From an uncultured Acidimicrobiaceae bacterium (GTDB taxonomy: Bacteria > Actinomycetota > Acidimicrobiia > Acidimicrobiales > RAAP-2), in contig CAVZDZ010000005.1 of NCBI GenBank assembly GCA_963774245.1, positions 343,480-407,479 of the forward strand: a DNA stretch of 64,000 bases, read 5' to 3'. Both the position numbers and the translations under genes were made by a program. A model generated the notes under the pieces. That model was not told the origin of the DNA, did no database searches, and saw nothing but the letters and a program-made list of their open reading frames with translations. Below are positions 1 to 64,000 of this stretch, one piece after another. Numbering within the stretch: position 1 is the stretch's first letter; the number at the start of each line of letters is the position of its first letter.

Positions 1-734
1 AGCGCGGGACGGGTGGCGAGCGCCCAGGCACCGACGGCGACGGCTGCGAACACGGAGAACAACACGAGCAACAGCAGCACCTCGACGCTGATGAAGAACT
101 CGACCGTCACCAGCAGGCCCAGCCCCGCTCCGACCCAGAGCCGATTGCGCCGTCGACGAACGAACAGCTCGTCGAGGCACCCGATGATGAGGGGGATCGG
201 GGCCAGCAGCCCGAAATTGGGATGGGCGAAGGCCAGACTCACCAGCACGAAGGGCGAGAATCCGAAGAACAGGCCTCCGACGAAGGCGGCCGGCGACCAC
301 GGGACCCATCGCCGCAGCAGCCAGAACATCGACAGCGCCGACAGGGGCGGAGATACCAGGTCGATCAGGTTCAGGGACGCGGTGGGACCGAATAGCCAGG
401 TGACCGGGGCAAAGACGATCCCGAGGCCCAGCGAGTTGGGCGCCATGTTGATGCCGACCGGAGCGAGGAGCTTCGAGGAGTAGAACGGGTTGAGACCGTG
501 GCTCAGGGCGTAGGCCGGCCACTTGATGACCCAGAGGGTCAGCGCGGCGTCTCCGCACCCACAGGTGGTGACGGTGCTCAAGTGGGGCAGCACGTGCCAC
601 CAGAGCACGATCGACGCCAGCAGGTAGATACCGATGGCGACCAGGTACGGGCGTCGAGCCGTAGGGGAGCCGACCGGGGCCGCTCCGGCTCTGACCTCGG
701 CCACCGGTGGTTGGGCCACCGTCGCCTGGCTCAT
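1..734 (-). CDS. Polytopic membrane protein of an uncharacterised 'CGCGD-loop' family, paralogue A (N-terminal ~244 aa only; gene continues past the window start)
   Basis: Absent from the ORF track because it runs off the window. Hand translation of the minus strand from ATG 734..732 gives MSQATVAQPP..RRPYLVAIGIYLLASIVLWWHVLPHLSTVTTCGCGDAALTLWVIKWPAYALSHGLNPFYS..LLRRWVPWSPAAFVGGLFFGFSPF..LDELFVRRRR. This is colinear with the N-termini of the genes at 4470, 6560, 9935 and 13456. Confidence 0.75.
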   Translation of the reverse strand, partial: MSQATVAQPPVAEVRAGAAPVGSPTARRPYLVAIGIYLLASIVLWWHVLPHLSTVTTCGCGDAALTLWVIKWPAYALSHGLNPFYSSKLLAPVGINMAPNSLGLGIVFAPVTWLFGPTASLNLIDLVSPPLSALSMFWLLRRWVPWSPAAFVGGLFFGFSPFVLVSLAFAHPNFGLLAPIPLIIGCLDELFVRRRRNRLWVGAGLGLLVTVEFFISVEVLLLLVLFSVFAAVAVGAWALATRPA

Positions 735-1123
735 CGGATCGGCCCGGTGACGACTGCCAGCCGGGCCTGGCTCACCTTTGGACGATGCAGTGGGGGTGTC
801 ATCGGCGGGAGGTCCATGGCGGGAGCGTTCGGCAAGGCAAACAGGGCTGCCTGGGTGGCGGCGGCAAAGCTTACCCAGCGCCCTGCCGGGTGGAGTGATC
901 GGTGGAGCGGTGTATCCCCTGGCAGTCGCCCTCTGGAGCACAGCACGTGTCTGGCCACGGTTGATGCCAGGGGACCGGCGACGGCGGGAGATCGTCGTGA
1001 TGGCAGTCAGCCGGGACGATACCTGGGCACTGACGGTGGTGTCTCGAACTCGCAGCGAGGCGGACCATCGAGACCGGCCAAGTAGCACGGCCCGGACGGC
1101 GATATGGCACGCTCTTTGGCAGA

Positions 1124-2469
1124 ATGGCCAGGATGCCCGATCAGCGCGAGGACTCGATTCCCACCGAGTTGTCGGCTGCGGCGGTGCAGTCGGCGGCTGA
1201 GGGTGACACCGAACCACCGAAGCGGCCCCCCTTTCGGCTCGGGGATCGCCCAGCGCTGACCGGCATACGGGCCGTCGGCGTCAGCCTGGTGTTGATCTTC
1301 CACTCCAACTTCCAGACCCTCCCGGGGTCGTGGGTGGCGCTGGGCGTGTTCTTCGTGCTCAGCGGATTCCTCATCACCACGATGCTGGCCACGGAGCACC
1401 AGAAGAACGGCCGCATCAGCCTGAGCAAGTTCTACTACCGGCGGGGCGTGCGGCTGCTGCCCCCCTTGTTCCTGACCGTCGCCCTGATTGCCGTGTACGC
1501 CTCGTTCGTCTCGGTGTGGAATGCAGCGGAGCGAATCTGGGAAGAAGCGGCCGCCGCCGTGTTCTACTACGCCGACTACCGGGCGGCCTTCGGCCATGAG
1601 CCGTTCGGCGCCATTCCTCGCCCAGATGCTGGTCACTGGCGGTCGAGGAGCAGTTCTACCTCATCTGGGCGGCGCTGTTGCTGGTCACGCTCAAGTTCGG
1701 CAACCGGAAGCTGGCCTATGCCATGGCCATCACCGGCATCGTGGCGTGCACGGTCAACCGGTACCGCATCGTGTTCGGTGCGGCCCACTGGAACAGCTAT
1801 GTGGCCGGGCGGGTGTACTACGCGTTCGACACCCGGGCTGACGCCCTCTTCCTCGGCTGCCTCCTCGGGTTGATCGCCACCGGGGGGCGCCTCGACGGGT
1901 GGAAACCCTGGGCCAAGCGGACCCTGACCGTGCTGGCGCTCGTCTCGACCGGCGTCATGATCTGGATCATCTGGTCGGTGAGCCTGGCGCCCCGCTCGCT
2001 TCCTCTGTTGTGGCTCCCGGTCAGTGAGGTGGCCTCGGCCCTGATCATCGTGTACTTCGTCGTCCAGCCCCAGGGATGGGGCACCCGGTTGATGGGCATC
2101 CCCGTCCTCGTGTTCTTTGGCAACATGTCCTACACGATCTATCTCATCCACTGGCCGATCTACGTGGCCATCAGCCCCTACACGGTCAAATGGTCGTACT
2201 GGATCATGGATCCGGTGCGATTGGCCATCATCTTCCCGTTGGCCATTGCCAGCTGGTACCTGATGGAGCGGCCCCTGATGAACTTTCGACGCAAGAAGCT
2301 CGATCCGACCAAGCCCATCGCCGAGGCGGTCTCTCCGGTCTCGCCGGCCGAGGAGCTCGGGACGGCGCCCGTATCCCAGACATCGCCCATCCCCTCCCAC
2401 CGCGGTGCCGATTTCCTCGACCCTCGACTAGGGCGAGTGGGACCCGGCCCACCGATTCCCGACTGGTAG
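1124..2469 (+). CDS. Membrane O-acyltransferase, acyltransferase-3 (OafA/YrhL) family; frame interrupted twice near 1613 and 1629 as assembled
   Basis: ORFs 1124..1873 and 1678..2469 are two halves of one protein. Blocks: LTGIRAVGVSLVLIFHS..GVFFVLSGFLITTML; then (ignoring two extra bases) FLAQMWSLAVEEQFYLIWAALL; then FFGNMSYTIYLIHWPIY..SWYLMERPLMNF. These are the conserved acyl_transf_3 blocks. Confidence 0.8.
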
Positions 2470-2638
2470 CGTCAACCATCGTGAGGAAAGTCGGTCCGCC
2501 TACCCGGTCGCCTGCGCATCGGCGACCAGGAGGCGGAGGGTTGGCATCGAGAGCGACCTCGTGCCGGTGACCGCCTCGGCCAGCATGGCCGAATGAGCGA
2601 CTTGGCCCAGGTGGTCGACCCGGACCCGGTCTCGTCCA

Positions 2639-4473
2639 GTGTCCCGGTCGAAGGCGGTGAGGCCGGTCCCGACGGAACCCGGCCGGCGATCGAGCCGCGG
2701 CCTGATCAGCTGGTGGCCGGTGCTGGTCCCGGTGCTCATCGTGGTCATCGGGGCCTGGCTCTACCGCTGGGTGGACGAGGACGCGTTCATCGACTTTCGG
2801 ATGATCGACAATCTGCTGGCCGGACACGGCCTCGTGTACAACCTCGGTGAACGGGTCGAGGTGGACTCGGACCCCTTGTGGATCTTCACGCTGGCCGGGC
2901 TGCACGAGGTGTTTCCTTTCATCGCCCTCGAGTGGTTGTCCGTGCTGCTGGGTCTGGTCTGCACCGCGGGCGGCTTCCTCGCCGGGGGACGTGCCTCGCA
3001 GTCGCTGGGGCGTTCGCGGCACGAGGTCGTCGGTCTTCCCCCTCGGCCTGCTGATGGCGTCGGTGGTCGCCGGCGTCTGGGAGTTCGCCACTTCGGGCCT
3101 CGAGATGTCGATGGTCTTCCTCTGGCTCGGGACCTCCTTCCTCCTGCTGGTGCGCGTCGAACAGCGACGGAGGCGGGCGTGGCCGACGGCGTTGGTCATG
3201 GGTCTCGGGGTCCTCATCCGGCCCGAGCTCATCCTCATGTCGGCGGTGTTCGTCATCGCCCTCCTCGTCGTGGTGTCAGCCCCGGGCTGGTCGCCGGACT
3301 CCGGACGGATCCGTCGCTGCCTCCCTCCGATCGCCGCCGCCATCGCCCTACCGCTCGCCTACCAGGTCTTCCGGATGTGCTACTTCGCGCTGCTGGTCCC
3401 CAACACCGGACTGGCCAAGGCGGGGGTCTCGGCCTGGTGGACCCAGGGCCTCACCTACCTCTGGAACTTCGTGGCCCCGTACACGCTGTGGCTGCCGCTA
3501 CTGCTGGCGGTCCCGTTCGTGGCCCAACGGGTGGCGGCCTGGTGGAGGACCGGCGACCGCCTGGGGGTGGTCGTGCTGGTCACGCCGCTGGTGGCCGGCG
3601 CCGCCGATGTTCTCTATGTGGTGTACATCGGTGGCGACTACATGCACGCCCGATTGCTGCTCCCCGGCTTCTTCGCCATCTGCCTCCCGATCTTCTTCTC
3701 CGCCCGGCAGCTCCGATCGGCCATGGTCGTGCCGTTGGTCGGGATCGCGGTGTGGGGGGTGGTCTGTGTCGGCTGGCTCCGCTTTGTGCCTCCCAAGGTC
3801 ACCAGCCTCAATCCCCAGACGGTGTTCATCTCCAACGAGCGGAACAGCTGGATCAGCGCCACCCACAATGCTCATCCGATCACTGCGGCCGACTACCGGA
3901 CCGCCCTCTCCGGTGAAGCCGGCCGGATCTTTCGTCAGTTGGCCCAGCGGGTCCCCCGGGGCGAGAAAGAACTGCTGATCATTACCAACCCGTACGCCCC
4001 CATCGACACGTCGTCGGTGTCACCGGCGGAATCGTCCCTACCGTTCAAACTGGCCGTGAACGTGCCCGCCATCGGCGTCATCGGCTACATCGCCGGTCCA
4101 CAGGTCTACGTCTTCGATGAGTTCTCCCTGGCCAATCCCGTGGGCAGCCATACCATCGTCACCAAGCACGCCCGCCCGGGGCACGAGAAGTACATCGGGC
4201 CCGGCGTGGATGGTGGCGCGTTTCGGGACGCCCGGCTGGAAGCCGGGCCCGGGAGACCCCTCGGTGGCATCGGTCAACGCCGCCCGATCCGCCATGGACT
4301 GTGAACCGTTGCGGTCCTACCTCCGGGCCATCACCGCCCCCCTGACCGTGTCGCGGGCACTCCACAATTTCGCCCAGTCGTTCCGCTACACGACCATGTC
4401 GTTCAGCGCCATTCCGAGTGTGGCGGCAACACAGCTGTGCGGGACCTCGTCCAGCGCGGCGACCCGACCGTGA
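2639..4473 (+). CDS. GT-C fold membrane glycosyltransferase resembling AftB-like arabinofuranosyltransferases; two +1 frame changes (~3010, ~4198) as assembled
   Basis: N-terminus WVDEDAFIDFRMIDNLLAGHGLVYNLGERVEVDSDPLW (ORF 2639..3916). Body LIRPELILMS..YQVFRMCYFALLVPNTGLAKAG (ORF 2847..4304). Tail PAWMVARFG..CEPLRSYLRAI (ORF 4117..4473). The N-terminal block and the 'LLPNT..AK' block match what I remember from proteins annotated as arabinofuranosyltransferase (memory, not a search). Stop TGA 4471..4473 overlaps GTG 4470 of the next gene. Confidence 0.6.
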
Positions 4474-6416
4474 CCGAGGTCCGTACCGCCGTCGACGGTG
4501 CGGTCGAAGATCCGCTCCGACCGGCCGGGGAGCGCCGGTGGCCATCGTCATGGCGTACGGCCGGCCCGGCCTTCGTTGTCTATCTCGTGGTCTCCATCGT
4601 CCTGTGGTGGGGCGTCTGGTCGACCCATCCGTCCACCACCACGACCTGTGGCTGTGGCGACGCCGCCCGGTTCATCTGGTTCTTCAAGTGGCCTGCCTAC
4701 GCCCTCACCCACGGGCACAGCCCCTTCTACTCGCCGCTGCTGTTCCATCCGACCGGCATCAACCTGCTCAACGACACCAGCGTCCTGGCCCTCGGGGTGG
4801 TCCTCGCCCCGGTGACCTGGGTGGCGGGACCGGTGGCGGCGATGAACGTCGCCCTCACCCTGGCGCCGGTGCTCTCCGCCCTGGCCATGTTCGCGCTTCT
4901 CCGTCGGTGGGTGGTGTGGGCACCGGCCGCATTCATCGGCGGCCTGGCCTACGGGTTCTCTCCGTTCCTCATCACCGAGTTGGCGCTCAACCAGTTGAAC
5001 ATCGCCTTTCTGGTCATCCCGCCGCTGGTGGTGATGGCGCTCGACGAATTGCTGGTCCGGCAGCGCAGATCGCCCTACCCCACGGGAGTGGCGCTCGCCG
5101 TACTGTTGGTGGTGCAGTTCTTCGTGAGCACCGAAGTGCTGGTGATCACCTGCCTGTTCGCCGTGGTGGCGGTGGTGCTGATGGTCGGGTTCGTCGGCCT
5201 GCGCCAGCCCGGTGAGATCGGTCCCCGGACCGGTCACGCCCTGCGCGGCTCGGCTACCGCGGTCGGGGTCACGGCAGTGGTGCTGGCCTATCCGCTGTGG
5301 TTCCTGCTCCGCGGTCCAGCCCATCTGACCGGGCCGATCTGGTCGAACGGCACGCTCGTCCAGTTCGGCAACACCTTCACCAGCTTCTGGCGGACCGGGG
5401 GACTCCAGCAGATCCAGAGCGTTTCACTCCGATTCGGCGGCTATCAGGGCCCCACGCTTCCCGTCCTCGGCTACCTCGGACCCGGACTGATCGTGGTGGC
5501 CGTGGTGGGCGTGCTGGTGTGGCGTCACGATCGCCGGCTGCTGCTGTTCGGGGCTCTCGGGGTCGTGGCCGCCGTGCTGTCGCTCGGACCGGGGCACGGC
5601 TACTGGGTGCCGTGGCAACTCGTCGAGAAGCTCCCGTGGGTGGGCGACATCGTCGAGGTCCGCCTGACCGTGGTCCTCATCCTCTGCTCGAGCATCCTGG
5701 TGGCGGTGACCATCGACCGGTTCCGGATCTGGCTCCAGCGTCGGCCGACCAAGTTCCCGCTGGGCCCGGGGTGGGTGGCTGCCGCATTGGCCGTGGTCAT
5801 GCTGATCCCGAGCGCCATCGCCGTCTGGCCGAACGTCCCGCTCGCCACCCGGGCGGTCGAGCTCCCGACCTGGTACGCCGAGGTCGGGGCGACGCTGCCC
5901 CCGGGTCAGGTCCTGCTCTCGTACCCGGTGCCTTTTTCCGGTCTGCAGAGCTCCCAGGCCTGGCAGGCGCTGAACGGTATGCGGTACGCCCAGGCGGGCG
6001 GGGGAGGCCCCGAAGGCCAGGCCGGACGGGCCGGGGAGGCGCGGCCCGGCTTCGACGTGCTGTTCGCCGCATCGTTCGCCGTCGGCCCGCCGCCCGGCCC
6101 GACCCCTTCGAACCTGGCCGCCATTCGCCGCGCCCTCACCATCTGGGGGGTCACCACCATCGTGGTCCCGGATCAGGCGACGTTGCCGATCTACGAGCAG
6201 GGCCGCAGCACGGCCTATGCGGTGGGCCTGCTCACTGCGACCATGGGACGGCGGCCTGCCTATAGTCATTCGGCCTGGGTCTGGTCGGACGCCGCCCTCC
6301 GGGGAGCGCCCGTCGTTATGTCCCCGGAGGCCTTCAGGCACTGCCTCGCCGGCCCGCCGGCGTCCGGATCGGCTCCCCAGGCGATTCCCACCTGCATATT
6401 GGCCTCGGCGCGCTGA
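4470..6416 (+). CDS. 'CGCGD-loop' polytopic membrane protein, paralogue B (GT-C-like architecture; function unknown)
   Basis: Intact ORF (track 4437..6416). I prefer GTG 4470, which forms a GTGA overlap with the upstream stop. Motifs: LVVSIVLWWGVWSTHPSTTTTCGCGDAARFIWFFKWPAYALTHGHSPFYS, LLRRWVVWAPAAFIGGLAYGFSPF, LDELLVRQRRSP. At least 10 hydrophobic segments. C-terminal non-membrane domain with WGVTTIVVPDQATLPIYEQ. Confidence 0.8.
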   Translation: MTEVRTAVDGAVEDPLRPAGERRWPSSWRTAGPAFVVYLVVSIVLWWGVWSTHPSTTTTCGCGDAARFIWFFKWPAYALTHGHSPFYSPLLFHPTGINLLNDTSVLALGVVLAPVTWVAGPVAAMNVALTLAPVLSALAMFALLRRWVVWAPAAFIGGLAYGFSPFLITELALNQLNIAFLVIPPLVVMALDELLVRQRRSPYPTGVALAVLLVVQFFVSTEVLVITCLFAVVAVVLMVGFVGLRQPGEIGPRTGHALRGSATAVGVTAVVLAYPLWFLLRGPAHLTGPIWSNGTLVQFGNTFTSFWRTGGLQQIQSVSLRFGGYQGPTLPVLGYLGPGLIVVAVVGVLVWRHDRRLLLFGALGVVAAVLSLGPGHGYWVPWQLVEKLPWVGDIVEVRLTVVLILCSSILVAVTIDRFRIWLQRRPTKFPLGPGWVAAALAVVMLIPSAIAVWPNVPLATRAVELPTWYAEVGATLPPGQVLLSYPVPFSGLQSSQAWQALNGMRYAQAGGGGPEGQAGRAGEARPGFDVLFAASFAVGPPPGPTPSNLAAIRRALTIWGVTTIVVPDQATLPIYEQGRSTAYAVGLLTATMGRRPAYSHSAWVWSDAALRGAPVVMSPEAFRHCLAGPPASGSAPQAIPTCILASAR

Positions 6417-6559
6417 GCGATCTTCCCTGGCTGTGGATGGACGGCGGGCCCGTTGCCGCCTAACATGCCCACCGGGGTTTTGCGGGCTTCACCGGGGGGC
6501 AGGTCGATTGACGTGATGGCGGCAGAGCGGTCGGATTTCGAGACGCCGGCACTTGCGGT

Positions 6560-8665
6560 GTGGCAGATCTGGTCGGACGTTCGCGCCAGTTTCCGGATCT
6601 CATCGGCCAAACGGATGATGACATCGTGACGACGACCGATCGCCTTCCACCCGTACCCCCGTCACCCGATGCCCTGACCGAGGGCAACCAACAGCCGCGT
6701 CCTGATCCCACGGATTCCGCCGGCCCCCCCGGACGCCATCGGATCCGGCCCGTGCTCATCAGTGGCGGTCTGTACCTGGTGTTGTCGGTCCTCGTGTGGT
6801 GGAACGTGTGGTCCAGTCATCCGACCTCGACCACCACCTGTGGATGCGGTGACAGCTCGCTGTTCACCTGGTTCCTCGAGTGGCCGGCCTACGCCATGAC
6901 CCATGGGCTCAATCCCCTCTTCTCCACGGCGATGATCTATCCGAGGGGCGTCAATCTGTTGGCCAATACGGCCGAGGTCGGATTCGGCGTCGTCCTGGCT
7001 CCGATCACCTGGATCTTCGGGCCGGTGGCCACGCTCAATGTCGCGCTCACGCTCAGTCCCGCGCTCTCTGCCCTGGCCATGTTCGTCCTGCTTCGCCGAT
7101 GGGTGACCTGGCAGCCGGCCGCGTTCTTCGGTGGTCTGCTCTACGGTTTCTCTCCGTTCTTCCTCTCTTACCTCACTGACGCCCACCTCATGATCGGGGC
7201 CGCGTTCGTTCCTCCATTGATCGTCGCCTGCCTCGATGAGCTGATGGTGAGGCAACGTCGCCGCCCGATCGCCACCGGTGTGGTGCTCGGTCTCCTGGTG
7301 GTCGTCCAGTTCTTCATTGGGACCGAAGTGTTGGCCATCGTGATCGTCGCGGCGGTCATTGCCACCGCCCTGCTGGTGATCTATGCCGGGCTGCGCCATT
7401 TCGATGTGCTCCGCACCCATGTCCGCCCGGCAGTCGTCGGCCTGTGTTCCGCCGGCGTGACGGCCGGGGTCCTGCTGGCCTATCCAATCTGGTTCGCCTT
7501 CGCCGGCCCGGCCCATCTGTCCGGAAACCTCTGGGATAACCCGTTCCTGAGCTACGGCGGGCCTAATGTGTCGGCCTATTTTGTCCCGGAGGCCCCCTCG
7601 GGTGCTGCGCTCGCCACCAGCCTGCGATGGGGCGGGTATCAGGGCCTGACGCTGTCCCAGCAGTACTTCGGCTTCGGCATGGCCGCAGTACTCGTCCTCG
7701 GATGCATCGTGTGGCGTAAAGATCGCCGCCTCTGGCTGTTCGGCGCGGTCGGCCTGAGCGGCGTGCTCCTCGCCTTCGGGCTGGGAATCAAGGGTTGGTC
7801 GGCCTGGCGACTGTTCGTCAGGTTCCCGACGATGGAGAACATCATCCCCGGCCGGTTCCTGCTGGTCGTCTATCTGGCCGTCGCCACCATGCTGGCCATC
7901 ATCCTCGACCATGCCTATGGCGGCGTCCGTGACTGGTGGCAGGCAACCTCGAGTGCCGGTCCGCACGACGTACCGGGCATCGCCGGCGGTGGTGCCCGGA
8001 GGGTGGCGGCAGCGGTGGGAGTACTGCTCGCGGTCATCGCCCTGGGTCCGATCGCCGCCTACCTCTCGCGGGGCCTGCCCATCACCACCACTCCCGTGGT
8101 CCTTCCTCCCTGGTTCCGGACCGTCGCTCCCACCCTCACCGGCGATCCTGTGATCCTGGCCTTTCCTGCTCCCTTCAGACTGGCCGAGACCACGTTGACC
8201 TGGCAGGCGGTCAGCGGGATGCACTACTCCATCGTGGGTGGCGCAGGGCCGAGCTCCATACCGCAGCGGGCCGGCAAGGAGAAGGTCGCTCAACACCTCA
8301 TTGGCGACTACTCCATCTCCTCGAGCCGCTCGAGCCCGGACTTGAAGCAGGTCGCCGAGGTCAGGTCTGCCCTGGACGAGTGGGGGGTGACCACGATCGT
8401 CATTCCCGATCCGACCCATCTTCCGCTGTATGAACAGGTGTCCCACGTGAGGTCGCTCGTGGTCCTGCTGACCGCGGCCACGGGCCAACGGCCAGAGTGG
8501 CAGGCGGATGCCTGGGTGTGGCACGACGTCGCCCACGCCGGACCACCGGTGCTGTCATCGGCCTCCGCACTGAAGCAGTGCACCATCGGGCCGGCCATCG
8601 GCAGCCCAGCCGACATCGATCAAGCCGGTGCGTGCGTGCTGGCGACCCGATCGGCAGGGCGGTGA
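6560..8665 (+). CDS. 'CGCGD-loop' polytopic membrane protein, paralogue C
   Basis: Intact 701-aa ORF. Motifs: LVLSVLVWWNVWSSHPTSTTTCGCGDSSLFTWFLEWPAYAMTHGLNPLFS, GVNLLANT, LLRRWVTWQPAAFFGGLLYGFSPF, LDELMVRQRRRP. C-terminal WGVTTIVIPDPTHLPLYEQ. Start codon not certain. Confidence 0.8.
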   Translation: MADLVGRSRQFPDLIGQTDDDIVTTTDRLPPVPPSPDALTEGNQQPRPDPTDSAGPPGRHRIRPVLISGGLYLVLSVLVWWNVWSSHPTSTTTCGCGDSSLFTWFLEWPAYAMTHGLNPLFSTAMIYPRGVNLLANTAEVGFGVVLAPITWIFGPVATLNVALTLSPALSALAMFVLLRRWVTWQPAAFFGGLLYGFSPFFLSYLTDAHLMIGAAFVPPLIVACLDELMVRQRRRPIATGVVLGLLVVVQFFIGTEVLAIVIVAAVIATALLVIYAGLRHFDVLRTHVRPAVVGLCSAGVTAGVLLAYPIWFAFAGPAHLSGNLWDNPFLSYGGPNVSAYFVPEAPSGAALATSLRWGGYQGLTLSQQYFGFGMAAVLVLGCIVWRKDRRLWLFGAVGLSGVLLAFGLGIKGWSAWRLFVRFPTMENIIPGRFLLVVYLAVATMLAIILDHAYGGVRDWWQATSSAGPHDVPGIAGGGARRVAAAVGVLLAVIALGPIAAYLSRGLPITTTPVVLPPWFRTVAPTLTGDPVILAFPAPFRLAETTLTWQAVSGMHYSIVGGAGPSSIPQRAGKEKVAQHLIGDYSISSSRSSPDLKQVAEVRSALDEWGVTTIVIPDPTHLPLYEQVSHVRSLVVLLTAATGQRPEWQADAWVWHDVAHAGPPVLSSASALKQCTIGPAIGSPADIDQAGACVLATRSAGR

Positions 8666-8729
8666 ACGCTCGACATGCAAGGACTGGCGACTCATGCACA
8701 TTCGTTGATCGACACGAGCAAAATGGTGG

Positions 8730-9461
8730 TTGCAGATGAGAAATGACGATATCGAGAGATTGATGCATGCGCCTGAGCGCTTGGAAATCTGGACCGAGTT
8801 CTTGCAAACGCATCACATACATACCGTTGCGGAACTAGGGGTTGCCCGAGGCATGTTCGCCCAGGGATTGCTCAGAAGCTGTCCAGAAATCGAAAGGTAC
8901 TACCTCATTGACCCATGGACGCATCTGGAGGATTGGAACATGCCGAGCAACAAGGACAACCTCGCCTTCGAAGAGTTCTTCGAAGAGGCCATGGATCGCA
9001 CCGAGCGGTGGAAGTCGGCGCGGGTTGTCCTCCGCGGACGGACTACTGAGGTCATCGACTCGATCCCGGACGACTCGTTGGACTTTGCCTATGTCGACGG
9101 GGACCATACCCTTCGAGGAGTGACCATCGACCTCCTCCGAGTGTGGCCCAAAGTCAAGGCCGGCGGATTTGTCGCTGGTGATGACTTCTGTCCTTCGATA
9201 CAGCACCGTGGGACTTTCGAACCGACCCTGGTCTTTCCACTTGCCGTGTACTTCGCCGAGGCGATGGATGTTCCCATCACTGCTCTAGAACATGATCAAT
9301 TCTTGATCGAGAAGTCGGGGAGCGGCTTCAGTTTTGCGGACCAGACGGGTCTCTACGCAGATCTGACGGTCGGAGGCACCCTTCGTGCTGGGTCTTCCAA
9401 CAAGGGGCTTCGACTGAATGAGCGCCTTCGAAAGCGCCCCAGAGCCGAGGCACACAGTTAG
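8730..9461 (+). CDS. Class I SAM-dependent methyltransferase (Methyltransf_24 / TylF-like O-methyltransferase type)
   Basis: Intact 243-aa ORF. Motifs: TVAELGVARGMFAQ (SAM-binding loop region), LDFAYVDGDHTLRGVTIDL, KAGGFVAGDDF. Visibly lower G+C than its neighbours. ATG 8736 is an alternative start. Confidence 0.7.
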   Translation: MQMRNDDIERLMHAPERLEIWTEFLQTHHIHTVAELGVARGMFAQGLLRSCPEIERYYLIDPWTHLEDWNMPSNKDNLAFEEFFEEAMDRTERWKSARVVLRGRTTEVIDSIPDDSLDFAYVDGDHTLRGVTIDLLRVWPKVKAGGFVAGDDFCPSIQHRGTFEPTLVFPLAVYFAEAMDVPITALEHDQFLIEKSGSGFSFADQTGLYADLTVGGTLRAGSSNKGLRLNERLRKRPRAEAHS

Positions 9462-9525
9462 TCGAACGGCAGCTGTGCGGGCCTCGTCCTTCGACATCGA
9501 GGGCTGCGTTCGGTGACTCGGCGGA

Positions 9526-9883
9526 TCAGCGGGTCACTTGCCGGAGCTCACCGGCTTGGGCTCCTTCGGGAGCCCAAGCACCCGTTCGCCGACGATGCTG
9601 CGCTGAATCTCCACCGTCCCTCCCCAGATGGTCTCCGACCGCGAGAAAGAGGGATGCATGCAGGTCGCTGACCGGATAGTCATCCCGTCCCCGACGCAGG
9701 CGGACGTCCACCGAGTCGTCGTAGGTGCCGGTCAGGATCTGCCCCTCCATGCCCAGGATGTCGATGGCGAGCTCCATCACGTCCTGGTGGTACTCCGACC
9801 AGAACATCTTGGTGCAGGCCCCGAGGGCGGTCATGTGGTGGGTGCCGTTGAGGACATCGGTGGGAGATCGATAGCCGTTGATC
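9526..9883 (-). pseudogene. Relic 3' fragment of an acyl-CoA dehydrogenase gene (copy of the 3' end of the gene at 12011..13249)
   Basis: ORF 9526..9918 reads ..[74 protein letters not shown], then goes out of frame. Region 9551..9883 aligns base-for-base with 12031..12365, with roughly 20 mismatches and a 2-nt gap at ~9650. There is no 5' two-thirds of the gene. Confidence 0.85.
9551..9883. repeat. Copy 1 of a ~335-bp direct repeat (acyl-CoA dehydrogenase 3' end)
   Basis: Aligned by hand to 12031..12365. Offset is 2480 nt up to ~9650, then 2482 nt. Similarity stops abruptly at 9883/12365. Confidence 0.85.
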
Positions 9884-9934
9884 ACCGGGGCCGCCCCCGG
9901 GACCGGGGAGATCGCCATACCGTACGATCGTCGG

Positions 9935-11995
9935 ATGGGCGCTGATCGGGGAGGGGCGACGACGCGGCCCCCTTTTGGTTCCGAGCCCGGTGAAGTCCAC
10001 GCTCACCGTCTGCGCCCGGTGCTCGTCGCCGCGGCGCTCTATCTGGTGGCCTCCATCGTGGTGTGGTGGGAGGTGTGGTCGGGTCATCCGACCTCCAGTA
10101 CCGGTTGCGGGTGCGGCGACAGCTCCCTGTTCACCTGGTTCCTGGCCTGGCCCGCTTACGCCATCACCCATGGGGCGAACCCCTTCTTTTCGACCCGTCT
10201 GTTCCATCCGGAGGGCGTCAACCTCCTGGCCAACACCAGCCAGCTGGCCATCGGCGTCACGCTGGTCCCGGTCACCTGGATCTTCGGGCCCATCGCATCG
10301 CTCAACGTGGCCCTCACGCTGAGCCCGGCGTTGTCGGCGCTGGCCATGTTCGTGCTCCTCCGCCGCTGGGTGCACTGGCAGCCGGCCGCGTTCGTCGGGG
10401 GTCTGCTCTACGGCTTCTCCCCGCTGGCCCTGGCCAACATCGCCGATGCCCATCTGATGATCGGGATGGTGCCGGTGCCCCCGCTGGTCGTCCTCTGCCT
10501 TGACGAGCTGTTGATCCGCCAACGACGTCGACCGGTGCCAGTCGGTATCGGGCTCGGTCTGCTGATCACGTTGCAGTTCTTCCTCAGCACCGAATTCCTG
10601 TTGATGACCGTCGTCGCCGGCGTCATCGGGGTGGTGCTCATCGTCGGCTACGCCCTTCTCCGTCACCCCGACGCCGTCCGTCGCCACTTCAGGTTCGCCG
10701 TCGTCGGCCTCGGGGCCGGAGTGGTCACCGCGGGAGTGCTGCTCGCCTACCCGGCGTGGTTCGCGGTGGCCGGACCGGCCCACTTCACCGGGACGGTGTG
10801 GGCCGGCTTCGACCTCCGGACGGGGGGGACGACGCTGGGCCATTTCTTCGTGCCGCAGTCGACGGCCGCAGCCCGCAGCTCCCTCGGGCCCTTCGCCTTC
10901 TCGCTCAGTGCCCGGACCGGTGGCTACCGCGGGGCCATCCTCTCCCCTCAGTACTTCGGCTTCGGTGTGTTGGTGGTCGTGGCCGCCGGATTGGTCGCCT
11001 GGTGGCGGGACCTTCGCCTGTGGCTGTTCGGTGGCGTGGCGGTGGCTTCGGTCGTCCTGTCCCTGGGCGCACCGAGGGGAAGCCTTTCGGTGTGGGGGAT
11101 CCTGGCCGGGCTGCCCCAGTTCGAAAACGTCGTGCCCAGCAGGTTCGTGCTCATCACCTACCTGGCCGTGGCCGTGCTGCTGGGGCTGATCGTGGACCAC
11201 ACCCACGAGTGGGTGTGTGCCCGACTGGCCGTCGGCCAGGACGGTGCCGCCCAGGGTGGCTCGGGGTCCGGGGCCTGGTACGGGGCGCTGGCCGGAATGG
11301 CAGTGGCGGCCGTCGCGCTGGTGCCGGTCGGTCTCTACGTGGGACAGAACCTGCCCATCGCCACCCAGGCGGTGGTGGCGCCGTCATGGTTCCGGAAGGT
11401 CGCTCCCCGTCTGCCCCCTCATCAGGTGCTCCTCGTGTTCCCGGCCCCGTTCTCCACCATGCAGAGCGGGATGAGCTGGCAGGCCCAGAATCGGATGCGC
11501 TACTCGATGGTCGGAGGCGGAGGGCCCGGCGCCCTCTTCGTGCAGTCCCCGTCCCAACGGCCCGGAGCGGCGGTCATTTCCGCCACCTCCTTCTCCTTCG
11601 GCCAGGGACTCACCATCACCCCCGAGAAGGTGGCCGCCGTCCGCCGGGCGCTGGACAGCTGGGGGGTCACCATGGTGGTCATCCCCGACCAACCCGAGCT
11701 CCCCGTCTACGACCAGATCCCGTCGGTCCCGTTCGCCGCCGCGCTCATCGCCGCGGCCACCGGGCAACAACCGACCTTGCAGGACCACGCTTGGGTATGG
11801 ACGGGGGTCGATCACGCCGGCCCACCGGCGCCCATCACCACGAGCCGGTTCTCCCTCTGCACCGTCGGCCTGGCCACTCACGGAACGACTGCCGTGGACC
11901 GGGCCACCAGATGCGTGCTGGCACCGACCGCGGCAACCGTCCCGACCGCATCCGATCCAGCCATGCCGACGGCCACGAGCGCAGCCGGCCCATGA
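9935..11995 (+). CDS. 'CGCGD-loop' polytopic membrane protein, paralogue D
   Basis: Intact ORF (track 9878..11995). I prefer ATG 9935 because 9878-9883 still lies in the ACAD relic. Motifs: LVASIVVWWEVWSGHPTSSTGCGCGDSSLFTWFLAWPAYAITHGANPFFS, GVNLLANT, LLRRWVHWQPAAFVGGLLYGFSP, LDELLIRQRRRP. C-terminal WGVTMVVIPDQPELPVYDQ. Confidence 0.8.
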   Translation: MGADRGGATTRPPFGSEPGEVHAHRLRPVLVAAALYLVASIVVWWEVWSGHPTSSTGCGCGDSSLFTWFLAWPAYAITHGANPFFSTRLFHPEGVNLLANTSQLAIGVTLVPVTWIFGPIASLNVALTLSPALSALAMFVLLRRWVHWQPAAFVGGLLYGFSPLALANIADAHLMIGMVPVPPLVVLCLDELLIRQRRRPVPVGIGLGLLITLQFFLSTEFLLMTVVAGVIGVVLIVGYALLRHPDAVRRHFRFAVVGLGAGVVTAGVLLAYPAWFAVAGPAHFTGTVWAGFDLRTGGTTLGHFFVPQSTAAARSSLGPFAFSLSARTGGYRGAILSPQYFGFGVLVVVAAGLVAWWRDLRLWLFGGVAVASVVLSLGAPRGSLSVWGILAGLPQFENVVPSRFVLITYLAVAVLLGLIVDHTHEWVCARLAVGQDGAAQGGSGSGAWYGALAGMAVAAVALVPVGLYVGQNLPIATQAVVAPSWFRKVAPRLPPHQVLLVFPAPFSTMQSGMSWQAQNRMRYSMVGGGGPGALFVQSPSQRPGAAVISATSFSFGQGLTITPEKVAAVRRALDSWGVTMVVIPDQPELPVYDQIPSVPFAAALIAAATGQQPTLQDHAWVWTGVDHAGPPAPITTSRFSLCTVGLATHGTTAVDRATRCVLAPTAATVPTASDPAMPTATSAAGP

Positions 11996-12010
11996 GGCCG
12001 ACCGCCGCGG

Positions 12011-13249
12011 TCATCCGGTCGAGGCGGAGGCCGGCTTCGGCTCCTTCGGCAGGCCGAGCACCCGCTCGCCGACGATATTGCGCTGGATCTCCGCCGTCCC
12101 TCCCCAGATGGTCTCCGACCGCGAGAAGAAGAAGGATGCCTGCAGGTCGCTGACCGGATAGTCATCCCGTCCCCGACGCAGGCGGACGTCCACCGAGTCG
12201 TCGTAGGCGCCGGTCAGGATCTGCCCCTCCATGCCCAGGATGTCGATGGCGAGCTCCATCACGTCCTGGTGGTACTCCGACCAGAACATCTTGTTGCAGG
12301 CCCCGAGGGCGGCCATGTGGTGGGTGCCGTTGAGGGCGTCGGTGAGCGATCGATAGCCGTTGATCTCCATGATCTTGACCTTGGTCCACGCGGTGGCCAG
12401 GTGTTGGCGGATCAGTGGGTCGGATGCTTTGCCGTTCCCCTCCGCTTCGGCGATGATCTGGTCGAGCTCACGCTGGAAGCGTCGATGGCCGGTGGTGGCC
12501 GACGAGCCCCGTTCGAAGCCCAGGGTGGTCATCGCCACTTTCCATCCGTTGTTCTCACCCCCGACGACGTTGGCCCGCGGGCAACGGGCGTTGGTGAAGA
12601 ACACTTCGTTGAAATCGGCACTTCCGTCGACCTGCTCGATGGGACGGACCTCGATGCCGTCCTGCTTCATGGGCACGAGCAGATAGGAGATGCCGGCGTG
12701 CTTGTCGACGTCCGGATCGGTGCGGGCGAGCAGGAAGATGTAGTCGGCGAACTGGGCCTGGGTGGTCCACACCTTCTGGCCGTTGATCACCCATTCGTCG
12801 CCGTCCAGCTCGGCGCGGGTCTTGAGCGAAGCGAGGTCGCTCCCGGCGTCGGGCTCCGAGAACCCCTGGCACCACGAGATGGAGCCGTTGAGGATGCCGG
12901 GGATGAATTGCTGCTTCTGCTCCTCGCTGGCCCACTGCAGAATGGTGGGACCGACCAGGGTGTCCCCGAAGAAATCGGCCCTCAGGGGAGCCTCGGCCCG
13001 GGCGAACTCCTCGTTGAGGACCACCGACTCCATCAGGGACAGGCCCTTGCCCCCGTACTCCTTGGGCCACGACGCGCAGATCCATCCACCGGCGAAGAGC
13101 TTCTTGTTCCACTCCCGATTGAACGTCTTCTTCTCTTCCGGGGTCATGGAGAACCCCGGCGTGCCCCAGCCGTCGGGGAGGTTGTCGGTGAGCCACTGTC
13201 GGATCTCGGCCCGAAACGGCTCGGTCTCTACGGGGTAGTTCAGATCCAT
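12011..13249 (-). CDS. Acyl-CoA dehydrogenase family protein
   Basis: Intact ORF 12011..13336. The likely start is the internal ATG 13249 (MDLNYPVETEPFRAEIRQWL). Motifs: [79 protein letters not shown]. Confidence 0.85.
   Translation of the reverse strand: MDLNYPVETEPFRAEIRQWLTDNLPDGWGTPGFSMTPEEKKTFNREWNKKLFAGGWICASWPKEYGGKGLSLMESVVLNEEFARAEAPLRADFFGDTLVGPTILQWASEEQKQQFIPGILNGSISWCQGFSEPDAGSDLASLKTRAELDGDEWVINGQKVWTTQAQFADYIFLLARTDPDVDKHAGISYLLVPMKQDGIEVRPIEQVDGSADFNEVFFTNARCPRANVVGGENNGWKVAMTTLGFERGSSATTGHRRFQRELDQIIAEAEGNGKASDPLIRQHLATAWTKVKIMEINGYRSLTDALNGTHHMAALGACNKMFWSEYHQDVMELAIDILGMEGQILTGAYDDSVDVRLRRGRDDYPVSDLQASFFFSRSETIWGGTAEIQRNIVGERVLGLPKEPKPASASTG
12031..12365. repeat. Copy 2 of the ~335-bp direct repeat (inside the intact acyl-CoA dehydrogenase gene)
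   Basis: See 9551..9883. Confidence 0.85.
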
Positions 13250-13455
13250 GGGTCGACAATATCCCTGCTGGGCGCATGGCGTTATCGGCACGTCGGTCGG
13301 CCAGGTCGCGGCCCACGCCTTCCTGAGCGAGACCACGCTGCCGAGGGTCTGTCTTCAACGAGAAGCCATTGGGGGTGCGACAGACCCATAGCTGATATAA
13401 GTTCTGGCATCATCCGAGCTTTGGCGGTTATCGGACGCTCTGGCGGCCTCCCTAC

Positions 13456-15276
13456 ATGAGAGCGGCCGTGACGCAACACGCCGATACTCCAGCAGTCCGA
13501 GGTACTGCCCGCTCCTATGGTCGATGGGGTCCTGGCGGGCTCAGTTGCGCTCTTTACGCTGCTCTGGCGATGCTCTTCTTCAGCCATTTCAGCGAATTGG
13601 GGCCGGGCCACATCTCAGGGGATGGGTCGATTGATGCAATCGTGCAGATCTGGTGGCTCGAATGGATGGCATTTGCCTTGCCCCATGGTCTTAACGTCTT
13701 CTCGACTCAGTGGCTCAACTATCCGGCCGGTGCGAACTTCGGAGTCGTTGGAGGGTCGTCACTCTCCCTCGGTTTATTGCTGCTGCCGATCACAAAGATC
13801 TTTGGTCCGGCTGTCGCCTGGAACATTGCAGTCCGCCTCGCTCTCGTGGCGTCAGCCACCTCGATGTGTCTCGTGTTGCGCAGATGGACCACGTGGTGGC
13901 CGGCAGCCTTTCTAGGTGGTCTGCTCTACGGCTTTTCTGCCTATACCTTCTACAACGGTGGCAACGGCGCCTATCTATTTCTGATATTCGTACCGTTGCC
14001 TCCGCTGATCTTTCTCATCCTCCACGAGATCTTGGTGCGCCAACAGTGGCGTCCCCAGGCAGCTGGAACTCTCCTGGCCGCAGTCTGCGCAGTCCAGTTC
14101 TTCATCTCCACCGAGGTGCTCGCCAGCACTGTGGTGATGGGGGTCATCGCCACCGCTATCTACCTCCTGATCAAGCGGCGTGAGTTTTCTGAGCGGAGGA
14201 CCTATGCGGCAACGGCGTTCGTCTACGGGCTGGGCGGAGCGTGTCTCCTGCTCGCATATCCGGCATGGATGACGTTTGCTGGTCCCCAGCATCTCAACGG
14301 ACCGCCGTTCTCACCGGCGCAGCTGGCCTTGCTCCCTAGCGATCTGTACGGCGCAGTCACCTCAAACGGGGAGTGGCTGAGCAAGTCGACCATGACCAGT
14401 CCGGTTTACTTCTACCCCGTCTCGCAGGCCGAATCGGCCCAGATGTACCTCGGCCTTCCCCTCCTCGTGGTGCTCGCTGGTTTTGTCGTCTTCTTTCGCA
14501 AACAGCGGGTGATCCTCTTTGCCGGAGGCATGGCAGTCATCGCCTATGTACTCTCGTTGGGCTCACCTCTGTGGGTAAACGGTCGCCGGACGTCGATCGT
14601 CCTTCCTTTCGCTGCTTTCCAACACATCCCGGTTCTCGATGGGTTTATCGCCGCGCGGTTTGCCCTGTTCACCATCCTGTTCGGGGCGGCAATATTTGCG
14701 ATAGGTGTCAATGAGCTGTGGGTGCGCCTGGCGTCCCGATGGGACAAATATCTGGCCCTGTTCTGTGTATGCGTCCTAGCCGTTGTCGTGGTCACCCCGC
14801 TGATACCGGCACATGTATTTCCGTCGACTCCTGTGAATACCCCTTCGGTCTTTACCTCCGATCTCATTCCACCTGGAAGTGTGGTGCTGGCTTACCCGTA
14901 CCCGGATCTGAGTCAACAGATCATGCTCGACCAGGCCATCGGTGGGATGCGGTTCAAATTGATCGGGGGTTACGGCAGCTTCCCGTCACCAACCGGACGG
15001 TTCGGTACCACTCGACCTGCTGCCCTCAGACCTCGTTCGGTGCAGGCACTGTTTGATGCGGCATTCTCAGGCCGCCCTCCACCGGCTGGGGATCTGATTC
15101 CTGCCATTCGATCATTCCTGCTCCGATATGGCGTTCAAGCAGTGATCGTTGTCTCAGCGGGCCACAACCCTGGTTTGGTTATCGATCGGCTCACTGCGGC
15201 GATCGGACCCCCTATTCATGTCGGGGCGACCACCGTCTGGCTGCATGTGCAGCATCATCTCGAATCGTCCAGATGA
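13456..15276 (+). CDS. Divergent member of the 'CGCGD-loop' membrane protein family, paralogue E (Cys pair absent)
   Basis: Intact 606-aa ORF. HISGDGSIDAIVQIWWLEWMAFALPHGLNVFST aligns with ..TTTCGCGDSSLFTWFLEWPAYAMTHGLNPLFST. Also VLRRWTTWWPAAFLGGLLYGFSAY, LHEILVRQQWRP, QFFISTEVL. Lower G+C and A/T-ending codons (tta, ttt, ata) that are rare in B-D. Confidence 0.75.
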   Translation: MRAAVTQHADTPAVRGTARSYGRWGPGGLSCALYAALAMLFFSHFSELGPGHISGDGSIDAIVQIWWLEWMAFALPHGLNVFSTQWLNYPAGANFGVVGGSSLSLGLLLLPITKIFGPAVAWNIAVRLALVASATSMCLVLRRWTTWWPAAFLGGLLYGFSAYTFYNGGNGAYLFLIFVPLPPLIFLILHEILVRQQWRPQAAGTLLAAVCAVQFFISTEVLASTVVMGVIATAIYLLIKRREFSERRTYAATAFVYGLGGACLLLAYPAWMTFAGPQHLNGPPFSPAQLALLPSDLYGAVTSNGEWLSKSTMTSPVYFYPVSQAESAQMYLGLPLLVVLAGFVVFFRKQRVILFAGGMAVIAYVLSLGSPLWVNGRRTSIVLPFAAFQHIPVLDGFIAARFALFTILFGAAIFAIGVNELWVRLASRWDKYLALFCVCVLAVVVVTPLIPAHVFPSTPVNTPSVFTSDLIPPGSVVLAYPYPDLSQQIMLDQAIGGMRFKLIGGYGSFPSPTGRFGTTRPAALRPRSVQALFDAAFSGRPPPAGDLIPAIRSFLLRYGVQAVIVVSAGHNPGLVIDRLTAAIGPPIHVGATTVWLHVQHHLESSR

Positions 15277-15394
15277 GAACACAGCACGAAAGTCCACGTC
15301 AGCAGCCTCTGGGTCCTTCGGTGGGGCCCAGGAGAGCACATTGGAGATCCTTGATGCCACCGACGAAACCAGGGGAACCGACCGGCTCCGCCGG

Positions 15395-17094
15395 TCAGCC
15401 ACCGCCCAACTGGACGGCTTTGACGATCAGGAGGATGGCGCTGATAGCCAGATAGAGACGGAGCGAGAGCATGCCGACCCGGAGCCCAGGGGACCACTTG
15501 ACCGGCTTGAGTAGGGCAAGGGGGGGCATCCGCCATGAGAGTTTCTCGATCTGGCCCATCTGGGGGGCCGGAGCCGTGGCGGGCGGACCGCCTCGCCGGG
15601 CCAGAACACGCAGCACGATCGTCACGATGATGCCCCCGGCGGCGAAGGCCACGGCAAGGTCAACGAACACGCTGGTGATGTTGATGTGGGGAAACAGGGT
15701 GCTGGCCATGAGGGTGCCCGAGAGGATGAGTAGGACGCTGATGATGATGGAGGCGACCAGATTGAGCCACTTCGGGTTGACCCACGGGCCGAGCACTTCT
15801 CGATCGTTGCACAGCAGGAGAAGGAAGACGGCGGCGGAGGGAAGCAGCAGGCCGGCGAGGGCCTGGACACTGGTGGTGATCAGTCCCAGGGGGGCGTGAG
15901 GAATCAGCACGATGGCAGCGGCGGCCACCACCATGGCGATATAGCTCAGATAGAACTGCTTGGCCTCTTTGAATCCCCGGTGCAGGGAATGACGAATGCC
16001 GAACATGTCGCCGAAGGCGTAGCTGGTGGACAGGGTGACCGCGGCGGCGCCCAGGATGCTGGCGTCGAAGAGGAGGATGGCGAACAGCGCGCCGAGCACA
16101 TGGCTGTGATCGGCGAGCAGGTGGGCGACGCCGGCAGCGTTGGTGAAGTGGCCGAAGGCATTGGTACCTGTAGCGGCGTAGTTGGCGGCCACCATGATGC
16201 AGGTGGCGCCTATCACCACCACGATCGATCCCACGACAGTGTCGACTCGTTCATAGCTGATGAATCTCGGGGTGATGCGTTTGTCGACGATGTTCGACTG
16301 CTGGAAGAACAGCTGCCAGGGGGCGACGGTGGTGCCGACGATGGCGATGATCAGCAGCACGGCGGCCGATGAGGCGCCGCCGCTGATGCCCGGCACCACG
16401 AAATCGTGGCCGATGGTCCCCCATTGCGGATGGGACAGGAAGAGCATCGGTATCTGCACCAGGCTGATGGCGATGAAGATGAACATGGCTCGCTCCCATC
16501 GCTGAAAGCTCCCTGAGGCCATGATCGCCACCAACGCCACCGCCGCGGTGGGAACGGCGATGTAGGGGGAGATGCCGGCGTAGGAGGAGGCCAGGGAGAT
16601 ACCGATGAACTCGGTGACGATGGTCAGGAAGTTGAGGATGAAGAGGTCACCGACGCTGAACCAGCCCCACCCCCGTCCAAACCGTTCATTGATGAGCCGG
16701 GCATGGCCCACGCCGGTGACGGCACCGAGACGTACGACCATCTCCTGGTTCACGACCAGGACCGGGATGAGCAACAAGAGGACCCACAACAGGCTGGTGT
16801 GGTAGTTCTGGCCGGCCTGGGCGTAGGTGGAGACGCCCCCGCGTCGTTGTCGCCCACCATGACAATAAGGCCAGGTCCAGCGATGGCCGCGAAGGTGAGC
16901 AGACGACGCCGCCAACTATGTCGTTCGCCAATATCGCCGACCGCGACTCGGCCGAACGCTCCCTCGATGTCACCCAGATGGGCTGAGTCGAGAACGGCAG
17001 TGGCGGGGCTCTGGAGCTGGGGGCCAGGAGTGCGGTCGGGACGTGGCGGATCAGCCGCCCCGGGGGCACCCGTGGCGGCTGGACGGTCCGTCAT
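15395..17094 (-). CDS. mntH: NRAMP-family divalent metal:proton transporter; one frame change (~16840, in a G run) as assembled
   Basis: ORF 16750..17094 supplies LLTFAAIAGPGLIVMVGDNDAG. ORF 15395..16915 continues VSTYAQAGQNYHTSLLWVLLLLIPVLVVNQEMVVRLGAVTG..TVAPWQLFFQQSNIVDK. These are typical NRAMP blocks. About 11 hydrophobic segments. Confidence 0.85.
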
Positions 17095-17097
17095 GGC

Positions 17098-18405
17098 TTA
17101 CCCTTGGTGCTCGGTATGTTTGATGGACGGGCCGACAGGTTCCGGATCGACGTGGGCCGGCTCGGGGTGGGCCGGAGGTTCTCGTCGACGCCAGTCGTCG
17201 GGGATTGTCGCCTCCAGGATGTCGTCGACGGTGATGACGCCGAGGAGCTGGTCGTCGACATCGACGACCGGGACGGTCATGAGGTTGTAGTCGGCCATGA
17301 GCAGCGCCACGTCGACGACATCGGTGGTGACCGCCACCCGCACCGGGTCACCATCGACGATGTCGGCCAAGTGCGCTTCGGGGTCGGCCTGGAGTAGTCC
17401 GATGACGCTGACCGTGCCGACCAGCCGGCTGGCCCCGTCGATGGCGTGGAGCGTGATCAGGGCCTCGGGCTGAATGCTCTCAGCTTGGCGGATCCGGCGG
17501 ATTGCCTCCTCGACGATGACATCGGCGGGAACCGTGAGGAAGTCGACCCCCATGATCCCCCCGGCGCTGGTGGCATTGAAACCGAGGAGCGTCAGTACCT
17601 TGGTACGGGTGCCCAGCGGGAGGAGGTCGAGGACCTTCTGTCGGCGGCCCTGGGGTAGCTCGGCGACAGCGTCAGCGGCATCGTCGGCTCGCATGTGGGC
17701 GAGAACGTCAGCCACCTCGAGATCCGACTTGTCCCCGAACAGCCGGGTGGCGAGGTCGGGGTCCAGCTCCTCGAACACGTCGGCCTCCAGTTCGGGGTCG
17801 GCGTGGACCAGATCGAGGATCTCTTCGCCTTCGGTGCGCGTCGCATCCTCCAAGAGGTCGGCGATCTGGGCGGGCTTGAGGCGACCGACCCGACGACCGA
17901 ACCCAGCCCGGGCCCGGACACTTGCGGCGTGGCCGATGAGCGGCTCAAAGGCCTTCCAGTCCTGACACGGGTGCCCGGCGGTCGACCGGATCAAACCGAA
18001 GAGTCGGGCCGGGCGCCGGGTGTCCAGACACGACAGGACCCACCCCTCCTCATTGGCCTGCAGCTCGATGTCCCAGGCCCGCACCAGCTCGGCGTCGGCC
18101 ACATCGATGAGCCGGTGGCGCAGGATGTCCTCCCGCAGGAGCACCTCCCCGTCGCGGCGTTCGAATCCCCGCAGGTCGACCTTGGCCTTGGCCAGGATGA
18201 TTCGCTGTTCGCTGAGCTCAGCGACCCGCTCGATGGGCACGAACACCGGGCGGCCTCCGACCTTGGCCACCAGTCCGGTGATCACCGGATAGTCCCCACC
18301 GCGCAAGCGGACGATGACGTCGTCGACCTTGCCCACACCCTCGCCCGTCGGCGACAGCAGCTGGTGGCCCAACAGCCCGGACAGATGCATGTTGGCAGCG
18401 TACAT
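17098..18405 (-). CDS. Soluble PRC-barrel / MgtE_N-like / tandem CBS domain protein (no membrane domain)
   Basis: Intact 435-aa ORF. PRC-like region: LLGHQLLSPTGEGVGKVDDVIV. MgtE N-domain-like acidic helices: LLEDATRTEGEEILDLVHADPELEADVFEELDPDLATRLF..DAADAVAELP. Two CBS motifs: FLTVPADVIVEEAIRRIR and NLMTVPVVDVDDQLLGVITVDDIL. Its stop lies 3 nt before the NRAMP start. Confidence 0.75.
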   Translation of the reverse strand: MYAANMHLSGLLGHQLLSPTGEGVGKVDDVIVRLRGGDYPVITGLVAKVGGRPVFVPIERVAELSEQRIILAKAKVDLRGFERRDGEVLLREDILRHRLIDVADAELVRAWDIELQANEEGWVLSCLDTRRPARLFGLIRSTAGHPCQDWKAFEPLIGHAASVRARAGFGRRVGRLKPAQIADLLEDATRTEGEEILDLVHADPELEADVFEELDPDLATRLFGDKSDLEVADVLAHMRADDAADAVAELPQGRRQKVLDLLPLGTRTKVLTLLGFNATSAGGIMGVDFLTVPADVIVEEAIRRIRQAESIQPEALITLHAIDGASRLVGTVSVIGLLQADPEAHLADIVDGDPVRVAVTTDVVDVALLMADYNLMTVPVVDVDDQLLGVITVDDILEATIPDDWRRREPPAHPEPAHVDPEPVGPSIKHTEHQG

Positions 18406-18573
18406 GAGCCCGGATCGTTCCCACAGAAAGCGGAGGTCCCTCTTGAGGCAACGAATCGAGCGGTGTGGATCGGGTTGGCGGTCGGGGGATTCCCCCCGTT
18501 CCTTGTGGTGGTATCAGTCCTGGGTTGGATCGGAGTGCCGTTGTGACCTGAACCGGGGTGACAACCCGGTCGG

Positions 18574-20580
18574 TTACGACTTGACGATCACCGTGAAACT
18601 CCGCTTTGCCGTCTCGGGGGTCGCGGTCGAGTCGGTTGCCTCCGCCGTGAACGTGAAGCTACCCGTGGCCGTGGGGACGCCGGTCAGCTGTCCGCCGGTT
18701 CCGAGGGTGACCCCCGTTGGCGGCGAACCCGCCGAGACCGCCCAGGTATAGGGGGCGGTCCCTCCCGTCGCGGCCAGGGTCTTCGAGTACGCCACGTTCA
18801 ACTTGGCGGTGGCGAGCTTCGTCGTCTTGACGGTCAGTGGGACGTCCGGGGCGACGGTGAGGGACTCGGCTTGAGTGGCGCTCTCGCTACCGTCGACCAC
18901 CTTGAGCGTGAACGCCGTTGTTCCCGCTCCGGTCGGGGTGCCGGTGATGGCCCCGGTCGTCTTGTCGAGCTTCAGTCCCTTGGGCAGCTTTCCCTGCGAC
19001 AAGGAGAACTTGTAGCTCGCCGGGCTGGTGCCGCCGCCCGCGTAGACGGTGTCCGAGTAGCTGGACCCCTGCGTGGCCGCGGTCAGCGGCTCATCGATGA
19101 GGCTGACCGGATAGGTGGGCGAAGCCGGCATGGTGGCGTTGCAGACCACGCCACTCGGTCCATTCGCCCATGAGTCGCAGGTCGGACCGGACTGGACGAG
19201 CCGGTCCGGCAGGATCGAGTGCATGAGTGAGGCCGCCGTCGTCACTTCCGGATACGGCTGATCGTCGATATTGACCAGGCCGAAGTCATTGTTCTCCCCG
19301 TTGGGAACGCGGCCGTTGGCCGGCTGGTCGGTGTACTGGAACCATTCGTCGCCGACCAACCAGGGCGCGTCCTCGTACAACGGAGCCAGGAAATTGGCGT
19401 AGTCCGTGGCCCGGGCCTGCTGGTTCGCCGAGACGTAGTAGATGCCGGGGTCGGTATTCGGATCCTGGGGCCCCGGAGCGATGAAGGCGTACTCGCCGAT
19501 CATCATCGGCCCGTTGAAGTAGGACGCCATGTTGGCCAGGTTGGGCTCGACGGGAAGGTAGTAGGGCCAGACCTTGTCGACAGCCTGGGCAATGCCCGGA
19601 GGGAGCGTGTAGTCCTCGACGCTGAACACGTTGACATAGGGGACGGCCGACTCGATCACCTGGGGCTGGATCTCTTGGCCCTCCGCCTTCACCCCGAGGA
19701 TCAGGTGGTTGGTGTCGTACATGCGCACCGCCGCGGTGGTCACCGAGAAGTACCGCGTGGTCACCGCGGAGATGAATCCGTTCAGGTTCCCCGCGTACTC
19801 CTGGGCCACCGCCAGCCCGGGTGAGCCGGCGGGTAGTTGCAGGTACGCCTGCTGGAGGTTCTCCCCATCGGGCAGTCCGGGTGGCCCCCATCCGGGCTCA
19901 TCGTCGGTGAAGTAGCCGATCACATTGGGGTTGTCCGCCCATTGGGGGACTTCAGACGCGGCGTCGGCGTCGGTGTCGGTGACAAACGACGAAGCGAAGA
20001 CGTCGGTTTCGATGCCCATATCCAGTTGGACGGTGAAGGGCATCTGGGTGCCGATCGTGGTGTCGTCCGAGTAGTCGCCGATGTTATTGAAGCCCCACGA
20101 CCGCAGCCGGGCCAGGGTGGCCGTGCCCCAGGCCGCCGTGCTCGGGTAGTCGGCGGCCACGGTTTGGGCGTAGGGGCTCTGTCCGGTCACCTGGTCGACA
20201 TCGCCGGCGGCCGAAACATGGTCGACCCCGTCGGCGTAGAAGGGCTGTCCGGTGGGCGTGACCAACCACCAGCGGCCGTCAGCCTGACCGGTGGCGAAGT
20301 AGCCGGTCGCCGGGAAGGTGATGGGGCCGGTGGTCTTCTTGGCCGACAGCTGCATCTCCTTGGGGGTCCTGACCTTCCCCGCCTTGGTCACGGCCGGAAT
20401 GGTCACGGCGAACTTGGCCGCGGCAGCCTCGTCGGCGCTGACCGAGGGAACCTTGGTCGAAGTGGTGACCGCCCCGGCGCCGACCGCGGGCGGGACGAAT
20501 GCGCTGCTGAGGAGCGCCGCCGCCGCCACCAGGGCCGCGCCCGTGCCCATCCGAATTTGAACTTTCCGACCCAATGCCAT
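18574..20580 (-). CDS. Secreted glycoside-hydrolase-like protein with two C-terminal Ig-like ('putative Ig'/cadherin-like) domains
   Basis: Intact 668-aa ORF. Signal peptide MALGRKVQIRMGTGAALVAAAALLSSAFVPPAVGAGA. Core motifs FTDDEPGWG, MIGEYAF, WFQYTDQPANGRVPNGENNDFGLVNIDDQPY, a pattern I associate with clan GH-A TIM-barrel glycosidases (family unresolved). Two ~90-aa repeats: ..SYKFSLSQGKLPKGLKLDKTTGAITGTPTGAGTTAFTLKVVD and ..APYTWAVSAGSPPTGVTLGTGGQLTGVPTATGSFTFTAEATD. Confidence 0.6.
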   Translation of the reverse strand: MALGRKVQIRMGTGAALVAAAALLSSAFVPPAVGAGAVTTSTKVPSVSADEAAAAKFAVTIPAVTKAGKVRTPKEMQLSAKKTTGPITFPATGYFATGQADGRWWLVTPTGQPFYADGVDHVSAAGDVDQVTGQSPYAQTVAADYPSTAAWGTATLARLRSWGFNNIGDYSDDTTIGTQMPFTVQLDMGIETDVFASSFVTDTDADAASEVPQWADNPNVIGYFTDDEPGWGPPGLPDGENLQQAYLQLPAGSPGLAVAQEYAGNLNGFISAVTTRYFSVTTAAVRMYDTNHLILGVKAEGQEIQPQVIESAVPYVNVFSVEDYTLPPGIAQAVDKVWPYYLPVEPNLANMASYFNGPMMIGEYAFIAPGPQDPNTDPGIYYVSANQQARATDYANFLAPLYEDAPWLVGDEWFQYTDQPANGRVPNGENNDFGLVNIDDQPYPEVTTAASLMHSILPDRLVQSGPTCDSWANGPSGVVCNATMPASPTYPVSLIDEPLTAATQGSSYSDTVYAGGGTSPASYKFSLSQGKLPKGLKLDKTTGAITGTPTGAGTTAFTLKVVDGSESATQAESLTVAPDVPLTVKTTKLATAKLNVAYSKTLAATGGTAPYTWAVSAGSPPTGVTLGTGGQLTGVPTATGSFTFTAEATDSTATPETAKRSFTVIVKS

Positions 20581-20950
20581 GAGTACCCCTCCATCCGCGT
20601 GCCGCCCACACTACCGATCGGTCACCCCGGATGTCACTTTCTCGGCTGGGGAGGACAGTTGAGGGCCCTATTCGCCCGTTCGAGGGTCGATCCGGCCGGA
20701 CCTGAACAGCGGCGGCATCCGGTTGCTTGGTTTGCCGAGGTCAGCGGCGTGGGGGGCGATTCCCCGGGGGAGCGGCCAGGGACGGATGGGTTAGGGTGGC
20801 CCGGCCCGGGTTGATCGGTCCCGGGCCGGCAGATGCGATCCAGCCAGGGATCTCTCCGTCGATGTCGCCTGGATCGGGATGCCGGTTTGCGCCAAAGTAC
20901 CTGGCTGCGGGAGTATTTGACTTCTATGTGCCTGATCGCCTTGGTAATTC

Positions 20951-22339
20951 ATGCCTAGCTTCGGGCTCAGAAGGCACAAGATCAAGGGTCCGAAGACCCC
21001 GCCGCCGGTTCCTGAACGGATCGCCCCCCGCCCCCCGGGCCCGGGCGGCCTCCGGATCGCCTTTCTGGTCTACCGGGGCAATCCCCGCTGTGGGGGCCAG
21101 GGTGTGTACACCCGGCACCTGACCCGTGAGCTGGTGGCCCTCGGCCACTCGGTCGAGGTCTTCGCCGGGCAGCCGTGGCCGGAGGTCGACGAGGGAGTCG
21201 GCTTCACGCCGGTGCCCAGCCTCGACCTCTACCGCGATCCCGACCCGTTCCGGATCCCCCGGCCCGGCGAGTTCCGAAACTCCTACCCGACCTCGGTCGC
21301 CGCCCTCGAGTTCGGCGTGATGTGCACGGCCGGCTTCCCCGAGCCGTGGACGTTCAGCCTGCGGGCCCGCCGCCTGCTGGCCGCCCGGCGGCACGAGTTC
21401 GACCTGGTCCACGACAACCAGTGCCTGGGCAACGGCATCCTCGGCATGATCGACGACGGCTGGCCGCTCCTCACCACCCTCCACCACCCGATCACCGTCG
21501 ACCGCCAGCTCGCCCTCAGCCACGCCACCAACCCGTGGCAGCAGTTCACCCAACGTCGATGGTTCGGGTTCCTGCGGATGCAGGTCAAGGTGGCCCGGGC
21601 CCTGACCCGGGTGGTCACCGTCTCCGAGTCGTCGAAGCGGGACATCGCCTCGCAGATGCAGGTCGATGTGGACCGGATGACCGTGGTGCCGGTGGGAGTG
21701 GACCACACCGTGTTCCGCCCTCGCGACGAGGTGTCGCCGGTGCCCGGTCGGATCATGGTCACCTCGTCCTCCGACGTGCCGATGAAGGGCCTGGTCCCGC
21801 TGCTCGAGGCCGTGGCCAAGCTGCGCACCGAGCGGGACATCGAGCTGGTGGTCATCGGCAATCCACGGCCGGAGGGGCGGGTGGCCAAGGCCATCGAACG
21901 CCTCGACCTGGCCCCCATCGTCCGCTGCGTGTCGGGGATCAGCGACGACGACCTGGCTCGCAACTACGCCCAGGCCCAGGTGGCGGTGGTGCCCTCGCTG
22001 TACGAGGGGTTCTCGCTGCCGGCCATCGAGGCCATGGCCTGTGGGGTGGCCCTCGTGGCCACCACCGGCGGGGCGCTCCCCGAGGTGGTCGGCACCAACG
22101 GGGTGACCGGCCTGCTGGTGCCGCCCGACGACCCGGGGGCGCTGGCCGCGGCCATCGGCCTGCTCCTCGACGACGACGAGCTGCGGGCCCGGTTGGGCGC
22201 CGCCGGGCGCGAACGGGTGCTCGGACGCTTCACCTGGCAGGTGACGGCGGCGGGAACCGCAGACGAGTACCGGAGGTTGCTGGCCGATCCGGCCCCCTCC
22301 CCGCACCAACCCGAACTCACGGAGACTTCACCATGCTGA
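20951..22339 (+). CDS. Glycosyltransferase family 4 (GT-B fold)
   Basis: Intact 462-aa ORF. Motifs: RIAFLVYRGNPRCGGQGVYTRHLTRELVALGHSVEVF; SLYEGFSLPAIEAMACGVALVATTGGALPEVV (the E-x7-E region). Confidence 0.85.
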   Translation: MPSFGLRRHKIKGPKTPPPVPERIAPRPPGPGGLRIAFLVYRGNPRCGGQGVYTRHLTRELVALGHSVEVFAGQPWPEVDEGVGFTPVPSLDLYRDPDPFRIPRPGEFRNSYPTSVAALEFGVMCTAGFPEPWTFSLRARRLLAARRHEFDLVHDNQCLGNGILGMIDDGWPLLTTLHHPITVDRQLALSHATNPWQQFTQRRWFGFLRMQVKVARALTRVVTVSESSKRDIASQMQVDVDRMTVVPVGVDHTVFRPRDEVSPVPGRIMVTSSSDVPMKGLVPLLEAVAKLRTERDIELVVIGNPRPEGRVAKAIERLDLAPIVRCVSGISDDDLARNYAQAQVAVVPSLYEGFSLPAIEAMACGVALVATTGGALPEVVGTNGVTGLLVPPDDPGALAAAIGLLLDDDELRARLGAAGRERVLGRFTWQVTAAGTADEYRRLLADPAPSPHQPELTETSPC

Positions 22340-23084
22340 CCGTTGACTACGCCAAACTCGGGGTTCAGGCGGGCGACCGCCTCCTCGACCTCGGGTGCGG
22401 GTTCGGCCGCCACTCCTATCAGGCGGCGCGGCTCGGTGCCGCGGTGGTGTCCTTCGACGCCAGCTGGGACGAGGTCCGCAATGTGCAGGACACCTTCGGC
22501 GCCATGCTGGTGGCCGGGGAGTTGGCGGCCGGCGACCCGAGGGTGGGATCGACCCAGGGTGATGCCCTCCAGCTGCCCTTCGCCGACGGCTCCTTCGACC
22601 GGGTCATCGCGTCCGAGGTCCTGGAGCACATCCCCGACGACGAGTCGGCCATGGCCGAGCTCGCCCGGGTGCTCCGCCCCGGTGGCACCATGGCCGTGAC
22701 CGTGCCCCGCTGCGGGCCCGAGTTCATCAACTGGGCCCTGTCCGACGAGTACCACAACGTGCCCGGTGGCCACGTGCGGATCTACCGCCAGAGCCAACTG
22801 GTCGGGCGCCTCCAGGGGACCGGCCTGAAAGCGGTCGGGCAGCCACCACGCCCACGGGCTCCACGCCCCCTACTGGTGGCTGCGCTGCCTGGTGGGGCCG
22901 ACCAACGACGCCCATCCCGCCGTGTCCACCTACCACCGCCTGCTGGTGTGGGACATCGAGAAGGCTCCGAAGGTGACCCGTTACGCCGACCGGGTGCTCA
23001 ACCCCCTGGTGGGGAAGAGCCTGGTCGTCTACCTGGAGAAGCCCTGGTCACGCGGACGAGATCCGCCACGAGGAGGTTGCATGA
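22333..23084 (+). CDS. Class I SAM-dependent methyltransferase (Methyltransf_11 type); +1 frame change at ~22838 and probably another at ~23038 as assembled
   Basis: ATG 22333 overlaps the GT4 stop. MLTVDYAKLGVQAGDRLLDLGCGFGRHSYQAARLGAAVVSFD..DALQLPFADGSFDRVIASEVLEHIPDD..LRPGGTMAVTVP comes from the frame of ORF 21175..23682. It continues HHAHGLHAPYWWLRCLVG..LVGKSLVVYLEKP in the frame of ORF 22892..24184. The 3' end is inferred: a TGA at 23082 would form ATGA with the next start. Confidence 0.7.
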
Positions 23085-24184
23085 GGTCCCTACCCGAAGT
23101 GCCCGGGGTGATGACCTCGGCCCAGGTGCTGGCGACCGCCCAGTCCATCGCCGGCCTGCAGCGGCCCGACGGCATGATCGAGTGGTATCCCGGGGGTCAC
23201 TGCGACCCGTGGAACCACGTCGAGGCGGCCATGGCCCTCACCGCGGTGGGCATGGACGACGAGGCCGACCGCGCCTATCAGTGGCTGGTCGACACCCAGC
23301 TGCCCGACGGCAGCTGGTTCAACTACTACCTGGCCACCGGCATCGAGGACCCGCGACTCGACACCAACGTCTGCGCCTACCTGGCCACCGGCGCCTGGCA
23401 CCGCTACATCTCCACCGGCGAGCTCGACGGCCTCGAAAAGCTGTGGCCCGCCCTGTCGGCCGGGGTCGACTTCGTGCTGCGGTGGCAGCGGCCCGACGGC
23501 TCCATCCACTGGTCGCTCGACTCCTCGGGGTTCCTCGAGGAGTACGCGCTCCTGACCGGTTCGTCCTCGATCTACCACAGCCTGCGGTGCGCCATCGCCT
23601 GCGCCGACCGGCTGGGCCACGAGCGTCCCGACTGGGAGCTGGCCGCCGGTCGCCTGGCCCACGCCATCGCCCACCAGCCTGACGCGTTCGCCCCCAAGGT
23701 GGAGTTCGCCATGGACTGGTACTACCCGGTGCTGGCCGGCGCGCTCACCGGTGAGGCGGCGCGCCGCCGCATCGACGGCTCGTGGTCGACCTTCGTGATG
23801 GAGGGTCGCGGCGTCCGCTGTGTGTCCACCGGCGAGTGGGTGACCGCGGCCGAGACCGCCGAGTGCGTCCTGTCCCTCGACGCCCTGGGCATGGACGACG
23901 CGGCCATGCGCCTGTTCACCTGGGTCCAGGCGCTGCGCAACGAGGACGGCTCCTACTGGACCGGCATGGTCTACCCGGAAGAGGCCACCTATCCACCCCT
24001 GGAGCGGTCGTCGTACACGGCTGGCGCCATGGTGCTGGCGGCCGACGCCCTGAGCCGGACCACCCCGGCGTCGGGCCTGTTCCGGGGCGAGGGGCTGCCG
24101 AGCCATCTCGACCTGACCGAGCCCGCTCCGGAGGCTCCCGTCGAGGCGGCGCTGCGCGCCCCCGGCTCGCCCGGCACGGCCTGA
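23081..24184 (+). CDS. Prenyltransferase / squalene-cyclase-like (alpha/alpha)6-barrel repeat protein
   Basis: ATG 23081 is preceded by AGGAGG (23071..23076). Repeated QW-like units: LQRPDGMIEWYPGGHCDPWNHVEAAMAL, TQLPDGSWFNYY, WQRPDGSIHWS, RNEDGSYWTG. The reading frame is intact. Confidence 0.7.
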   Translation: MRSLPEVPGVMTSAQVLATAQSIAGLQRPDGMIEWYPGGHCDPWNHVEAAMALTAVGMDDEADRAYQWLVDTQLPDGSWFNYYLATGIEDPRLDTNVCAYLATGAWHRYISTGELDGLEKLWPALSAGVDFVLRWQRPDGSIHWSLDSSGFLEEYALLTGSSSIYHSLRCAIACADRLGHERPDWELAAGRLAHAIAHQPDAFAPKVEFAMDWYYPVLAGALTGEAARRRIDGSWSTFVMEGRGVRCVSTGEWVTAAETAECVLSLDALGMDDAAMRLFTWVQALRNEDGSYWTGMVYPEEATYPPLERSSYTAGAMVLAADALSRTTPASGLFRGEGLPSHLDLTEPAPEAPVEAALRAPGSPGTA

Positions 24185-24269
24185 TCGGCGGTAGCTCCGC
24201 CGCGGGCCGCCGAAGGCTGAGCCCGGTGGCGGAGGATGGTTGCTCGCCGTCCGTGGACTCAGCGGCGGG

Positions 24270-25668
24270 TCATGGGTGCAGATGACGATCGTGATGGTGG
24301 AACAGCTCGGCGCCCTCGACCATGGCGAGCAGTCCCACCTCGCTACCGTCGGGGGCCGGCATGGTCGCCTCGGCGGACCAGGGACCGTGGGCCAGCTGAT
24401 GGGACCAGTCGCTCGTGTCCCACAACCGGTTGTGCTCCTCGAAGGGATCGGAAACCAGGTCGAACTCCTCGAAGGCGAAGAGCCGGTCCTGGTGGACGGC
24501 GAGCACGGGGGACCCGAGGAGCTGGGCTCCGAACTCCAGCAGGCGGTCGCGCTCCGGCATCGTGGAGGCTCCGGCCGCCAGCTGCAGCGAGGTGATGATG
24601 AGCTTGCGAGGGGTGCTTGAGGAAGGACCGGATGAGGGGGCCGTCGGCCAGTTCTCCGAGCATCCGCTCGTTGCGCTCGAGGTCGGCCGGGGTCATGTGC
24701 TTGTGATGGCCGCGGTACGTTGAGGCGGAACCGGTCCCTCAGGTAGAGGTACCGCTGGTCCTCGGCCACCAGGGTGCGCGGCCCGACCTGTTCGGCGGGC
24801 CGGCCGTCCACCTCGGGGAGCGGTCCCACCCCGGCCAGGTCCAGCAACGTCGGCACCACGTCCGTGGTGGAGAGCACCTGGGATCCGAGCGCGTCGGCCA
24901 GCGCCTTGGCGTCGCGCCTCGGGGAGCGACGACGGCAGGTCGAAGTAGAGCGGCACCCGCAACAGGTCCTGGTGGAGCCGGCCCCCGTGGTGGACCCGTC
25001 CCAACTCGTAGTCGAAGCCCTCGCCGTGGTCCGAGGTGACCGCGGTGACGAAGTCGTCGCGCTCGCGGACCACGTCCAGGACGGCTTCGACCTTGGCCTT
25101 CTGGGCGGCGATGCAGGTGGCGTAGGCGGCGGCCGCCGCGGCCCGGTCGGCCGCCGTGGTGTCCCTCCAGCTGATGACCCGATCCCCGAGCACCGGCGGG
25201 CTGCCGGGCGGCAGGTAGCGGGTGGTCACCGGCTCGCAGTAGTCGTGCACGATGTTCGAGTGGAGGAGGATGAACGAGGGCCGCTTCGGGCCGGCCCGCC
25301 GGATGGCCCGCAGGGTCCGTTTGAACGGCACCTCGTGATCGAGGCTCATCTTCCAACGGTCGAAGCCGGATTCGACCCCCGAACCGGGGGAGATGGCCCC
25401 GTTGTTGACGGTCCCCACCTTGCGGTAGCCGTCGGGGAGTGCGGCCAGCAGCCGGTTGGCGTCGAGCGGCCGATCGCGCCAGAAATGGCGGTGGCGGTAG
25501 GCGGCCACACCGGTGACGATGGACGTGACACGACGGCAGGGTCCACGGAGCCGAGCTCATACAGGTCGCGGCCTGGAGCGTCCGGTCGGGTCGGGCCAGA
25601 CCGGCGCCGATGCCGTCTTCCCGGAGGTCATCCAGAATGATCAGCAGGATGTTCGGTGCTGTCGGCAC
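24270..25668 (-). CDS. Sulfatase-like hydrolase/transferase (alkaline-phosphatase superfamily); four +1 frame changes as assembled
   Basis: Five fragments were joined. (1) VPTAPNILLIILDDLR..SSAPWTLPS (frame of ORF 24739..26274). (2) AAYRHRHFW..ILLHSNIVHDY..VTSDHGEGFDYELGRVHHGGRLHQDLLRVPLYFDLP (24693..25508). (3) STTDVVPTLLDLAGV (23090..24877). (4) ORF 24343..24696. (5) ORF 24270..24560. The GTG 25668 start is provisional. Confidence 0.65.
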
Positions 25669-25784
25669 TGTCCCCCAGTGTCTCGCTTCCTCGCCGGTGC
25701 GGTGGCTCCCACCCGTGACTACGGGCGTCAGGTTAGACGGTGCCGGTGAGGCTCGAGCACGCCACCCGTCGGGTCGGTAGGGGC

Positions 25785-26453
25785 TCAGAGTCGCCGCAGC
25801 ACCCGCAGCGAGCCGCACTCGCCGTCCTCCACGAACTCGCCCGAGTCGAGGGCGGCCCGCCAGATGTCGTACGGCGGCCGGCCACCGTCGGCCGGGTCGG
25901 GGAACACGTCGTGGATGGCCAGCCACCCGTCCTCGACCACCTTCGGCGCCCATCCCCGGTAGTCGGCCCACGCCGGCTCCTCGCCGTGCCCGCCGTCGAT
26001 GAAGCAGAAGGCGAGGGGCGTGACCCAGTGGGTGGCCACCGTCCTCGAATCGCCCACGATGCCCATCACCGATGCCTCGAGGTCGGCCCCGACCACGGTG
26101 CGGCGCCAGTGGGGGAGGGTGTCGATCCGACCGGTGTCGGGATCCACCAGGCCCTGGTCGTGGTGTTCCCAGCCGGCCTGGTTCTCTTCGGACCCGTGGT
26201 GGTGGTCGAGGCTGAACAGGCAGGCTCCGGTCTCCTCGGCGGCGGCGCCGACGTAGACGGTCGACTTGCCGCACCAGGCCCCGATCTCCATGAAGGTGGC
26301 GTCGGCGAAGGTCGCACCGGCCCGGAGGGCGGCCAGGTACAGGGCCTCGCCCTCGGCGTCGGGCATGAAGCCGGTGGCCGCCCGGGCCAGCGCCAGCAGG
26401 TGGTCGCGCCGATCGACCCGATCGGTGGGGTTAGCGACGGGCGGAGTGTCCAT
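25785..26453 (-). CDS. Class I SAM-dependent methyltransferase (Methyltransf_24-like)
   Basis: Intact 222-aa ORF. Motifs: FMEIGAWCGKSTVYVGAAA, FCFIDGGHGEEPAWADY, GWLAIHDVF. Same general type as the gene at 8730. Confidence 0.7.
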   Translation of the reverse strand: MDTPPVANPTDRVDRRDHLLALARAATGFMPDAEGEALYLAALRAGATFADATFMEIGAWCGKSTVYVGAAAEETGACLFSLDHHHGSEENQAGWEHHDQGLVDPDTGRIDTLPHWRRTVVGADLEASVMGIVGDSRTVATHWVTPLAFCFIDGGHGEEPAWADYRGWAPKVVEDGWLAIHDVFPDPADGGRPPYDIWRAALDSGEFVEDGECGSLRVLRRL

Positions 26454-27425
26454 CGCTCCAGACTGTCACGATCCTGTCGTCCCCAGCGTCGTCCAGCGAC
26501 AGTCCGTAGATCAGATCGCCATTGGCGTCCACGTCGAAGATCTCGATCCCGTCCTCGACGTGGGGAGCATCGGCATCGAGGGCGACGGCGATCTTGTTGA
26601 GCGCGTTGCGGGCCACGTCGAGGACCAGCTCGACCCGCTGGGCGTCGCTGGTCTGCTGCTCGAGGGCGAGGATCATCCCGGCGTCGAGGCGGGCCGGGGT
26701 CCAGACCATGGCGTCGGCGAAGGCCAGCGCGGCCTTGGCCCGTGGGTCGAGGTCGCTGTGGCGGTGGTCGTCCACCGCGGCGAAGTCCGGCATCCCCGGC
26801 CCCGGCCAGCAGGGCCGGCCGGCTCCGCAGCGACTGGCAGATGCGGCACCGGTGTTGGCGGGCTCCCCGCAGCCGGACCAGCTCGGTGGTGAGCGGGTCG
26901 AGGGCGTCGAGTCGCGGCACGGTGCGGATGAGCCCGTCGACCGCCACCCAGATGCCGCCCTCGGCCGGTGCGGGCGGCGGACCGACCGCTCCGCCGGCAC
27001 CGAAGAGGGCATCGAGCGACGCCCACACCCGGGGCAGGAAGTCCATCACGTAGATGATCGGCGCCACCACCCCGGCCTGCGTGGCGAAACTCCGGAGGAA
27101 GTCGTCCCGCTCGGCCTCGGTGATCGACCCCACGTCGAGACTGAACTGCTCGGCGAAACGGAGGCCGGCCCGTTCGGCGTCGGTGAGGTCGGGTCGCGAG
27201 CGCCAGTCATCGCCGGACGCCGTCGACCACCGGTCGGGGACGGCTGGGGCTGGAGGGGTGAGCGGGGCCAGCCCGAGCGTCGACCCGCACACCCGGCCGA
27301 TCAGCTCGGTGAGGTCGAGCAGCCCGATGGCTCGCGGCCTGGTCCCAGGCGGTCACCTCGAAGACCCGGAGGGCCCGAGCGGCGTCGGGCGCCACCCGCT
27401 CCAGTGTGTCGCGGCCGTTGCTCAT
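26431..27425 (-). CDS. Carboxymuconolactone decarboxylase (AhpD-like) family protein with CxxC; two +1 frame changes as assembled
   Basis: MSNGRDTLERVAPDAARALRVFEV (frame of 27207..27689). Then DLTDAERAGLRFAEQFS..LVRLRGARQHRCRICQSLRS (26066..27292). Then DLDPRAKAALAFADAMVWTP (26431..27012). Its 3' end overlaps the start of the methyltransferase at 26453. Confidence 0.6.
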
Positions 27426-27564
27426 CTCACCGGCGATGCTAGGCCGTCGGCGGTGTCGCTCCCGCCTCGGGCCGGGGGGGCCGCCGCCGAGGATGGAACA
27501 CGGTCCGCCGGTAGATTGCACGCCCGGACCCCGGCCCTCGGTGGCACTACTGTCCGGGGGCACC

Positions 27565-29647
27565 GTGAACGCCGAGCCGATGACCGAACCCGTAGACACC
27601 AACCCGCTGGCCGGCCGGCCGTCGGCCACCGGCAAGGTGCGGATCACCGCCCTCGACGGGCTGCGGGCCGTGGCCCTGCTCATGATCATGGGCTACCACT
27701 TCGGGGTGGGGTGGCTCCAGGGGGGCTTCTTCGGCGTGGACATCTTCTATGTCCTGTCCGGCTACCTGATCACCGGCCTCCTGCTCTCCGAGTTCGCCCG
27801 GCGGGGCCGGATCAAGCTCTCGGCCTTCTGGCTGCGCCGGGCCCGGAGGCTGCTGCCCGCCCTGCTCATCGTGTTGGTGGCGGTGACCCTGATGGTCCGG
27901 TTCGCCGAGCCGGCCGGGCTCTACCCCGGGTTCCGGCATGAACGCCCTGTCGGCCCTCTTCTACTTCTCCAACTGGTGGCAGATCCACGCCAGCAGCAAC
28001 TACTTCGTGGCCACCGGGGCCGCCTCCCCGCTCACCCACACCTGGTCCCTGGCCGTGGAGGAGCAGTTCTACCTGGTCTGGCCCCTGGTGGTGCTGGCCG
28101 TGATGCTCCTCGGCCCGCACCTTCGCCCGGGGCGTCCAGGCCCTCTTCGTGGTGTCGGCGGTCGGGGCCCTCGCCTCGGCCCTCGAGATGGCCCTCCTCT
28201 ACAGCCCGACGGCCAACACCACCCGGCTCTACTTCGGGACCGACACCCACGCCCAGTCCATCCTGGTCGGGGCGGCCCTGGCCTGTGCCCTGACCATGAT
28301 CCAGCGCCGGACGGGGGAAGAGGGCATGGCCCCCGAGGCCACGCTCGACGCGGGCCTCGGTCGCCCTGGTCGCCCTCGGCCTGGCCGGCTTCGCCGGCAC
28401 CTTCACCCTCACCTACCTGGAGTCCGGCACCACCCGGCTTCGACTACCAGGGCGGGTTCATCCTCTCCGCCCTGTCGGCGGCGGCCATCATCGTGGCCGC
28501 GGTGTGCGTGCCCGAAGGGCCCGATCGCCCGGACCCTCTCCCTCCGGCCCCTGGTGTGGATCGGGCACCATCTCCTACGGCGCCTACCTCTGGCACTACC
28601 CGGTCTTCGTCTACTTCGACGCCGCCCGGACCGGCCAGGCCGGCTTCCCCCTGCTCGCCATCCGCTTCGCCGCCACCTTCGCCCTGGCCACGGCCAGCTT
28701 CTACCTGGTCGAGCGGCCGGTCATGTACGGCACCTTCTGGCGACAGCTGAAGGCGGCCATCCCGGCCACCGCCCTCATCGTGGCCACCGTGGCCGTGGTC
28801 CTGGCCGGCACGACGGCCGACGCATCGGCCAACCCCACGGTCACGGTCCCCATCCCGGCGGGTCGCCCCGGGACCGGCAGCGTGCCCGTGCTCCTCACCG
28901 GCGACTCCACCGCCCTCACCCTGGGCCTGGCCTTGAGCTACGCGGCGGATCAGTCGAAGGACGGCATCGACGTCATCGACAAGGCGATCGACGGATGCGG
29001 CGTCGCCGAGGGCCGTACCGTGATGTCCGACGGTGTGGTCAACCGGTGCCTGCGTGCCCTGCAATCCGAGTGCGCCCGCCGACCAGCAGTGGCCGGCCCT
29101 GCTCGAGCAGCAGCTGTCCCAGTACCGGCCGCGGGTGGTGATCCTGCTGGCCGGCCGGTGGGAGGTCTACGACCGGTCCGACCTGGCCGGCCGGATCACC
29201 AACATCACCGATCCGAGTTACGCCCGCTACGTCCAGAGCGCAGCTCCAACGGTTCGTGGACGTCGCCTCCTCGAAAGGGGCCAGGTGGTGTTGATGACCG
29301 CGCCGTACTACGACGCCGGCGAGAGCAGCGCGAACGGCCAACCCCTGCCCGAGGACCAGCCCGCAGCGGGTCCTGGACTACAACCGGTCTGGTGCGAGCG
29401 GTGGTCCGGGCCAACCCGAACACGACGACGCTGTCCCCGCTGAATGCGATCGTCTGCCCCGACGGTCACTTCACCTTGACCATCGGCACGGTGGTGGTAC
29501 GGGCGCCGGACGGCGTGCACTTCCCCTTCTTCACCATCTTTTCCAACGACACGGCCCGGGCCGGACACCGTCGCCCAGGTGAACGAGTTCGGCGAGTGGA
29601 TCGGCCCCAAGATCCTCCCGCCCATCGTCAGACTGGCCGAGGGCTAG
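27565..29647 (+). CDS. Membrane O-acyltransferase (acyltransferase-3) fused to a C-terminal SGNH domain (OafA-type); about ten +1 frame changes as assembled
   Basis: ITALDGLRAVALLMIMGYHF..GVDIFYVLSGYLITGLLL. Then THTWSLAVEEQFYLVWPLVVL, ISYGAYLWHYPVFVYF and FYLVERPVM. SGNH block VLLTGDSTALTLGL. Then RVVILLAGRWEVYDR and VRAPDGVHF. These pieces lie in ORFs 27406, 27938, 28149, 28504 and 29033. Stop TAG 29645..29647. Confidence 0.75.
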
Positions 29648-29665
29648 CCGACGGTCGCCCGGCCA

Positions 29666-30879
29666 CTACACCAGGGTGTTGGCGAAGAACGAGCGGGACA
29701 GGAGCGCGGTGATGACGCCCACGATGGCCACCACCGCCCAGAGCAGGGGCAGGGGGATCCGGCGCAGGCAGACGATGGCGGGCGCGGCGAGGACGATGCT
29801 CCGGTTCCACGCCCCGCCGTTGGCCGCATGGAACAGGACCAGCACCACCACGGCGACCCCGGCCAGCGCCGGGTAGATCATGAGGGGATCCCGGACCCGC
29901 CGCCGCCACTGGACGGCGGCGACCACGGCGGCCGCCGGGTGAGGAGCACGGTGATCACCGCCTGGATCCCCAGGAGGGTGGCGGCGAACGTGCTCAGCTT
30001 CTTCTGCTCGAGGGTGTTGTGGGTGAAGACGATCCTGAGGAACTCCTCGCCGGGGAACCCTTTGGCCACCAGGAACTTCTGGGTGTCCAGTATGAAGTAG
30101 GCGTTGTACATCCCCTGGAAGGCGAACTGGTCGTGCAGGACCAGGATGACCACCGAGGTCAGGCCGAGCACGCCCCAGAACGTCCGGCGGATCACCGCGT
30201 CGAGCCCCAGGGGAACCGCCAGGATGACCAGGCCGACGGCGATGCCCCCTGCGGCGAACCAGGCCGACGGGTAACAGAGCCCCGCCGCGGTGAGCAGCAG
30301 GGCGCAGACGATGTAGTGCTCCCGGGAGGCGGACAGGATCGCTCCCACCACGAGGGCGAGGGCCAGGGACGTCGGGAAGATGGCGAAGTTGTAGACGGCC
30401 CCCGGGAAGAGGCCGAAGGCGAGCAGCACGGCCAGGGCCCGACCGGGCGACAGGTCGCGACCCCAGCCCCACCAGACGAGGAACAGGGCCACGGCCAGCG
30501 CCACCCACGAGATGAGCAGCCCGGCGGCTTCCAAGCTGAAGCCGGCCATGTGGCCGACCTTGATCAGCCACGGGTAGCCCGGCAGCCATCCGGCCGTCCC
30601 GCACCAGATCTCGCTGAACGGATTGGGCTGCGATACGAAGGCCGGACTCGAGCATTTGCCGAAGGTCCGTCCCTGCTGGGCGATGGCCAGGTAGTTGAAG
30701 GTGTCCCAACGGGCCCACAGGTTCGGATTGAACTGGAACGGATTGAGGGCCGGGCCCCAGTCCACCCCGACCACGAACCGGCTGACCACCCACGCCACCA
30801 CGGTCAGGAGCAGTCCGGTGCCGAGCGAGGCCCGCGGCCCGGCCTGCTGTTCGGTGCTGGTAGGAGTCGATGTGGGCAT
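29666..30879 (-). CDS. Polytopic membrane protein, PIG-V/mannosyltransferase-like GT-C candidate; one frame change (~29900) as assembled
   Basis: From ATG 30879: MPTSTPTSTEQQ..LLLTVVAWVVSRF..NLWARWDTFNYLAIAQQG..WLPGYPWLI, followed by many hydrophobic segments (tail of ORF 29878..32643, then ORF 29666..30793). The 'WD..Y..IA..G' loop after TM1 is what I recall for the PIG-V family (memory only). Confidence 0.45.
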
Positions 30880-30938
30880 CGAAGGGAGCGTTTCCGGTGC
30901 GGTGGGCGGGTTGAGGTCGGCCGGGGCCGACGAGGAGA

Positions 30939-33612
30939 CTAACCGACGGCCCGTCGGGCCCCCTGGCTGCGCTCCCGGCCCGGCCGCGGCCCGGTCAGGT
31001 CCAGCGCCAACGCCTCGGTCAGGGTGGCGCCCAGCCCGGAGCCCTCCCGCTCGCCGAAGGCCACGTTGACGGCCAGACGCTCGAGGATCTGCTCCACCGT
31101 CTTGCCCCCGGCGGGCAGCGGGTGGGTCTCGACGAAGGCGGTCACCTGCGTCGGCCAGCTCGGCGGGGCGCACAGGCCCCGCACCCCGTCGAGCATGCGG
31201 GGGAGGATGTTGGACGGGAACTTGGCCACCAGCGAGTCCCACTCCTCGGTGACCCGCTGCCAGGCCGCCGGCCCGGTGACCCGGTTGGCCACCAGCGACT
31301 GCAGCACGAAGGGGGCGTTCTGGGTGCGCACCTCGGAGAGGGCCAGATCGAAGGTCCGGGCGGCCAGGTCGGGATCGGTGAACGAGGCCAGGGCGTAGAG
31401 GTAGCGGTTCTCCTCTTGGGGGTTGGCCGGGTTGCGGTAGCGGGCCAGGAAGGCCTCGAACTCGGCGGCCCCGCCGACCGAGGCCACGATGTCGAGGATG
31501 GCCGACTCGGTGTCGGGGTGCGAGCGGCGTCGGCGGCGGCCGCGGCGAACCGGCGGGCGGCCTCGGCCTCGGATGTCGGGGTCGTCGCCGATGGTGCCCA
31601 GGGTCCGCAGCACCGACGAGCGCAGGGCCGGGGTGCGCTCGTCGTCGTCGGCCCGCGGATCCCACCCGAGGTCGCTCGGGCCAGCGGGCCCGAGCAGGGT
31701 GCGGACGGCCAGGGTCAGGATCGGGCGGTCGCCGTCGGGGACCACCCGGTCGAGCAGCCCGAGCGCCCCGAGCACCACCGACCACACGCTCGGGTCGCCC
31801 TCGGCCGAGTCGACCAGCGACCCGGGCCAGGCGCAAGCAGGTCGGACAGCGGGGCCCGCCCGGACAGCGCCGCGGCCCAGGTGTCGGAGACCAGGTTGTA
31901 GCGCTCGAGCGGGTTGCGAGCTCGGACAGCCGGCCGGCCAGCACGCTCGACCATGGCCGTCGGGTAGGCGACGCGGTAGTAGCCCGAACCGCCGGCGTTG
32001 ACCAGGGCGCCGGGCTCGGCCGGCGGCCCGGCCGTCGGCCCCCTGCAGCAGGACGGGCAGCGGCTCGTAGGTGCCGTCCGCGTCGAGCGACCGGGTGAGG
32101 ACCGGCACCTGCCAGTCGGGAGCCGATGGCCCCGCCCGGCTCGCCCCGGTAGGAGAAGGGCTCCTGGGTCAGCGACGCCGTCGTCGCCCACCCGGACCAG
32201 CGGGTAGCCGCCCTGGTTGATCCAGGTGTCCATGATGGCCGCGCACCGCCCGCCCGCTCGAGCGCTCGAGCGCGTCCCACAGGTCGGAGGTCTCGGTGTT
32301 GCCGTGGCTGTGGGTGGTCAGGTAGTCGTTGATGCCCCTCGCGGAAGACGTCCGGCGCCGATGAACTGCTCGAGCATGCGCAGCACGCTGCCGCCCTTCT
32401 GGTAGGTGAGGACGTCGAACATGCCCTGCGGCCTCCTCGGGCCGGCCGACCGGAAACTCGACCGGGCGGGTGGCGTGGAGCCCGTCGACGGCCATGGCCG
32501 CCTCCCGCTCGACGCCGAAGCTGACCCACCGCTGCCACTCGGGCCGGAAGGCGTCGACGGCCAGCACCTCCATGAAGGTGGCGAAGGCCTCGTTGAGCCA
32601 GATCCCGTTCCACCACTTCATGGTGACCAGGTCGCCGAACCACATGTGGGCGATCTCGTGGCAGACCACGTCGGCCACCCGTTCGAGCTCGACCCGGGCG
32701 GCCTGGCCGGGGTCGACCAGCAGGACCGACTCGCGGAAGGTCACGCAGCCCAGGTTCTCCATGGCCCCGAAGGCGAAGTCGGGGATGGCCACCAGGTCGA
32801 GCTTGTCGGCCGGGTAGGGGATGCCGAAGTAGTCGGTGAAGAAGCGGAGGGCGTGGGCCCCGACCGGTCGAGGGCGAAGCCGGTCAGGTGGCCCTTGCCG
32901 GGCGGGTGGACGATGCGCGAGGGGCACGCCGTCGACGTCGACCGGGTCGGTGGCCTCGAGCGGGCCCACGATGAAGGCGACCAGGTAGGTGGACATGACC
33001 ATGGTCGGCGCGAACCGGACCCGCCGGCCGTCCGCCGGGCTCGGGGGTCTCCTCGACCACCGCGGCCGTTGGAGTAGGCGGCCAGGGCGTCGTCGACGAC
33101 CAGGGTGATCTCGAAGGTGGCCTTGAGGTCGGGCTCGTCCCAGCAGGGGAAGGCCCGGCGGGCGTCGGTCGACTCCATCTGGGTGGTGGCGATGACGTGC
33201 TCCGTGCCCGGCGTCGTCGGTGAAGGTGGACCGGTAGAAGCCGTGGAGCTTGTCGTTGAGGATGCCGGTGAAGACGCAGGTGCAGGGTGGCCGGCCCCGG
33301 CCGGCAGCGGCTCGGCGAAGGTCAGCGTGGCCCGCTCCTCGTCGGCGTCGAGGTCGATGCCGGTGGGGGTGAGGGCGTAGCCGCCGTCGGGGTCGGCCAT
33401 CGTTGAGCTCGGCGAAGCTGATCTCGAGCTCGGCGGCGTTGAGGGTGATCGTCGGCGGTGGGCTCGCTCGACGGTGACGTCGATCTCGACGTCACCGGTG
33501 AAGGTGGCGGCGGGCAGGTCGGGGGTCAGGACCAGCCGGTAGGCGCGGGGGCGCACCGTGGTGGGCAGCCGGTAGGCGGGGGCATCGGTCGTCGGTCGGT
33601 CGGAGCGCTCAT
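30939..33612 (-). CDS. pepN: Aminopeptidase N (M1 family); multiple frame changes as assembled
   Basis: [14 protein letters not shown] and [32 protein letters not shown] (GAMEN plus HExxH-x18-E) in ORF 32169..33002. N-terminal beta domain in 32741..33556. ERAP1-like C-terminal domain in 30939..32108. Start MSAPTDR at 33612. Confidence 0.9.
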
Positions 33613-33635
33613 GTGGGGCAGGCTACCGTCGGGCC

Positions 33636-34705
33636 GTGCATACCGACCTGCCAACCGACACGTCGACCGATCGGCGTGTCCGGGACGGCCGGGGACCCGC
33701 CGCCGACTCGACGTGGTCGCCGTCGGCAACGCACTGGTCGACGTGCTGGCCTCGGCCACCGACGAGGACCTCGTGGCCCTCGGTCTGGTCAAGGGGACCA
33801 TGGCCATCGTCGACCTGGCCCGGTCCGGAGGCCATCTACGCCACCATGGGGCCGACCACCGACGGCCTCGGGCGGCTCGGCCGCCAACACCGCGGCCGGC
33901 GTGGCCGCCCTCGGCGGACGGGCGGCCTTCCTCGGCCGGGTGGCCGACGACGGCTTCGGCCAGGCCTTCACCCACGACATCCGCTCCATCGGGGTGGCCT
34001 TCGACCCCAAGCCCGACGCCGGCCGTGCCCGGGCCAGACGGTGACCGGCCACTGCCTGGTGCTGGTCACCGACGACGCCGAGCGCACCATGGCCACCCAT
34101 CTCGGGGTGGCGTCCGACTTCGGCTCGGTCGACCTGCACGACGGCCACCTCTCCTCGGCCCAGGTCGTCTACCTCGAGGGCTACCTGTGGGAGCAGCCGT
34201 CGGCCAAGGCGGCCATGCGCGAGGCCATCGAGGTGGCCCACGCGCAGCGACGCCGCCGTGGCCCTCACCCTGTCCGACCCGTTCTGCGTCGAGCACCACC
34301 GGGCCGAGTTCCTCGAGCTGCTGAACGGCGACCTCGAGATGCTCTTCGCCAACGAGGAGGAGATCATGCTGCTCTTCGGGGCGTCCGACTTCGACGCCGC
34401 GGTGGACGCGGTGACCGAGACCGGCGTGCTGGCCGTGCTGACCCGGGGGGCGGCCGGGTCGCGTGGTGGTCACCGCCTCGGGCCCGGTGGCGGTGCCGGC
34501 CGCCCCGGTCGACCGGGTGGTGGACACGACCGGAGCCGGGGACCTCTTCGCCGCCGGCTTCCTCTACGGGATCACCAACGGCCTGTCCCCCGAGGAGTCG
34601 GCCCGCCTGGGCGGGGTGTGCGCGGCCGAGGTCATCTCCCACGTCGGGGCCCGTCCCCAGGCCGACCTGCGGGCGCTGGCCGTCGAGGCCGGTCTGTTCG
34701 GCTGA
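33636..34705 (+). CDS. PfkB-family carbohydrate/adenosine kinase; several frame changes as assembled
   Basis: DVVAVGNALVDVLA, GGSAANTAAGVAALGG, NEEEIMLLFG, VVDTTGAGDLFAAGFLYG. These are spread over ORFs 33458, 33613, 33636, 34258 and 34463. Confidence 0.8.
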
Positions 34706-35342
34706 CCCGGCTCGGTCCGGCCGGCGGATCGGCGTCGGTCAGCCGGGGCGGGCTGTCGGTCGGGAGGTAGGTGAAGGGGAGATCACCGATCCGCACCAGC
34801 ACCGAGGCCACCGTCCGCCCCAGCGGGGCCAGGGCGGCGTCGAGGGTCTCGGGGTGCTCGAGGATGGACTCGTCCAGCTGGCACGATCCCTCGTAGGAGA
34901 CCTCGATGGCGCACTCGTTCCCCTCGAGGCTCTCGCTCAGCACCTGCTCGATGGTGGCCGATCCCCGCGCCAGCGGCTCCTCGCCCAGGACGTCGATGTG
35001 GGCCGGGAGCACCTCGAGCAGCGGGCCCACCTCGGGGACCCGGTCGAGACCCTGGATCCGGAAGGCGATCTCCACCAGCACCTCGGGCGCCTCGTCGGGC
35101 TCCTCGCCGATGGCCCAGCTCCGGTAGGAGGTCTGGCTCCAGGTCGGCCAGTCCAGGCTGGTGTCCACCCGGATGCGGGCCGGGCGCTCCTCGCCGGGCA
35201 GGCTGTAGGACGTCTCGAAGCTCACGTCGCCCAGGAAGACATCGACCTGGAACCGCTCCTCCACCGCCTGGCGCTGGAGGAGCGCGGACTCGAAGGCGTG
35301 CCGATGGGAGCCGACGAGCTGGGTGAAGATGTGGTCGAGCAT
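34632..35342 (-). CDS. Hypothetical protein
   Basis: Uninterrupted 236-aa ORF with a coding-like, non-repetitive composition (MLDHIFTQLVGSHRHAFESALLQRQAVEERF..). No motif recognised. The last ~25 codons overlap the convergent kinase gene, so the true 3' end may be shorter. Confidence 0.45.
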   Translation of the reverse strand: MLDHIFTQLVGSHRHAFESALLQRQAVEERFQVDVFLGDVSFETSYSLPGEERPARIRVDTSLDWPTWSQTSYRSWAIGEEPDEAPEVLVEIAFRIQGLDRVPEVGPLLEVLPAHIDVLGEEPLARGSATIEQVLSESLEGNECAIEVSYEGSCQLDESILEHPETLDAALAPLGRTVASVLVRIGDLPFTYLPTDSPPRLTDADPPAGPSRVSRTDRPRRPAPAGRPGDGPRRGR

Positions 35343-35368
35343 GGCGGGGCAGAGGCTACCGTTCTTCC

Positions 35369-36251
35369 ATGGCCGGCTCTCCCCATGCGCCCCGGTCCAC
35401 GCGCTGGCTGGACCGCCGGGTCATCGCCTACGCCCATCAGGGCGGAGCGTGGGAGGCGCCCTCCTCCACCCTGTACGCCATCGCCGCCGCCGTCGAGGCG
35501 GGAGCCACCGGCGTCGAGCTCGACGTCCACGCCACCTCCGACGGGCAGCTGGTGGTGTGCCACGACCCGACGGTGGACCGCACCACCGACGGCACCGGCG
35601 CAGATCGCCGACCTGACCCTGGAGCAGCTCCGGCGGCTGGACAACGCCTACTGGTGGGCTCCCGGCGCCGACGTGTCCCCCGGCCTCGATCCGGACCAGT
35701 ATCCCTTCCGGGGCCGCGCCCCCGACGACCCCCGGTTCGGGATCGCCCCGCTGGAGGCGGTGCTGGAGGAGTTCCCCGGGGTGGTCCTCAACCTCGACAT
35801 CAAGCAGACCGCGCCCGTGGTGGCTCCCTACGAGGAGGCGCTGGCCGCCATGCTGCGCCGGTTCGGCCGGGCCGACGACGTCATCGTGGCCTCGTTCATC
35901 GACTCGGCCACCGACGCCTTCTCCTCGTTCGCCCCGGAGGTCCCCACCTCGGCCGGCACCCTGACCTCGGCCGCCTTCCTCCAGTCGGTGCGGGCCGGCG
36001 AGGTGCCGGCCCCGATGCGCCACGTGGCTCTGCAGGTCCCGGCCCGCTACGGCGAGATCGTCCTGGTCGACGAGCGCTTCGTGGCCGTGGCCCACGAGCA
36101 GGGGTTGGCCGTCCACGTGTGGACCATCGAGGAGGAGGCGGAGATGGAGCAGCTGTGCGCACTCGGCGTGGACGGGATCATCACCGACCGTCCGTCCGCG
36201 CTGGTCGGGGTGCTCGACCGCCTCGGAGGCGCGTGGCAGCCCCGGGGATGA
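35369..36251 (+). CDS. Glycerophosphodiester phosphodiesterase; one frame change (~35600) as assembled
   Basis: IAYAHQGGAWEAPSSTLYAIAAAVEAGATGVELDVHATSDGQLVVCHDPTVDRTTDGTG (ORF 35369). Then IADLTLEQLRRLD..LNLDIK..HVWTIEEEAEMEQLCALGVDGIITDRP (frame of ORF 33636..36251). Confidence 0.85.
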
Positions 36252-36319
36252 TGCGGGAGGGGCGAAGCGGGTGGCGTCGGGGCCGGGTCAGGCCGCCGGG
36301 CGCGGGTACGGCGGCGGGG

Positions 36320-36403
36320 TCAGCCCCGGCCGCAGTTGGGCTTCTTGCCGTGGTTGGCCTTCTTCTTGGCCCGGAGCTTGCGCTTGTTGGTTCGTTTGGA
36401 CAC
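36320..36403 (-). CDS. 50S ribosomal protein bL37 (actinobacterial small basic protein), 27 aa
   Basis: Below the ORF-track size cut-off. Hand translation from GTG 36403: VSKRTNKRKLRAKKKANHGKKPNCGRG*. The KANHGK(R/K)PN core matches my memory of mycobacterial bL37 (MSKRGRK..KANHGKRPN.). Confidence 0.65.
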   Translation of the reverse strand: MSKRTNKRKLRAKKKANHGKKPNCGRG

Positions 36404-36457
36404 AGTTCGGACATGCTACTCGGCCCGGCTGACCGGGCAGCGAACCGGGAGGGCGCG

Positions 36458-36787
36458 GTGAGCTGGCTGCTCCGCGGGGGGGACGTGCTGGCCGCCGCCG
36501 AGGTGGCGGAGACCTTCGGCCAGCGGACCAAGGGGCTGCTCGGCCGGACCGGCTACGAGGGGGCCCTGGTGCTCCCTCGGACCCGGTCGGTGCACACCTT
36601 CGGCATGCGGTTCGCCATCGACGTGGCCCTGTGCGACAAGGAGCTGGCGGTGATCCGGGTGACCACCCTCCGTCCCTGGCGGATGTGCCTTCCGGTCCGG
36701 CGGGGCCGTTCGGTCATCGAGGCCGAGGCCGGTGCCTTCGAACGGTGGGGCCTCAAGCCGGGCGACCGGCTGGAGCTGCGAGGGTGA
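36458..36787 (+). CDS. DUF192 family protein
   Basis: Tail of the ORF 35369..36787 frame: VSWLLRGGDVLAAAEVAETFGQRTKGLLGRTGYEGALVLPRTRSVHTFGMRFAIDVALCD..IEAEAGAFERWGLKPGDRLEL. GTG 36458 follows GGGAGGG. ATG 36413 is an alternative start. Confidence 0.7.
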   Translation: MSWLLRGGDVLAAAEVAETFGQRTKGLLGRTGYEGALVLPRTRSVHTFGMRFAIDVALCDKELAVIRVTTLRPWRMCLPVRRGRSVIEAEAGAFERWGLKPGDRLELRG

Positions 36788-37938
36788 CCGACCCGGGCGC
36801 GGCCGGCCCCGACGGTGGGGCGGAGCTCGATCCCGACATCCTCGAGGAGCTGGAGTTCTGGGGCGGGCCCGAGGACGAGCCCGGGTCATCCGAGGCCGCC
36901 GGGCTGGAGGACGGAGGCGGGGCCGCCGGCGGCACCGTTCGCCCTCCGACCCGACCACGGAAGGATCGGCGGGCGCGCTGGTGTTGGTCGGCACCCCGAT
37001 CGGCAACCTGGGCGATCTCTCCCCCGAGGGCGGTCGAGGTGCTGCCGGACCGCCGACGTCGTCTACTGCGAGGACACCCGGCACTCCCGCAAGCTGCTGA
37101 CCCACGCCGGCATCACCGGCGCGTCCCTGCGATCGCTGCACGAGCACAACGAGGACGACCGGATCGCCGAGGTGGTGGCCGTCGGTCGGGGCCGGGCGCA
37201 CGGTGGCCGTCGTCAGCGATGCCGGCATGCCGGGGATCTCCGATCCGGGCAGCCGGCTGGTGGCGGCGGCGGCCCGGGCCGGCTTGACCGTGACCGTGGT
37301 CCCGGGCCCTCGGCGGTGCTGGCCGCCCTGGTGGTCGAGCGGGCTGGCCACCGACCGGTTCGTGCTTCGAGGGGTTCCTGCCCCGGTCGGGCCGCGAGCG
37401 TCGGGACCGGTTGGCCGCGGTGGCCGCCGAGCCCCGGACGACGGTGCTGTTCGAGGCCCCGGGCCGGGTGGCCGCCACCCTGGCCGACCTGGCCGCCTCG
37501 GGTGGGACGGCCCGTCGAGGTGGCGGTGGCCCGCGAGCTGACCAAGCTCCACGAGGAGTTCTGGCGGGGCACCGCTGGCGCAGGCGGTGGCGTGGGCCGG
37601 GGCCCACGCCGTGCGGGGCGAGGTGGTGCTGGTCCTGGCCGGCGCCCCCGAGGTCGAGGAGCGGTGGCGGTGGGCGACGAGGTGCTGGCGGCGGCCCTGG
37701 CCGAACGCCTCGAGGCCGGGGAGCGGACCCGAGGCGTGGTCGACGACGGTCGCCGCGGCCTTCGGGGTCCCGCCGCCGGCGGGTCTACGACCTGGCCCTG
37801 GCCGCCCAGGGCGAGGCGGGGTCGAAAGTGGCCCGGACCGGGTCGGGGTCGGAGCCCGATGCGTCGGCTCGGCTGGAATGCCACCGGGCGGCGCTCACCG
37901 GACCGGCTCGCGGCCCCAGTGGCGCAGGAGCCGGCTGA
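36784..37938 (+). CDS. rsmI: 16S rRNA (cytidine1402-2'-O)-methyltransferase; many +1 frame changes as assembled; both ends uncertain
   Basis: [16 protein letters not shown] / RAVEVLPD / [21 protein letters not shown] / [19 protein letters not shown] / [24 protein letters not shown] / [10 protein letters not shown] / [18 protein letters not shown], spread over all three forward frames. GTG 36784 overlaps the DUF192 stop. Confidence 0.8.
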
Positions 37939-37970
37939 CCAGGTCCGATCGCCGGCTGCGACCGCGCGGC

Positions 37971-38436
37971 TCAGCGGAGCTCGGTGAGGGCCCGTCGGAC
38001 GTAGGGCCGGAGGGGCAGGTCGGCAGCCCCGTCGAGGGGGACCCACCGGGCGACGTCCGACGACCCGCCCACCTCGTCCCGGAGGTCCCGAGTGGGAGTC
38101 GGACGCCGTAGATGATCCGGAGGGTGTGCAGGCTGGCCCCGTCGGGCAGGGTGAAGACGTCGGAGAGGATGCCGAGCAGGGCGCCCGACCCCGACCTCGA
38201 GCCCGGTCTCCTCGGCGAACTCGCGACGCAGTCCGGCGACCGGGTCCTCGCCGTGGTCGAGCCCGCCGCCGGGGAGGAACCACTGCCCGGCCACGGTCAG
38301 GTGCGGGGCCGCCCGCACCAGCAGGACCTGCTGTCGGCGCCGTCCTCGCAGATGCCGTAGACGGCCACCCGCTGCGGTCGACGGCGCCGCGTGCTCGCGG
38401 ACCGGGTCCGTGCCCGATGGCGGTCAGGCGATCCAC
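37971..38436 (-). CDS. NUDIX hydrolase; frame changes as assembled
   Basis: WFLPGGGLDHGEDPVAGLRREFAEETGLEV (Nudix box GX5EX7REUXEEXGU) in ORF 37971..38318. Upstream part RVAVYGICEDGAD in another frame. The start is approximate. Confidence 0.7.
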
Positions 38437-38513
38437 GGATCGGTGCCGGCGCTCGCGGCGAGGGCCGGTCCGATGTGCGGGCGGGGGGCGCCCGGTCGGT
38501 ACGCTACCGGGCA

Positions 38514-40027
38514 GTGCCGCGCTACTACATCACCACGCCGATCTACTACGTGAAGGACGCCCCCCACGTGGGCCACGCCTACACGACGGTCAATGCCGAC
38601 GCCCTGGCCCGGTGGCACCGGCTGATCGGCGATGACGTCTTCTTCCTCACCGGCACCGACGAGCACGGCCAGAAGGTGGCCCGGGCCGCCGAGGAGCAGG
38701 GGCTGGCCCCCCTCGAGTGGACCGACCGCCTGGCTCCCCGGTTCGCGGCGGCCTGGACCGATCTCAACGTCTCCAACGACGACTTCATCCGGACCACCGA
38801 GCCCCGGCACCGCGACACCGTCCAGCAGTTCCTCGGTCGGATCAACGACAACGGCTACATCTTCAAGGACACCTACCGGGGCCTGTACTGCGTGCCCTGC
38901 GAGCAGTACTACGCCGAGGACGAGCTGGTGGACGGCGGCCTGTGCCCGATCCACCGCACGCCGGTGGAGCACCTCGAGGAGGAGAACTACTTCTTCCGCC
39001 TGAGCGCCTTCGAGCAGCGGCTCATCGACTGGTACGAGGCCCACCCCGACCGCGGTGACGCCCGAGTCGAAGCGCAACGAGGCGCTCAGCTTCATCAAGG
39101 GCGGCCTGCGGGACATCTCGATCACCCGCACGTCGATCGAGTGGGGCATCCGGGTCCCGTGGGACGAGGAGCACGTCTTCTACGTCTGGTACGACGCCCT
39201 CATCAACTACCTGACCGCCATCGGCTACGGCCGAGGACGAGCAGCGGTTCGAGGAGTGGTGGCCGGCCGTCCACCACCTGATCGGCAAGGAGATCATCCG
39301 CTTCCACTGCGTGTGGTGGCCGGCGATGTGCATGGCCGCCGGCATCGACCCGCCGGCCCACGTCCAGGTGCACGGCTGGCTGCTGCTGGGCGGGGAGAAG
39401 ATGTCCAACTCCAGCGTCAACCAGATCTCCCCGGCCGACCTCATCGCCGAGTACGGGGTGGACCCGGTCCGCTACCACCTCCTGCGGGACATCCCGCTGG
39501 GCAGCGACGGCGAGTTCTCGGCCGAGGGCATCGCCAGCCGCTACAACTCCGACCTGGCCAACAACCTGGGGAACCTCCTGTCCCGGGTGACCACGGTGGT
39601 CGGCTCCAAGTGCGGGGGGATCGGGCCGGCCCCGGCCGCCGACAGCCGGCTGGCCGCGGTGTCCGCCTCCGCTGGTGGAGGAAGTCACCCAGGCCTGGGC
39701 GGCCGGGCTGCCCAATCTGGCCCTGGAGGCCACCTGGCGGCTCATCCGCGAGACCAACGCCGAGCTCGAGACGGCCGAGCCGTGGAAGGCCGACCCCGGG
39801 CCCGAGGTGGACGCGGTCCTCGGGCAGCGCGCTCGAGGTGCTCCGCATCGTGGCCATCCTGGTCGTCCCGGCCATGCCGGCCTCCGCCCAGGAGATCTGG
39901 CGGCGGATCGGGCTGGAGGGCGCGCCGAGCGACCAGCGGCTGCCCGACGCCGGCGCGCTGGGGCGGGTACCCGGCCGGGCGACCGGTGGAGAAGGGCGCT
40001 CCGCTCTTCCCGCGACGCAAGTCGTAG
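38514..40027 (+). CDS. metG: Methionine--tRNA ligase; five +1 frame changes as assembled
   Basis: YYITTPIYYVKDAPHVGHAYTTV ('HIGH' region), FLTGTDEHGQKV, VWYDALINYL, FHCVWWPAMCMAAG, GEKMSNSSVN ('KMSKS' region). Fragments in ORFs 38391, 39055, 39311 and 39675. Confidence 0.9.
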
Positions 40028-40041
40028 CCCGGCGGTTCCGA

Positions 40042-40936
40042 TGCACGACGAGGTGATCGAGTGGTTCGACTCCCACTGCCACCTCCAGGAGGAGTTCGGG
40101 CGCGCGGAGGGCGGGCCGGCCGACCCGCACCGGCGGCCGAACCCCATGCCTCCCGGCTGGCCGGCACCATCGCCCGGGCGTCGGAGGCCGGCGTGACCCG
40201 CATGGTGTGCGTGGGCACGGGAGCGGCGTCGTCGGCCGAGGCGGTCGACCTGGTGCGGGCCCTGCGCCGGCCGGGGTCGGTGGCGCCGGCCGAGGGCGTC
40301 GAGCTGTGGGCCACCGTCGGGCTCCATCCCCACGATGCCATCGACGGGCGTGGACACCCTCGACGACCTGCTGGCCGCCGAGCTCGGCCCCGGCCGGCCC
40401 GACGGCGGGCAGGATCGGCCGGCGCCGGTGGTGGTGGGCATCGGCGAGTGCGGTCTCGACTACCACTACGACCACTCGCCGCGGGACCGGCCAGCGGGAG
40501 GCCTTCGCCCTCCAGGTGGAGTTGGCCCGCCGCCACGGCGTGGCCCTGGTCGTCCACACCCGGGAGGCGTGGGACGACACCTTCGACATCCTGTCGCGCC
40601 GGCGGGGTCCCCGACCGGACGGTCATCCACTGCTTCACCGGGGGGCCGGACGAGGCCCGCCGGTGCCTCGACCTCGGGGCCACGCTGTCCTTCAGCGGGG
40701 TGGTGACCTTCAAGAACGCCGCCGAGGTGCGGGAGGCCGCCCAGCTCTGCCCGTGGGACCGGATGCTGGTGGAGACGGACGCTCCGTTCCTGACCCCGGT
40801 GCCCCATCGCGGAACCCTCAACGAACCATCGAGGGTTCCCCTGGTCGGGGCGGCGATCGCCCTGGTCAAAGGGGTTGAGACTTTGCAGGTCGCCGAGCAC
40901 TGCACCCGCAACACCCGGGCCGTCTTCGGGGTCTGA
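40042..40936 (+). CDS. tatD: TatD-family metal-dependent DNase/hydrolase; frame changes as assembled
   Basis: WFDSHCHLQEEF, GIGECGLDYHYD, LVVHTREAWDDTF, VIHCFTGG, LVETDAPFLTPVPHRGTLNEPS. Confidence 0.85.
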
Positions 40937-41137
40937 CCGCCGGGTCCCGGCCGGTGCCTCCCGGCCCCGGCCGACCCTGGCCTCCCCCGACCCGGTCGTC
41001 CGGGTTTGATTCTTCCGGGCCCCGCTGCCTAGCCTCTCGGTGTCGGCCGCTCTCCAAGCGGTCGTTTTGCTTTTTGAGGATTTGAGGAACAGTTACTGCA
41101 GCTGTGGTTCGGAGTGCGGCAGTCGGACGCACACCTC

Positions 41138-41239
41138 GGGGCCGACTTGGAGGAGTCGACCCCACCCACCCCGCCTGGGGGTGGAGGCACGCTCGAGGGA
41201 CCCGTCCCGACGGCGTGGTCCCTGTCGTCCCACAAGGAG
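41138..41239 (+). promoter_or_regulatory. Structured 5' leader: three consecutive stem-loops ending in an AAGGAG Shine-Dalgarno; candidate riboswitch/attenuator
   Basis: Hairpins GGGCCGAC-n8-GTCGACCC (41139..41163, one mismatch), CCACCCC-gcctg-GGGGTGG (41166..41184, perfect) and GGGACC-n14-GGTCCC (41197..41222). AAGGAG lies at 41234..41239. No RNA family was confirmed. Confidence 0.3.
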
Positions 41240-41248
41240 CGTGGAGTC

Positions 41249-41876
41249 CTGAGCACCAAGATTCGGAAGGGGAGCCGACCCGGCGCCGCCCTGTTGTTGT
41301 GCGCCGCCCTGTTGGCGGTGCCGCTGCTGCTCATCCAGAACGAGCCGGACGCCTCGGCCTCACCGCACTCGGGAGGCCACGCCGGCCCGGCCCGGCGCAC
41401 CGGGCGCGGCGGCAGGTCGGTTGGATGCTGGCCTCGGACACGACCCACCGGCCGGCGGCCGGACGATCGGCGCCGACGACGTCCACCACCCGCGCCGACC
41501 ACGGCACCGACCACCGTGCCCCCGGCTCCTCCCGACCACGACCACCACCGCCCCACCGGTGGCGGTCCCGGTCACCACCGAGCCACCGGCTCCCCCGACC
41601 ACCACGACCACTGCCGTCCCCACCGCGGCGCTGCTCGGGACCGAGCAGACCGGACAGGTCACCTACTACGCCCATCCGGCCGGCACCTGCGCCAGCCCGT
41701 GGCTCGCCTTCGGCACCGTGGTCCGGATCACCAACCCGGCCAACGACGAGTCGGTGACCTGCGTGGTCAACGACCGCGAGGCCGACACCGAACGGTCGAT
41801 CGATCTGGCCACGGCCACGTTCGCCGAGATCGCCCCCCTGTCCCAGGGGGTCATCGACGCCGAGTTGAGCTGGTAG
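41249..41876 (+). CDS. Secreted/anchored RlpA-like double-psi beta-barrel (DPBB) protein with a Pro/Thr-rich linker; at least one frame change (~41400-41440) as assembled
   Basis: N-terminus (L/M)STKIRKGSRPGAALLLCAALLAVPLLL is signal-peptide-like. It starts 9 nt after AAGGAG at a CTG; the track ORF starts at ATG 41114. Linker TTTTAPPVAVPVTTEPPAPPTTTTT. DPBB core GQVTYYAHPAGTCASPWLAFGTVVRITNPANDESVTCVVNDREADTERSIDLATATFAEIA (ORF 41421..41876). Confidence 0.65.
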
Positions 41877-41948
41877 GACGGCTGCGGCCCGGTTGCGGGG
41901 TCGACCCGGGTCGGACGGCACCGGCGCCGGACATGGGACACTGACCCG

Positions 41949-42849
41949 GTGACCCAGGGGCGAGCCGAGATCCGGGAGTTGCTGGAGGCCAACGATCTGC
42001 GGCCGAGCCGGGCCCTGGGCCAGAACTTCGTGGCCGACGGCAACACGGTGCGCCGCATCGTGCGCCTGGCCGGGGTCGAGGACGGCCAGTCGGTGGTCGA
42101 GATCGGCGCCGGGCTCGGGTCCCTGACCCTGGCCCTGGTGGAGGCGGGCGCCTCGGTGACCGCGGTGGAGATCGACCGCCACGTACTGCCGGTGCTGCGG
42201 GCCCAGGTCGAGGGACTGGGCGTACGGGTGGTGGAGGCCGACGCCCTCGACTCTCGACTGGTCGGCGCTGCTCGGGACGGGCGGTGAGCGGTGGACCCTG
42301 GTGGCCAATCTGCCCTACAACGTGGCCGTGCCGCTGGTCATCCGGGTGCTGGAGGAGGCCCCCCAGGTGGACTCGCTGCTGGTGATGGTCCAGCGTGAGG
42401 TGGGGGAGCGACTGGCGGCGGCGGCCGGGGACGAGGCCTACGGAGCGGTGTCGGTCAAGGTCGCCTACTGGGCCACCGCGGCGGTGGTCGGGCGGGTGCC
42501 GGCCTCGGTGTTCATCCCGAAGCCCCGGGTGGAGTCGGTGCTGGTGCGGATCGAGCGCCGGCCGGGGGTGGGCCCGGGTGGCGGGAGCGCCGACCTCCGG
42601 GGGCCGGGGGAGGCCAGCTACGAGCGACTCTTCACCGTGGTCCGGGCCGGGTTCGCCCAACGACGCAAGATGCTGCGGCGCTCGCTCGAGGCGGTGGTGC
42701 GACCCGGGGCGTTCGCCGCCGCCGGCGTCCTGCCCACGGCCCGGGCCGAGGAGCTGGGACTCGACGAGTGGGAGCGGTTGGCCCGGTGGCAGCCCGATCC
42801 GGCCGAACCGGGCTCCGCGCCCGGCGATGACTCGGGAGGCGGCCGGTGA
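41949..42849 (+). CDS. rsmA: 16S rRNA (adenine1518/1519-N6)-dimethyltransferase; one +1 frame change (~42250) as assembled
   Basis: [57 protein letters not shown]. ORFs 41949..42287 and 42301..42849. Confidence 0.9.
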
Positions 42850-43695
42850 CCGGGCCGCCCGACGCCGGCCCGCCGATGGCCGAGCTGTCCGCCCCGGCCA
42901 AGCTGACCCTCAGCCTGTCGGTCACCGGGGTCCGTGCCGGACGGCTACCACCTGCTCGAGTCGGAGATGGTCACCCTCGACCTGGCCGACACGCTCACGG
43001 TGTCGGCGGGCGACCGGCTGACGGTCGTCTCCGACCTGCCCGGTGGCGGTGCAGTCGATCCCTCCCGGACCGGACAATCTGGTGTCCCGGGCCCTGACGG
43101 CCGTCGGCCGCACCGCGTCGGTGCGACTCACCAAGCGCATCCCCCCCGGAGTCGGGCCTGGGCGGGGGCTCGGCCGACGCCGCCGCCATCCTGCGCTGGG
43201 CCGGCCGTACCGATCCCGCCCTGGCCGCGGGGCTCGGCGCCGACGTCCCGTTCTGCGTGCGTGGGGGCCGGGCCATGGTCCGGGGCATCGGCGAGGCGGT
43301 GGAGGAACTGCCGTTCGAGCCCCGCCGCTTCGTGCTGGCGCTGCTGCCCTTCGGCGTGGACACCGCCGCCGTCTACCGGGCGTGGGACCGACTCGCCGGC
43401 GACGGAGCGGCGGGCCCGTCCGCCCGGCGGCCGGGCGGCAACGACCTGGAGCCGGCGGCGCTCGTGGTGGAGCCCCGGCTGGGCCCGTGGTGCCGACGGT
43501 TGCACGAGGTCACCGGGGTGCGGCCGCAGTTGGCCGGCAGCGGATCGACCTGGTTCGTGGCGGGGGCGCCGGAGGAGCTGGGGCTCGCCGGGCGGAGCAC
43601 CCTCCGGCTGGGCGATGCGTCGGCCGTGCTGGTCCCGGTGCGCACCACGCCCGCGCTCGAGCCGGTCAGAGGTGACAGGTGGGGAAGTGCAGTAG
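42846..43695 (+). CDS. ispE: 4-diphosphocytidyl-2-C-methyl-D-erythritol kinase; about four +1 frame changes as assembled; 3' end uncertain
   Basis: GTG 42846 overlaps the rsmA stop (GTGA). APAKLTLSLSVTGVRADGYHLLESEMVTLDLAD, PDNLVSRAL, GLGGGSADAAAILRW, GADVPFCVRGG, QLAGSGSTWF. Confidence 0.85.
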
Positions 43696-43712
43696 GCCGG
43701 AAGTGGCCGGGA

Positions 43713-43814
43713 CTACTTGCCGGCGGCCCGCCGTTGGAATCGGGTTGCTTTCAGCATCTTCTTGTGCTTCTTCTTGCGCATGCGCTTGCGGCGCTTCTTG
43801 ATCAGGGATCCCAT
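43713..43814 (-). CDS. 30S ribosomal protein bS22 (actinobacterial), 33 aa
   Basis: Below the ORF-track cut-off. Hand translation from ATG 43814: [33 protein letters not shown]. This is near-identical in pattern to mycobacterial bS22 ([33 protein letters not shown], from memory). Confidence 0.85.
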   Translation of the reverse strand: [33 protein letters not shown]

Positions 43815-43898
43815 GTCGCCCGGCACCCTAGCCGACCTGCGGATTTTGTGCCATGCGGGCGGACCGCCGCCCGGTGGCGACGGCCTCCCGGGGCCGGT

Positions 43899-45301
43899 TC
43901 AATCGGAGATCGGGGCGTCGGCGGGAGGGTCGACCACGGGGAGGCTGAACCGGAACAGCGCGCCACCCCCTTCGGCCTGGTAGACGTTGACGCTGCCGCC
44001 CTCGTCGCGGGCCACCTGGGCCACGATGGCCAGTCCCAGTCCCGAGCCGGGCCGGCTGCGGGCGCTCGGCGGCCCGGTAGAAGCGGTCGAAGATGAAGTC
44101 GACGTCACTGGCGTCGACCCCCGGCCCGTGGTCGCGGACGAACAGGGTGCCCTCGGCGCAGGCCACCTCCACCACCCCCCGGTCCGGGCTCCATTTGAGG
44201 GCGTTGTCGAGCAGGTTGTCCACGGCCCGGCCGATGCGGGCGGTGGAGCCGGACACCCAGGTGGGTGCCACCCGGGCTTCGAAGGTGACGCCCCGACTGC
44301 GACCGTGGGTGGTGGCCACCTCCACCGCCTCGAGGACCACGGTGTCGAGCCGGATCGGCTCGCGGGTCAGCTGGGGCTGTTGACCCCGGGCCAGCTCGGC
44401 CAGGTCGGCCACCAGCGAGGTGAGCTCGTCCAACTGGGTGAGGACGTCGCCGATCAGCACCTGCCGCTCCTCGGGGTCCAGCTCCTCGAGCCGACGGGCG
44501 ACCTCCATGTTGGTCCGCAGGCTGGTCAACGGCGTGCGCAGCTCGTGCGAGGCGTCCAGCACCAGCTGGCGCTGGCTCTCCTCGGAGGTGTGCGAGGGCC
44601 TCGAGCAGGCGGTTGAAGGCGCGGCGCAGGCGGCCGAGCTCGTCGGGGCCGCCCGGGTCGAGCCGTTTGGACACGTCGGTGGTCTGGGCCAGCTCCTCGA
44701 CGGTGCGGGTGAGACTGTTGAGCGGGCGCAGCACGGTCCGGCCCACCCCGACGCCGAGCAGCACGGCGAGGGTGACGCCGACCAGCACGATGAGCCACAG
44801 GGCCTCGGCCAGGTGGCGGAGCTCGGTGTTGACCCCGCCGAGGGGAGCGGTGATCTGCAGGGCACCACCCTGGGCCGGGATCTCCCAGGTCCCGTTGTTC
44901 CCCTGGTAGATGAGGCCGGGGGGCAGGGCGATCACCAGCTCCCGCACGTGCATCCCGTTGGCCAGGGTCGAGAAGTAGACCTGCGGGGCCTCGCCCCGGC
45001 TGGAGGACGCCACCTTGGCCGGCGCCGAAACCGGCAGCCGCTGCGGGTCGTTGGGGTTGGTGACGCCACCGGCGTAGACCACCTGGTAGCACGTGCCCGC
45101 GGTCGGACAGTTGTTGGCCAGGGTGGGAACCTCCTGGGCGTTGACCTCGTCGGCCACCGTCTGCGCCGCGCCGTGCAGGGTGACGTCGACCGATCCCACC
45201 AGCGAGTTGGAGGCCACGATGTAGGTGACCAACGCGCCCAGCACCACCACCACCAGCACCGCGGCGGTGGCGGCCATCACCAGCCGGGTCCGGAAGGTCA
45301 T
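43899..45301 (-). CDS. Two-component sensor histidine kinase (HAMP + HisKA + HATPase_c); two +1 frame changes as assembled
   Basis: TM1 AATAAVLVVVVLGALVTYIV, periplasmic loop, TM2 LWLIVLVGVTLAVLLGV, HAMP RPLNSLTRTVEELA. H-box ASHELRTPLTSL. N/G boxes LLDNALKWSP, RDHGPGV, GSGLGLAIV. Confidence 0.85.
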
Positions 45302-45304
45302 GGA

Positions 45305-45976
45305 CTACCCCTCGCGCAGGACGTAGCCGACCCCTCGCGCCGTGTGGATCAGACGCGGCTCGCCGTTGGCCTCGGTCTTGCGCCGGAGGTAGCCGACGTA
45401 GACGGCGAGCGAGTTGGTGCCCGAGTCGAAGGTGTACCCCCACACCCGGTCGAGGATGAGCTCGCGGGTCATCACCTGGCGCGGATGGCGCAGCAGCAAC
45501 TCGAGCAGGTCGAACTCGATGCGGGTCAGGGTGAACTGCCGGTCGCCCCGGTGGACCTCGCGGGTGGTGGGGTCGAGGGTGAGGTCGGAGAAGCGGAGGA
45601 CTTCGCCGGCGTCCTCGGGCCGTCGTCGGAGCAGGGCCCGCAGCCGGGCCAGCAGCTCGGCCAGGGCGAAGGGCTTCACCAGGTAGTCGTCGGCCCCGGC
45701 GTCGAGGCCCTGGACCCGGTCGTTGATGGCGTCCCGGGCGGTGAGCATGAGCACCGGCGTGTCGTCACCGGCCGCCCGGAGCCGACGGCACACGTCGAGC
45801 CCGTCGATGGTGGGGAGGCCGATGTCGAGGATCACCGCATCGGGGGGACGGATGGCGATCTCCTCGAGGGCCTGGGGCCCGTCGGCGGCCAGGGTGACCT
45901 CGTACCCCTCCAGCCGGAGGGCGCGGTTGAGCGCACCACTGACCGCCGGATCGTCATCGACAACGAGTATCCGCAT
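45305..45976 (-). CDS. OmpR-family response regulator
   Basis: Intact 223-aa [51 protein letters not shown], plus a winged-helix C-terminus [31 protein letters not shown]. Confidence 0.9.
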
Positions 45977-46137
45977 CGGGCCGGGAGCCTATCGGGGCCG
46001 TGCCGGACGGCCGCGGCGGGGCTCCTGCACCGGATCGGTCGCCGGGTCGGCGCCCCTCGGCGCCGGTCGCTTCGGCCCGGGCCCGGGTGGGGGCGGGAGT
46101 AGCCTGGGCCCGTCGTCGTGCGCGGTCCGGCGACCGG

Positions 46138-46210
46138 TCCGAGGTAGTTCAATTGGCAGAACGCTGGCCTTTGGAGCCAGATGTTGGAGGTTCGAGCCCT
46201 CCCCTCGGAG
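46138..46210 (+). tRNA. tRNA-Gln (anticodon UUG), no encoded CCA
   Basis: Manual cloverleaf. Acceptor TCCGAGG/CCTCGGA, D arm GTTC-AATTGGCA-GAAC, anticodon arm CTGGC-CTTTGGA-GCCAG, variable ATGTT, T arm GGAGG-TTCGAGC-CCTCC, discriminator G. U1:A72 and G73 fit bacterial tRNA-Gln identity. Confidence 0.85.
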
Positions 46211-46338
46211 CCCGCGGTCTTCACGTTCGGCGGGGCCTGGTGCTCGGATGCCACCGCCAGGTCGTTGGCGATCGCCTACTCCAACGAACACGCGATCGGG
46301 AGTCGAGGCGAGCCCGAATGCCGCGATCTGCAGGTGAA

Positions 46339-48182
46339 TCAGGCGTGGGCCTTCCGGCTCCGGCTCCGCTGCCGTCCCCGGATGGCGGCGTCGAGGATGA
46401 CCTTGCGCAGCCGGACCGCCTTCGGGGTCACCTCGACGCACTCGTCGTCGGCGATGAACTCGAGGGCCTGCTCCAGCGAGAGCAGCAGACGGCGGGGTGA
46501 GGCGGATGGCCTCGTCGGCCGTCGCCGACCGCACGTTGGTCAGCTTCTTCTCCTTGGTCGGGTTGACGTCCATCTCCTCGTCCCGGGCGTTCTCGCCCGA
46601 TGACCATGCCCTCGTAGACCTCGGTGGCCGGGCCGACCAGCAGGATGCCCCGCTCCTGGAGGCTCATCAGGGCGTAGGCGGTGGTGATGCCCCGCCGGTC
46701 GGCCACCATGGAGCCGTTGCGCTTGGTCTTGAGCTCGCCGTGCCACGGCTCCCAGCCGTCGAAGACGTGGTGGAGCATGCCGGTGCCCCGGGTCTCGGTC
46801 ATGAACTCGGTGCGGAAGCCGACCAGGCCGCGGGCCGGCACCCGGTAGTCCATGCGCACCCAGCCGGTGCCGTGGTTGACCATCTCGATCAGGCGACCCC
46901 TTGCGCAGGGCCAGCAGCTGGGTGACCACGCCCAGGTAGTCGTCGGGGACGTCGATGGCCACCCGCTCCATGGGCTCGTGGATCTTGCCGTCGATCTCGC
47001 GGGTGACCACCTGGGGCTTGCCCACGGTCAGCTCGAACCCCTCGCGGCGCATGGTCTCGACCAGCACGGCCAGCTGCAGCTCGCCCCGGCCCTGGACCTC
47101 CCAGGTGTCGGGTCGCTCGGTGGTGCCGACCCGCAGCGAGACGTTGCCCACCAGCTCGGTGTCGAGCCGGCTGAGGATCAGGCGGGCGGTCAGCTTGGTG
47201 CCGTCGGTGCCGGCCAGCGGCGAGGTGTTGATGCCGATGGTCATGGACAGGCTGGGCTCGTCGACGGTGATGACCGGCAGCGGCCGGGGATCGTCGGGGT
47301 CGGCCAGGGTCTCGCCGATGGTGATCTCGGCCATGCCGGCCACGGCGACGATCTCGCCCGGGCCCGGCCTCGGCGGCGTCGACCCGGTCGAGGGCGTCGG
47401 TGACGTACAGCTCGGTGATCTTGGTCCGCTCGATCGTGCCGTCGAGCTGGCACCAGGCCACCGTTCGATCCCTTGCGCAGGGTGCCGTTGTGGACCCGGC
47501 AGATGGCCAGTCGACCGAGGTAGGGAGAGGCGTCGAGGTTGGACACGAGGGCCTGCAGCGGGGCCGTCGGGGTCGTAGATGGGGGCGGGGATGCGGTCGA
47601 GGATGGCCTCGAAGAGGGGCTCGAGGTCGGTGCCCACCACGCCCTGCTCGGTGGCCGCCCAGCCGGCCCGGGCGTTGGCGAAGAGGATGGGGAAGTCGAT
47701 CTGGTGCTCGTCGGCGTCGAGGTCGAGGAAGAGCTCCTCGACCTCGTGGACCACCTCGTCGATGCGGGCGTCGGGCCGGTCGACCTTGTTGACCACCAGC
47801 ACCACCGGCAGGCGGGCCTGCGAGGGCCTTGCGCAGCACGAACCGGGTCTGGGGCAGCGGGCCCTCGGAGGCGTCGACCAGCAGCAGCACCCCGTCGACC
47901 ATGGTCAGGCCCCGCTCGACCTCGCCGCCGAAGTCGGCGTGGCCGGGGGTGTCGATGATGTTGATCTTGACCCCGTTGTGCAGCACGGCGGTGTTCTTGG
48001 CCAGGATGGTGATGCCCTTCTCCCGCTCGAGGTCGCCCGAGTCGATGACCCGCTCGTTGACCGCCTCGTTGGCCCGGAAGGCCCCTGACTGCCAGAGCAT
48101 GGCGTCGACCAGGGTGGTCTTGCCGTGGTCGACGTGGGCCACGATGGCCACGTTGCGGATGTCGTCGCGTGCAGGAGGGCAT
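46339..48182 (-). CDS. typA: Translational GTPase TypA/BipA; eight +1 frame changes as assembled
   Basis: [50 protein letters not shown], ..[13 protein letters not shown].., ..[22 protein letters not shown].., [16 protein letters not shown], ..[25 protein letters not shown]. Fragments in ORFs 47241, 46889, 46540, 46428 and 45989. Confidence 0.9.
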
Positions 48183-48225
48183 GGGGACTACAGGCTACCT
48201 GCCGACCCGCCCTAAGCAGTCACGG

Positions 48226-50709
48226 TCATCCGTAGTTGGTGAGCCCGGTGGTTCCTGCCGCACAATACGCCGTGGTCGGCCCGGTGCCCGAGCTGTACGG
48301 CGCCAGCAGCGACGGGCACGAGGTGGTGGTGGGATTGACGCTGCCACCCGACGAGGAACCCAGTATCCACGAGTCGGTGGTGGGCACCAGGTAGCTCGGC
48401 GGCGAGACGAAGGGCAGGAGGGGGTCCCACGTGTAGTACTTGGAGTAGCCGCTGGTCCCGAGGAGGGCGACCGGTCCACGGGCGTACTGCTCGATCGATC
48501 CGTAGACGATCAGCTTCCCCTCCTGACTGCCGAGGGTGTAGTTGTTGACGACGAAGGACTGGTTGAGGGCCAGCACGGCGGCGTCGATCGTCACCGAGCC
48601 GCTGGAGGACTCGGGACCGGGGTTGCACAGAGCACCCGGGCTGGCACCGCACGACGGGAGGAGGGAGCCGTTGGGTGCGGTCACCGGTTGGTTGACCTCG
48701 ACGTAGTTGTTGGCGATGAGCCCGAGGGCGTCGTTGACCGCACCGGTCCCCTTGTTGTAGTTGCAGTAGCTCTCGGAGGCCGTGCCCGCGGTCGACGAGC
48801 CGGGTTTCACCGTCCAGGTGCAGTCGTCGTAGGTGGTGTTGCCGTCGATGATGATGTTGTCCTGGCTGCCGATGGTCAGGTCGCCGGAGATGTTGCCGTT
48901 GACGAAGACGTCGGCCTCGGTGTCCGGGCTCGAGGTCTGGCCGTAGTAGCAGCCGTTGCACTGGGACTCGATCTGCGCGTTGGCCCCGTACGAGGTGACC
49001 GGTGTCCCGGTCGAGGTCGTCCCGTAGACGCCGGACGAGGTGGTGTAGTTGTTGTCGCCACTGTAGGTCGCCCCGTACGTCGGCACCGTGGCGTTGGCGG
49101 CCAGGGTCACCCGGCAGGTCGCCGTGGATGTCGTGCCCGTTGCGGTGGTGAGCGGCTGCGTGGAGCAGCCGGACACCGCGGTCGTCGTGGTACTGCCGTG
49201 GGTCGTGGTCGACTGGGTGAACTGAGCGGTGCCGGTCGGGTTGCCGTAGGCCGATGCACCGGTCACCGTGGCGGTCAGGGTGAACGTGGTGGAGGTGTCC
49301 TGCTGCTGGACGGCGCCGGCGAGGAGGTCACATTGGTGAGTGGTGGAGGTCACCGGATCGTCGAACGGGTTCGACCAGGCCACTTCGTCGGCGGAGGGGG
49401 CAGTCTCGGCGTAGACCACCCCATTGGCCGGAAAGCTTCCGGTGCCGTTCACCGGACACGAGTTGTTGTTGACCGGAGCCGGGTCGTTGAGCGTGCTGAA
49501 GCCCCCAGTGCTCGGGGTGTCGGGGCTGACCACCGTCATCTGGTTGCCGTTCAAGGTGACCTGGGTGGGACCTGCATACAGGCAACCGTCGAGCCCCGCC
49601 AGCGTCTCCAGCTGCCGTATGGGCCGCGGGTTCGGTCTCGATGGTGTTGGCGTAGGAGCTGGTGGAGCTACCCGGCGAGAGGAGGGTGTCGTCCTGGCAG
49701 TTGCTCGACCCGGAGGTCTTCGCCGTGGCAGAGCTGACGAACTGAGTCGTACTCAGCGGGGCACAGGCGGCGACATTGTTGGCGGCTACTTGGTTACAGC
49801 CGCTGCTACTCCCGCTCATCCCCTGATTGTCGGTCACGAACAGGCAGTTCGGGTCGGCGGTCTGCACGCTGGTCGGTCCCGGCCACGTCAATGTACCGGT
49901 GGTCCCGAAGGCGGGGTTCCCGTCGCTGGAGTCGATGAAGACGGAATCGTTGGTGTACACCGGTCCGTTGACGACGTCACCGTTCCCGAAGTAGACGGGA
50001 GTGCACTGGCAGGAGAGTTGTCGATGTTGTAGCCCAGCTTCCAGTTGTAGTTACACGTGCTGTAGTTGCCGTCGGGGTTGTACGACTCGTAGTTCGACCA
50101 CCAGACGTGGGTGAGGAAGCCGTTCTGCGGAGTGACACTGATGGTTTCGGTCTCGAACACATAATGATTCGGTGTCGCCGGGTCGTTGGCGGCTCCGGCG
50201 ATCTCCACGCTGAGGGAGGTGAGGGCCCCGGTGGTGGTGTTGAAGGTCGGTTGGGGGTTTCCGAACGAGTAGTACTCGGACTCCGAACCGGACGTGCCGG
50301 TCCCCTGTACCTGGGTCCACGTCTCGTAGGAGAGCCCGGAACAGGTGCCGGCTCCGTTGGTGGCACTGCTGCACTGGGCCAGGTCCGGATTGATGTTGAT
50401 GGCGGTGAGGTACGTATTGGCCCCGGCCTCCAACGCCCGCGCCGTGTAGATCTGGACGGAGCGGGTCTGCTGGAGGGGATCGGAGGCGATGGAGTTCTGG
50501 ATGAGGGCCGCGCCCGTCACCGTCATCACGACGGTGAGAGCGAGCACGGCAATCAGCGCGGTCTGACCGGTCTCGTCCATGGCGAGGTGGAACCGTCTCC
50601 GGGCGCCCCTGCACCACCTGACCGCGCCGGGGGGTTTGTCCGGCCCAGATGCGCAGACCTCGCAGCGTGGCCAAGCCCGGTCGGATTGGAGACGGGGAGC
50701 GGGTGACAT
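48226..50709 (-). CDS. PilX-like pilus protein: PilX-type N-terminal hydrophobic segment fused to a ~780-aa Thr/Ser/Gly/Cys-rich extracellular body; two frame changes (~50015, ~49620) as assembled
   Basis: ..RRFHLAMDETGQTALIAVLALTVVMTVTGAALIQNSI (ORF 49888..50709). Continues CQCTPVYFGNGDVVNGPVYTNDSVFIDS.. (49328..49960). Then QLETLAGLDGCLYAGPTQVTLNGNQMTVV..DVFVNGNISGDLTIGSQDNIIIDGN..KLIVYGSIEQYARGPV.. (48226..49554). ATG 50709 lies 6 nt after the upstream stop. Confidence 0.65.
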
Positions 50710-50715
50710 GGTGAC

Positions 50716-51671
50716 CTACCCAACACTCGATGTATACTGGTATGGAAGGTTCGGGGACGTCGAGTTGCCCTGGGCCCGGTAGACCAGGCTGGCGTTCTCC
50801 GAGTTGTTACCGGACACATCGACCGGGGACTTTCACCTGGAGGTCGATCCCGACTCGCTGGATGGCGTCGGCCGGGCAGGTGACGGCCAAGGTGGCCGAT
50901 CCACTCGCCGGCTTGCACTGGGCGAGGTTCGCGGTGGAGATGCCGTAGGTTGCCGACGGGACCGGAAAGCTCATGCTGGTCACGTTGGCCGCGCGTGAGC
51001 ACGAAGGTGTTGCAGGCGGGGACGGTCTGCGTCGCGCAGGTCGTGGCCGGGTCGAAGACGACGTAGTTGAAGACCGGCTGGGCCGTCGTGTTGATCACGT
51101 TCAGCACGTCGGTGAGGAGCTTGTAGGTGGTCGGGTACGTGCACTTGGTGCCAGTGCTCACCCCGGGGCAGGTTCCCGCGTTCGGCAGGTACTCCTGGAC
51201 CTGGAAGTCACAGGGGGTCTTGACCGCGCAGGTGGTGGTGCTCCCGGTATCCGGAGTTCCGCTGATCGTGGTGAGACCGGCAACGATCTTCGCCGGGCCA
51301 TTGGCGTTGGCGATATTGGCGTAGAAGGTCAGCGAGAAGTTGCCGATTCCCGAGACGGTGTCGGGAGTGCCGGAGGTGTCTACGCCGAAACCCGGTATGG
51401 GCGCACCGGTGGCGTCGGCTGGACCTGGCTCCGCTTCTGCGGCGACCAACGGGCGGAGGTTTGCCGCGGCCGGGAGGATGGTGTCGTACTCCTGGTACTG
51501 GGCATCCACCGAGCCACCGAGCTGAGTGAAGGTGGTCATCGACAGCATCACCAGCGTGGTGAGTACGACGAGCAAGGTCGAGGCCAGCAGCAGTTCGACC
51601 AGCGTCATGCCCTCGTCGTCGTGCCGGCGTCGTGCCCGCTGGGCGACCTCTCGGATCCGCGTCATGTTCAT
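50716..51671 (-). CDS. Prepilin-type N-terminal cleavage/methylation domain protein (PilW-like minor pilin/pseudopilin); two +1 frame changes (~50985, ~50825) as assembled
   Basis: MNMTRIREVAQRARRRHDDEG|MTLVELLLASTLLVVLTTLVMLSM (Gly-1, Glu+5) in the frame of ORF 50553..52649. Hand-joined tail ..NTFVLTRAANVTSMSFPVPSATYG..AVTCPADAIQRVGIDLQVKVPG..VSGNNSENASLVYRAQGN..SSVG*. The 3' end is inferred. Confidence 0.65.
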
Positions 51672-51673
51672 GG

Positions 51674-54483
51674 TCAGAGCACCACCGGCACGGGGCCGGG
51701 CAGGGGGTGGGAGGATAACTGACCCACTGATACTGGTGACGACCGTCGAGGCTCCGACCATGACCTCGAGCGTGGTGGTGGTGGCCACCGAGGCGATCGT
51801 CCCCTTGATGGTGACGTTGTACAGACCGTAGGGGACCGCGGTCCGGCTGAGCCCATCGGGTCCGGTGCTCGGCAGGGTGTAGGAATCAGCCGCGCACGCG
51901 GTCCCCGCGGTGGTCGACGCCGCAGTCATGGTGACGGTGGCACCCGACACGGGCGTCCCGGTCGAGGTGGTGACGTCGAGCGGCAGCATGCCGAGGGGCA
52001 CGGTGGCGGTGGGAGTCGACCCGGGTACACCGGTGAAGGCACCGTTGACCCCCGAGGCGGTGTACGTGCCCAGCAGGTCGGAGTAGTTCGCCTCGCCCTT
52101 GCAGTCGCCGGCGGCGATGGCAAACCCGTTGGGTTGGGGGTAGAGGGTGTTGGTCATCACACCGGTGGCACTGCTGTAAGGCTCAGTGGTCCACGCGGTG
52201 GTGTTGGCGCTGACCTCGACCGGTATCGAGCTCACCTGGGCACCGGTGAAGGTCGCCGGCGTTGAGTTCGACCACGTCCCACCGGTCCCGCCGTTGGTGG
52301 TCACGATGAACGGGCCGGTGGCCGCTGGCCCCGACGGCGGCGCACTCCGAACCGGCCGCCGGCGCCTCGCAGGCGATGCCGGAGAAGTACTCGATCTGCC
52401 CGATCGAGGGCGCTGGGCAATGCCACCGTGTGGAGCGAGCTCCAGACACCCGCACCACGGGAACCTTGGAGCGAGGTGGCCAGCATGGTGCCGCTGGTGC
52501 TGCCGGTTTTCGATCCGACCAGCGCGCAGTCGCCCAGGTCGCTTCCGGAGGGCGCACCGCAGGCCACGCCGGTGAGGGTGCTGACGTAGGTCGAGAGGCC
52601 CGCCACCGATCGCCAGTCGTGTGGGGTCTGGGTCATGTCCGCGTCCCACGCGGCGACACCGGTGGTGGCGGTGCCCATGGCCATGCAGGTGGTGGTGCTG
52701 CAGGACAGGCCGGTCAGGGTCAGCGCCGAGTCGGCGGTGAAGTCCGTCTCGGTGACCCAGGTGCTGGCGGTGCTGGCCGTCGAGCTGACCGACGCGGTCA
52801 GGATCACCGGGTCAGGGTCGGACGGTCGGCGCGCTGTCACCGGTGCCCGATGGCCACGCACGTGTAGGGGGCCGTGCGCTGCCGGGCAGGAGACGGTTCC
52901 GACCGTGGTCAGGTTGGCGGGCATGGTGTCCAGGGTGAAGGTCGGACCCGTCAGGGTGGTGGGCGAGGCGCGGGCTCCGGGGTCCCCGTCGAGACGCAGG
53001 ACGCCGGCGGACGCCGCGGTGGCCGGCGGGGTGACGGTCTTGAACGAGCCGGTCAGCTCGCAGACGGTTGCGGCCGGGCAGGCGATGGACGAGAGGGAAC
53101 TGAATGTCTGGGCTGCATCGGTGAATTCCTGCCAGATCGGTGACCCCGAGAACGATCCGGCGAGGAGGATCGGTGTCCCCGTGGTGGAGGTCCCGATGGC
53201 GTAGCACCCGTCGGTCGAGGGGCAGACCACCTGGGTGAGGTTGGCGATCCCGGTCGGGATGGTGTCGAGTGTGGCGGAACTCAGCGAGCCGGTCCCCGAG
53301 TAGATGACGCCGCCCACCGGACGCGAGGTTCCCGACTCCCACGCAGGTGGGAGTCGCCGCGGTGGTACAGGCCACACCGGTGATCCGGCTGGCACCAGCG
53401 AGGGATCCGGTCGTCCACGTCGAGGTGCCGCCCGACGTGGCCTGCGCCGACGAGCTGGTACCGGTTCCGGTGGTGACGCAGCTGATGGCGCTCGACCCCG
53501 GGCACTCGACACCGTCCTGGACGGGCGTGGCCGACGAGAAGGTGACCGTCGGGCTCACCCCTTCGTCGTAGGTGACCACCACCGGCTGCTCCTGGGTGAC
53601 CAGAACGGTAAAGGTGCTGGGGGTCACCACCGGCGACTGGTTGCCCGAGGGGTCGACGAAGGGCGGGTTCCCGCTGTAGAAGGGGAACGGGGCTTTTCCG
53701 GAATCCGTTGGCCGGCTGTCCCACCGTCACCGTATAGCTGCCGGTGGGAACCTGGTCGAAGACACAGCCGTTGGCGTCGGGGTAGAGGGTCTGGGTGGTG
53801 CTCGAGCCTCCGGACGGGCCGGTGACGGTCACCGGGACGGCCTGGAGGCGGGCCGAGGCGGTGATGCCGTTCACATCGGTGATCCCGGAATTGGTCACTT
53901 GCACGGCGATGAATCCGTCGGTCGGGACCCCTGGAGTCGGGTACTGCAGGTTGGTGCTGTCGGTCACACTCTGGCCACCCTTGTCCCACGCGACGGTCAC
54001 CTGCACCACGACCACCCCGGGGTTGGTCGTGCTGGGTACGGCGGTGGCGCAGAGGTTGTCTGATACCCCGGTGGCGAGCTGCTCGGAGTACTCCGCCGTC
54101 ACTGAGTAGGTGGTTCCGCCGACGATAGGTGTCGCCGACACCACCCCGGCCGGATCGACGGGGGCGGCAGACACGTCGAGCTGCACGGTGTTCGTGGTCG
54201 GGTCGATCGGCGGAGTCGAATTGGAGAGGATCTCTGTCCATTCGTCGGCGAGTTCCAAGGCCGCTTCCTTCTGCCGGACGTTGGCGGCCTGGGCCACCAT
54301 GGTGTCGAGGAGGTAGCCGAGGGGCACGGTGACGATGAGGAGGATGGTGAAGGCCACCACCACCTCGATGAGGGTCACCCCTTCGTCGGATTGGCCCTTG
54401 GCCCGGGCGGCCGTTCGGGCGCGCGCCCTGGCCGGGTTCAGTGTCCATCGTCGGGACCACTTGGACTTCTGGGCAGAAAACAT
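51674..54483 (-). CDS. Giant prepilin-type N-terminal cleavage/methylation domain protein (PilV-like pseudopilin, ~930 aa) with an internal Cys-pair repeat domain; at least five +1 frame changes as assembled
   Basis: MFSAQKSKWSRRWTLNPARARARTAARAKGQSDEG|VTLIEVVVAFTILLIVTVPL (ORF 53281..54696 frame). It then runs through the frames of ORFs 52812..53630, 52301..53512, 52183..52557 and 50553..52649, ending ..PVPVVL* at 51674 (ORF 51674..51856). ATG 54510 is an alternative start. The stop lies 2 nt before the next start. Confidence 0.7.
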
Positions 54484-54509
54484 GACGTTGAGAGGCAGAG
54501 TAAGGGTCA

Positions 54510-54523
54510 TGAACGTGCGTTCA
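54510..54523. promoter_or_regulatory. Perfect 6-2-6 inverted repeat TGAACG-tg-CGTTCA at the 5' end of the pilin-like operon (candidate operator)
   Basis: Read directly: tgaacgtgcgttca. It lies in the only lower-G+C intergenic stretch (54484..54708) upstream of the first prepilin-type gene, and overlaps the alternative ATG 54510. Confidence 0.25.
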
Positions 54524-54708
54524 TAGACGTGATTCCACCTGCACCAGCGATGATCGACCGATTGACGCCCAGCCTTGAGCTGAAGCTCCGCTCGCCGCTC
54601 CCGCAGTGTCGCGACGTATGCGTGGCCGTTACCGTCCAGGGCGAGCCGACCCTCTTGATCCGCTGGGACCCTCCGGGGCTCGCTACCGAGCGGCACCCGG
54701 CCTCGGGC

Positions 54709-55874
54709 TCAGTACGACTTGGGCAACCCCAGGGAGTGCTGGGCCACGAAGTTGAGGATCATCTCGCGGCTGACCGGGGCGATCCGGAGCAGCCGGGTCA
54801 TGCCCCACAGGTCGGCCAGGCCGTACTCGGACGACATGCCGTTGCCCCCGTGGGTCTGGATGGCCTGGTCCAGGGCGGCCAGGGCGGCGTCGGCGGCGGC
54901 GAACTTGGCCATGTTGGCCGCCTCGCCCGCCTCGGGGGTGTCCCCGGCGAAGTCGCACAGCCAGGCCGCCTTGTCGGTCATCAGCCGGGCCAGCTCCACG
55001 TCGATCTTGGCCTTGGCCAGCGGGTGGGCGATCCCCTGGTGGCGGCCGATCGGGGTTCCCCACACCTCCCGGCCCTTGGCGTAGTCGGCCGCCTTGTCCA
55101 GCGCGTAGCGGCCGATGCCGTTGGCGGTGGCCGCCGACAGGATGCGCTCGGGGTTGAGCCCGAAGAAGACCTGGCGCAGGCCGTCGCCCTCGTCGCCGAT
55201 CAGCCGGTCCGCCTCGACCTGGACGTTGTCGAAGAACAGGGTGAACTGCTTCTCCGGCGCGGTGATCTCGACCGGGAGCACCTGCTTGTCCAGTCCCGGG
55301 GTGTCGGTGTCCACCACGAAGAGGGACAGCCGTCCCCGACCGGTGTCCGGATCGACGCCGGACCGGGTGACCACCAGTATCGGCCTCGCACTCGTCGACC
55401 CCGGAGATGTAGTACTTCGATCCGTTGAGCCGGTAGATGTCGCCGTCCTTGGTGGCGGTGAGCGAGAGGTTGTGGGAGTTGGACCCGGCGTCGGGCTCGG
55501 TGATGGCGAAGGCCATCTTGAGCTGGCCGGTGGCGAACCCGGGCAGCCACCGCTGCTTCTGGGCCTCGGTCCCGAACTTGGCGATGATGGTGGCGCAGAT
55601 GGCCGGGGACACCACGATCACCAGCAGGGGGCACCCGGCCGCGGCCAGCTCCTCTTGCACCGCGGCCAGCTCGGTGATCCCCCCGCCGCCGCCCGCCGTA
55701 CTCCTCGGGCACGTTGACCCCGAGGAACCCGGCCTCGGCCACCGCGTTCCACAGCTCGTCGGTGCGCTCGTCGGCGTGGGCCTTCTTCACGTAGTAGTCG
55801 TGCCCGAACTTGGAGGCGATGGACGCGACCGCCTCCCGCAGCATCTGCATCTCGTCGGTTTCGATGAAGTCCAT
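54709..55874 (-). CDS. Acyl-CoA dehydrogenase (AtuD/LiuA-like position in the cluster); two frame changes as assembled
   Basis: MDFIETDEMQMLREAVASIASKF..VNVPEEYGG / LKMAFAITEPDAGSNSHNLSLTA..YRLNGSKYYISG / ..GRHQGIAHPLAKA..IQTHGGNGMSSEYGLADLWGMTRLLRIAPVSREMILNFVAQHSLGLPKSY. GAGGAG precedes ATG 55874. Confidence 0.85.
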
Positions 55875-55878
55875 GGAC

Positions 55879-57723
55879 CTACTCCTCTGGCTGATGCGCC
55901 ACCAGGCCGACAGGGATGTCGACCACTCTGCTCCGAAGGTACTCGCCCAGTCCCTTGGCCTGTGGATCGGGCCGGGTGGAGCTGGCCACCCCTTCGCCCA
56001 GCAGCCCGACCACCACGAAGTTGAGGGCGCGACAGGTTGGGGAACTCGAACCGCCGCACCTCGAGGTCGTCGGCCTCGGGGAGCAGGGCCCGGAACTGCT
56101 CGATGGTGAGGAAGGAGCGTAGCCAGGTCCAGGCGTCGGCCGATCGGGCCCACAGCCCGACGTTGGCGTTGCCTCCCTTGTCCCCGGACCGGGCCCCGAT
56201 GATGGTGCCGAGCGGCAGCCGGCGGCTCGGCCCCGGACGGCTGGGTGGTCTGCTTGGTGGCCGGGGTCGAGGACCAGGTCGGGTGCCTCGGTGGCGTCGG
56301 GCGACAGGGCGAGATCGGGCGTGGCGTCGACGATCTCGAACTGGTCGGCGGCCCGGAAGGCGGTGTGGGGCACCTCGACCCGTCGCCCGTCGGCGTGCAC
56401 CACGACGGGCACCACCAGCTCGGCCGGCACCAGGGCCGGCCAGTACACCCCGTAGGCCGCGCCCTCGGCCGGCGGCGCGGTGAGATGGAGGCCGGGGTAG
56501 CCGGCCAGGGCCAGCTCGGTGGCCGCGCTGGAGAAGCTCCGGCCCACCCGTTCGGGGTCGGCGTCCTTGACCGTGATGCGCAGCTGGGCGGTGGCCTCGG
56601 CGTTGACCGTCGGCGTCGGGCTTGTCCGAGCGGATCAGCCGGGCGTCGAACTCGGCGAACCGGTCGGCGCCGCCCACGGCCTCGGTCAGCGAGCGGACGG
56701 TCAGGTCGGCCTTCTCCTCGATGTCCAGCCCGGTGAGCACGAAGGTCATCGAGTTGCGCCAGCCGCCCAGCAGGTTGAGGCACACCTTCACCTGCTCGGG
56801 GGCGGGGAGGCCCCGGGTCCCGGCGATCCGCACCCGGTCCGGCCCGACCTGTGCGACCGTCGACGGTGTCGAAGCGGGCCACCACGTCGGTGTTGGCGTA
56901 GTGGTGGCCGGCGATCTCGTAGAGCAGCTGGGCGGTCACCGTCCCGACCGACACCTCGCCGCCGGTGCCCGGGTGCTTGGTGATCACCGACGAGCCGTCC
57001 TCGGCCACCTCGGCGAGGGGGAAGCCGGGATGCTCCAGGCCCGGCACCTCGGTGAAGAAGGCGTAGTTGCCCCCGGTGGCCTGGGGACCGCACTCGATGA
57101 CGTGCCCGGCCACCACCGCGCCGGCCAGCCGGTCCCAGTCGGTCGGCGCCCAGCCGTGGTGCCAGGCCGCCGGTCCCACCACCAGGGAGGCGTCGGTGAT
57201 CCGCGGGCAGATGACCACGTCGGCCCCACCCGACAGCGCCTCGACGATGGGCCAGGCGCCGAGGTAGGCGTTGGCCGAGACCACCTCGCCGGTCGCCTCG
57301 GCCAGCGGCTCGACCGGTGTCGAGGTGGGCCAGGGTGTGCCCGTCGCGTCGAGCTCGCCGATGCGGGGGAGCAGGTCGTCGCCTTCGACGTGGGCCACCG
57401 ACACCGACAGCCCCAGCCGATCGGCCAGCGCCCGGACCTGGTCGGCCAGGCCGGCCGGGTTGAGGCCGCCGGCGTTGGTCACCACCTTGATGCCGCGGTC
57501 GACGCAGGTGCCGAGCACCTCCTCCATCTGGGTGAGGAAGGTGTGGGCCCATCCCCGGGAGCGGTCGCGCCGGTAGCCCTTCCACAGGATGAGCATGGTC
57601 AGCTCGGCCAGCCAGTCGCCGGTGAGGACGTCGATGGGCCCGCCCTCCACCATCTCGCGGGCGGCCGAGAGCCGGTCGCCGTAGAAGCCCGGAGCAGTTG
57701 GCGATGCGGAGGGGCTCGGTCAT
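55879..57723 (-). CDS. AtuA-like protein (acyclic terpene utilisation, DUF1446 family); several frame changes as assembled
   Basis: [17 protein letters not shown]-type start (frame of 56788..57987). Then EMVEGGPIDVLTGDWLAELTMLIL..VVTNAGGLNP..VICPRITDASLVVGP..GHVIECGPQATGGNYAFF (55200..57653). C-terminal part in 55787..56833 and 55879..56547. Confidence 0.75.
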
Positions 57724-59801
57724 CGCGGTCCGCGTCGCCGTCCGTCGGCCTCGGCTCGGGCCGCGTCGCGGCTCCACCACCACCAGGGTCCGGCCCGTCT
57801 CCACCTGGTCGCCCTCGGTCACGTCGACCTCGGTGACCGTGCCGGCGGCCGTGGCATGGACGGCGTGCTCCATCTTCATGGCCTCGAGGACGACCAGCAG
57901 CTGGCCCGGCCTCCACGGTGTCCCCGACGGCCACGGCCACCCGGACCACGCCGCCGGGCATGGGGGCCAGGGCCGACCCCGGGCCACCTGCTCGCCGGCC
58001 AGCGGGAAGCGCTCCTGCTCGACGAGGGTCGAGCTGCCGTCCGGCCCGTCGACGTAGATCGTGCGCGCCCACCCGGTCCACCCGGTAGCGGCGGGTCACA
58101 CCGCCGACGGTGATCGAGGCCGACCGTCGGCGGTCGGCGGTGCACCCGTCGACGTCGACCGGGTCGCCGTCGAGCTCGACCACGGTCGAGCTGCCGGCCG
58201 GACCGATCGAACCGGTAGCCGACGCTCGATGGCGTCCGCCCGCCGGCGTCGTAGGACGTCTGCTGCAGCGCGGACGGGTTGTTGCGGTAGCCCGACGGGA
58301 TGGTGGCCTGGGCACCGGCGCCCGGCCCGGCGCCCGGCCTGGCCGGCCAGGGCGGCGGCGACGGCATGGCGACCGACGGCGTCGCCGTCCACCAGGGGCG
58401 CGGCGAGCTCGGTCGAGCCCGTGGCGCTCGAGGAAGCCGGTGTCGGTGTCGCCGGCCAGGAACTCGGGGTGGCGCAGGGTGCGCACCAGCAGGTCGCGGT
58501 TGGTGGTGACCCCGTGGATGCGGGCCCGGGCCAGGGCGCCGGCCAGCGCCGCGGCCGCCTCCTGGCGGGTGGGCGCATGGACGATGACCTTGGCCAGCAT
58601 GGGGTCGTAGTGGGGGCTGACCACGCTCGCCCGGACTCGACGCCGCTGTCCACCCGGACGCACCGGCGCCCGGTCGGTCCGGCGACCTCGAACCGGTGCA
58701 GGGTGCCGGTGGAGGGCAGCCAGTCGCTGGGCCGGGTCCTCGGCGTAGAGGCGGGCCTCGATGGCATGGCCCAGGGGCCCGTCGGCCACCGCCTCGTGGA
58801 CCTCGTCGGGGAGGGGCGCGCCCTCGGCCACCAGCAGCTGCAGGCGGACCAGGTCGAGCCCGGTGACCGCCTCGGTCACCGGGTGCTCGACCTGCAGCCG
58901 GGTGTTCATCTCGAGGAAGTACGGATCGCCGTTGCCGTCGACCACGAACTCGACGGTGCCGGCGTTGACGTAGCCGACGGCCCGGCCGCGGCCACGGCGG
59001 CCTCGATCAGGCGGGCCCGCAGCTCCGGGGTCACCTCGGGCGACGGGGCCTCCTCGATGATCTTCTGGTGCCGCCGTTGGATGCTGCACTCGCGCTCGAA
59101 CAGGGCCACCGTGTCGCCGTAGGCGTCGGCGAGGACCTGGACCTCGATGTGCCGGGGGTCGATGACGTAGCGCTCGAGGAACACGGTCCCGTCGCCGAAG
59201 GCCGACTGCCGCCTCGCGGCGGGCGTCGACCACGGCCTGGCGCAGGCTCGACCGGCCCGCCCACCACCCGCATGCCCCGCCCGCCGCCACCGGCCGAGGC
59301 CTTGACCAGCAGCGGCCATCCCAGCGCCTCCAGCTCGTCGTCGTCGGGCAGCGCGCTCGCCGTCGATGGTCGATCGAGGGCAGGGTGGGCACCCCGGCCG
59401 CCCGCATGATCTCCTTGGCGCCGATCTTCGACCCCATGGCGTCGATGGCCATCGGCCGGCGGGCCCACCCAGATGAACCCGGCCCCGGTCACCACCCGGG
59501 CGAAGTCGCCCGACTCGGACAGGAACCCGTAGCCCGGGTGGATGGCGTCGGCCCCGCAGCGGGCGGCGGCGTCGAGGATGAGGGCGGAGCGCAGGTAGGT
59601 GTCGGCCGGCGCCACCCCGGGCAGGCGCACGGCCATGTCGGCCTCGGCCACGTGGGGGCTGTCGGCGTCGGCGTCGGAGTAGACGGCCACGGTGGCGATG
59701 CCCATGGCCCGGGCCGTCCGCATGATGCGCCGGGCGATCTCCCCCCGGTTGGCCACCAGCAGGGTGCGGATGGGGGTGGTGACGACGTCGGCGGTGGTCA
59801 T
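57720..59801 (-). CDS. Biotin-dependent acyl-CoA carboxylase alpha subunit (biotin carboxylase + BCCP domains); many frame changes as assembled
   Basis: [64 protein letters not shown]. Biotinyl motif [13 protein letters not shown] near the C-terminus. The 3' end is inferred from an ATGA overlap with the AtuA-like start. Confidence 0.85.
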
Positions 59802-59811
59802 CGGTCGGCCC

Positions 59812-61419
59812 TCACATCCGGAACACGCCGTAGCCGCGGGTGCCGGTGATGGGCTGGTTGTCGATGACCGACAGGCAGATGCCGAGCACGGTGCGGGTGT
59901 CCCGGGGGTCGATGATGCCGTCGTCGTAGAGGCGGGCGCGTGAGGAACAGCGGGAGCGACTCGGCCTCGATCTGGGCCTCGACCAGCTCGCGCATGGCGG
60001 CGTCGGCCTCCTCGTCGAAGGGGACGCCCTTGGCCGCCGCCGACTGCCGGCCGACGATGGAGAGCACGCCGGCCAGCTGGGCCGGCCCCATCACCGCCGA
60101 GCGGGCGTTGGGCCAGGCGAACAGGAAGCGGGGGTCGTAGGCCCGGCCGCACATGCCGTAGTTGCCGGCCCCGTAGGAGGCCCCGATGTTGACGGTGAGG
60201 TGGGGGACCGACGAGTTGGAGACGGCGTTGATCATCATGGCCCCGTGCTTGATGATCCCGCCCTGCTCGTACTCCTTGCCCGACCATGTACCCGGTGGTG
60301 TTCTGCAGGAAGAGCAGGGGCACGTCGACCTGGTTGGCCAGCTGGATGAACTGGGTGGCCTTGTGGGCCTCCTCGGAGAAGAGCACGCCCCGGTGGTTGG
60401 CCAGCACGCCGATCGGGTAGCCGTGGATGGAGGCCCACCCGGTGACCAGGCTGGAGCCGTAGAGCGGCTTGAACTCGTCGAAGCGGGAGCCGTCGACCAC
60501 CCGGGCCAGCACCTCGCGGGGATCGAAGGGGACCTTGGGGTCGGCCGAGGCGATGCCCGAGCAGCTCGTCGGGGTCGTGGACCGGCGTCGTCGGCGGGCA
60601 TGGCTCGGGCCGGGCCCGTGCTTGCGCCAGTTGAGCCGGCTCACGATCTGGCGGCCGAGCCGGATGGCGTCGACCTCGTCGGTGGCCAGGTAGTCGGCCA
60701 GGCCGGACACCCGGGCGTGCATGGAGGCGCCGCCCAGCTCCTCGTCGGTCGACTCCTCGCCGGTGGCCATCTTGACCAGGGGCGGACCACCGAGGAAGAC
60801 CTTGGACCGCTCCTCGATCATCACGATGTAGTCGCTCATGCCGGGGACGTAGGCGCCGCCGGCGGTGGAGTTGCCGAAGACCAGGGCCACGGTGGGCACC
60901 GCCGCCGCCGAGCTGCGGGTGAGGTCGCGGAAGGCCCGTCCGCCGGGGATGAACAGCTCGGCCTGGGTGGGCAGGTCGGCCCCGCCCGACTCGACCAGGT
61001 TGATCGACCGGCAGCCGGTTCTGCAGGGCGATGTCCGAGGCGCGGGCCCCCTTGCGGAAGGAGAAGGGGTTCATGGCCCCGCCCCGCACCGTGGGGTCGT
61101 GGGCCGAGATGAGGCACTCGACCCCCTCGACCACGCCGATCCCGACGACCGAGGACGCCCCGACGTGGTACTCGGTGCCCCAGGCGGCCAGGGCGGCCAG
61201 CTCGAGGAAGGCCGAGTCCCGGTCGACCAGCAGCTCGATCCGCTCGTGGGCCAGCAGCTTGCCCCGCTCCTGGTGGCGCTCCACGTAGCGCTCGCCGCCG
61301 CCGGCCCGGGCCACGGCCAGCTGCTCGTCGACCGTCGGCCACCGCCGTCCTCGAGGGCGCGCTCGGTTGGCCCGGAAGGTCTCCGAGTTCGGGTCGACGG
61401 TGGTGGTCAGGACGGGCAT
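59812..61419 (-). CDS. Acyl-CoA carboxylase beta subunit (carboxyltransferase; methylcrotonyl-/geranyl-CoA carboxylase type); many frame changes as assembled
   Basis: [72 protein letters not shown] (60235..61419). Then [34 protein letters not shown] (59031..60899). Then ..[23 protein letters not shown] (59798..60601). Ends ..GVFRM* at 59812. Confidence 0.85.
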
Positions 61420-61482
61420 GGGCAGGTGATCGTCGGGGAGCCGGGTCGCATTCGCACTCGCCGACGTGGGAAGAATAGGCCC

Positions 61483-62760
61483 ATGACCTCACTGCCGCGT
61501 CACGAGGGTCGCCCCATCGCCGGGATCGTCGCCGGTGCGGCTGCCGCCATGGTGATCCGCACCTACCCCCAGGGGCCTGGGACGGGGACGACGACCGCGG
61601 CGGCGGACCGGTCCGCTCGCCCGGGCGCCCGCTCGTCCGCCGTGGTGCTGGCCGCCGGCGAGGGGACCCGGATGCGCTCGGCCCGGCCGAAGCCCCTGCA
61701 CCGGCTGTGCGGCCGCCCGATGGTGCTCCACGTGCTCGACGCCCTGGCCGAGCTGTCGGTGCACCGGGTGGTGGTGGTGGTCGGCCACCGGGCCGAGTGG
61801 GTGACCAAGACCCTCATCGAGCACGCCCCGCCGGGCATGGCCATCGAGTTCGTCGAGCAGGTCGAGCAGCGGGGGACCGGCGACGCCATGTCGGTGGCCC
61901 TCACCGGCCTGCCCGACGACGACGGCGACGACGACGGCGACGTGGTGGTGCTGCCCGGGCGACACGCCGCTCCTCCGGCCGGCCACGCTGGCCGCGCTGG
62001 TCCACCGGCACCGCGCCTCGGATGCCGCCGCCACGCTGCTCACCGCGGAGCTCGACGACCCGACCGGCTACGGCCGGGTGGTGCGGGGCCGGGACGACTC
62101 GGTGGCCCGGGTGGTCGAGCACGGCGACGCCACCGACGAGGAGCTCGACGTCGCACGAGGTCAACACCTCGATCTACTGCTTCCGCCGGAGCGTGCTGGC
62201 CCCGTCGCTGCGCCGGCTGAGCCCGGCCAACGCCCAGGGCGAGTACTACCTGACCGACGTGGTCGGCGTGCTCTACGAGGCCGGCCACAAGGTGGGGTCG
62301 CTGGTGGTGGACGACACCATGGAGGTGGCCGGGGTCAACGACCGGGCCCAGCTGGCCGTGGCCGAGGCCGAGCTGCGCGACCGCATCAACGAGCGGTGGA
62401 TGCGCCGGGGCGTGACCATGTGGGACCCCGAGCGGACCTACATCGACGTCGACGTCGAGCTCGAGCCCGACGTGGTGCTGCTGCCCGGGCGTCATCCTGC
62501 AGGGAGCGTGCGTGATCGGGGCCCACGCCGAGATCGGGCCCGACGCCCATCTGGTCGACACCGGTGGTCGGCGAGGGCGCCATGGTGGCCTCGAGCGTGT
62601 GCCGGCGGTCGGTCGATCGGCGCCGACGCCCGGGTCGGGCCCTTCGCCGTGCTCGACGAGGGGACCGAGGTGCCCGCCGGTGCGGGTGGTGGGGCCGGCC
62701 GGTCGATCCGACGCCGCGCCGGACGGTCGGGCCGGAGTCTCCGACGACGGAGCGCGGTAG
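61483..62760 (+). CDS. glmU: Bifunctional UDP-N-acetylglucosamine pyrophosphorylase / glucosamine-1-phosphate N-acetyltransferase; several frame changes as assembled; start uncertain
   Basis: [76 protein letters not shown]. Left-handed beta-helix hexapeptide region [21 protein letters not shown]. An internal GTG near 61639 would give a more typical N-terminus. Confidence 0.85.
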
Positions 62761-62764
62761 CGTC

Positions 62765-63744
62765 ATGGGCATGGAGTTCACCCCGCGCCGGCGGCTCGAA
62801 CTGGTGTCCGGGCGGTCGCACCCCGAGCTGGCCCAGGACGTCGCCCGGCAGCTGGGCGTGGAGCTCGGCGAGGCCAACCTCCGCGAGTTCGCCAACGGCG
62901 AGATCCACTGCCGCTTCGACACGTCGATCCGGGGCAGCGACGTGTTCATCATCCAGACCCACTGCGGCCCGGTCAACGACTCGCTGATGGAGCACCTGAT
63001 CATGATCGACGCGGCCAAGCGGGCCTCGGCCAAGCGGATCACCGCGGTCTGCCCCTACTACGGCTACTCGCGCCAGGACCGCAAGGCCACCGGGCGGGAG
63101 CCGATCACGGCCAAGCTGGTGGCCGACATGCTCTCGGTGGCCGGGGCCGACCGGGTGGTCAGCGTCGACCTCCACTCCGGGCAGATCCAGGGCTTCTTCG
63201 ACGTCCCCTTCGACCACCTGACCGCGGCGCCCGGTGCTGGTCGACTACCTGCGCACCCAACGCAGCGACGACCTGGTGGTGGTGGCGCCGGACGCCGGGC
63301 CGGGTGAAGGTGGCCGAGCGGTTCAGCCAGCACCTGACCGCCGACCTGGCCGTGGTGCACAAGCGCCGGCTGCGGGGCACGGCCAACCAGGTCGAGGCCC
63401 TGCACGTGGTGGGCGACGTCGAGGGCCGCCAGTGCGTGCTCATCGACGACATGATCGACACCGCCGGGACCATCGTGGCCGCCGCCGACCTGTTGGTCGA
63501 GCGGGGCGCCGCCGAGGTGTGGTGCATGGCCACCCACGCCGTGCTGTCCGACCCGGCCGTCGACCGGCTGAAGAACTCGGCCCTGACCAAGGTGGTGGTG
63601 ACCGACACCCTGCCCATCCCGCCGGACCGGCGCTTCGACAAGCTCGAGGTGCTGTCGGTGGCCAAGCTCATCTCCGACGCCATCGACGCCGTGTTCGAGG
63701 ACACCTCGGTGTCGGAGATCTTCGGCGGGGAGAACCTGGCCTGA
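62765..63744 (+). CDS. prs: Ribose-phosphate pyrophosphokinase; two +1 frame changes (~63235, ~63300) as assembled
   Basis: LREFANGEIHCRFDTSIRGSDVFIIQT, ITAVCPYYGYSRQDRK, VDLHSGQIQGFFDVPFDHL, VLIDDMIDTAGTIV, VVVTDTLP. Confidence 0.9.
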
Positions 63745-63805
63745 CCCGGGAACGGCCACGGGGCGCCGGGGACCATCGCTCCGGCCCGCCGGCCCGGTGC
63801 CGCCC

Positions 63806-64000
63806 GTGATCCGGTCGGTCATGTTCGACTTCGGCGGCGTGCTCACGTCGAGCCCGTTCGAGGCCTTCGACCGGTTCGAGCGGGCCGAGGGGCTGCCGGC
63901 GGGGTTCATCCGCACCGTCAACGCCACCGATCCCGACGTCAACGCCTGGGCCCGGCTCGAGCGCGGCGAGCTGGACGTGGCGGGGTTCGCCGAGACCTTC
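63806..64000 (+). CDS. HAD-superfamily hydrolase (5' part only; continues past the window end)
   Basis: VIRSVMFDFGGVLTSSPFEAFDRFERAEGLPAGFIR.. ('FDFGGVL' motif I of HAD-IA-type hydrolases). GTG 63806 or ATG 63821. Confidence 0.6.
   Translation, partial: MIRSVMFDFGGVLTSSPFEAFDRFERAEGLPAGFIRTVNATDPDVNAWARLERGELDVAGFAETF

What the first reader, a model, noticed from the sequence alone, without database searches (positions are those of the whole stretch)
1..15276. Array of five paralogues of an unplaced 'CGCGD-loop' polytopic membrane protein family
Five genes encode colinear proteins of 600-705 aa: A (<1..734, minus strand), B (4470..6416), C (6560..8665), D (9935..11995) and E (13456..15276).

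Shared layout:
- One TM helix ending in WW.VW.
- An extracytoplasmic loop: HP(T/S)(S/T)T.CGCGD..LF.WF..WPAYA..HG.NPF.S...P.G(V/I)NLL.(N/D)T.
- The blocks LLRRWV.W.PAAF.GGL.YGFSP and PPL.V..LDEL.VRQRR.P, then QFF..TE.L.
- At least 10 hydrophobic segments.
- A ~190-aa C-terminal non-membrane domain (WGVT..V.PD...LP.Y.Q).

I cannot assign this to any named Pfam or CAZy family from memory.

The architecture is that of GT-C lipid-linked-sugar glycosyltransferases: an invariant acidic residue in the first external loop, many TMs and a C-terminal periplasmic domain. The neighbours are envelope-glycan enzymes. The local expansion recalls the Emb/Aft arrays of Corynebacteriales. The Cys-Gly-Cys-Gly-Asp signature is unusual and could be a disulfide or metal site next to the putative catalytic Asp.

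By eye, C and D are about two-thirds identical over the first 250 aa; B and A are less similar, and E is far more distant.
Basis: partly seen in the sequence, partly recalled or inferred. Interest (0 to 1): 0.8.

Follow-up and report, generated by a model that had tools for sequence, protein, structure and literature searches.

The report
Unnamed membrane glycosyltransferase family, five paralogues
Five neighbouring genes encode an unnamed family of large membrane enzymes with the fold of lipid-linked-sugar (GT-C) glycosyltransferases, part of a gene cluster shared by soil Acidimicrobiales that probably builds an unknown cell-wall sugar polymer outside the cell membrane.

Summary
A (partial), B, C, D and E are colinear paralogues (BLASTP E 1e-53 to 0; C/D 50% overall, 72% over the membrane core). 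E lacks the Cys pair but keeps the Asp.

The GT-C reading holds:
- No Pfam or NCBIfam model captures the family. The only weak hits are to GT-C clan families.
- The 14 best Foldseek matches of an AlphaFold2 model of C (pTM 0.79) are all solved GT-C enzymes (AglB, AftD, AftA, PglB, STT3, DPY19).
- The Asp begins the first extracytoplasmic helix, where GT-CA enzymes carry their catalytic Asp. It is kept in 325 of 326 homologues.
- CxCxD marks one clade, not the whole family.

The family is large (1,980 50%-identity clusters at E<=1e-30). Every sampled locus came from a MAG, and 71 of 76 are labelled Acidimicrobiales or Acidimicrobiaceae.

The array is not a local burst. It belongs to a conserved locus: acyltransferase-3, an AftB-like GT-C, a B-type gene, then C/D-type genes.

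Most likely these are extracytoplasmic glycosyltransferases using lipid-phosphate-linked sugars to build or decorate an acylated envelope glycan. Donor, acceptor and activity are untested. This is a new family of a known kind, of moderate interest.

The parts
1..734 (-). Paralogue A, N-terminal 244 aa only (the gene runs off the window). CGCGD is at 549-563 and EFFISVE at 81-101.
1160..2343 (+). Acyl_transf_3 / SucT-like membrane O-acyltransferase, read in two frames (break near 1606-1624). Member of the gene class most often co-located with the family (46 of 77 loci).
2660..4443 (+). AftB-like GT-C (distant relative of terminal beta-(1->2)-arabinofuranosyltransferase, NF041481), read in three frames. 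It abuts the start of B.
4437..6416 (+). Paralogue B (659 aa from GTG 4437; alternative start 4470). CGCGD at 4647-4661, QFFVSTE at 5115-5135. B-type orthologues directly follow the AftB-like gene in at least 19 related loci.
6560..8665 (+). Paralogue C (701 aa from GTG 6560; NCBI-called start 6752 gives 637 aa). CGCGD at 6839-6853 (Asp codon 6851-6853), QFFIGTE at 7307-7327. This is the modelled protein.
8069..8662 (+). C-terminal extracytoplasmic alpha/beta domain of C (198 aa), with a conserved Cys pair. No confident structural relative in the PDB.
8730..9461 (+). Methyltransf_24 class SAM-dependent methyltransferase between C and D (GC3 0.66).
9543..9882 (-). Remnant of the 3' end of the acyl-CoA dehydrogenase gene. 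The 338-bp repeat 9551-9886 is 93.8% identical to 12031-12368. It lies just upstream of D and marks a recent rearrangement.
9878..11995 (+). Paralogue D (705 aa from TTG 9878; ATG at 9935). CGCGD at 10106-10120, QFFLSTE at 10574-10594.
13456..15276 (+). Paralogue E (606 aa), a member of a distinct subfamily without the Cys pair. DGSID at 13621-13635 (Asp kept), QFFISTE at 14095-14115. GC3 is 0.66.

Best explanation
A-E belong to a large, unnamed family of GT-C (GT-CA class) integral-membrane glycosyltransferases found so far only in MAGs, nearly all labelled Acidimicrobiales.

Architecture:
- Each protein has 11 TM helices with the N-terminus inside and the C-terminus outside.
- The first external loop carries two juxtamembrane helices.
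- A ~200-aa alpha/beta domain lies outside the membrane.

Inferred mechanism:
- A sugar carried on a polyprenyl phosphate (or diphosphate) is made in the cytoplasm and flipped across the membrane.
- It enters the enzyme from the outer leaflet.
- The invariant Asp at the tip of juxtamembrane helix 1 (D34 of the 637-aa form of C) acts as catalytic base or nucleophile.
- The invariant outward-facing E192 (QFFxxTE turn) and R368 help hold the acceptor and the lipid phosphate.
- The C-terminal domain positions a growing envelope glycan.

The paralogues (B-type, C/D-type, E-type) are old and syntenic. They most likely add different residues or linkages to the same polymer. They would work with the adjacent AftB-like GT-C, while the many Acyl_transf_3 enzymes and methyltransferases decorate the product. 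This is an Emb/Aft-like division of labour.

Shown here: paralogy, fold, topology, conservation and synteny.
Inferred: catalysis, the lipid-linked donor, a glycan acceptor and the residue roles.
For: Fold:
- The AF2 model of C has pLDDT 76.6 and pTM 0.79.
- The Foldseek top 14 hits are all GT-C enzymes, E 1.9e-5 to 6.4e-4, probability 1.00. The next hit drops to E 0.13, probability 0.14.
- Every weak Pfam hit from a known membrane-protein family is to a GT-C clan family: STT3 N-terminal at 25.0 bits for B against a 24.5 cut-off, YfhO, DUF2079 and PTPS_related.

Catalytic Asp:
- It is kept in 325 of 326 homologues.
- It is the first residue of helix 34-50 of the model, the hallmark position in GT-CA enzymes (PMC12041299).

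Other family-wide invariants: E192, Q186, R368, N68, R115/R116.

Topology:
- K+R density is 10 of 48 residues in predicted inside loops and 5 of 159 in outside loops.
- Big_7 or LysM domains are fused to the extreme C-terminus in E-like members.

Context:
- Acyl_transf_3 genes occur in 46 of 77 loci and an AftB-like GT-C in 24.
- A B-type gene lies directly downstream of the AftB-like gene in at least 19 loci.
- Stop and start overlap in L015 and L009.

All five window copies keep the invariant residues.
Against: - No sequence-level link to any characterised GT-C was found. PDB profile searches were empty. hhalign against the neighbouring AftB-like family gave probability <=4%.
- Foldseek TM-scores are moderate (0.35-0.44).
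- The loop carrying CxCxD is modelled with pLDDT <50.
- No polyprenyl-phosphate-sugar synthase or flippase was found next to the window array. A small GT2 occurs in only 5 related loci.
- The window's AftB-like and acyltransferase genes are frameshifted.
Confidence: 0.7

Rival explanations
1. They are protein glycosyltransferases (oligosaccharyltransferase- or PMT-like) that modify secreted or membrane proteins, rather than building a polysaccharide.
For: - The best single Pfam hit is the STT3 N-terminal domain.
- AglB, PglB and STT3 are among the best structural matches.
Against: - The OST hallmark WWDxG is absent from all 394 family sequences examined.
- STT3 scores sit at the cut-off for only a minority of members: 7 of 24 and 2 of 67.
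- No MIR or PMT domain was found.
- The C-terminal domain has no confident PDB match, to OST periplasmic domains or to anything else.
- The conserved partners are an AftB-like polysaccharide enzyme and polysaccharide-type O-acyltransferases.
- AftD and AftA match as well as the OSTs do.
Confidence: 0.1
2. They transfer or polymerise preassembled oligosaccharide units from undecaprenyl-diphosphate carriers, as a ligase or polymerase would, rather than adding single sugars from polyprenyl monophosphates.
For: - The closest folds include enzymes that use diphosphate-linked oligosaccharides (PglB, STT3).
- Multi-copy arrays could reflect different repeat units.
Against: - No Wzx, Wzy, Wzz or WaaL-type partners were found among the conserved neighbours.
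- The conserved partner AftB uses a monophosphate donor, decaprenyl-phosphoryl-arabinose (PMC12041299).
- The data do not discriminate strongly between the two donor types.
Confidence: 0.1
3. Some or all copies are non-catalytic membrane proteins (scaffolds, pseudoenzymes or transporters) that merely retain a GT-C-like shape.
For: - No activity is known for any member.
- Adjacent genes in the window are frameshifted, so the locus might be decaying.
Against: - B-E are intact ORFs with coding-type GC3.
- All five keep every family-wide invariant residue, including the Asp.
- The Asp is kept in 325 of 326 homologues.
- Transporter folds score probability <=0.14.
Confidence: 0.05

Closest known systems
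Mycobacterial arabinofuranosyltransferases AftB (GT89), AftA (GT85), AftD and EmbA/B/C (GT53)
   Same: - GT-CA fold.
- AftB has the same overall layout: 11 TM helices plus a C-terminal periplasmic alpha/beta domain, with a catalytic Asp at the tip of JM helix 1 (PMC12041299).
- AftD and AftA are among the top structural matches.
- Several paralogous GT-Cs are clustered in one envelope-glycan locus.
- An AftB-like gene lies directly upstream of the B-type gene.
   Different: - No detectable sequence homology: NF041481 does not hit B-E, and hhalign probability is <=4%.
- The catalytic motif is CxCxD or xxSxD rather than DD/DDx.
- The C-terminal domain has no confident PDB match.
- The hosts are Acidimicrobiales, not Mycobacteriales.
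- The donor sugar is unknown.
Oligosaccharyltransferase catalytic subunits PglB / AglB / STT3 (GT66, Pfam PF02516)
   Same: - Best structural matches.
- The only Pfam model that reaches its cut-off, and only for B, by 0.5 bit.
- Acidic residue in EL1 and a C-terminal extracytoplasmic domain.
   Different: - No WWDxG motif in 394 sequences.
- 11 rather than 13 TM helices.
- A different C-terminal domain.
- A polysaccharide-type genomic context.
Multi-component extracytoplasmic glycosylation systems (YfhO/GtrC-type GT-C with a GT2 polyprenyl-P-sugar synthase and a flippase; the GT136 pentofuranose system)
   Same: - A GT-C enzyme acts outside the membrane on a finished or growing polymer.
- Weak YfhO, DUF2079 and PTPS_related hits.
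- New GT-C families are still being founded in this way (PMC8035078; PMC11127046).
   Different: - Scores are below every family cut-off.
- No adjacent synthase-flippase pair in the window.
- Several paralogues per locus rather than a single decorating enzyme.

Membership tests
GT-C superfamily, GT-CA class | Polytopic membrane domain with a conserved N-terminal seven-helix module and two juxtamembrane helices between TM1 and TM2 | tested here: met
   The AF2 model has helices 2-21 (TM1), 34-50 and 69-89 (juxtamembrane), then 91-114 onward, 11 TM in all. The top 14 Foldseek hits are all GT-C enzymes at probability 1.00.
GT-C superfamily, GT-CA class | Conserved, catalytically essential Asp at the tip of juxtamembrane helix 1 (PMC12041299) | tested here: met
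   The Asp is present in 325 of 326 aligned homologues and is the first residue of helix 34-50 in the model. Its catalytic role itself was not tested.
GT-C superfamily, GT-CA class | Active-site loop and C-terminal domain on the extracytoplasmic side | tested here: met
   Positive-inside rule: K+R is 10 of 48 residues in inside loops and 5 of 159 in outside loops. LysM and Big_7 are fused after the C-terminal domain in subfamily members.
GT-C superfamily, GT-CA class | Transfers sugar from a lipid-phosphate-linked donor | not testable with these tools
   Needs biochemistry.
STT3/PglB/AglB oligosaccharyltransferases (PF02516, GT66) | Match to the Pfam STT3 model above the gathering score | tested here: inconclusive
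   B scores 25.0 bits against a 24.5 cut-off. C, D, E and A give no hit. 7 of 24 and 2 of 67 homologues hit, at E between about 1e-5 and the 0.1 / 0.01 limits of those scans.
STT3/PglB/AglB oligosaccharyltransferases (PF02516, GT66) | WWDxG motif in the C-terminal domain | tested here: not met
   0 of 394 sequences contain WWD[YWF]G.
AftB, terminal beta-(1->2)-arabinofuranosyltransferase (NF041481, GT89) | Sequence match to the family model | tested here: not met
   No NCBIfam hit for A-E, whereas the neighbouring gene hits at E 5.9e-42. hhalign of the family against the AftB-like alignment gives probability 0.4-4%.
YfhO (PF09586) / DUF2079 (PF09852) / PTPS_related (PF10131) | Match above the Pfam gathering score | tested here: not met
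   The window proteins score 10.6-16.9 bits against cut-offs of 26.4-28.5. Only sporadic weak hits occur among homologues.
   No Pfam or NCBIfam transporter hit. Foldseek matches to MFS and other transporters have E >= 0.13, probability <= 0.14 and TM-score about 0.1.
CAZy GT families | dbCAN / CAZy assignment | not tested

The most novel reading that the evidence does not exclude
Soil Acidimicrobiales build an arabinan-like, heavily O-acylated pentofuranose-containing wall polysaccharide outside the Mycobacteriales. They would use a conserved multi-GT-C locus whose main workhorses are this previously unrecognised GT-C family. In this reading the Cys-x-Cys next to the catalytic Asp forms a redox- or metal-sensitive element that tunes activity in the oxidising extracytoplasmic space.
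Probability: 0.15. Interest if true: 0.75.

Novelty: new member of a known kind. Interest (0 to 1): 0.5.

Why it matters
Acidimicrobiales are abundant and mostly uncultured soil and water Actinomycetota, and their envelope chemistry is essentially unknown.

The conserved locus holds three to seven paralogous GT-C enzymes of an unnamed family, an AftB-like enzyme and many membrane O-acyltransferases. That predicts a complex glycan assembled outside the membrane, comparable in logic to mycobacterial arabinan.

The family has about 2,000 50%-identity clusters at E<=1e-30, yet no Pfam or NCBIfam model. Defining it would improve annotation of thousands of 'hypothetical proteins', add a candidate CAZy GT family, and give concrete targets (D34, E192, R368, the CxC pair) for biochemistry.

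It does not challenge current concepts. It extends a known enzyme class into a poorly known lineage.

Tried and rejected
1. Inter-domain disulfide idea: that the CxC pairs with the conserved C-terminal Cys pair. Rejected. 29 homologues have CxC without the C-terminal pair and 2 have the reverse, so the two pairs vary independently.
2. Sequence link to solved structures. phmmer and two profile searches of the PDB gave nothing meaningful.
3. Profile-profile comparison (hhalign) of the family against the neighbouring AftB-like family and against two co-conserved unknown membrane proteins (cl3, cl4). All probabilities were <=4%.
4. Fold of the isolated C-terminal domain. The model is acceptable (pLDDT 78.5, pTM 0.83), but the best PDB match has E 0.17 and probability 0.11. 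No assignment was made.
5. Looking up the contig that encodes C by exact protein: not on record.
6. Names or organisms for distant representatives: none.
7. Literature searches for the family, for GT-C in Acidimicrobiia and for arabinogalactan in Acidimicrobiales. Nothing specific turned up. An AftD paper aligns an Ilumatobacter (Acidimicrobiales) homologue.
8. Search for a donor-synthesis gene (polyprenyl-P-sugar synthase, flippase) beside the window array. None was found. The nearest glycosyltransferase is a cytoplasmic GT4 at 20951-22339.
9. A recent local tandem burst as the origin of the array. Rejected. DNA identity among B, C and D is only 65-70%, and orthologues lie in the same order in other genomes.

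Full report
**1. Observation**

The six-frame ORF list and translations confirm five colinear genes at the stated positions:
- A: 1..734, minus strand, truncated by the window edge.
- B: 4437 or 4470..6416.
- C: 6560..8665. The NCBI record for the identical protein starts at the equivalent of 6752 and gives 637 aa.
- D: 9878 or 9935..11995.
- E: 13456..15276.

All have coding-type GC3: 0.80-0.88 for A-D and 0.66 for E.

Pairwise BLASTP puts the paralogy beyond chance:
- C-D 50% identity, E = 0.
- B-C and B-D 44%, E about 1e-150.
- E against B, C or D 31-32%, E about 1e-54.
- A against B, C or D 51-52%.
- Over the first 180 membrane-core residues, C-D is 72% identical.

E is the exception. It has GDGSID where the others have CGCGD, so it keeps the Asp but lacks both Cys. 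It also lacks the C-terminal Cys pair.

**2. What the proteins are**

Pfam-A (2025) and NCBIfam (2026) have no model for this family. The only hits are weak, and every hit from a known membrane-protein family is to a GT-C clan family:
- STT3 N-terminal: 25.0 bits for B against a 24.5-bit cut-off.
- YfhO, DUF2079 and PTPS_related: below their cut-offs.

The same pattern appears among 24 close and 67 diverse homologues.

An AlphaFold2 model of C from a 24-sequence alignment has mean pLDDT 76.6 and pTM 0.79. Searched against the PDB with Foldseek, its 14 best matches are all solved GT-C enzymes (E 1.9e-5 to 6.4e-4, probability 1.00, query TM-score 0.35-0.44):
- archaeal AglB
- mycobacterial AftD and AftA
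- yeast and human STT3
- PglB
- the C-mannosyltransferase DPY19

The next match, an MFS transporter, drops to E 0.13, probability 0.14 and TM-score 0.1.

The model has 11 TM helices. Two juxtamembrane helices (34-50 and 69-89) lie between TM1 and TM2, as in GT-CA enzymes.

The conserved Asp (D34 in the 637-aa numbering of C) is the first residue of the first juxtamembrane helix. The AftB structure paper states that all GT-CA enzymes carry a catalytically essential Asp at the tip of JM helix 1. It also reports that AftB has 11 TM helices plus a C-terminal periplasmic alpha/beta domain (PMC12041299). Both features match this family.

**3. Topology**

With the model's helices, K+R make up 10 of 48 residues in the predicted cytoplasmic loops and 5 of 159 in the external loops. 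This gives N-in, C-out.

Independent support comes from the E-like subfamily. Some members carry a Big_7 or LysM domain at the extreme C-terminus, after the C-terminal domain. LysM is an extracytoplasmic, peptidoglycan-binding module (established knowledge).

**4. Conservation**

- Among 326 homologues aligned across both ends, the Asp is present in 325.
- C-x-C-x-D holds for all C-like proteins and most 50%-identity representatives. The x positions vary (CACGD, CPCGD, CACSD and others).
- The Cys pair is absent from the whole E-like subfamily, which mostly has x-G-S-x-D. The pair is therefore a clade marker.
- Family-wide invariants or near-invariants are D34, W40, W44, N68, T86, N96, R115/R116, Q186, E192, R368, Q485 and W590.
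- By the topology above, D34, Q186/E192 (the QFFxxTE turn between TM5 and TM6) and R368 face outward. They are candidates for base or nucleophile, acceptor or metal binding, and phosphate binding. These roles are inferred.
- The OST hallmark WWDxG is absent from all 394 sequences.

**5. C-terminal domain**

Modelled alone, the domain gives pLDDT 78.5 and pTM 0.83. It is an alpha/beta domain. It has no significant PDB match: the best has E 0.17 and probability 0.11.

Its conserved Cys pair varies independently of the N-terminal CxC. I therefore dropped the idea of an inter-domain disulfide. Whether CxC forms a local disulfide or a metal site stays open, because that loop is modelled with pLDDT <50.

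**6. Size and distribution**

- A profile search of 1.84 billion cluster representatives found 8,457 proteins at E<=1e-3, 4,385 at E<=1e-10 and 1,980 at E<=1e-30. The weakest of these may be other GT-C families.
- The word-indexed searches returned only 'hypothetical protein' labels, plus a few evidently automatic names.
- The genome scan confirmed 477 stretches. The 76 loci kept are all MAGs. 71 are labelled Acidimicrobiales or Acidimicrobiaceae, four Actinomycetes, and one 3.6-kb contig Mycobacteriaceae.
- I could not survey taxa beyond the best 80 hits.

**7. Genomic context**

I called ORFs in the 76 loci and the window and clustered them.
- The family occurs in more than one copy in 44 of 77 sequences, with up to six or seven tandem genes in L035. 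Fragmented genes inflate some counts.
- The most frequent neighbours are Acyl_transf_3 / SucT-like membrane acyltransferases (126 genes in 46 sequences).
- Next is an AftB-like GT-C, present in 24 sequences. A full-length example matches NF041481 over positions 5-621 of 633 at E 1.8e-71, far below the equivalog cut-off. It is a distant relative, not AftB itself.
- Three unknown proteins follow: cl3 and cl4 (polytopic) and cl5 (small, one TM).
- Gene order is conserved: Acyl3(-), AftB-like(+), B-type(+), C/D-type(+), [cl5, cl3], C-type(+), Acyl3(+) x2, cl4(-)..., acyl-CoA dehydrogenase(-).
- A B-type gene directly follows the AftB-like gene in at least 19 loci. Stop and start overlap in L015 and L009.
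- B-type orthologues are 51-70% identical to the window's B, whereas B is only 44% identical to C or D. The paralogues therefore predate the divergence of these genomes.
- DNA identity among B, C and D is 65-70%.

The window shows the same arrangement: A(-), Acyl3, AftB-like, B, C, methyltransferase, D, ACAD(-), E.

Other loci add a small GT2, a cellulose-synthase-like GT2-PilZ protein, an NAD-dependent sugar epimerase and YfhO-like GT-Cs.

**8. Mechanism proposed**

The best-supported reading is a set of extracytoplasmic GT-CA glycosyltransferases. They would take a lipid-phosphate-linked sugar from the outer leaflet and add it to a growing envelope glycan. The paralogues would supply different linkage or acceptor specificities. 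The AftB-like enzyme, the acyltransferases and the methyltransferases would act on the same product.

The link to AftB-like and SucT-like genes hints at a pentofuranose- or arabinan-like, acylated polymer. AftD-like proteins are already known from Acidimicrobiales (Ilumatobacter). No donor-pathway gene was seen, however, so I give this specific version low probability.

AftB is a retaining GT-C, so the stereochemical outcome cannot be assumed.

**9. Rivals**

- Protein glycosylation (OST/PMT-like): disfavoured by the missing WWDxG motif, the marginal STT3 scores and the polysaccharide-type partners.
- En-bloc transfer from diphosphate carriers: cannot be excluded.
- A non-catalytic role: unlikely, given near-absolute conservation of the Asp in every paralogue.

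**10. Novelty and score**

This is a new, large, family-level member of a well-known enzyme class. It has a distinctive CxCxD clade motif and a C-terminal domain with no confident PDB match. The architecture and presumed mechanism are standard GT-C.

New GT-C families are still being defined experimentally, for example GT136 in 2024.

I rate it as a new member of a known kind, with interest 0.5. It is a solid, testable lead into the unknown envelope of Acidimicrobiales, but it would not surprise a glycobiologist.

Noticed in passing
window 1160-2343 (+) and 2660-4443 (+): The Acyl_transf_3 gene is readable only across two frames, and the AftB-like gene only across three. Breaks lie near 1606-1624, 3003-3040 and 4180-4259. 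B-E are intact. These are either pseudogenes or assembly errors. Another public assembly holds a frameshifted copy of C (P0004).
   Followed up: partly
window 9551-9886 and 12031-12368: A 338-bp direct repeat at 93.8% identity. A frameshifted remnant of the 3' end of the acyl-CoA dehydrogenase gene (12011-13336, minus strand) lies immediately upstream of D. This indicates a recent rearrangement or insertion, much younger than the B/C/D duplications (65-70% DNA identity).
   Followed up: partly
window 8730-9461 and 13456-15276: The Methyltransf_24 gene and paralogue E have GC3 of 0.66, against 0.80-0.88 for B, C and D. The 12-16 kb region has G+C of 0.61-0.63. This may reflect later acquisition. 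Outside four near-identical metagenome proteins, E's nearest relatives are only 57% identical.
   Followed up: no
window 24000-64000: Many long ORFs match only parts of Pfam domains or join unrelated domains: MetRS positions 1-142 of 391 at 38391-39278, Carboxyl_trans plus Biotin_carb_N in 59034-60899, and AtuA plus Acyl-CoA_dh_N in 55203-57653. This suggests many frameshifts in this high-GC part of the assembly, or poor ORF choice on my part.
   Followed up: no
related loci, e.g. L015:2145-3728, L062:13883-15523 (-), L024:7885-8382: Three co-conserved genes of unknown function accompany the family in 16-18 loci but are absent from the window. Two are polytopic membrane proteins (cl3 ~520 aa with an invariant GFDARA.W loop; cl4 ~545 aa). 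One is a ~165-aa single-TM protein (cl5). None has a Pfam or NCBIfam hit. They could be further unrecognised GT-C-like enzymes.
   Followed up: partly
window 18574-29709: A second group of envelope-type genes lies downstream: a He_PIG Ig-domain protein (18574-20580, minus strand), a GT4 glycosyltransferase (20951-22339), a second Methyltransf_24 gene (25788-26453, minus strand), and further Acyl_transf_3 fragments (27406-28290; 28504-29709 by clustering).
   Followed up: no
homologues P0277, P0294, P0324, P0381 (E-like subfamily): Some E-like family members carry a C-terminal Big_7 Ig-like domain or a LysM domain after the C-terminal domain. This places that end outside the membrane and, in the LysM case, next to peptidoglycan.
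   Followed up: yes

Follow-up and report, generated by a model that had tools for sequence, protein, structure and literature searches.

A stand-alone triad of oversized prepilin-type proteins as a putative pilus-tip complex in an uncultured Acidimicrobiales bacterium

Introduction

What could three oversized prepilin-type proteins serve when no pilus machinery is encoded near them? The question is raised by three consecutive genes (P1, P2 and P3) on the minus strand of a 64,000-nucleotide (64-kb) stretch of DNA from an uncultured Acidimicrobiaceae bacterium; this whole stretch is referred to here as the window. A preliminary description of the locus proposed a pilus-tip or priming complex that carries large adhesin- or enzyme-like modules. 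Minor-pilin operons are often located apart from the machine genes, as is the case for fimU-pilVWXY1E of P. aeruginosa and for three clusters of M. xanthus (PMC7541494). Large modular minor pilins bearing binding modules are also documented, and the largest modular pilin in a 2021 InterPro survey has 860 aa (PMC8179133, PMC9934059).

Results

P1 (51674..54483, minus strand) starts at the ATG at 54483, with a further ATG at 54510, and stops at 51676-51674. P2 (50716..51671, minus strand) extends from the ATG at 51671 to the stop at 50718-50716, and P3 (48226..50709, minus strand) from the ATG at 50709 to the stop at 48228-48226. The corrected products are a candidate PilV/GspI-type modular minor pilin of ~936-942 aa, a candidate GspJ/PilW-type minor pilin of ~317 aa and a candidate GspK/PilX-type large minor pilin of ~827 aa. 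The starts and stops agree with those first described, and thus the genes are separated by 2 and 6 nt, gaps that are the same in the window and in a close relative. The conserved downstream neighbour typA/bipA (46348..48182, minus strand), considered here as context only, lies ~43-44 nt past the P3 stop, in line with the 44 nt given before. A simple scan of the minus strand found no terminator-like site between P3 and typA. On the other side, an intergenic region of ~200 nt (54484..54709, minus strand) extends from the acyl-CoA dehydrogenase stop to the P1 start. This is likely the promoter region of the operon; a consensus scan of its minus strand gave no sigma-70-type match.

The three genes are present at their described starts and stops, but their reading frames are all interrupted in the window. 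When traced by third-position G+C, the coding frame is distributed over at least six pieces in P1, three in P2 and three in P3. These breaks correspond to ~20 single-base indels across the three genes, ~12 of them in P1 and two in P2 (near 50992 and 50831). The reference for the frames was a 94%-identical relative represented by two independent assemblies, a 986-kb ENA contig (L008) and the Logan assembly of run ERR10755945 (L009). P1, P2 and P3 are intact ORFs of 942, 315 and 828 aa in this relative, with the same spacing of 2 and 6 nt. Alignment of the window showed 24 indel events against L008 and 22 against L009 at essentially the same positions, with lengths not divisible by three for all but one event per alignment. 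The three genes account for 21 of the 24 events, and the other 3 affect the start of typA. The long ORFs that the preliminary description had expected after polishing are thus recovered in the assemblies of the relative.

Approximately 20 frameshifting indels in 6.3 kb could also be read as genuine frameshifts in decaying pseudogenes. However, similar single-base indels interrupt typA (at least five frame switches) and the upstream acyl-CoA dehydrogenase gene (two), indicating window-wide assembly noise rather than specific decay of the triad. Neighbour genes are also fragmented in L008 and L011, which belong to the same ENA series (ERZ250395xx), all three ORFs are whole in both assemblies of the relative, and third-position G+C remains at coding level between the breaks. 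A pseudogene origin is hardly credible in view of these observations. The apparent breakage of P1-P3 is due to sequencing errors, and the comparisons, which include intact orthologues of 82-93% identity, indicate that the three genes are real.

A six-frame scan of the 64 kb gave two occurrences of the strict prepilin motif and one of the PilX-type motif, all at the N-termini of P1-P3, and the N-terminal motifs quoted previously were recovered exactly on the minus strand. The motif of P1 is QSDEG/VTLIEVVVAFTILLIV (a slash marks the predicted cleavage site), with the Gly codon at 54381 on the minus strand. Its class III signal (54307..54483, minus strand) comprises a basic leader up to the Gly, VTLIE with Glu+5, and a hydrophobic helix of ~22 residues. 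The pattern [DE][DE]G/[VIL][TS]L[IVL]E occurs in every full-length member of the P1 family except for P0098, which has Ala at -1, and Glu+5 is found in all full-length sequences. Profile scores place P1 above the cut-offs of PF07963 (22.0 and 21.8 bits, cut-off 21.2) and TIGR02532 (18.3, cut-off 16.3). The first ~60-100 post-cleavage residues match PilV (TIGR02523), GspI (TIGR01707), XpsI, HpsB and ComGE weakly, all below the cut-offs and all models of I/V-type pilins. Several P1 orthologues bear the name PilV at JGI. The orthologues P0070 and P0071 (938 aa) are 91% and 78% identical to P1, respectively.

Behind the leader, G/VTLIE and the helix, P1 has a pilin head and a beta-sandwich region, which precede eight Cys-pair repeats and a C-terminal domain resembling CarboxypepD_reg. 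The repeat region (approximately 52340..53520, minus strand) consists of eight tandem units of ~45-65 aa each, with the pattern (L/I)T.V.C-x4-10-C.A.G....G and one invariant Cys pair per unit. In 56 sequences, the invariant Cys columns run from C328/C336 to C704/C713 (P0071 numbering). The C-terminal beta-sandwich (approximately 51800..52020, minus strand) is weakly CarboxypepD_reg-like; PF13620 is recorded in two P1 orthologues, and P0076 scores 25.3 bits, below the cut-off. With its pilin N-terminus, Cys-pair repeats and CarboxypepD_reg-like domain, P1 falls within the published definition of a modular pilin (PMC8179133).

P2 carries the motif HDDEG/MTLVELLLASTLLVVL, with the Gly codon at 51611 on the minus strand, and is built of a leader, G/MTLVE and a hydrophobic helix. 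All 63 sequences of the P2 family have Glu+5, and Gly-1 is kept in at least 90%. The class III signature described for P1 and P2 is a family-wide property that is retained in the corrected sequences. P2 scores below the cut-offs of PF07963 (17.6 and 17.0) and TIGR02532 (14.2), and P3 matches neither model. The P2 orthologue P0141 (315 aa) is 93% identical. A Foldseek search of the PDB with the AF2 model of a P2 orthologue (pLDDT 78.7) returned XcpW (GspJ) in all of the top seven matches, from chains of 5bw0, 3nje and 5vtm. These matches have probabilities of 0.93-1.00 and target-normalised TM values of 0.49-0.62, with modest E-values of 0.014-0.07 and a sequence identity of 8-10%; the PDB matches that follow have probabilities of at most 0.13. 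The predicted fold of P2 thus matches that of a J/W-type subunit.

P3 has the N-terminal motif DETGQTALIAVLALTVVMTV at 50571 on the minus strand. Its signal comprises a long leader, ...DETG/QTALIAVLALTVV and a hydrophobic helix, without Glu+5. The family N-terminus reads D/R-x-G-Q-[TA]-A-[LI]-V and never has Glu+5, as in GspK/PilX, which bears out the PilX-type N-terminus noted before as one of K/X type. After the N-terminus, P3 combines a helix and sheet of pilin-like type with an Ig-like domain and a C-terminal body rich in beta structure. In its AF2 model (pLDDT 78.1), a helix spans residues 4-63 and a beta-sheet comes next. A whole-chain Foldseek search with this model returned Ig-like domains only, with no match to GspK, XcpX, PilX or ComZ. 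Conserved motifs include WWSNYES, GPVYTNDS, GCLYxGPT, IDAA..L..SF.V.NY, YGS..Q..RGP and PPSYL.P, and P0001, an orthologue, shares 82% identity across 95% of the query. P3 closes the triad in all related loci and agrees in its lack of Glu+5 with the last and largest (K/X-type) subunit of such tip complexes. Some relatives of P3 have a Sec-type signal in place of the pilin N-terminus, and FN3 arrays are also carried by P3 relatives.

Domain searches of the large bodies of P1 and P3 gave only weak CarboxypepD_reg-like matches, an Ig-like domain and, in relatives, FN3 repeats, with no binding or enzymatic domain positively identified. Their adhesin- or enzyme-like nature, as described earlier, is presumptive. 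The tip adhesins PilY1/PilC were considered separately, and their C-terminal beta-propeller (PF05567) had no match in P1-P3 orthologues at E up to 1.

The window was found to be free of pilus machinery, as first described: the PilB/GspE Walker A, PS00662, A24 and Flp motifs are absent from the 64 kb, and an inspection of its coding-frame translations revealed neither an assembly ATPase or platform protein nor a prepilin peptidase, PilM/N/O or a small major pilin. The same arrangement recurs in the family. P3 relatives are present in at least 259 species-representative genomes. Among the 79 inspected, nearly all are Acidimicrobiales, the high-G+C actinobacterial lineage to which the locus had been ascribed in general terms, and the triad is present, usually directly upstream of typA. 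A survey of 90 related loci, which together cover 1.7 Mb, placed typA downstream of the triad in 58 of them and detected no pilus ATPase or prepilin peptidase motif within 10 kb of the triad in any. Further stand-alone triads (L174, L175 and L003) have housekeeping genes as neighbours or lie on an integrase island. Sister cassettes bear TIG repeats or tandem duplicates and encode proteins of 1658-2697 aa, and two loci (L078 and L067) have five genes instead of three.

Homologous triads are also found inside complete pilus loci, whose host lineage may differ from Acidimicrobiales. The complete loci of short-form triads are of monoderm type, in the order pilB, second ATPase, pilC, two pilins, triad, pilD, pilM, pilN-like and pilO. 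Among 80 short-form metagenome loci, an A24 peptidase motif is present in 52, ~0.5 kb past the P3-like gene where its position is listed, and two T2SSE ATPase motifs lie upstream in 23-25. Pfam assignments for one such locus (L154) showed PilB (T2SSE and MshEN), a second T2SSE ATPase and PilC (T2SSF), together with two N_methyl pilins of 150 aa, PilD (A24_N_bact and Peptidase_A24), PilM and PilO, so that the machine flanks the triad. A match to the P3 family HMM (E = 1.5e-38) was obtained for the third pilin gene in L154. The major pilins of the complete loci are two in number and of T4a type (G/FTLIELL). In L091, pilD, pilM and genes for two bitopic PilN/PilO-like proteins come directly after a triad that is distantly homologous over its full length.

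Discussion

We consider it probable that P1, P2 and P3 constitute an I/J/K-type minor-pilin tip or priming set that is enlarged by modules and encoded apart from its machine. The proposal of a pilus-tip or priming complex is thereby strengthened, with the signals, the predicted P2 fold and the homologous triads in full pilus loci as its support. The term stand-alone is apt insofar as no machinery lies near, but the arrangement is less unusual than the term implies, as minor-pilin operons are often separate. As the three core minor pilins of a filament that resembles a type IV pilus, P1 would correspond to GspI/PilV, P2 to GspJ/PilW and P3 to GspK/PilX. The N-terminal helices would insert the proteins in the membrane, where a prepilin peptidase would trim them after the conserved Gly. 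The helices of the putative trimer would then bundle into a cap with P3 on top and P2 and P1 below; P3 is placed at the top because it lacks Glu+5 and would have no subunit above it. The cap would prime polymerisation of the major pilin by an ATPase and a platform encoded elsewhere, in a machine that the source genome presumably possesses, and would end at the filament tip.

The helices could instead be only anchors, with the ectodomains forming a fixed wall-spanning adhesin or 'stub', a pilus-independent surface complex that is never polymerised. Such a complex would agree with the absence of machinery from the window and from 10 kb around the triad in 90 of 90 Acidimicrobiales loci, with the further stand-alone triads in housekeeping surroundings or on an integrase island, and with the Sec-type signals of some P3 relatives, which imply that the body can work without a pilin anchor. 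However, Glu+5 is strictly kept in P1 and P2 and strictly absent from P3, and a mere anchor would not need it. Such a pattern of presence and absence is expected for subunits that pack against one another in a filament cap. Homologous triads also sit within complete pilus loci, and separate minor-pilin operons are common in piliated organisms (PMC7541494). Taken together, a surface complex of this kind is rather unlikely.

A pseudopilus for competence (Com-like) or secretion, in which the modules would serve for DNA capture or as the tip of a piston, is unlikely as well. P1 and P2 weakly match the ComGE and GspI/XpsI/HpsB/HpsC pseudopilin models, P2 resembles a type II secretion pseudopilin, and ComZ of Thermus, a large beta-solenoid minor pilin, binds DNA, as cited in PMC8179133. 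However, the homologous complete loci, with PilM, PilO, a PilN-like protein, two T4a-type major pilins and a second ATPase of the T2SSE family, fit a type IVa-like pilus rather than a Com or T2SS system, P3 has no structural match to ComZ, and arrays of FN3, TIG and Ig-like domains are characteristic of adhesins. Glu+5 is also a feature of TadE and TadF, and the N-terminus of TadG-like proteins is similar to that of P3. P1-P3 might accordingly be pseudopilins of the TadE/TadF/TadG type that serve actinobacterial Tad-like machines, whose 'generic' systems lack identifiable minor pilins (PMC6668835). This assignment is very improbable: the motif is of the N_methyl type (G/x-T-L-x-E) with matches to PF07963 and TIGR02532, the models TadE (PF07811) and Tad (PF13400) are unmatched even at E up to 1, the Flp motif is absent from the window, and the homologues are tied to PilB/PilC/PilD/PilM/PilO rather than to TadA/B/C/Z.

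As a minor-pilin tip set, the triad parallels several known kinds of system. Like GspI-GspJ-GspK (XcpV-XcpW-XcpX; 5vtm, 5bw0 and 3nje), it is a run of three neighbouring genes arranged as I, J, K, with Gly-1 and Glu+5 in the first two subunits and no Glu+5 in the last and largest. The predicted P2 fold resembles XcpW, and the P1 N-terminus weakly resembles GspI/XpsI. In contrast, P1 is 3-7 times and P3 about 2.5 times larger than their counterparts, P3 has no detectable fold match to GspK/XcpX, and the present triad adjoins no machine genes. The host is also of monoderm type, and the homologous complete loci lack a secretin and are of the type IVa kind (PilM, PilO, second ATPase) rather than T2SS.

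FimU/PilV/PilW/PilX with PilY1 likewise form a priming and tip complex encoded as an operon of its own, at a distance from pilB/C/D and pilM-Q. A genome can have several alternative sets in both cases, and both include a large non-canonical component with an adhesive function, which is predicted for the triad. However, the triad has no separate PilY1, its modules being fused to the pilins themselves, and it has three genes instead of four or five (L078 and L067 have five); the sequence likeness is limited to the N-terminal ~60-100 residues. PilB (vWA) and PilC (lectin) of S. sanguinis, which act with PilA, are likewise pilins with grafted extracellular modules and a predicted tip exposure in a monoderm (PMC8179133, PMC9934059), and the relatives of the triad similarly vary in their modules (Cys-pair repeats, TIG, FN3 and CarboxypepD_reg-like). 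The triad differs from these modular pilins in its much larger size (936 and 827 aa, and 1658-2697 aa in sister cassettes) and in being encoded apart from the pil locus.

Two further systems offer partial parallels. ComZ-PilA2 of Thermus thermophilus also includes a large beta-rich minor pilin with a predicted tip location, as cited in PMC8179133, but it belongs to another lineage, its fold is unmatched by the P3 model in Foldseek, and P3 bears no sign of DNA binding. The Verru_Chthon cassette A-D and HpsB/HpsC (TIGR02599, NF038303/4) are multi-prepilin cassettes as well. P0074 and P0141 match them weakly, far below the cut-offs and in the N-terminal helix only, whereas the taxa and the protein bodies are unrelated.

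The triad of the Acidimicrobiales lineage would thus be enlarged by grafted extracellular modules, namely eight Cys-pair repeats and beta-sandwiches on P1, and an Ig-like domain with a beta-rich body on P3, accompanied by FN3 arrays in relatives. Because of these modules, the filament tip would display a large disulfide-stabilised binding surface, which is probably an adhesin. The triad would be maintained as a separate cassette upstream of typA, and the extra cassettes with other modules (TIG repeats or tandem duplicates) in some genomes suggest exchangeable tip sets. The main modules carry no Pfam or InterPro signature, and signature-based surveys would therefore miss these pilins. The triad is most likely an enlarged variant, in uncultured soil Acidimicrobiales, of an already known kind of tip complex.

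Coding structure of the triad and origin of its broken frames

Third-position G+C and the pieces of the favoured frames showed that the window is coding on the minus strand from 48226 to 54483. The putative PilV/GspI-type gene P1 runs from the ATG at 54483 to the stop at 51676-51674, the PilW/GspJ-type gene P2 from 51671 to 50718-50716 and the putative PilX/GspK-type gene P3 from 50709 to 48228-48226. The gaps are 2 nt between P1 and P2, 6 nt between P2 and P3 and ~43 nt between P3 and typA. The starts, the stops and the 2- and 6-nt gaps reported in the preliminary description are real, and the sequences quoted there are present in stop-free pieces of the favoured frames. In the mechanical ORF list, P1 appears as fragments of 403, 272, 471 and 278 aa and P3 as fragments of 442, 210 and 273 aa, with an overlapping read-through ORF of 698 aa across the P2 region. 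The third-position G+C plot of the triad region shows a single coding frame at each point, hopping among the three frames. At this G+C, the third position alone is too permissive a gene filter; a filter using all three codon positions worked. Relatives were sought with frame-joined reconstructions of P1, P2 and P3 as queries.

Two assemblies, both 94% identical to the window in DNA, are its closest relatives: the ENA contig L008, of 986 kb, and L009, which Logan assembled from a public run. In L008 all three genes are intact (942, 315 and 828 aa), and the gaps between them are again 2 and 6 nt. Against either of the two, the window shows 22-24 indel events, of which only one in each case has a length divisible by three, and the window coordinates of these events are essentially the same in both comparisons. 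The frame breaks might be read as pseudogenisation of the triad, and this is rejected, because two flanking genes are likewise broken, typA (46348-48172, minus strand) by five or more frame switches and the acyl-CoA dehydrogenase gene upstream of the triad (54712-55874, minus strand) by two, and because the L008 ORFs are intact. The breaks are sequencing noise; the three-gene observation of the preliminary description thus stands in substance and needs correcting on a single point, the ORFs being broken in the window. Neighbouring genes are similarly fragmented in L008 and in L011, both contigs of the ENA assembly series ERZ250395xx, and many related MAGs carry the label 'MFD', which we take to denote nanopore assemblies of Danish soils. 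The single-base indels found window-wide fit an unpolished long-read assembly, and any ORF-based reading of the window needs frameshift-aware methods. The response regulator gene at 45311-45976 is intact in the window.

Signal peptides and subunit types

P1 relatives whose gene call includes the N terminus carry the motif [DE][DE]G↓[VIL][TS]L[IVL]E in all but one case (P0098, with Ala at -1), the other apparent exceptions being starts mis-called inside the helix. A 63-sequence alignment of the P2 family showed an invariant Glu+5 and Gly-1 in at least 90% of the members. P3 relatives show D/R-x-G-Q-[TA]-A-[LI]-V-A-V and never Glu+5, the absence of which is a hallmark of the GspK/PilX-type subunits at the very tip. 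In its Glu+5 pattern (present in P1 and P2, absent from P3) and in its presumed order of subunit types, I/V first, then J/W, then K/X, the triad agrees with the canonical tip complex. P1 matched Pfam N_methyl and TIGR02532 above the cut-offs, and P2 fell just short of both. The first ~60-100 residues of P1 past the cleavage site weakly match models of I/V-type pilins (PilV, GspI, XpsI, HpsB, ComGE), and several P1 orthologues are named PilV by JGI.

The AF2 model of the P2 orthologue P0141 (pLDDT 78.7, pTM 0.73) has XcpW as all seven of its best PDB matches, with probabilities of 0.93-1.00 and target-normalised TM scores of 0.49-0.62, and nothing else in the PDB matched with a probability above 0.13. 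XcpW is the P. aeruginosa homologue of GspJ. The P3 model (pLDDT 78.1, pTM 0.77) opens with a 60-residue helix and a beta-sheet, beyond which lie an Ig-like domain and, at the C terminus, a body rich in beta structure; a Foldseek comparison of the whole chain with the PDB matched Ig-like folds alone. PDB profile searches with the family alignments gave no match for P1, the N-terminal helix only for P2, and FN3 only for P3, in the C-terminal extensions of its relatives.

Large bodies of P1 and P3

Thr, Ser, Gly and Ala are abundant in the large bodies, and no enzymatic domain was detected in those of P1 and P3. P1 contains eight tandem units, each ~45-65 aa long and marked by an invariant Cys pair and the motif (L/I)T.V.C...C.A.G, followed by a C-terminal domain resembling CarboxypepD_reg. 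P3 contains 20 Cys and many invariant motifs, and its body matched no Pfam or NCBIfam model; matches to S-Me-THD_N, NUP210_Ig and zinc fingers were dismissed as sub-threshold noise. Some P3 relatives have up to several added FN3 domains and reach ~1300 aa. In the relatives P0032, P0034-P0036 and P0038, the P3 body is preceded by a Sec-type signal plus an Ig-like region rather than by a pilin N terminus. This exchange of N termini makes the P3 body look like a portable module for the cell surface.

Two regions of the window gave weak tblastn matches to P1 relatives, at 18.6-19.3 kb (a secreted protein) and 60.5-61.4 kb (a carboxyltransferase), and were rejected as further pilins, the similarity being judged one of composition or of Ig-like folds. 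The former lies in a gene (18574-20580, minus strand) whose secreted product has 668 aa and a signal peptide. The C-terminal region of this product weakly matches the C-terminal beta-sandwich of P1 relatives; the two probably share an Ig-like or CarboxypepD_reg-like domain.

Distribution and genomic context of the giant form

The searches yielded 71 relatives of P1, 73 of P2 and 69 of P3. The closest orthologues are P0070 (91% identity) and P0071 (78%, 938 aa) for P1, P0141 (93%, 315 aa) for P2 and P0001 (82% over 95% of the query) for P3. All P2-family matches lie at this one locus, in synteny, and none is a further pilin elsewhere on the large contigs. A scan with one genome per species found a P3 relative in at least 259 genomes. 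The 79 loci inspected among them carry the label Acidimicrobiales or Acidimicrobiaceae, except for a few labelled only Actinomycetes or Actinomycetota; all 79 genomes are MAGs, with isolate names that often refer to peat, bog or palsa. By an exhaustive phmmer search, the P3 family spans 1031 clusters (50% identity) at an E-value limit of 1e-3 and 519 at a limit of 1e-10.

In every locus looked at individually, an AtuA/acyl-CoA dehydrogenase cluster lies upstream of the triad, and typA lies downstream, followed by a response regulator and a histidine kinase. A motif scan of 90 related loci (1.7 Mb) found prepilin motifs at the expected offsets in 84 and typA downstream in 58, and a T2SSE ATPase or A24 peptidase motif in none. 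These two motifs are also absent from the 64-kb window, the translations of which, as read, are of housekeeping, envelope-glycosylation and catabolic genes only; motif scan and translations thus agree with the earlier statement that the window holds no pilus machinery. A simple scan of the minus strand between P3 and typA found no terminator-like site.

Elsewhere in the window, four paralogous large polytopic membrane proteins (~3-722, minus strand; 4656-6281, 6872-8641 and 10127-11845, plus strand) share the motif W(P)AYA(L/M)THG.NP(F/L)(Y/F)S and sit among acyltransferase-3 and glycosyltransferase genes. They could represent the expansion of a glycosyl- or lipid-transferase family that acts on the envelope.

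Short-form triads in complete pilus loci

P0069, a distant relative, shares the P3 family motifs along its whole length. In its locus, L091, a P1-like gene, a 238-aa P2-like gene and P0069 precede pilD, pilM and genes for two bitopic proteins resembling PilN and PilO, and overlapping stops and starts link P0069 to the downstream pilD-pilM series. A metagenome scan for this short form with a 6-sequence alignment as the query returned 331 relatives, from which 80 loci were kept. An A24 motif is present in 52 of these, ~0.5 kb after the P3-like gene wherever the position was printed; two T2SSE ATPases lie upstream in 23-25 and rpsL downstream in 20. Pfam analysis of L154, a 1.8-Mb contig, identified PilB, a second T2SSE ATPase, PilC, two 150-aa N_methyl pilins, PilD, PilM and PilO around triad genes of 505, 220 and 606 aa, with no secretin before rpsL. 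The window triad is thus homologous to the minor-pilin set found in a type IVa-like pilus locus of the monoderm type, and is an enlarged form of it.

The complete locus in L154 (1-19981) is wedged between rpoC and rpsL-rpsG-fusA-tuf. A gene for an EF-G-family GTPase follows the homologous triad in both settings, the short form in L154 and the giant form with typA, which may be a coincidence.

Variant cassettes

Other stand-alone triads in Acidimicrobiales begin with a TIG-repeat pilin, of 1658 aa in L174 and 2697 aa in L003. These triads, at L003:988-11926 and L174:3997-12040 on Acidimicrobiales-type contigs with the giant TIG/IPT-repeat prepilin first, lie one on an island that also carries genes for an integrase and a toxin-antitoxin system and the other between sdhA and mdh/icd. 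In L175, a short-form triad stands alone; the further contigs L174 and L175 hold more stand-alone triads and no machinery. The whole P1-P2-P3 triad is tandem-duplicated before typA in L013 (5904-18304) and, in the same layout, in L014. Two extra pilin-like genes upstream of P1 make five pilin-type genes in a row in L078 (3002-5422) and L067 (3389-5695). One encodes a G↓YTL(V/I)E prepilin of ~210 aa in L078 and ~107 aa from Gly to stop in L067. The other encodes a protein of ~560-590 aa that has G↓Y(I/V)LV, lacks Glu+5 and contains repeats like those of a beta-helix. Variation of this kind recalls the alternative minor-pilin clusters known from M. xanthus (PMC7541494), and it agrees with what has been described as modular pilins (PMC8179133, PMC9934059).

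Interpretation

The signal motifs, the predicted XcpW-like fold of P2 and the homologous triads within complete pilus loci support the earlier proposal of a pilus-tip or priming complex. The triad is an enlarged and detached version of a known minor-pilin system, and it is only moderately surprising, since minor pilins with added modules, and minor-pilin operons away from the machine genes, are both well established. Sortase-anchored adhesins were rejected, as no C terminus with LPXTG was found, and Tad pseudopilins were rejected as the identity of P1-P3. A more radical reading is that Acidimicrobiales with the giant triad have no PilB/PilC/PilD machine, the triads being either the minor pilins of 'generic' Tad-like filaments or self-sufficient caps anchored by the pilin helix and displayed without a filament. 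Such filaments of Actinobacteria have been reported without identifiable minor pilins (PMC6668835). We regard this reading as improbable. If true, the cassettes of each genome (Cys-repeat, TIG-repeat, FN3, tandem duplicates) would be exchangeable surface-recognition sets, the main one co-transcribed with the ribosome-associated GTPase gene typA.

As an enlarged minor-pilin system, the triad belongs to a conserved three-gene set, defined here, whose P3 family comprises more than 1000 clusters at 50% identity. The set has two forms, one short and within complete pilus loci, the other greatly enlarged, detached and upstream of typA (79 inspected genomes). The enlarged forms push the known size range of modular pilins, and surveys by domain signature would miss them. 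To our knowledge, hardly any work exists on type IV pili in monoderm Actinobacteria, and a full-text literature search found nothing specific on pili of Acidimicrobiia. If confirmed, the step from short to giant triads would be a natural series in which to study the grafting of modules onto a pilus tip, and the family would offer a way into how an abundant but uncultured lineage of soil bacteria adheres to surfaces.
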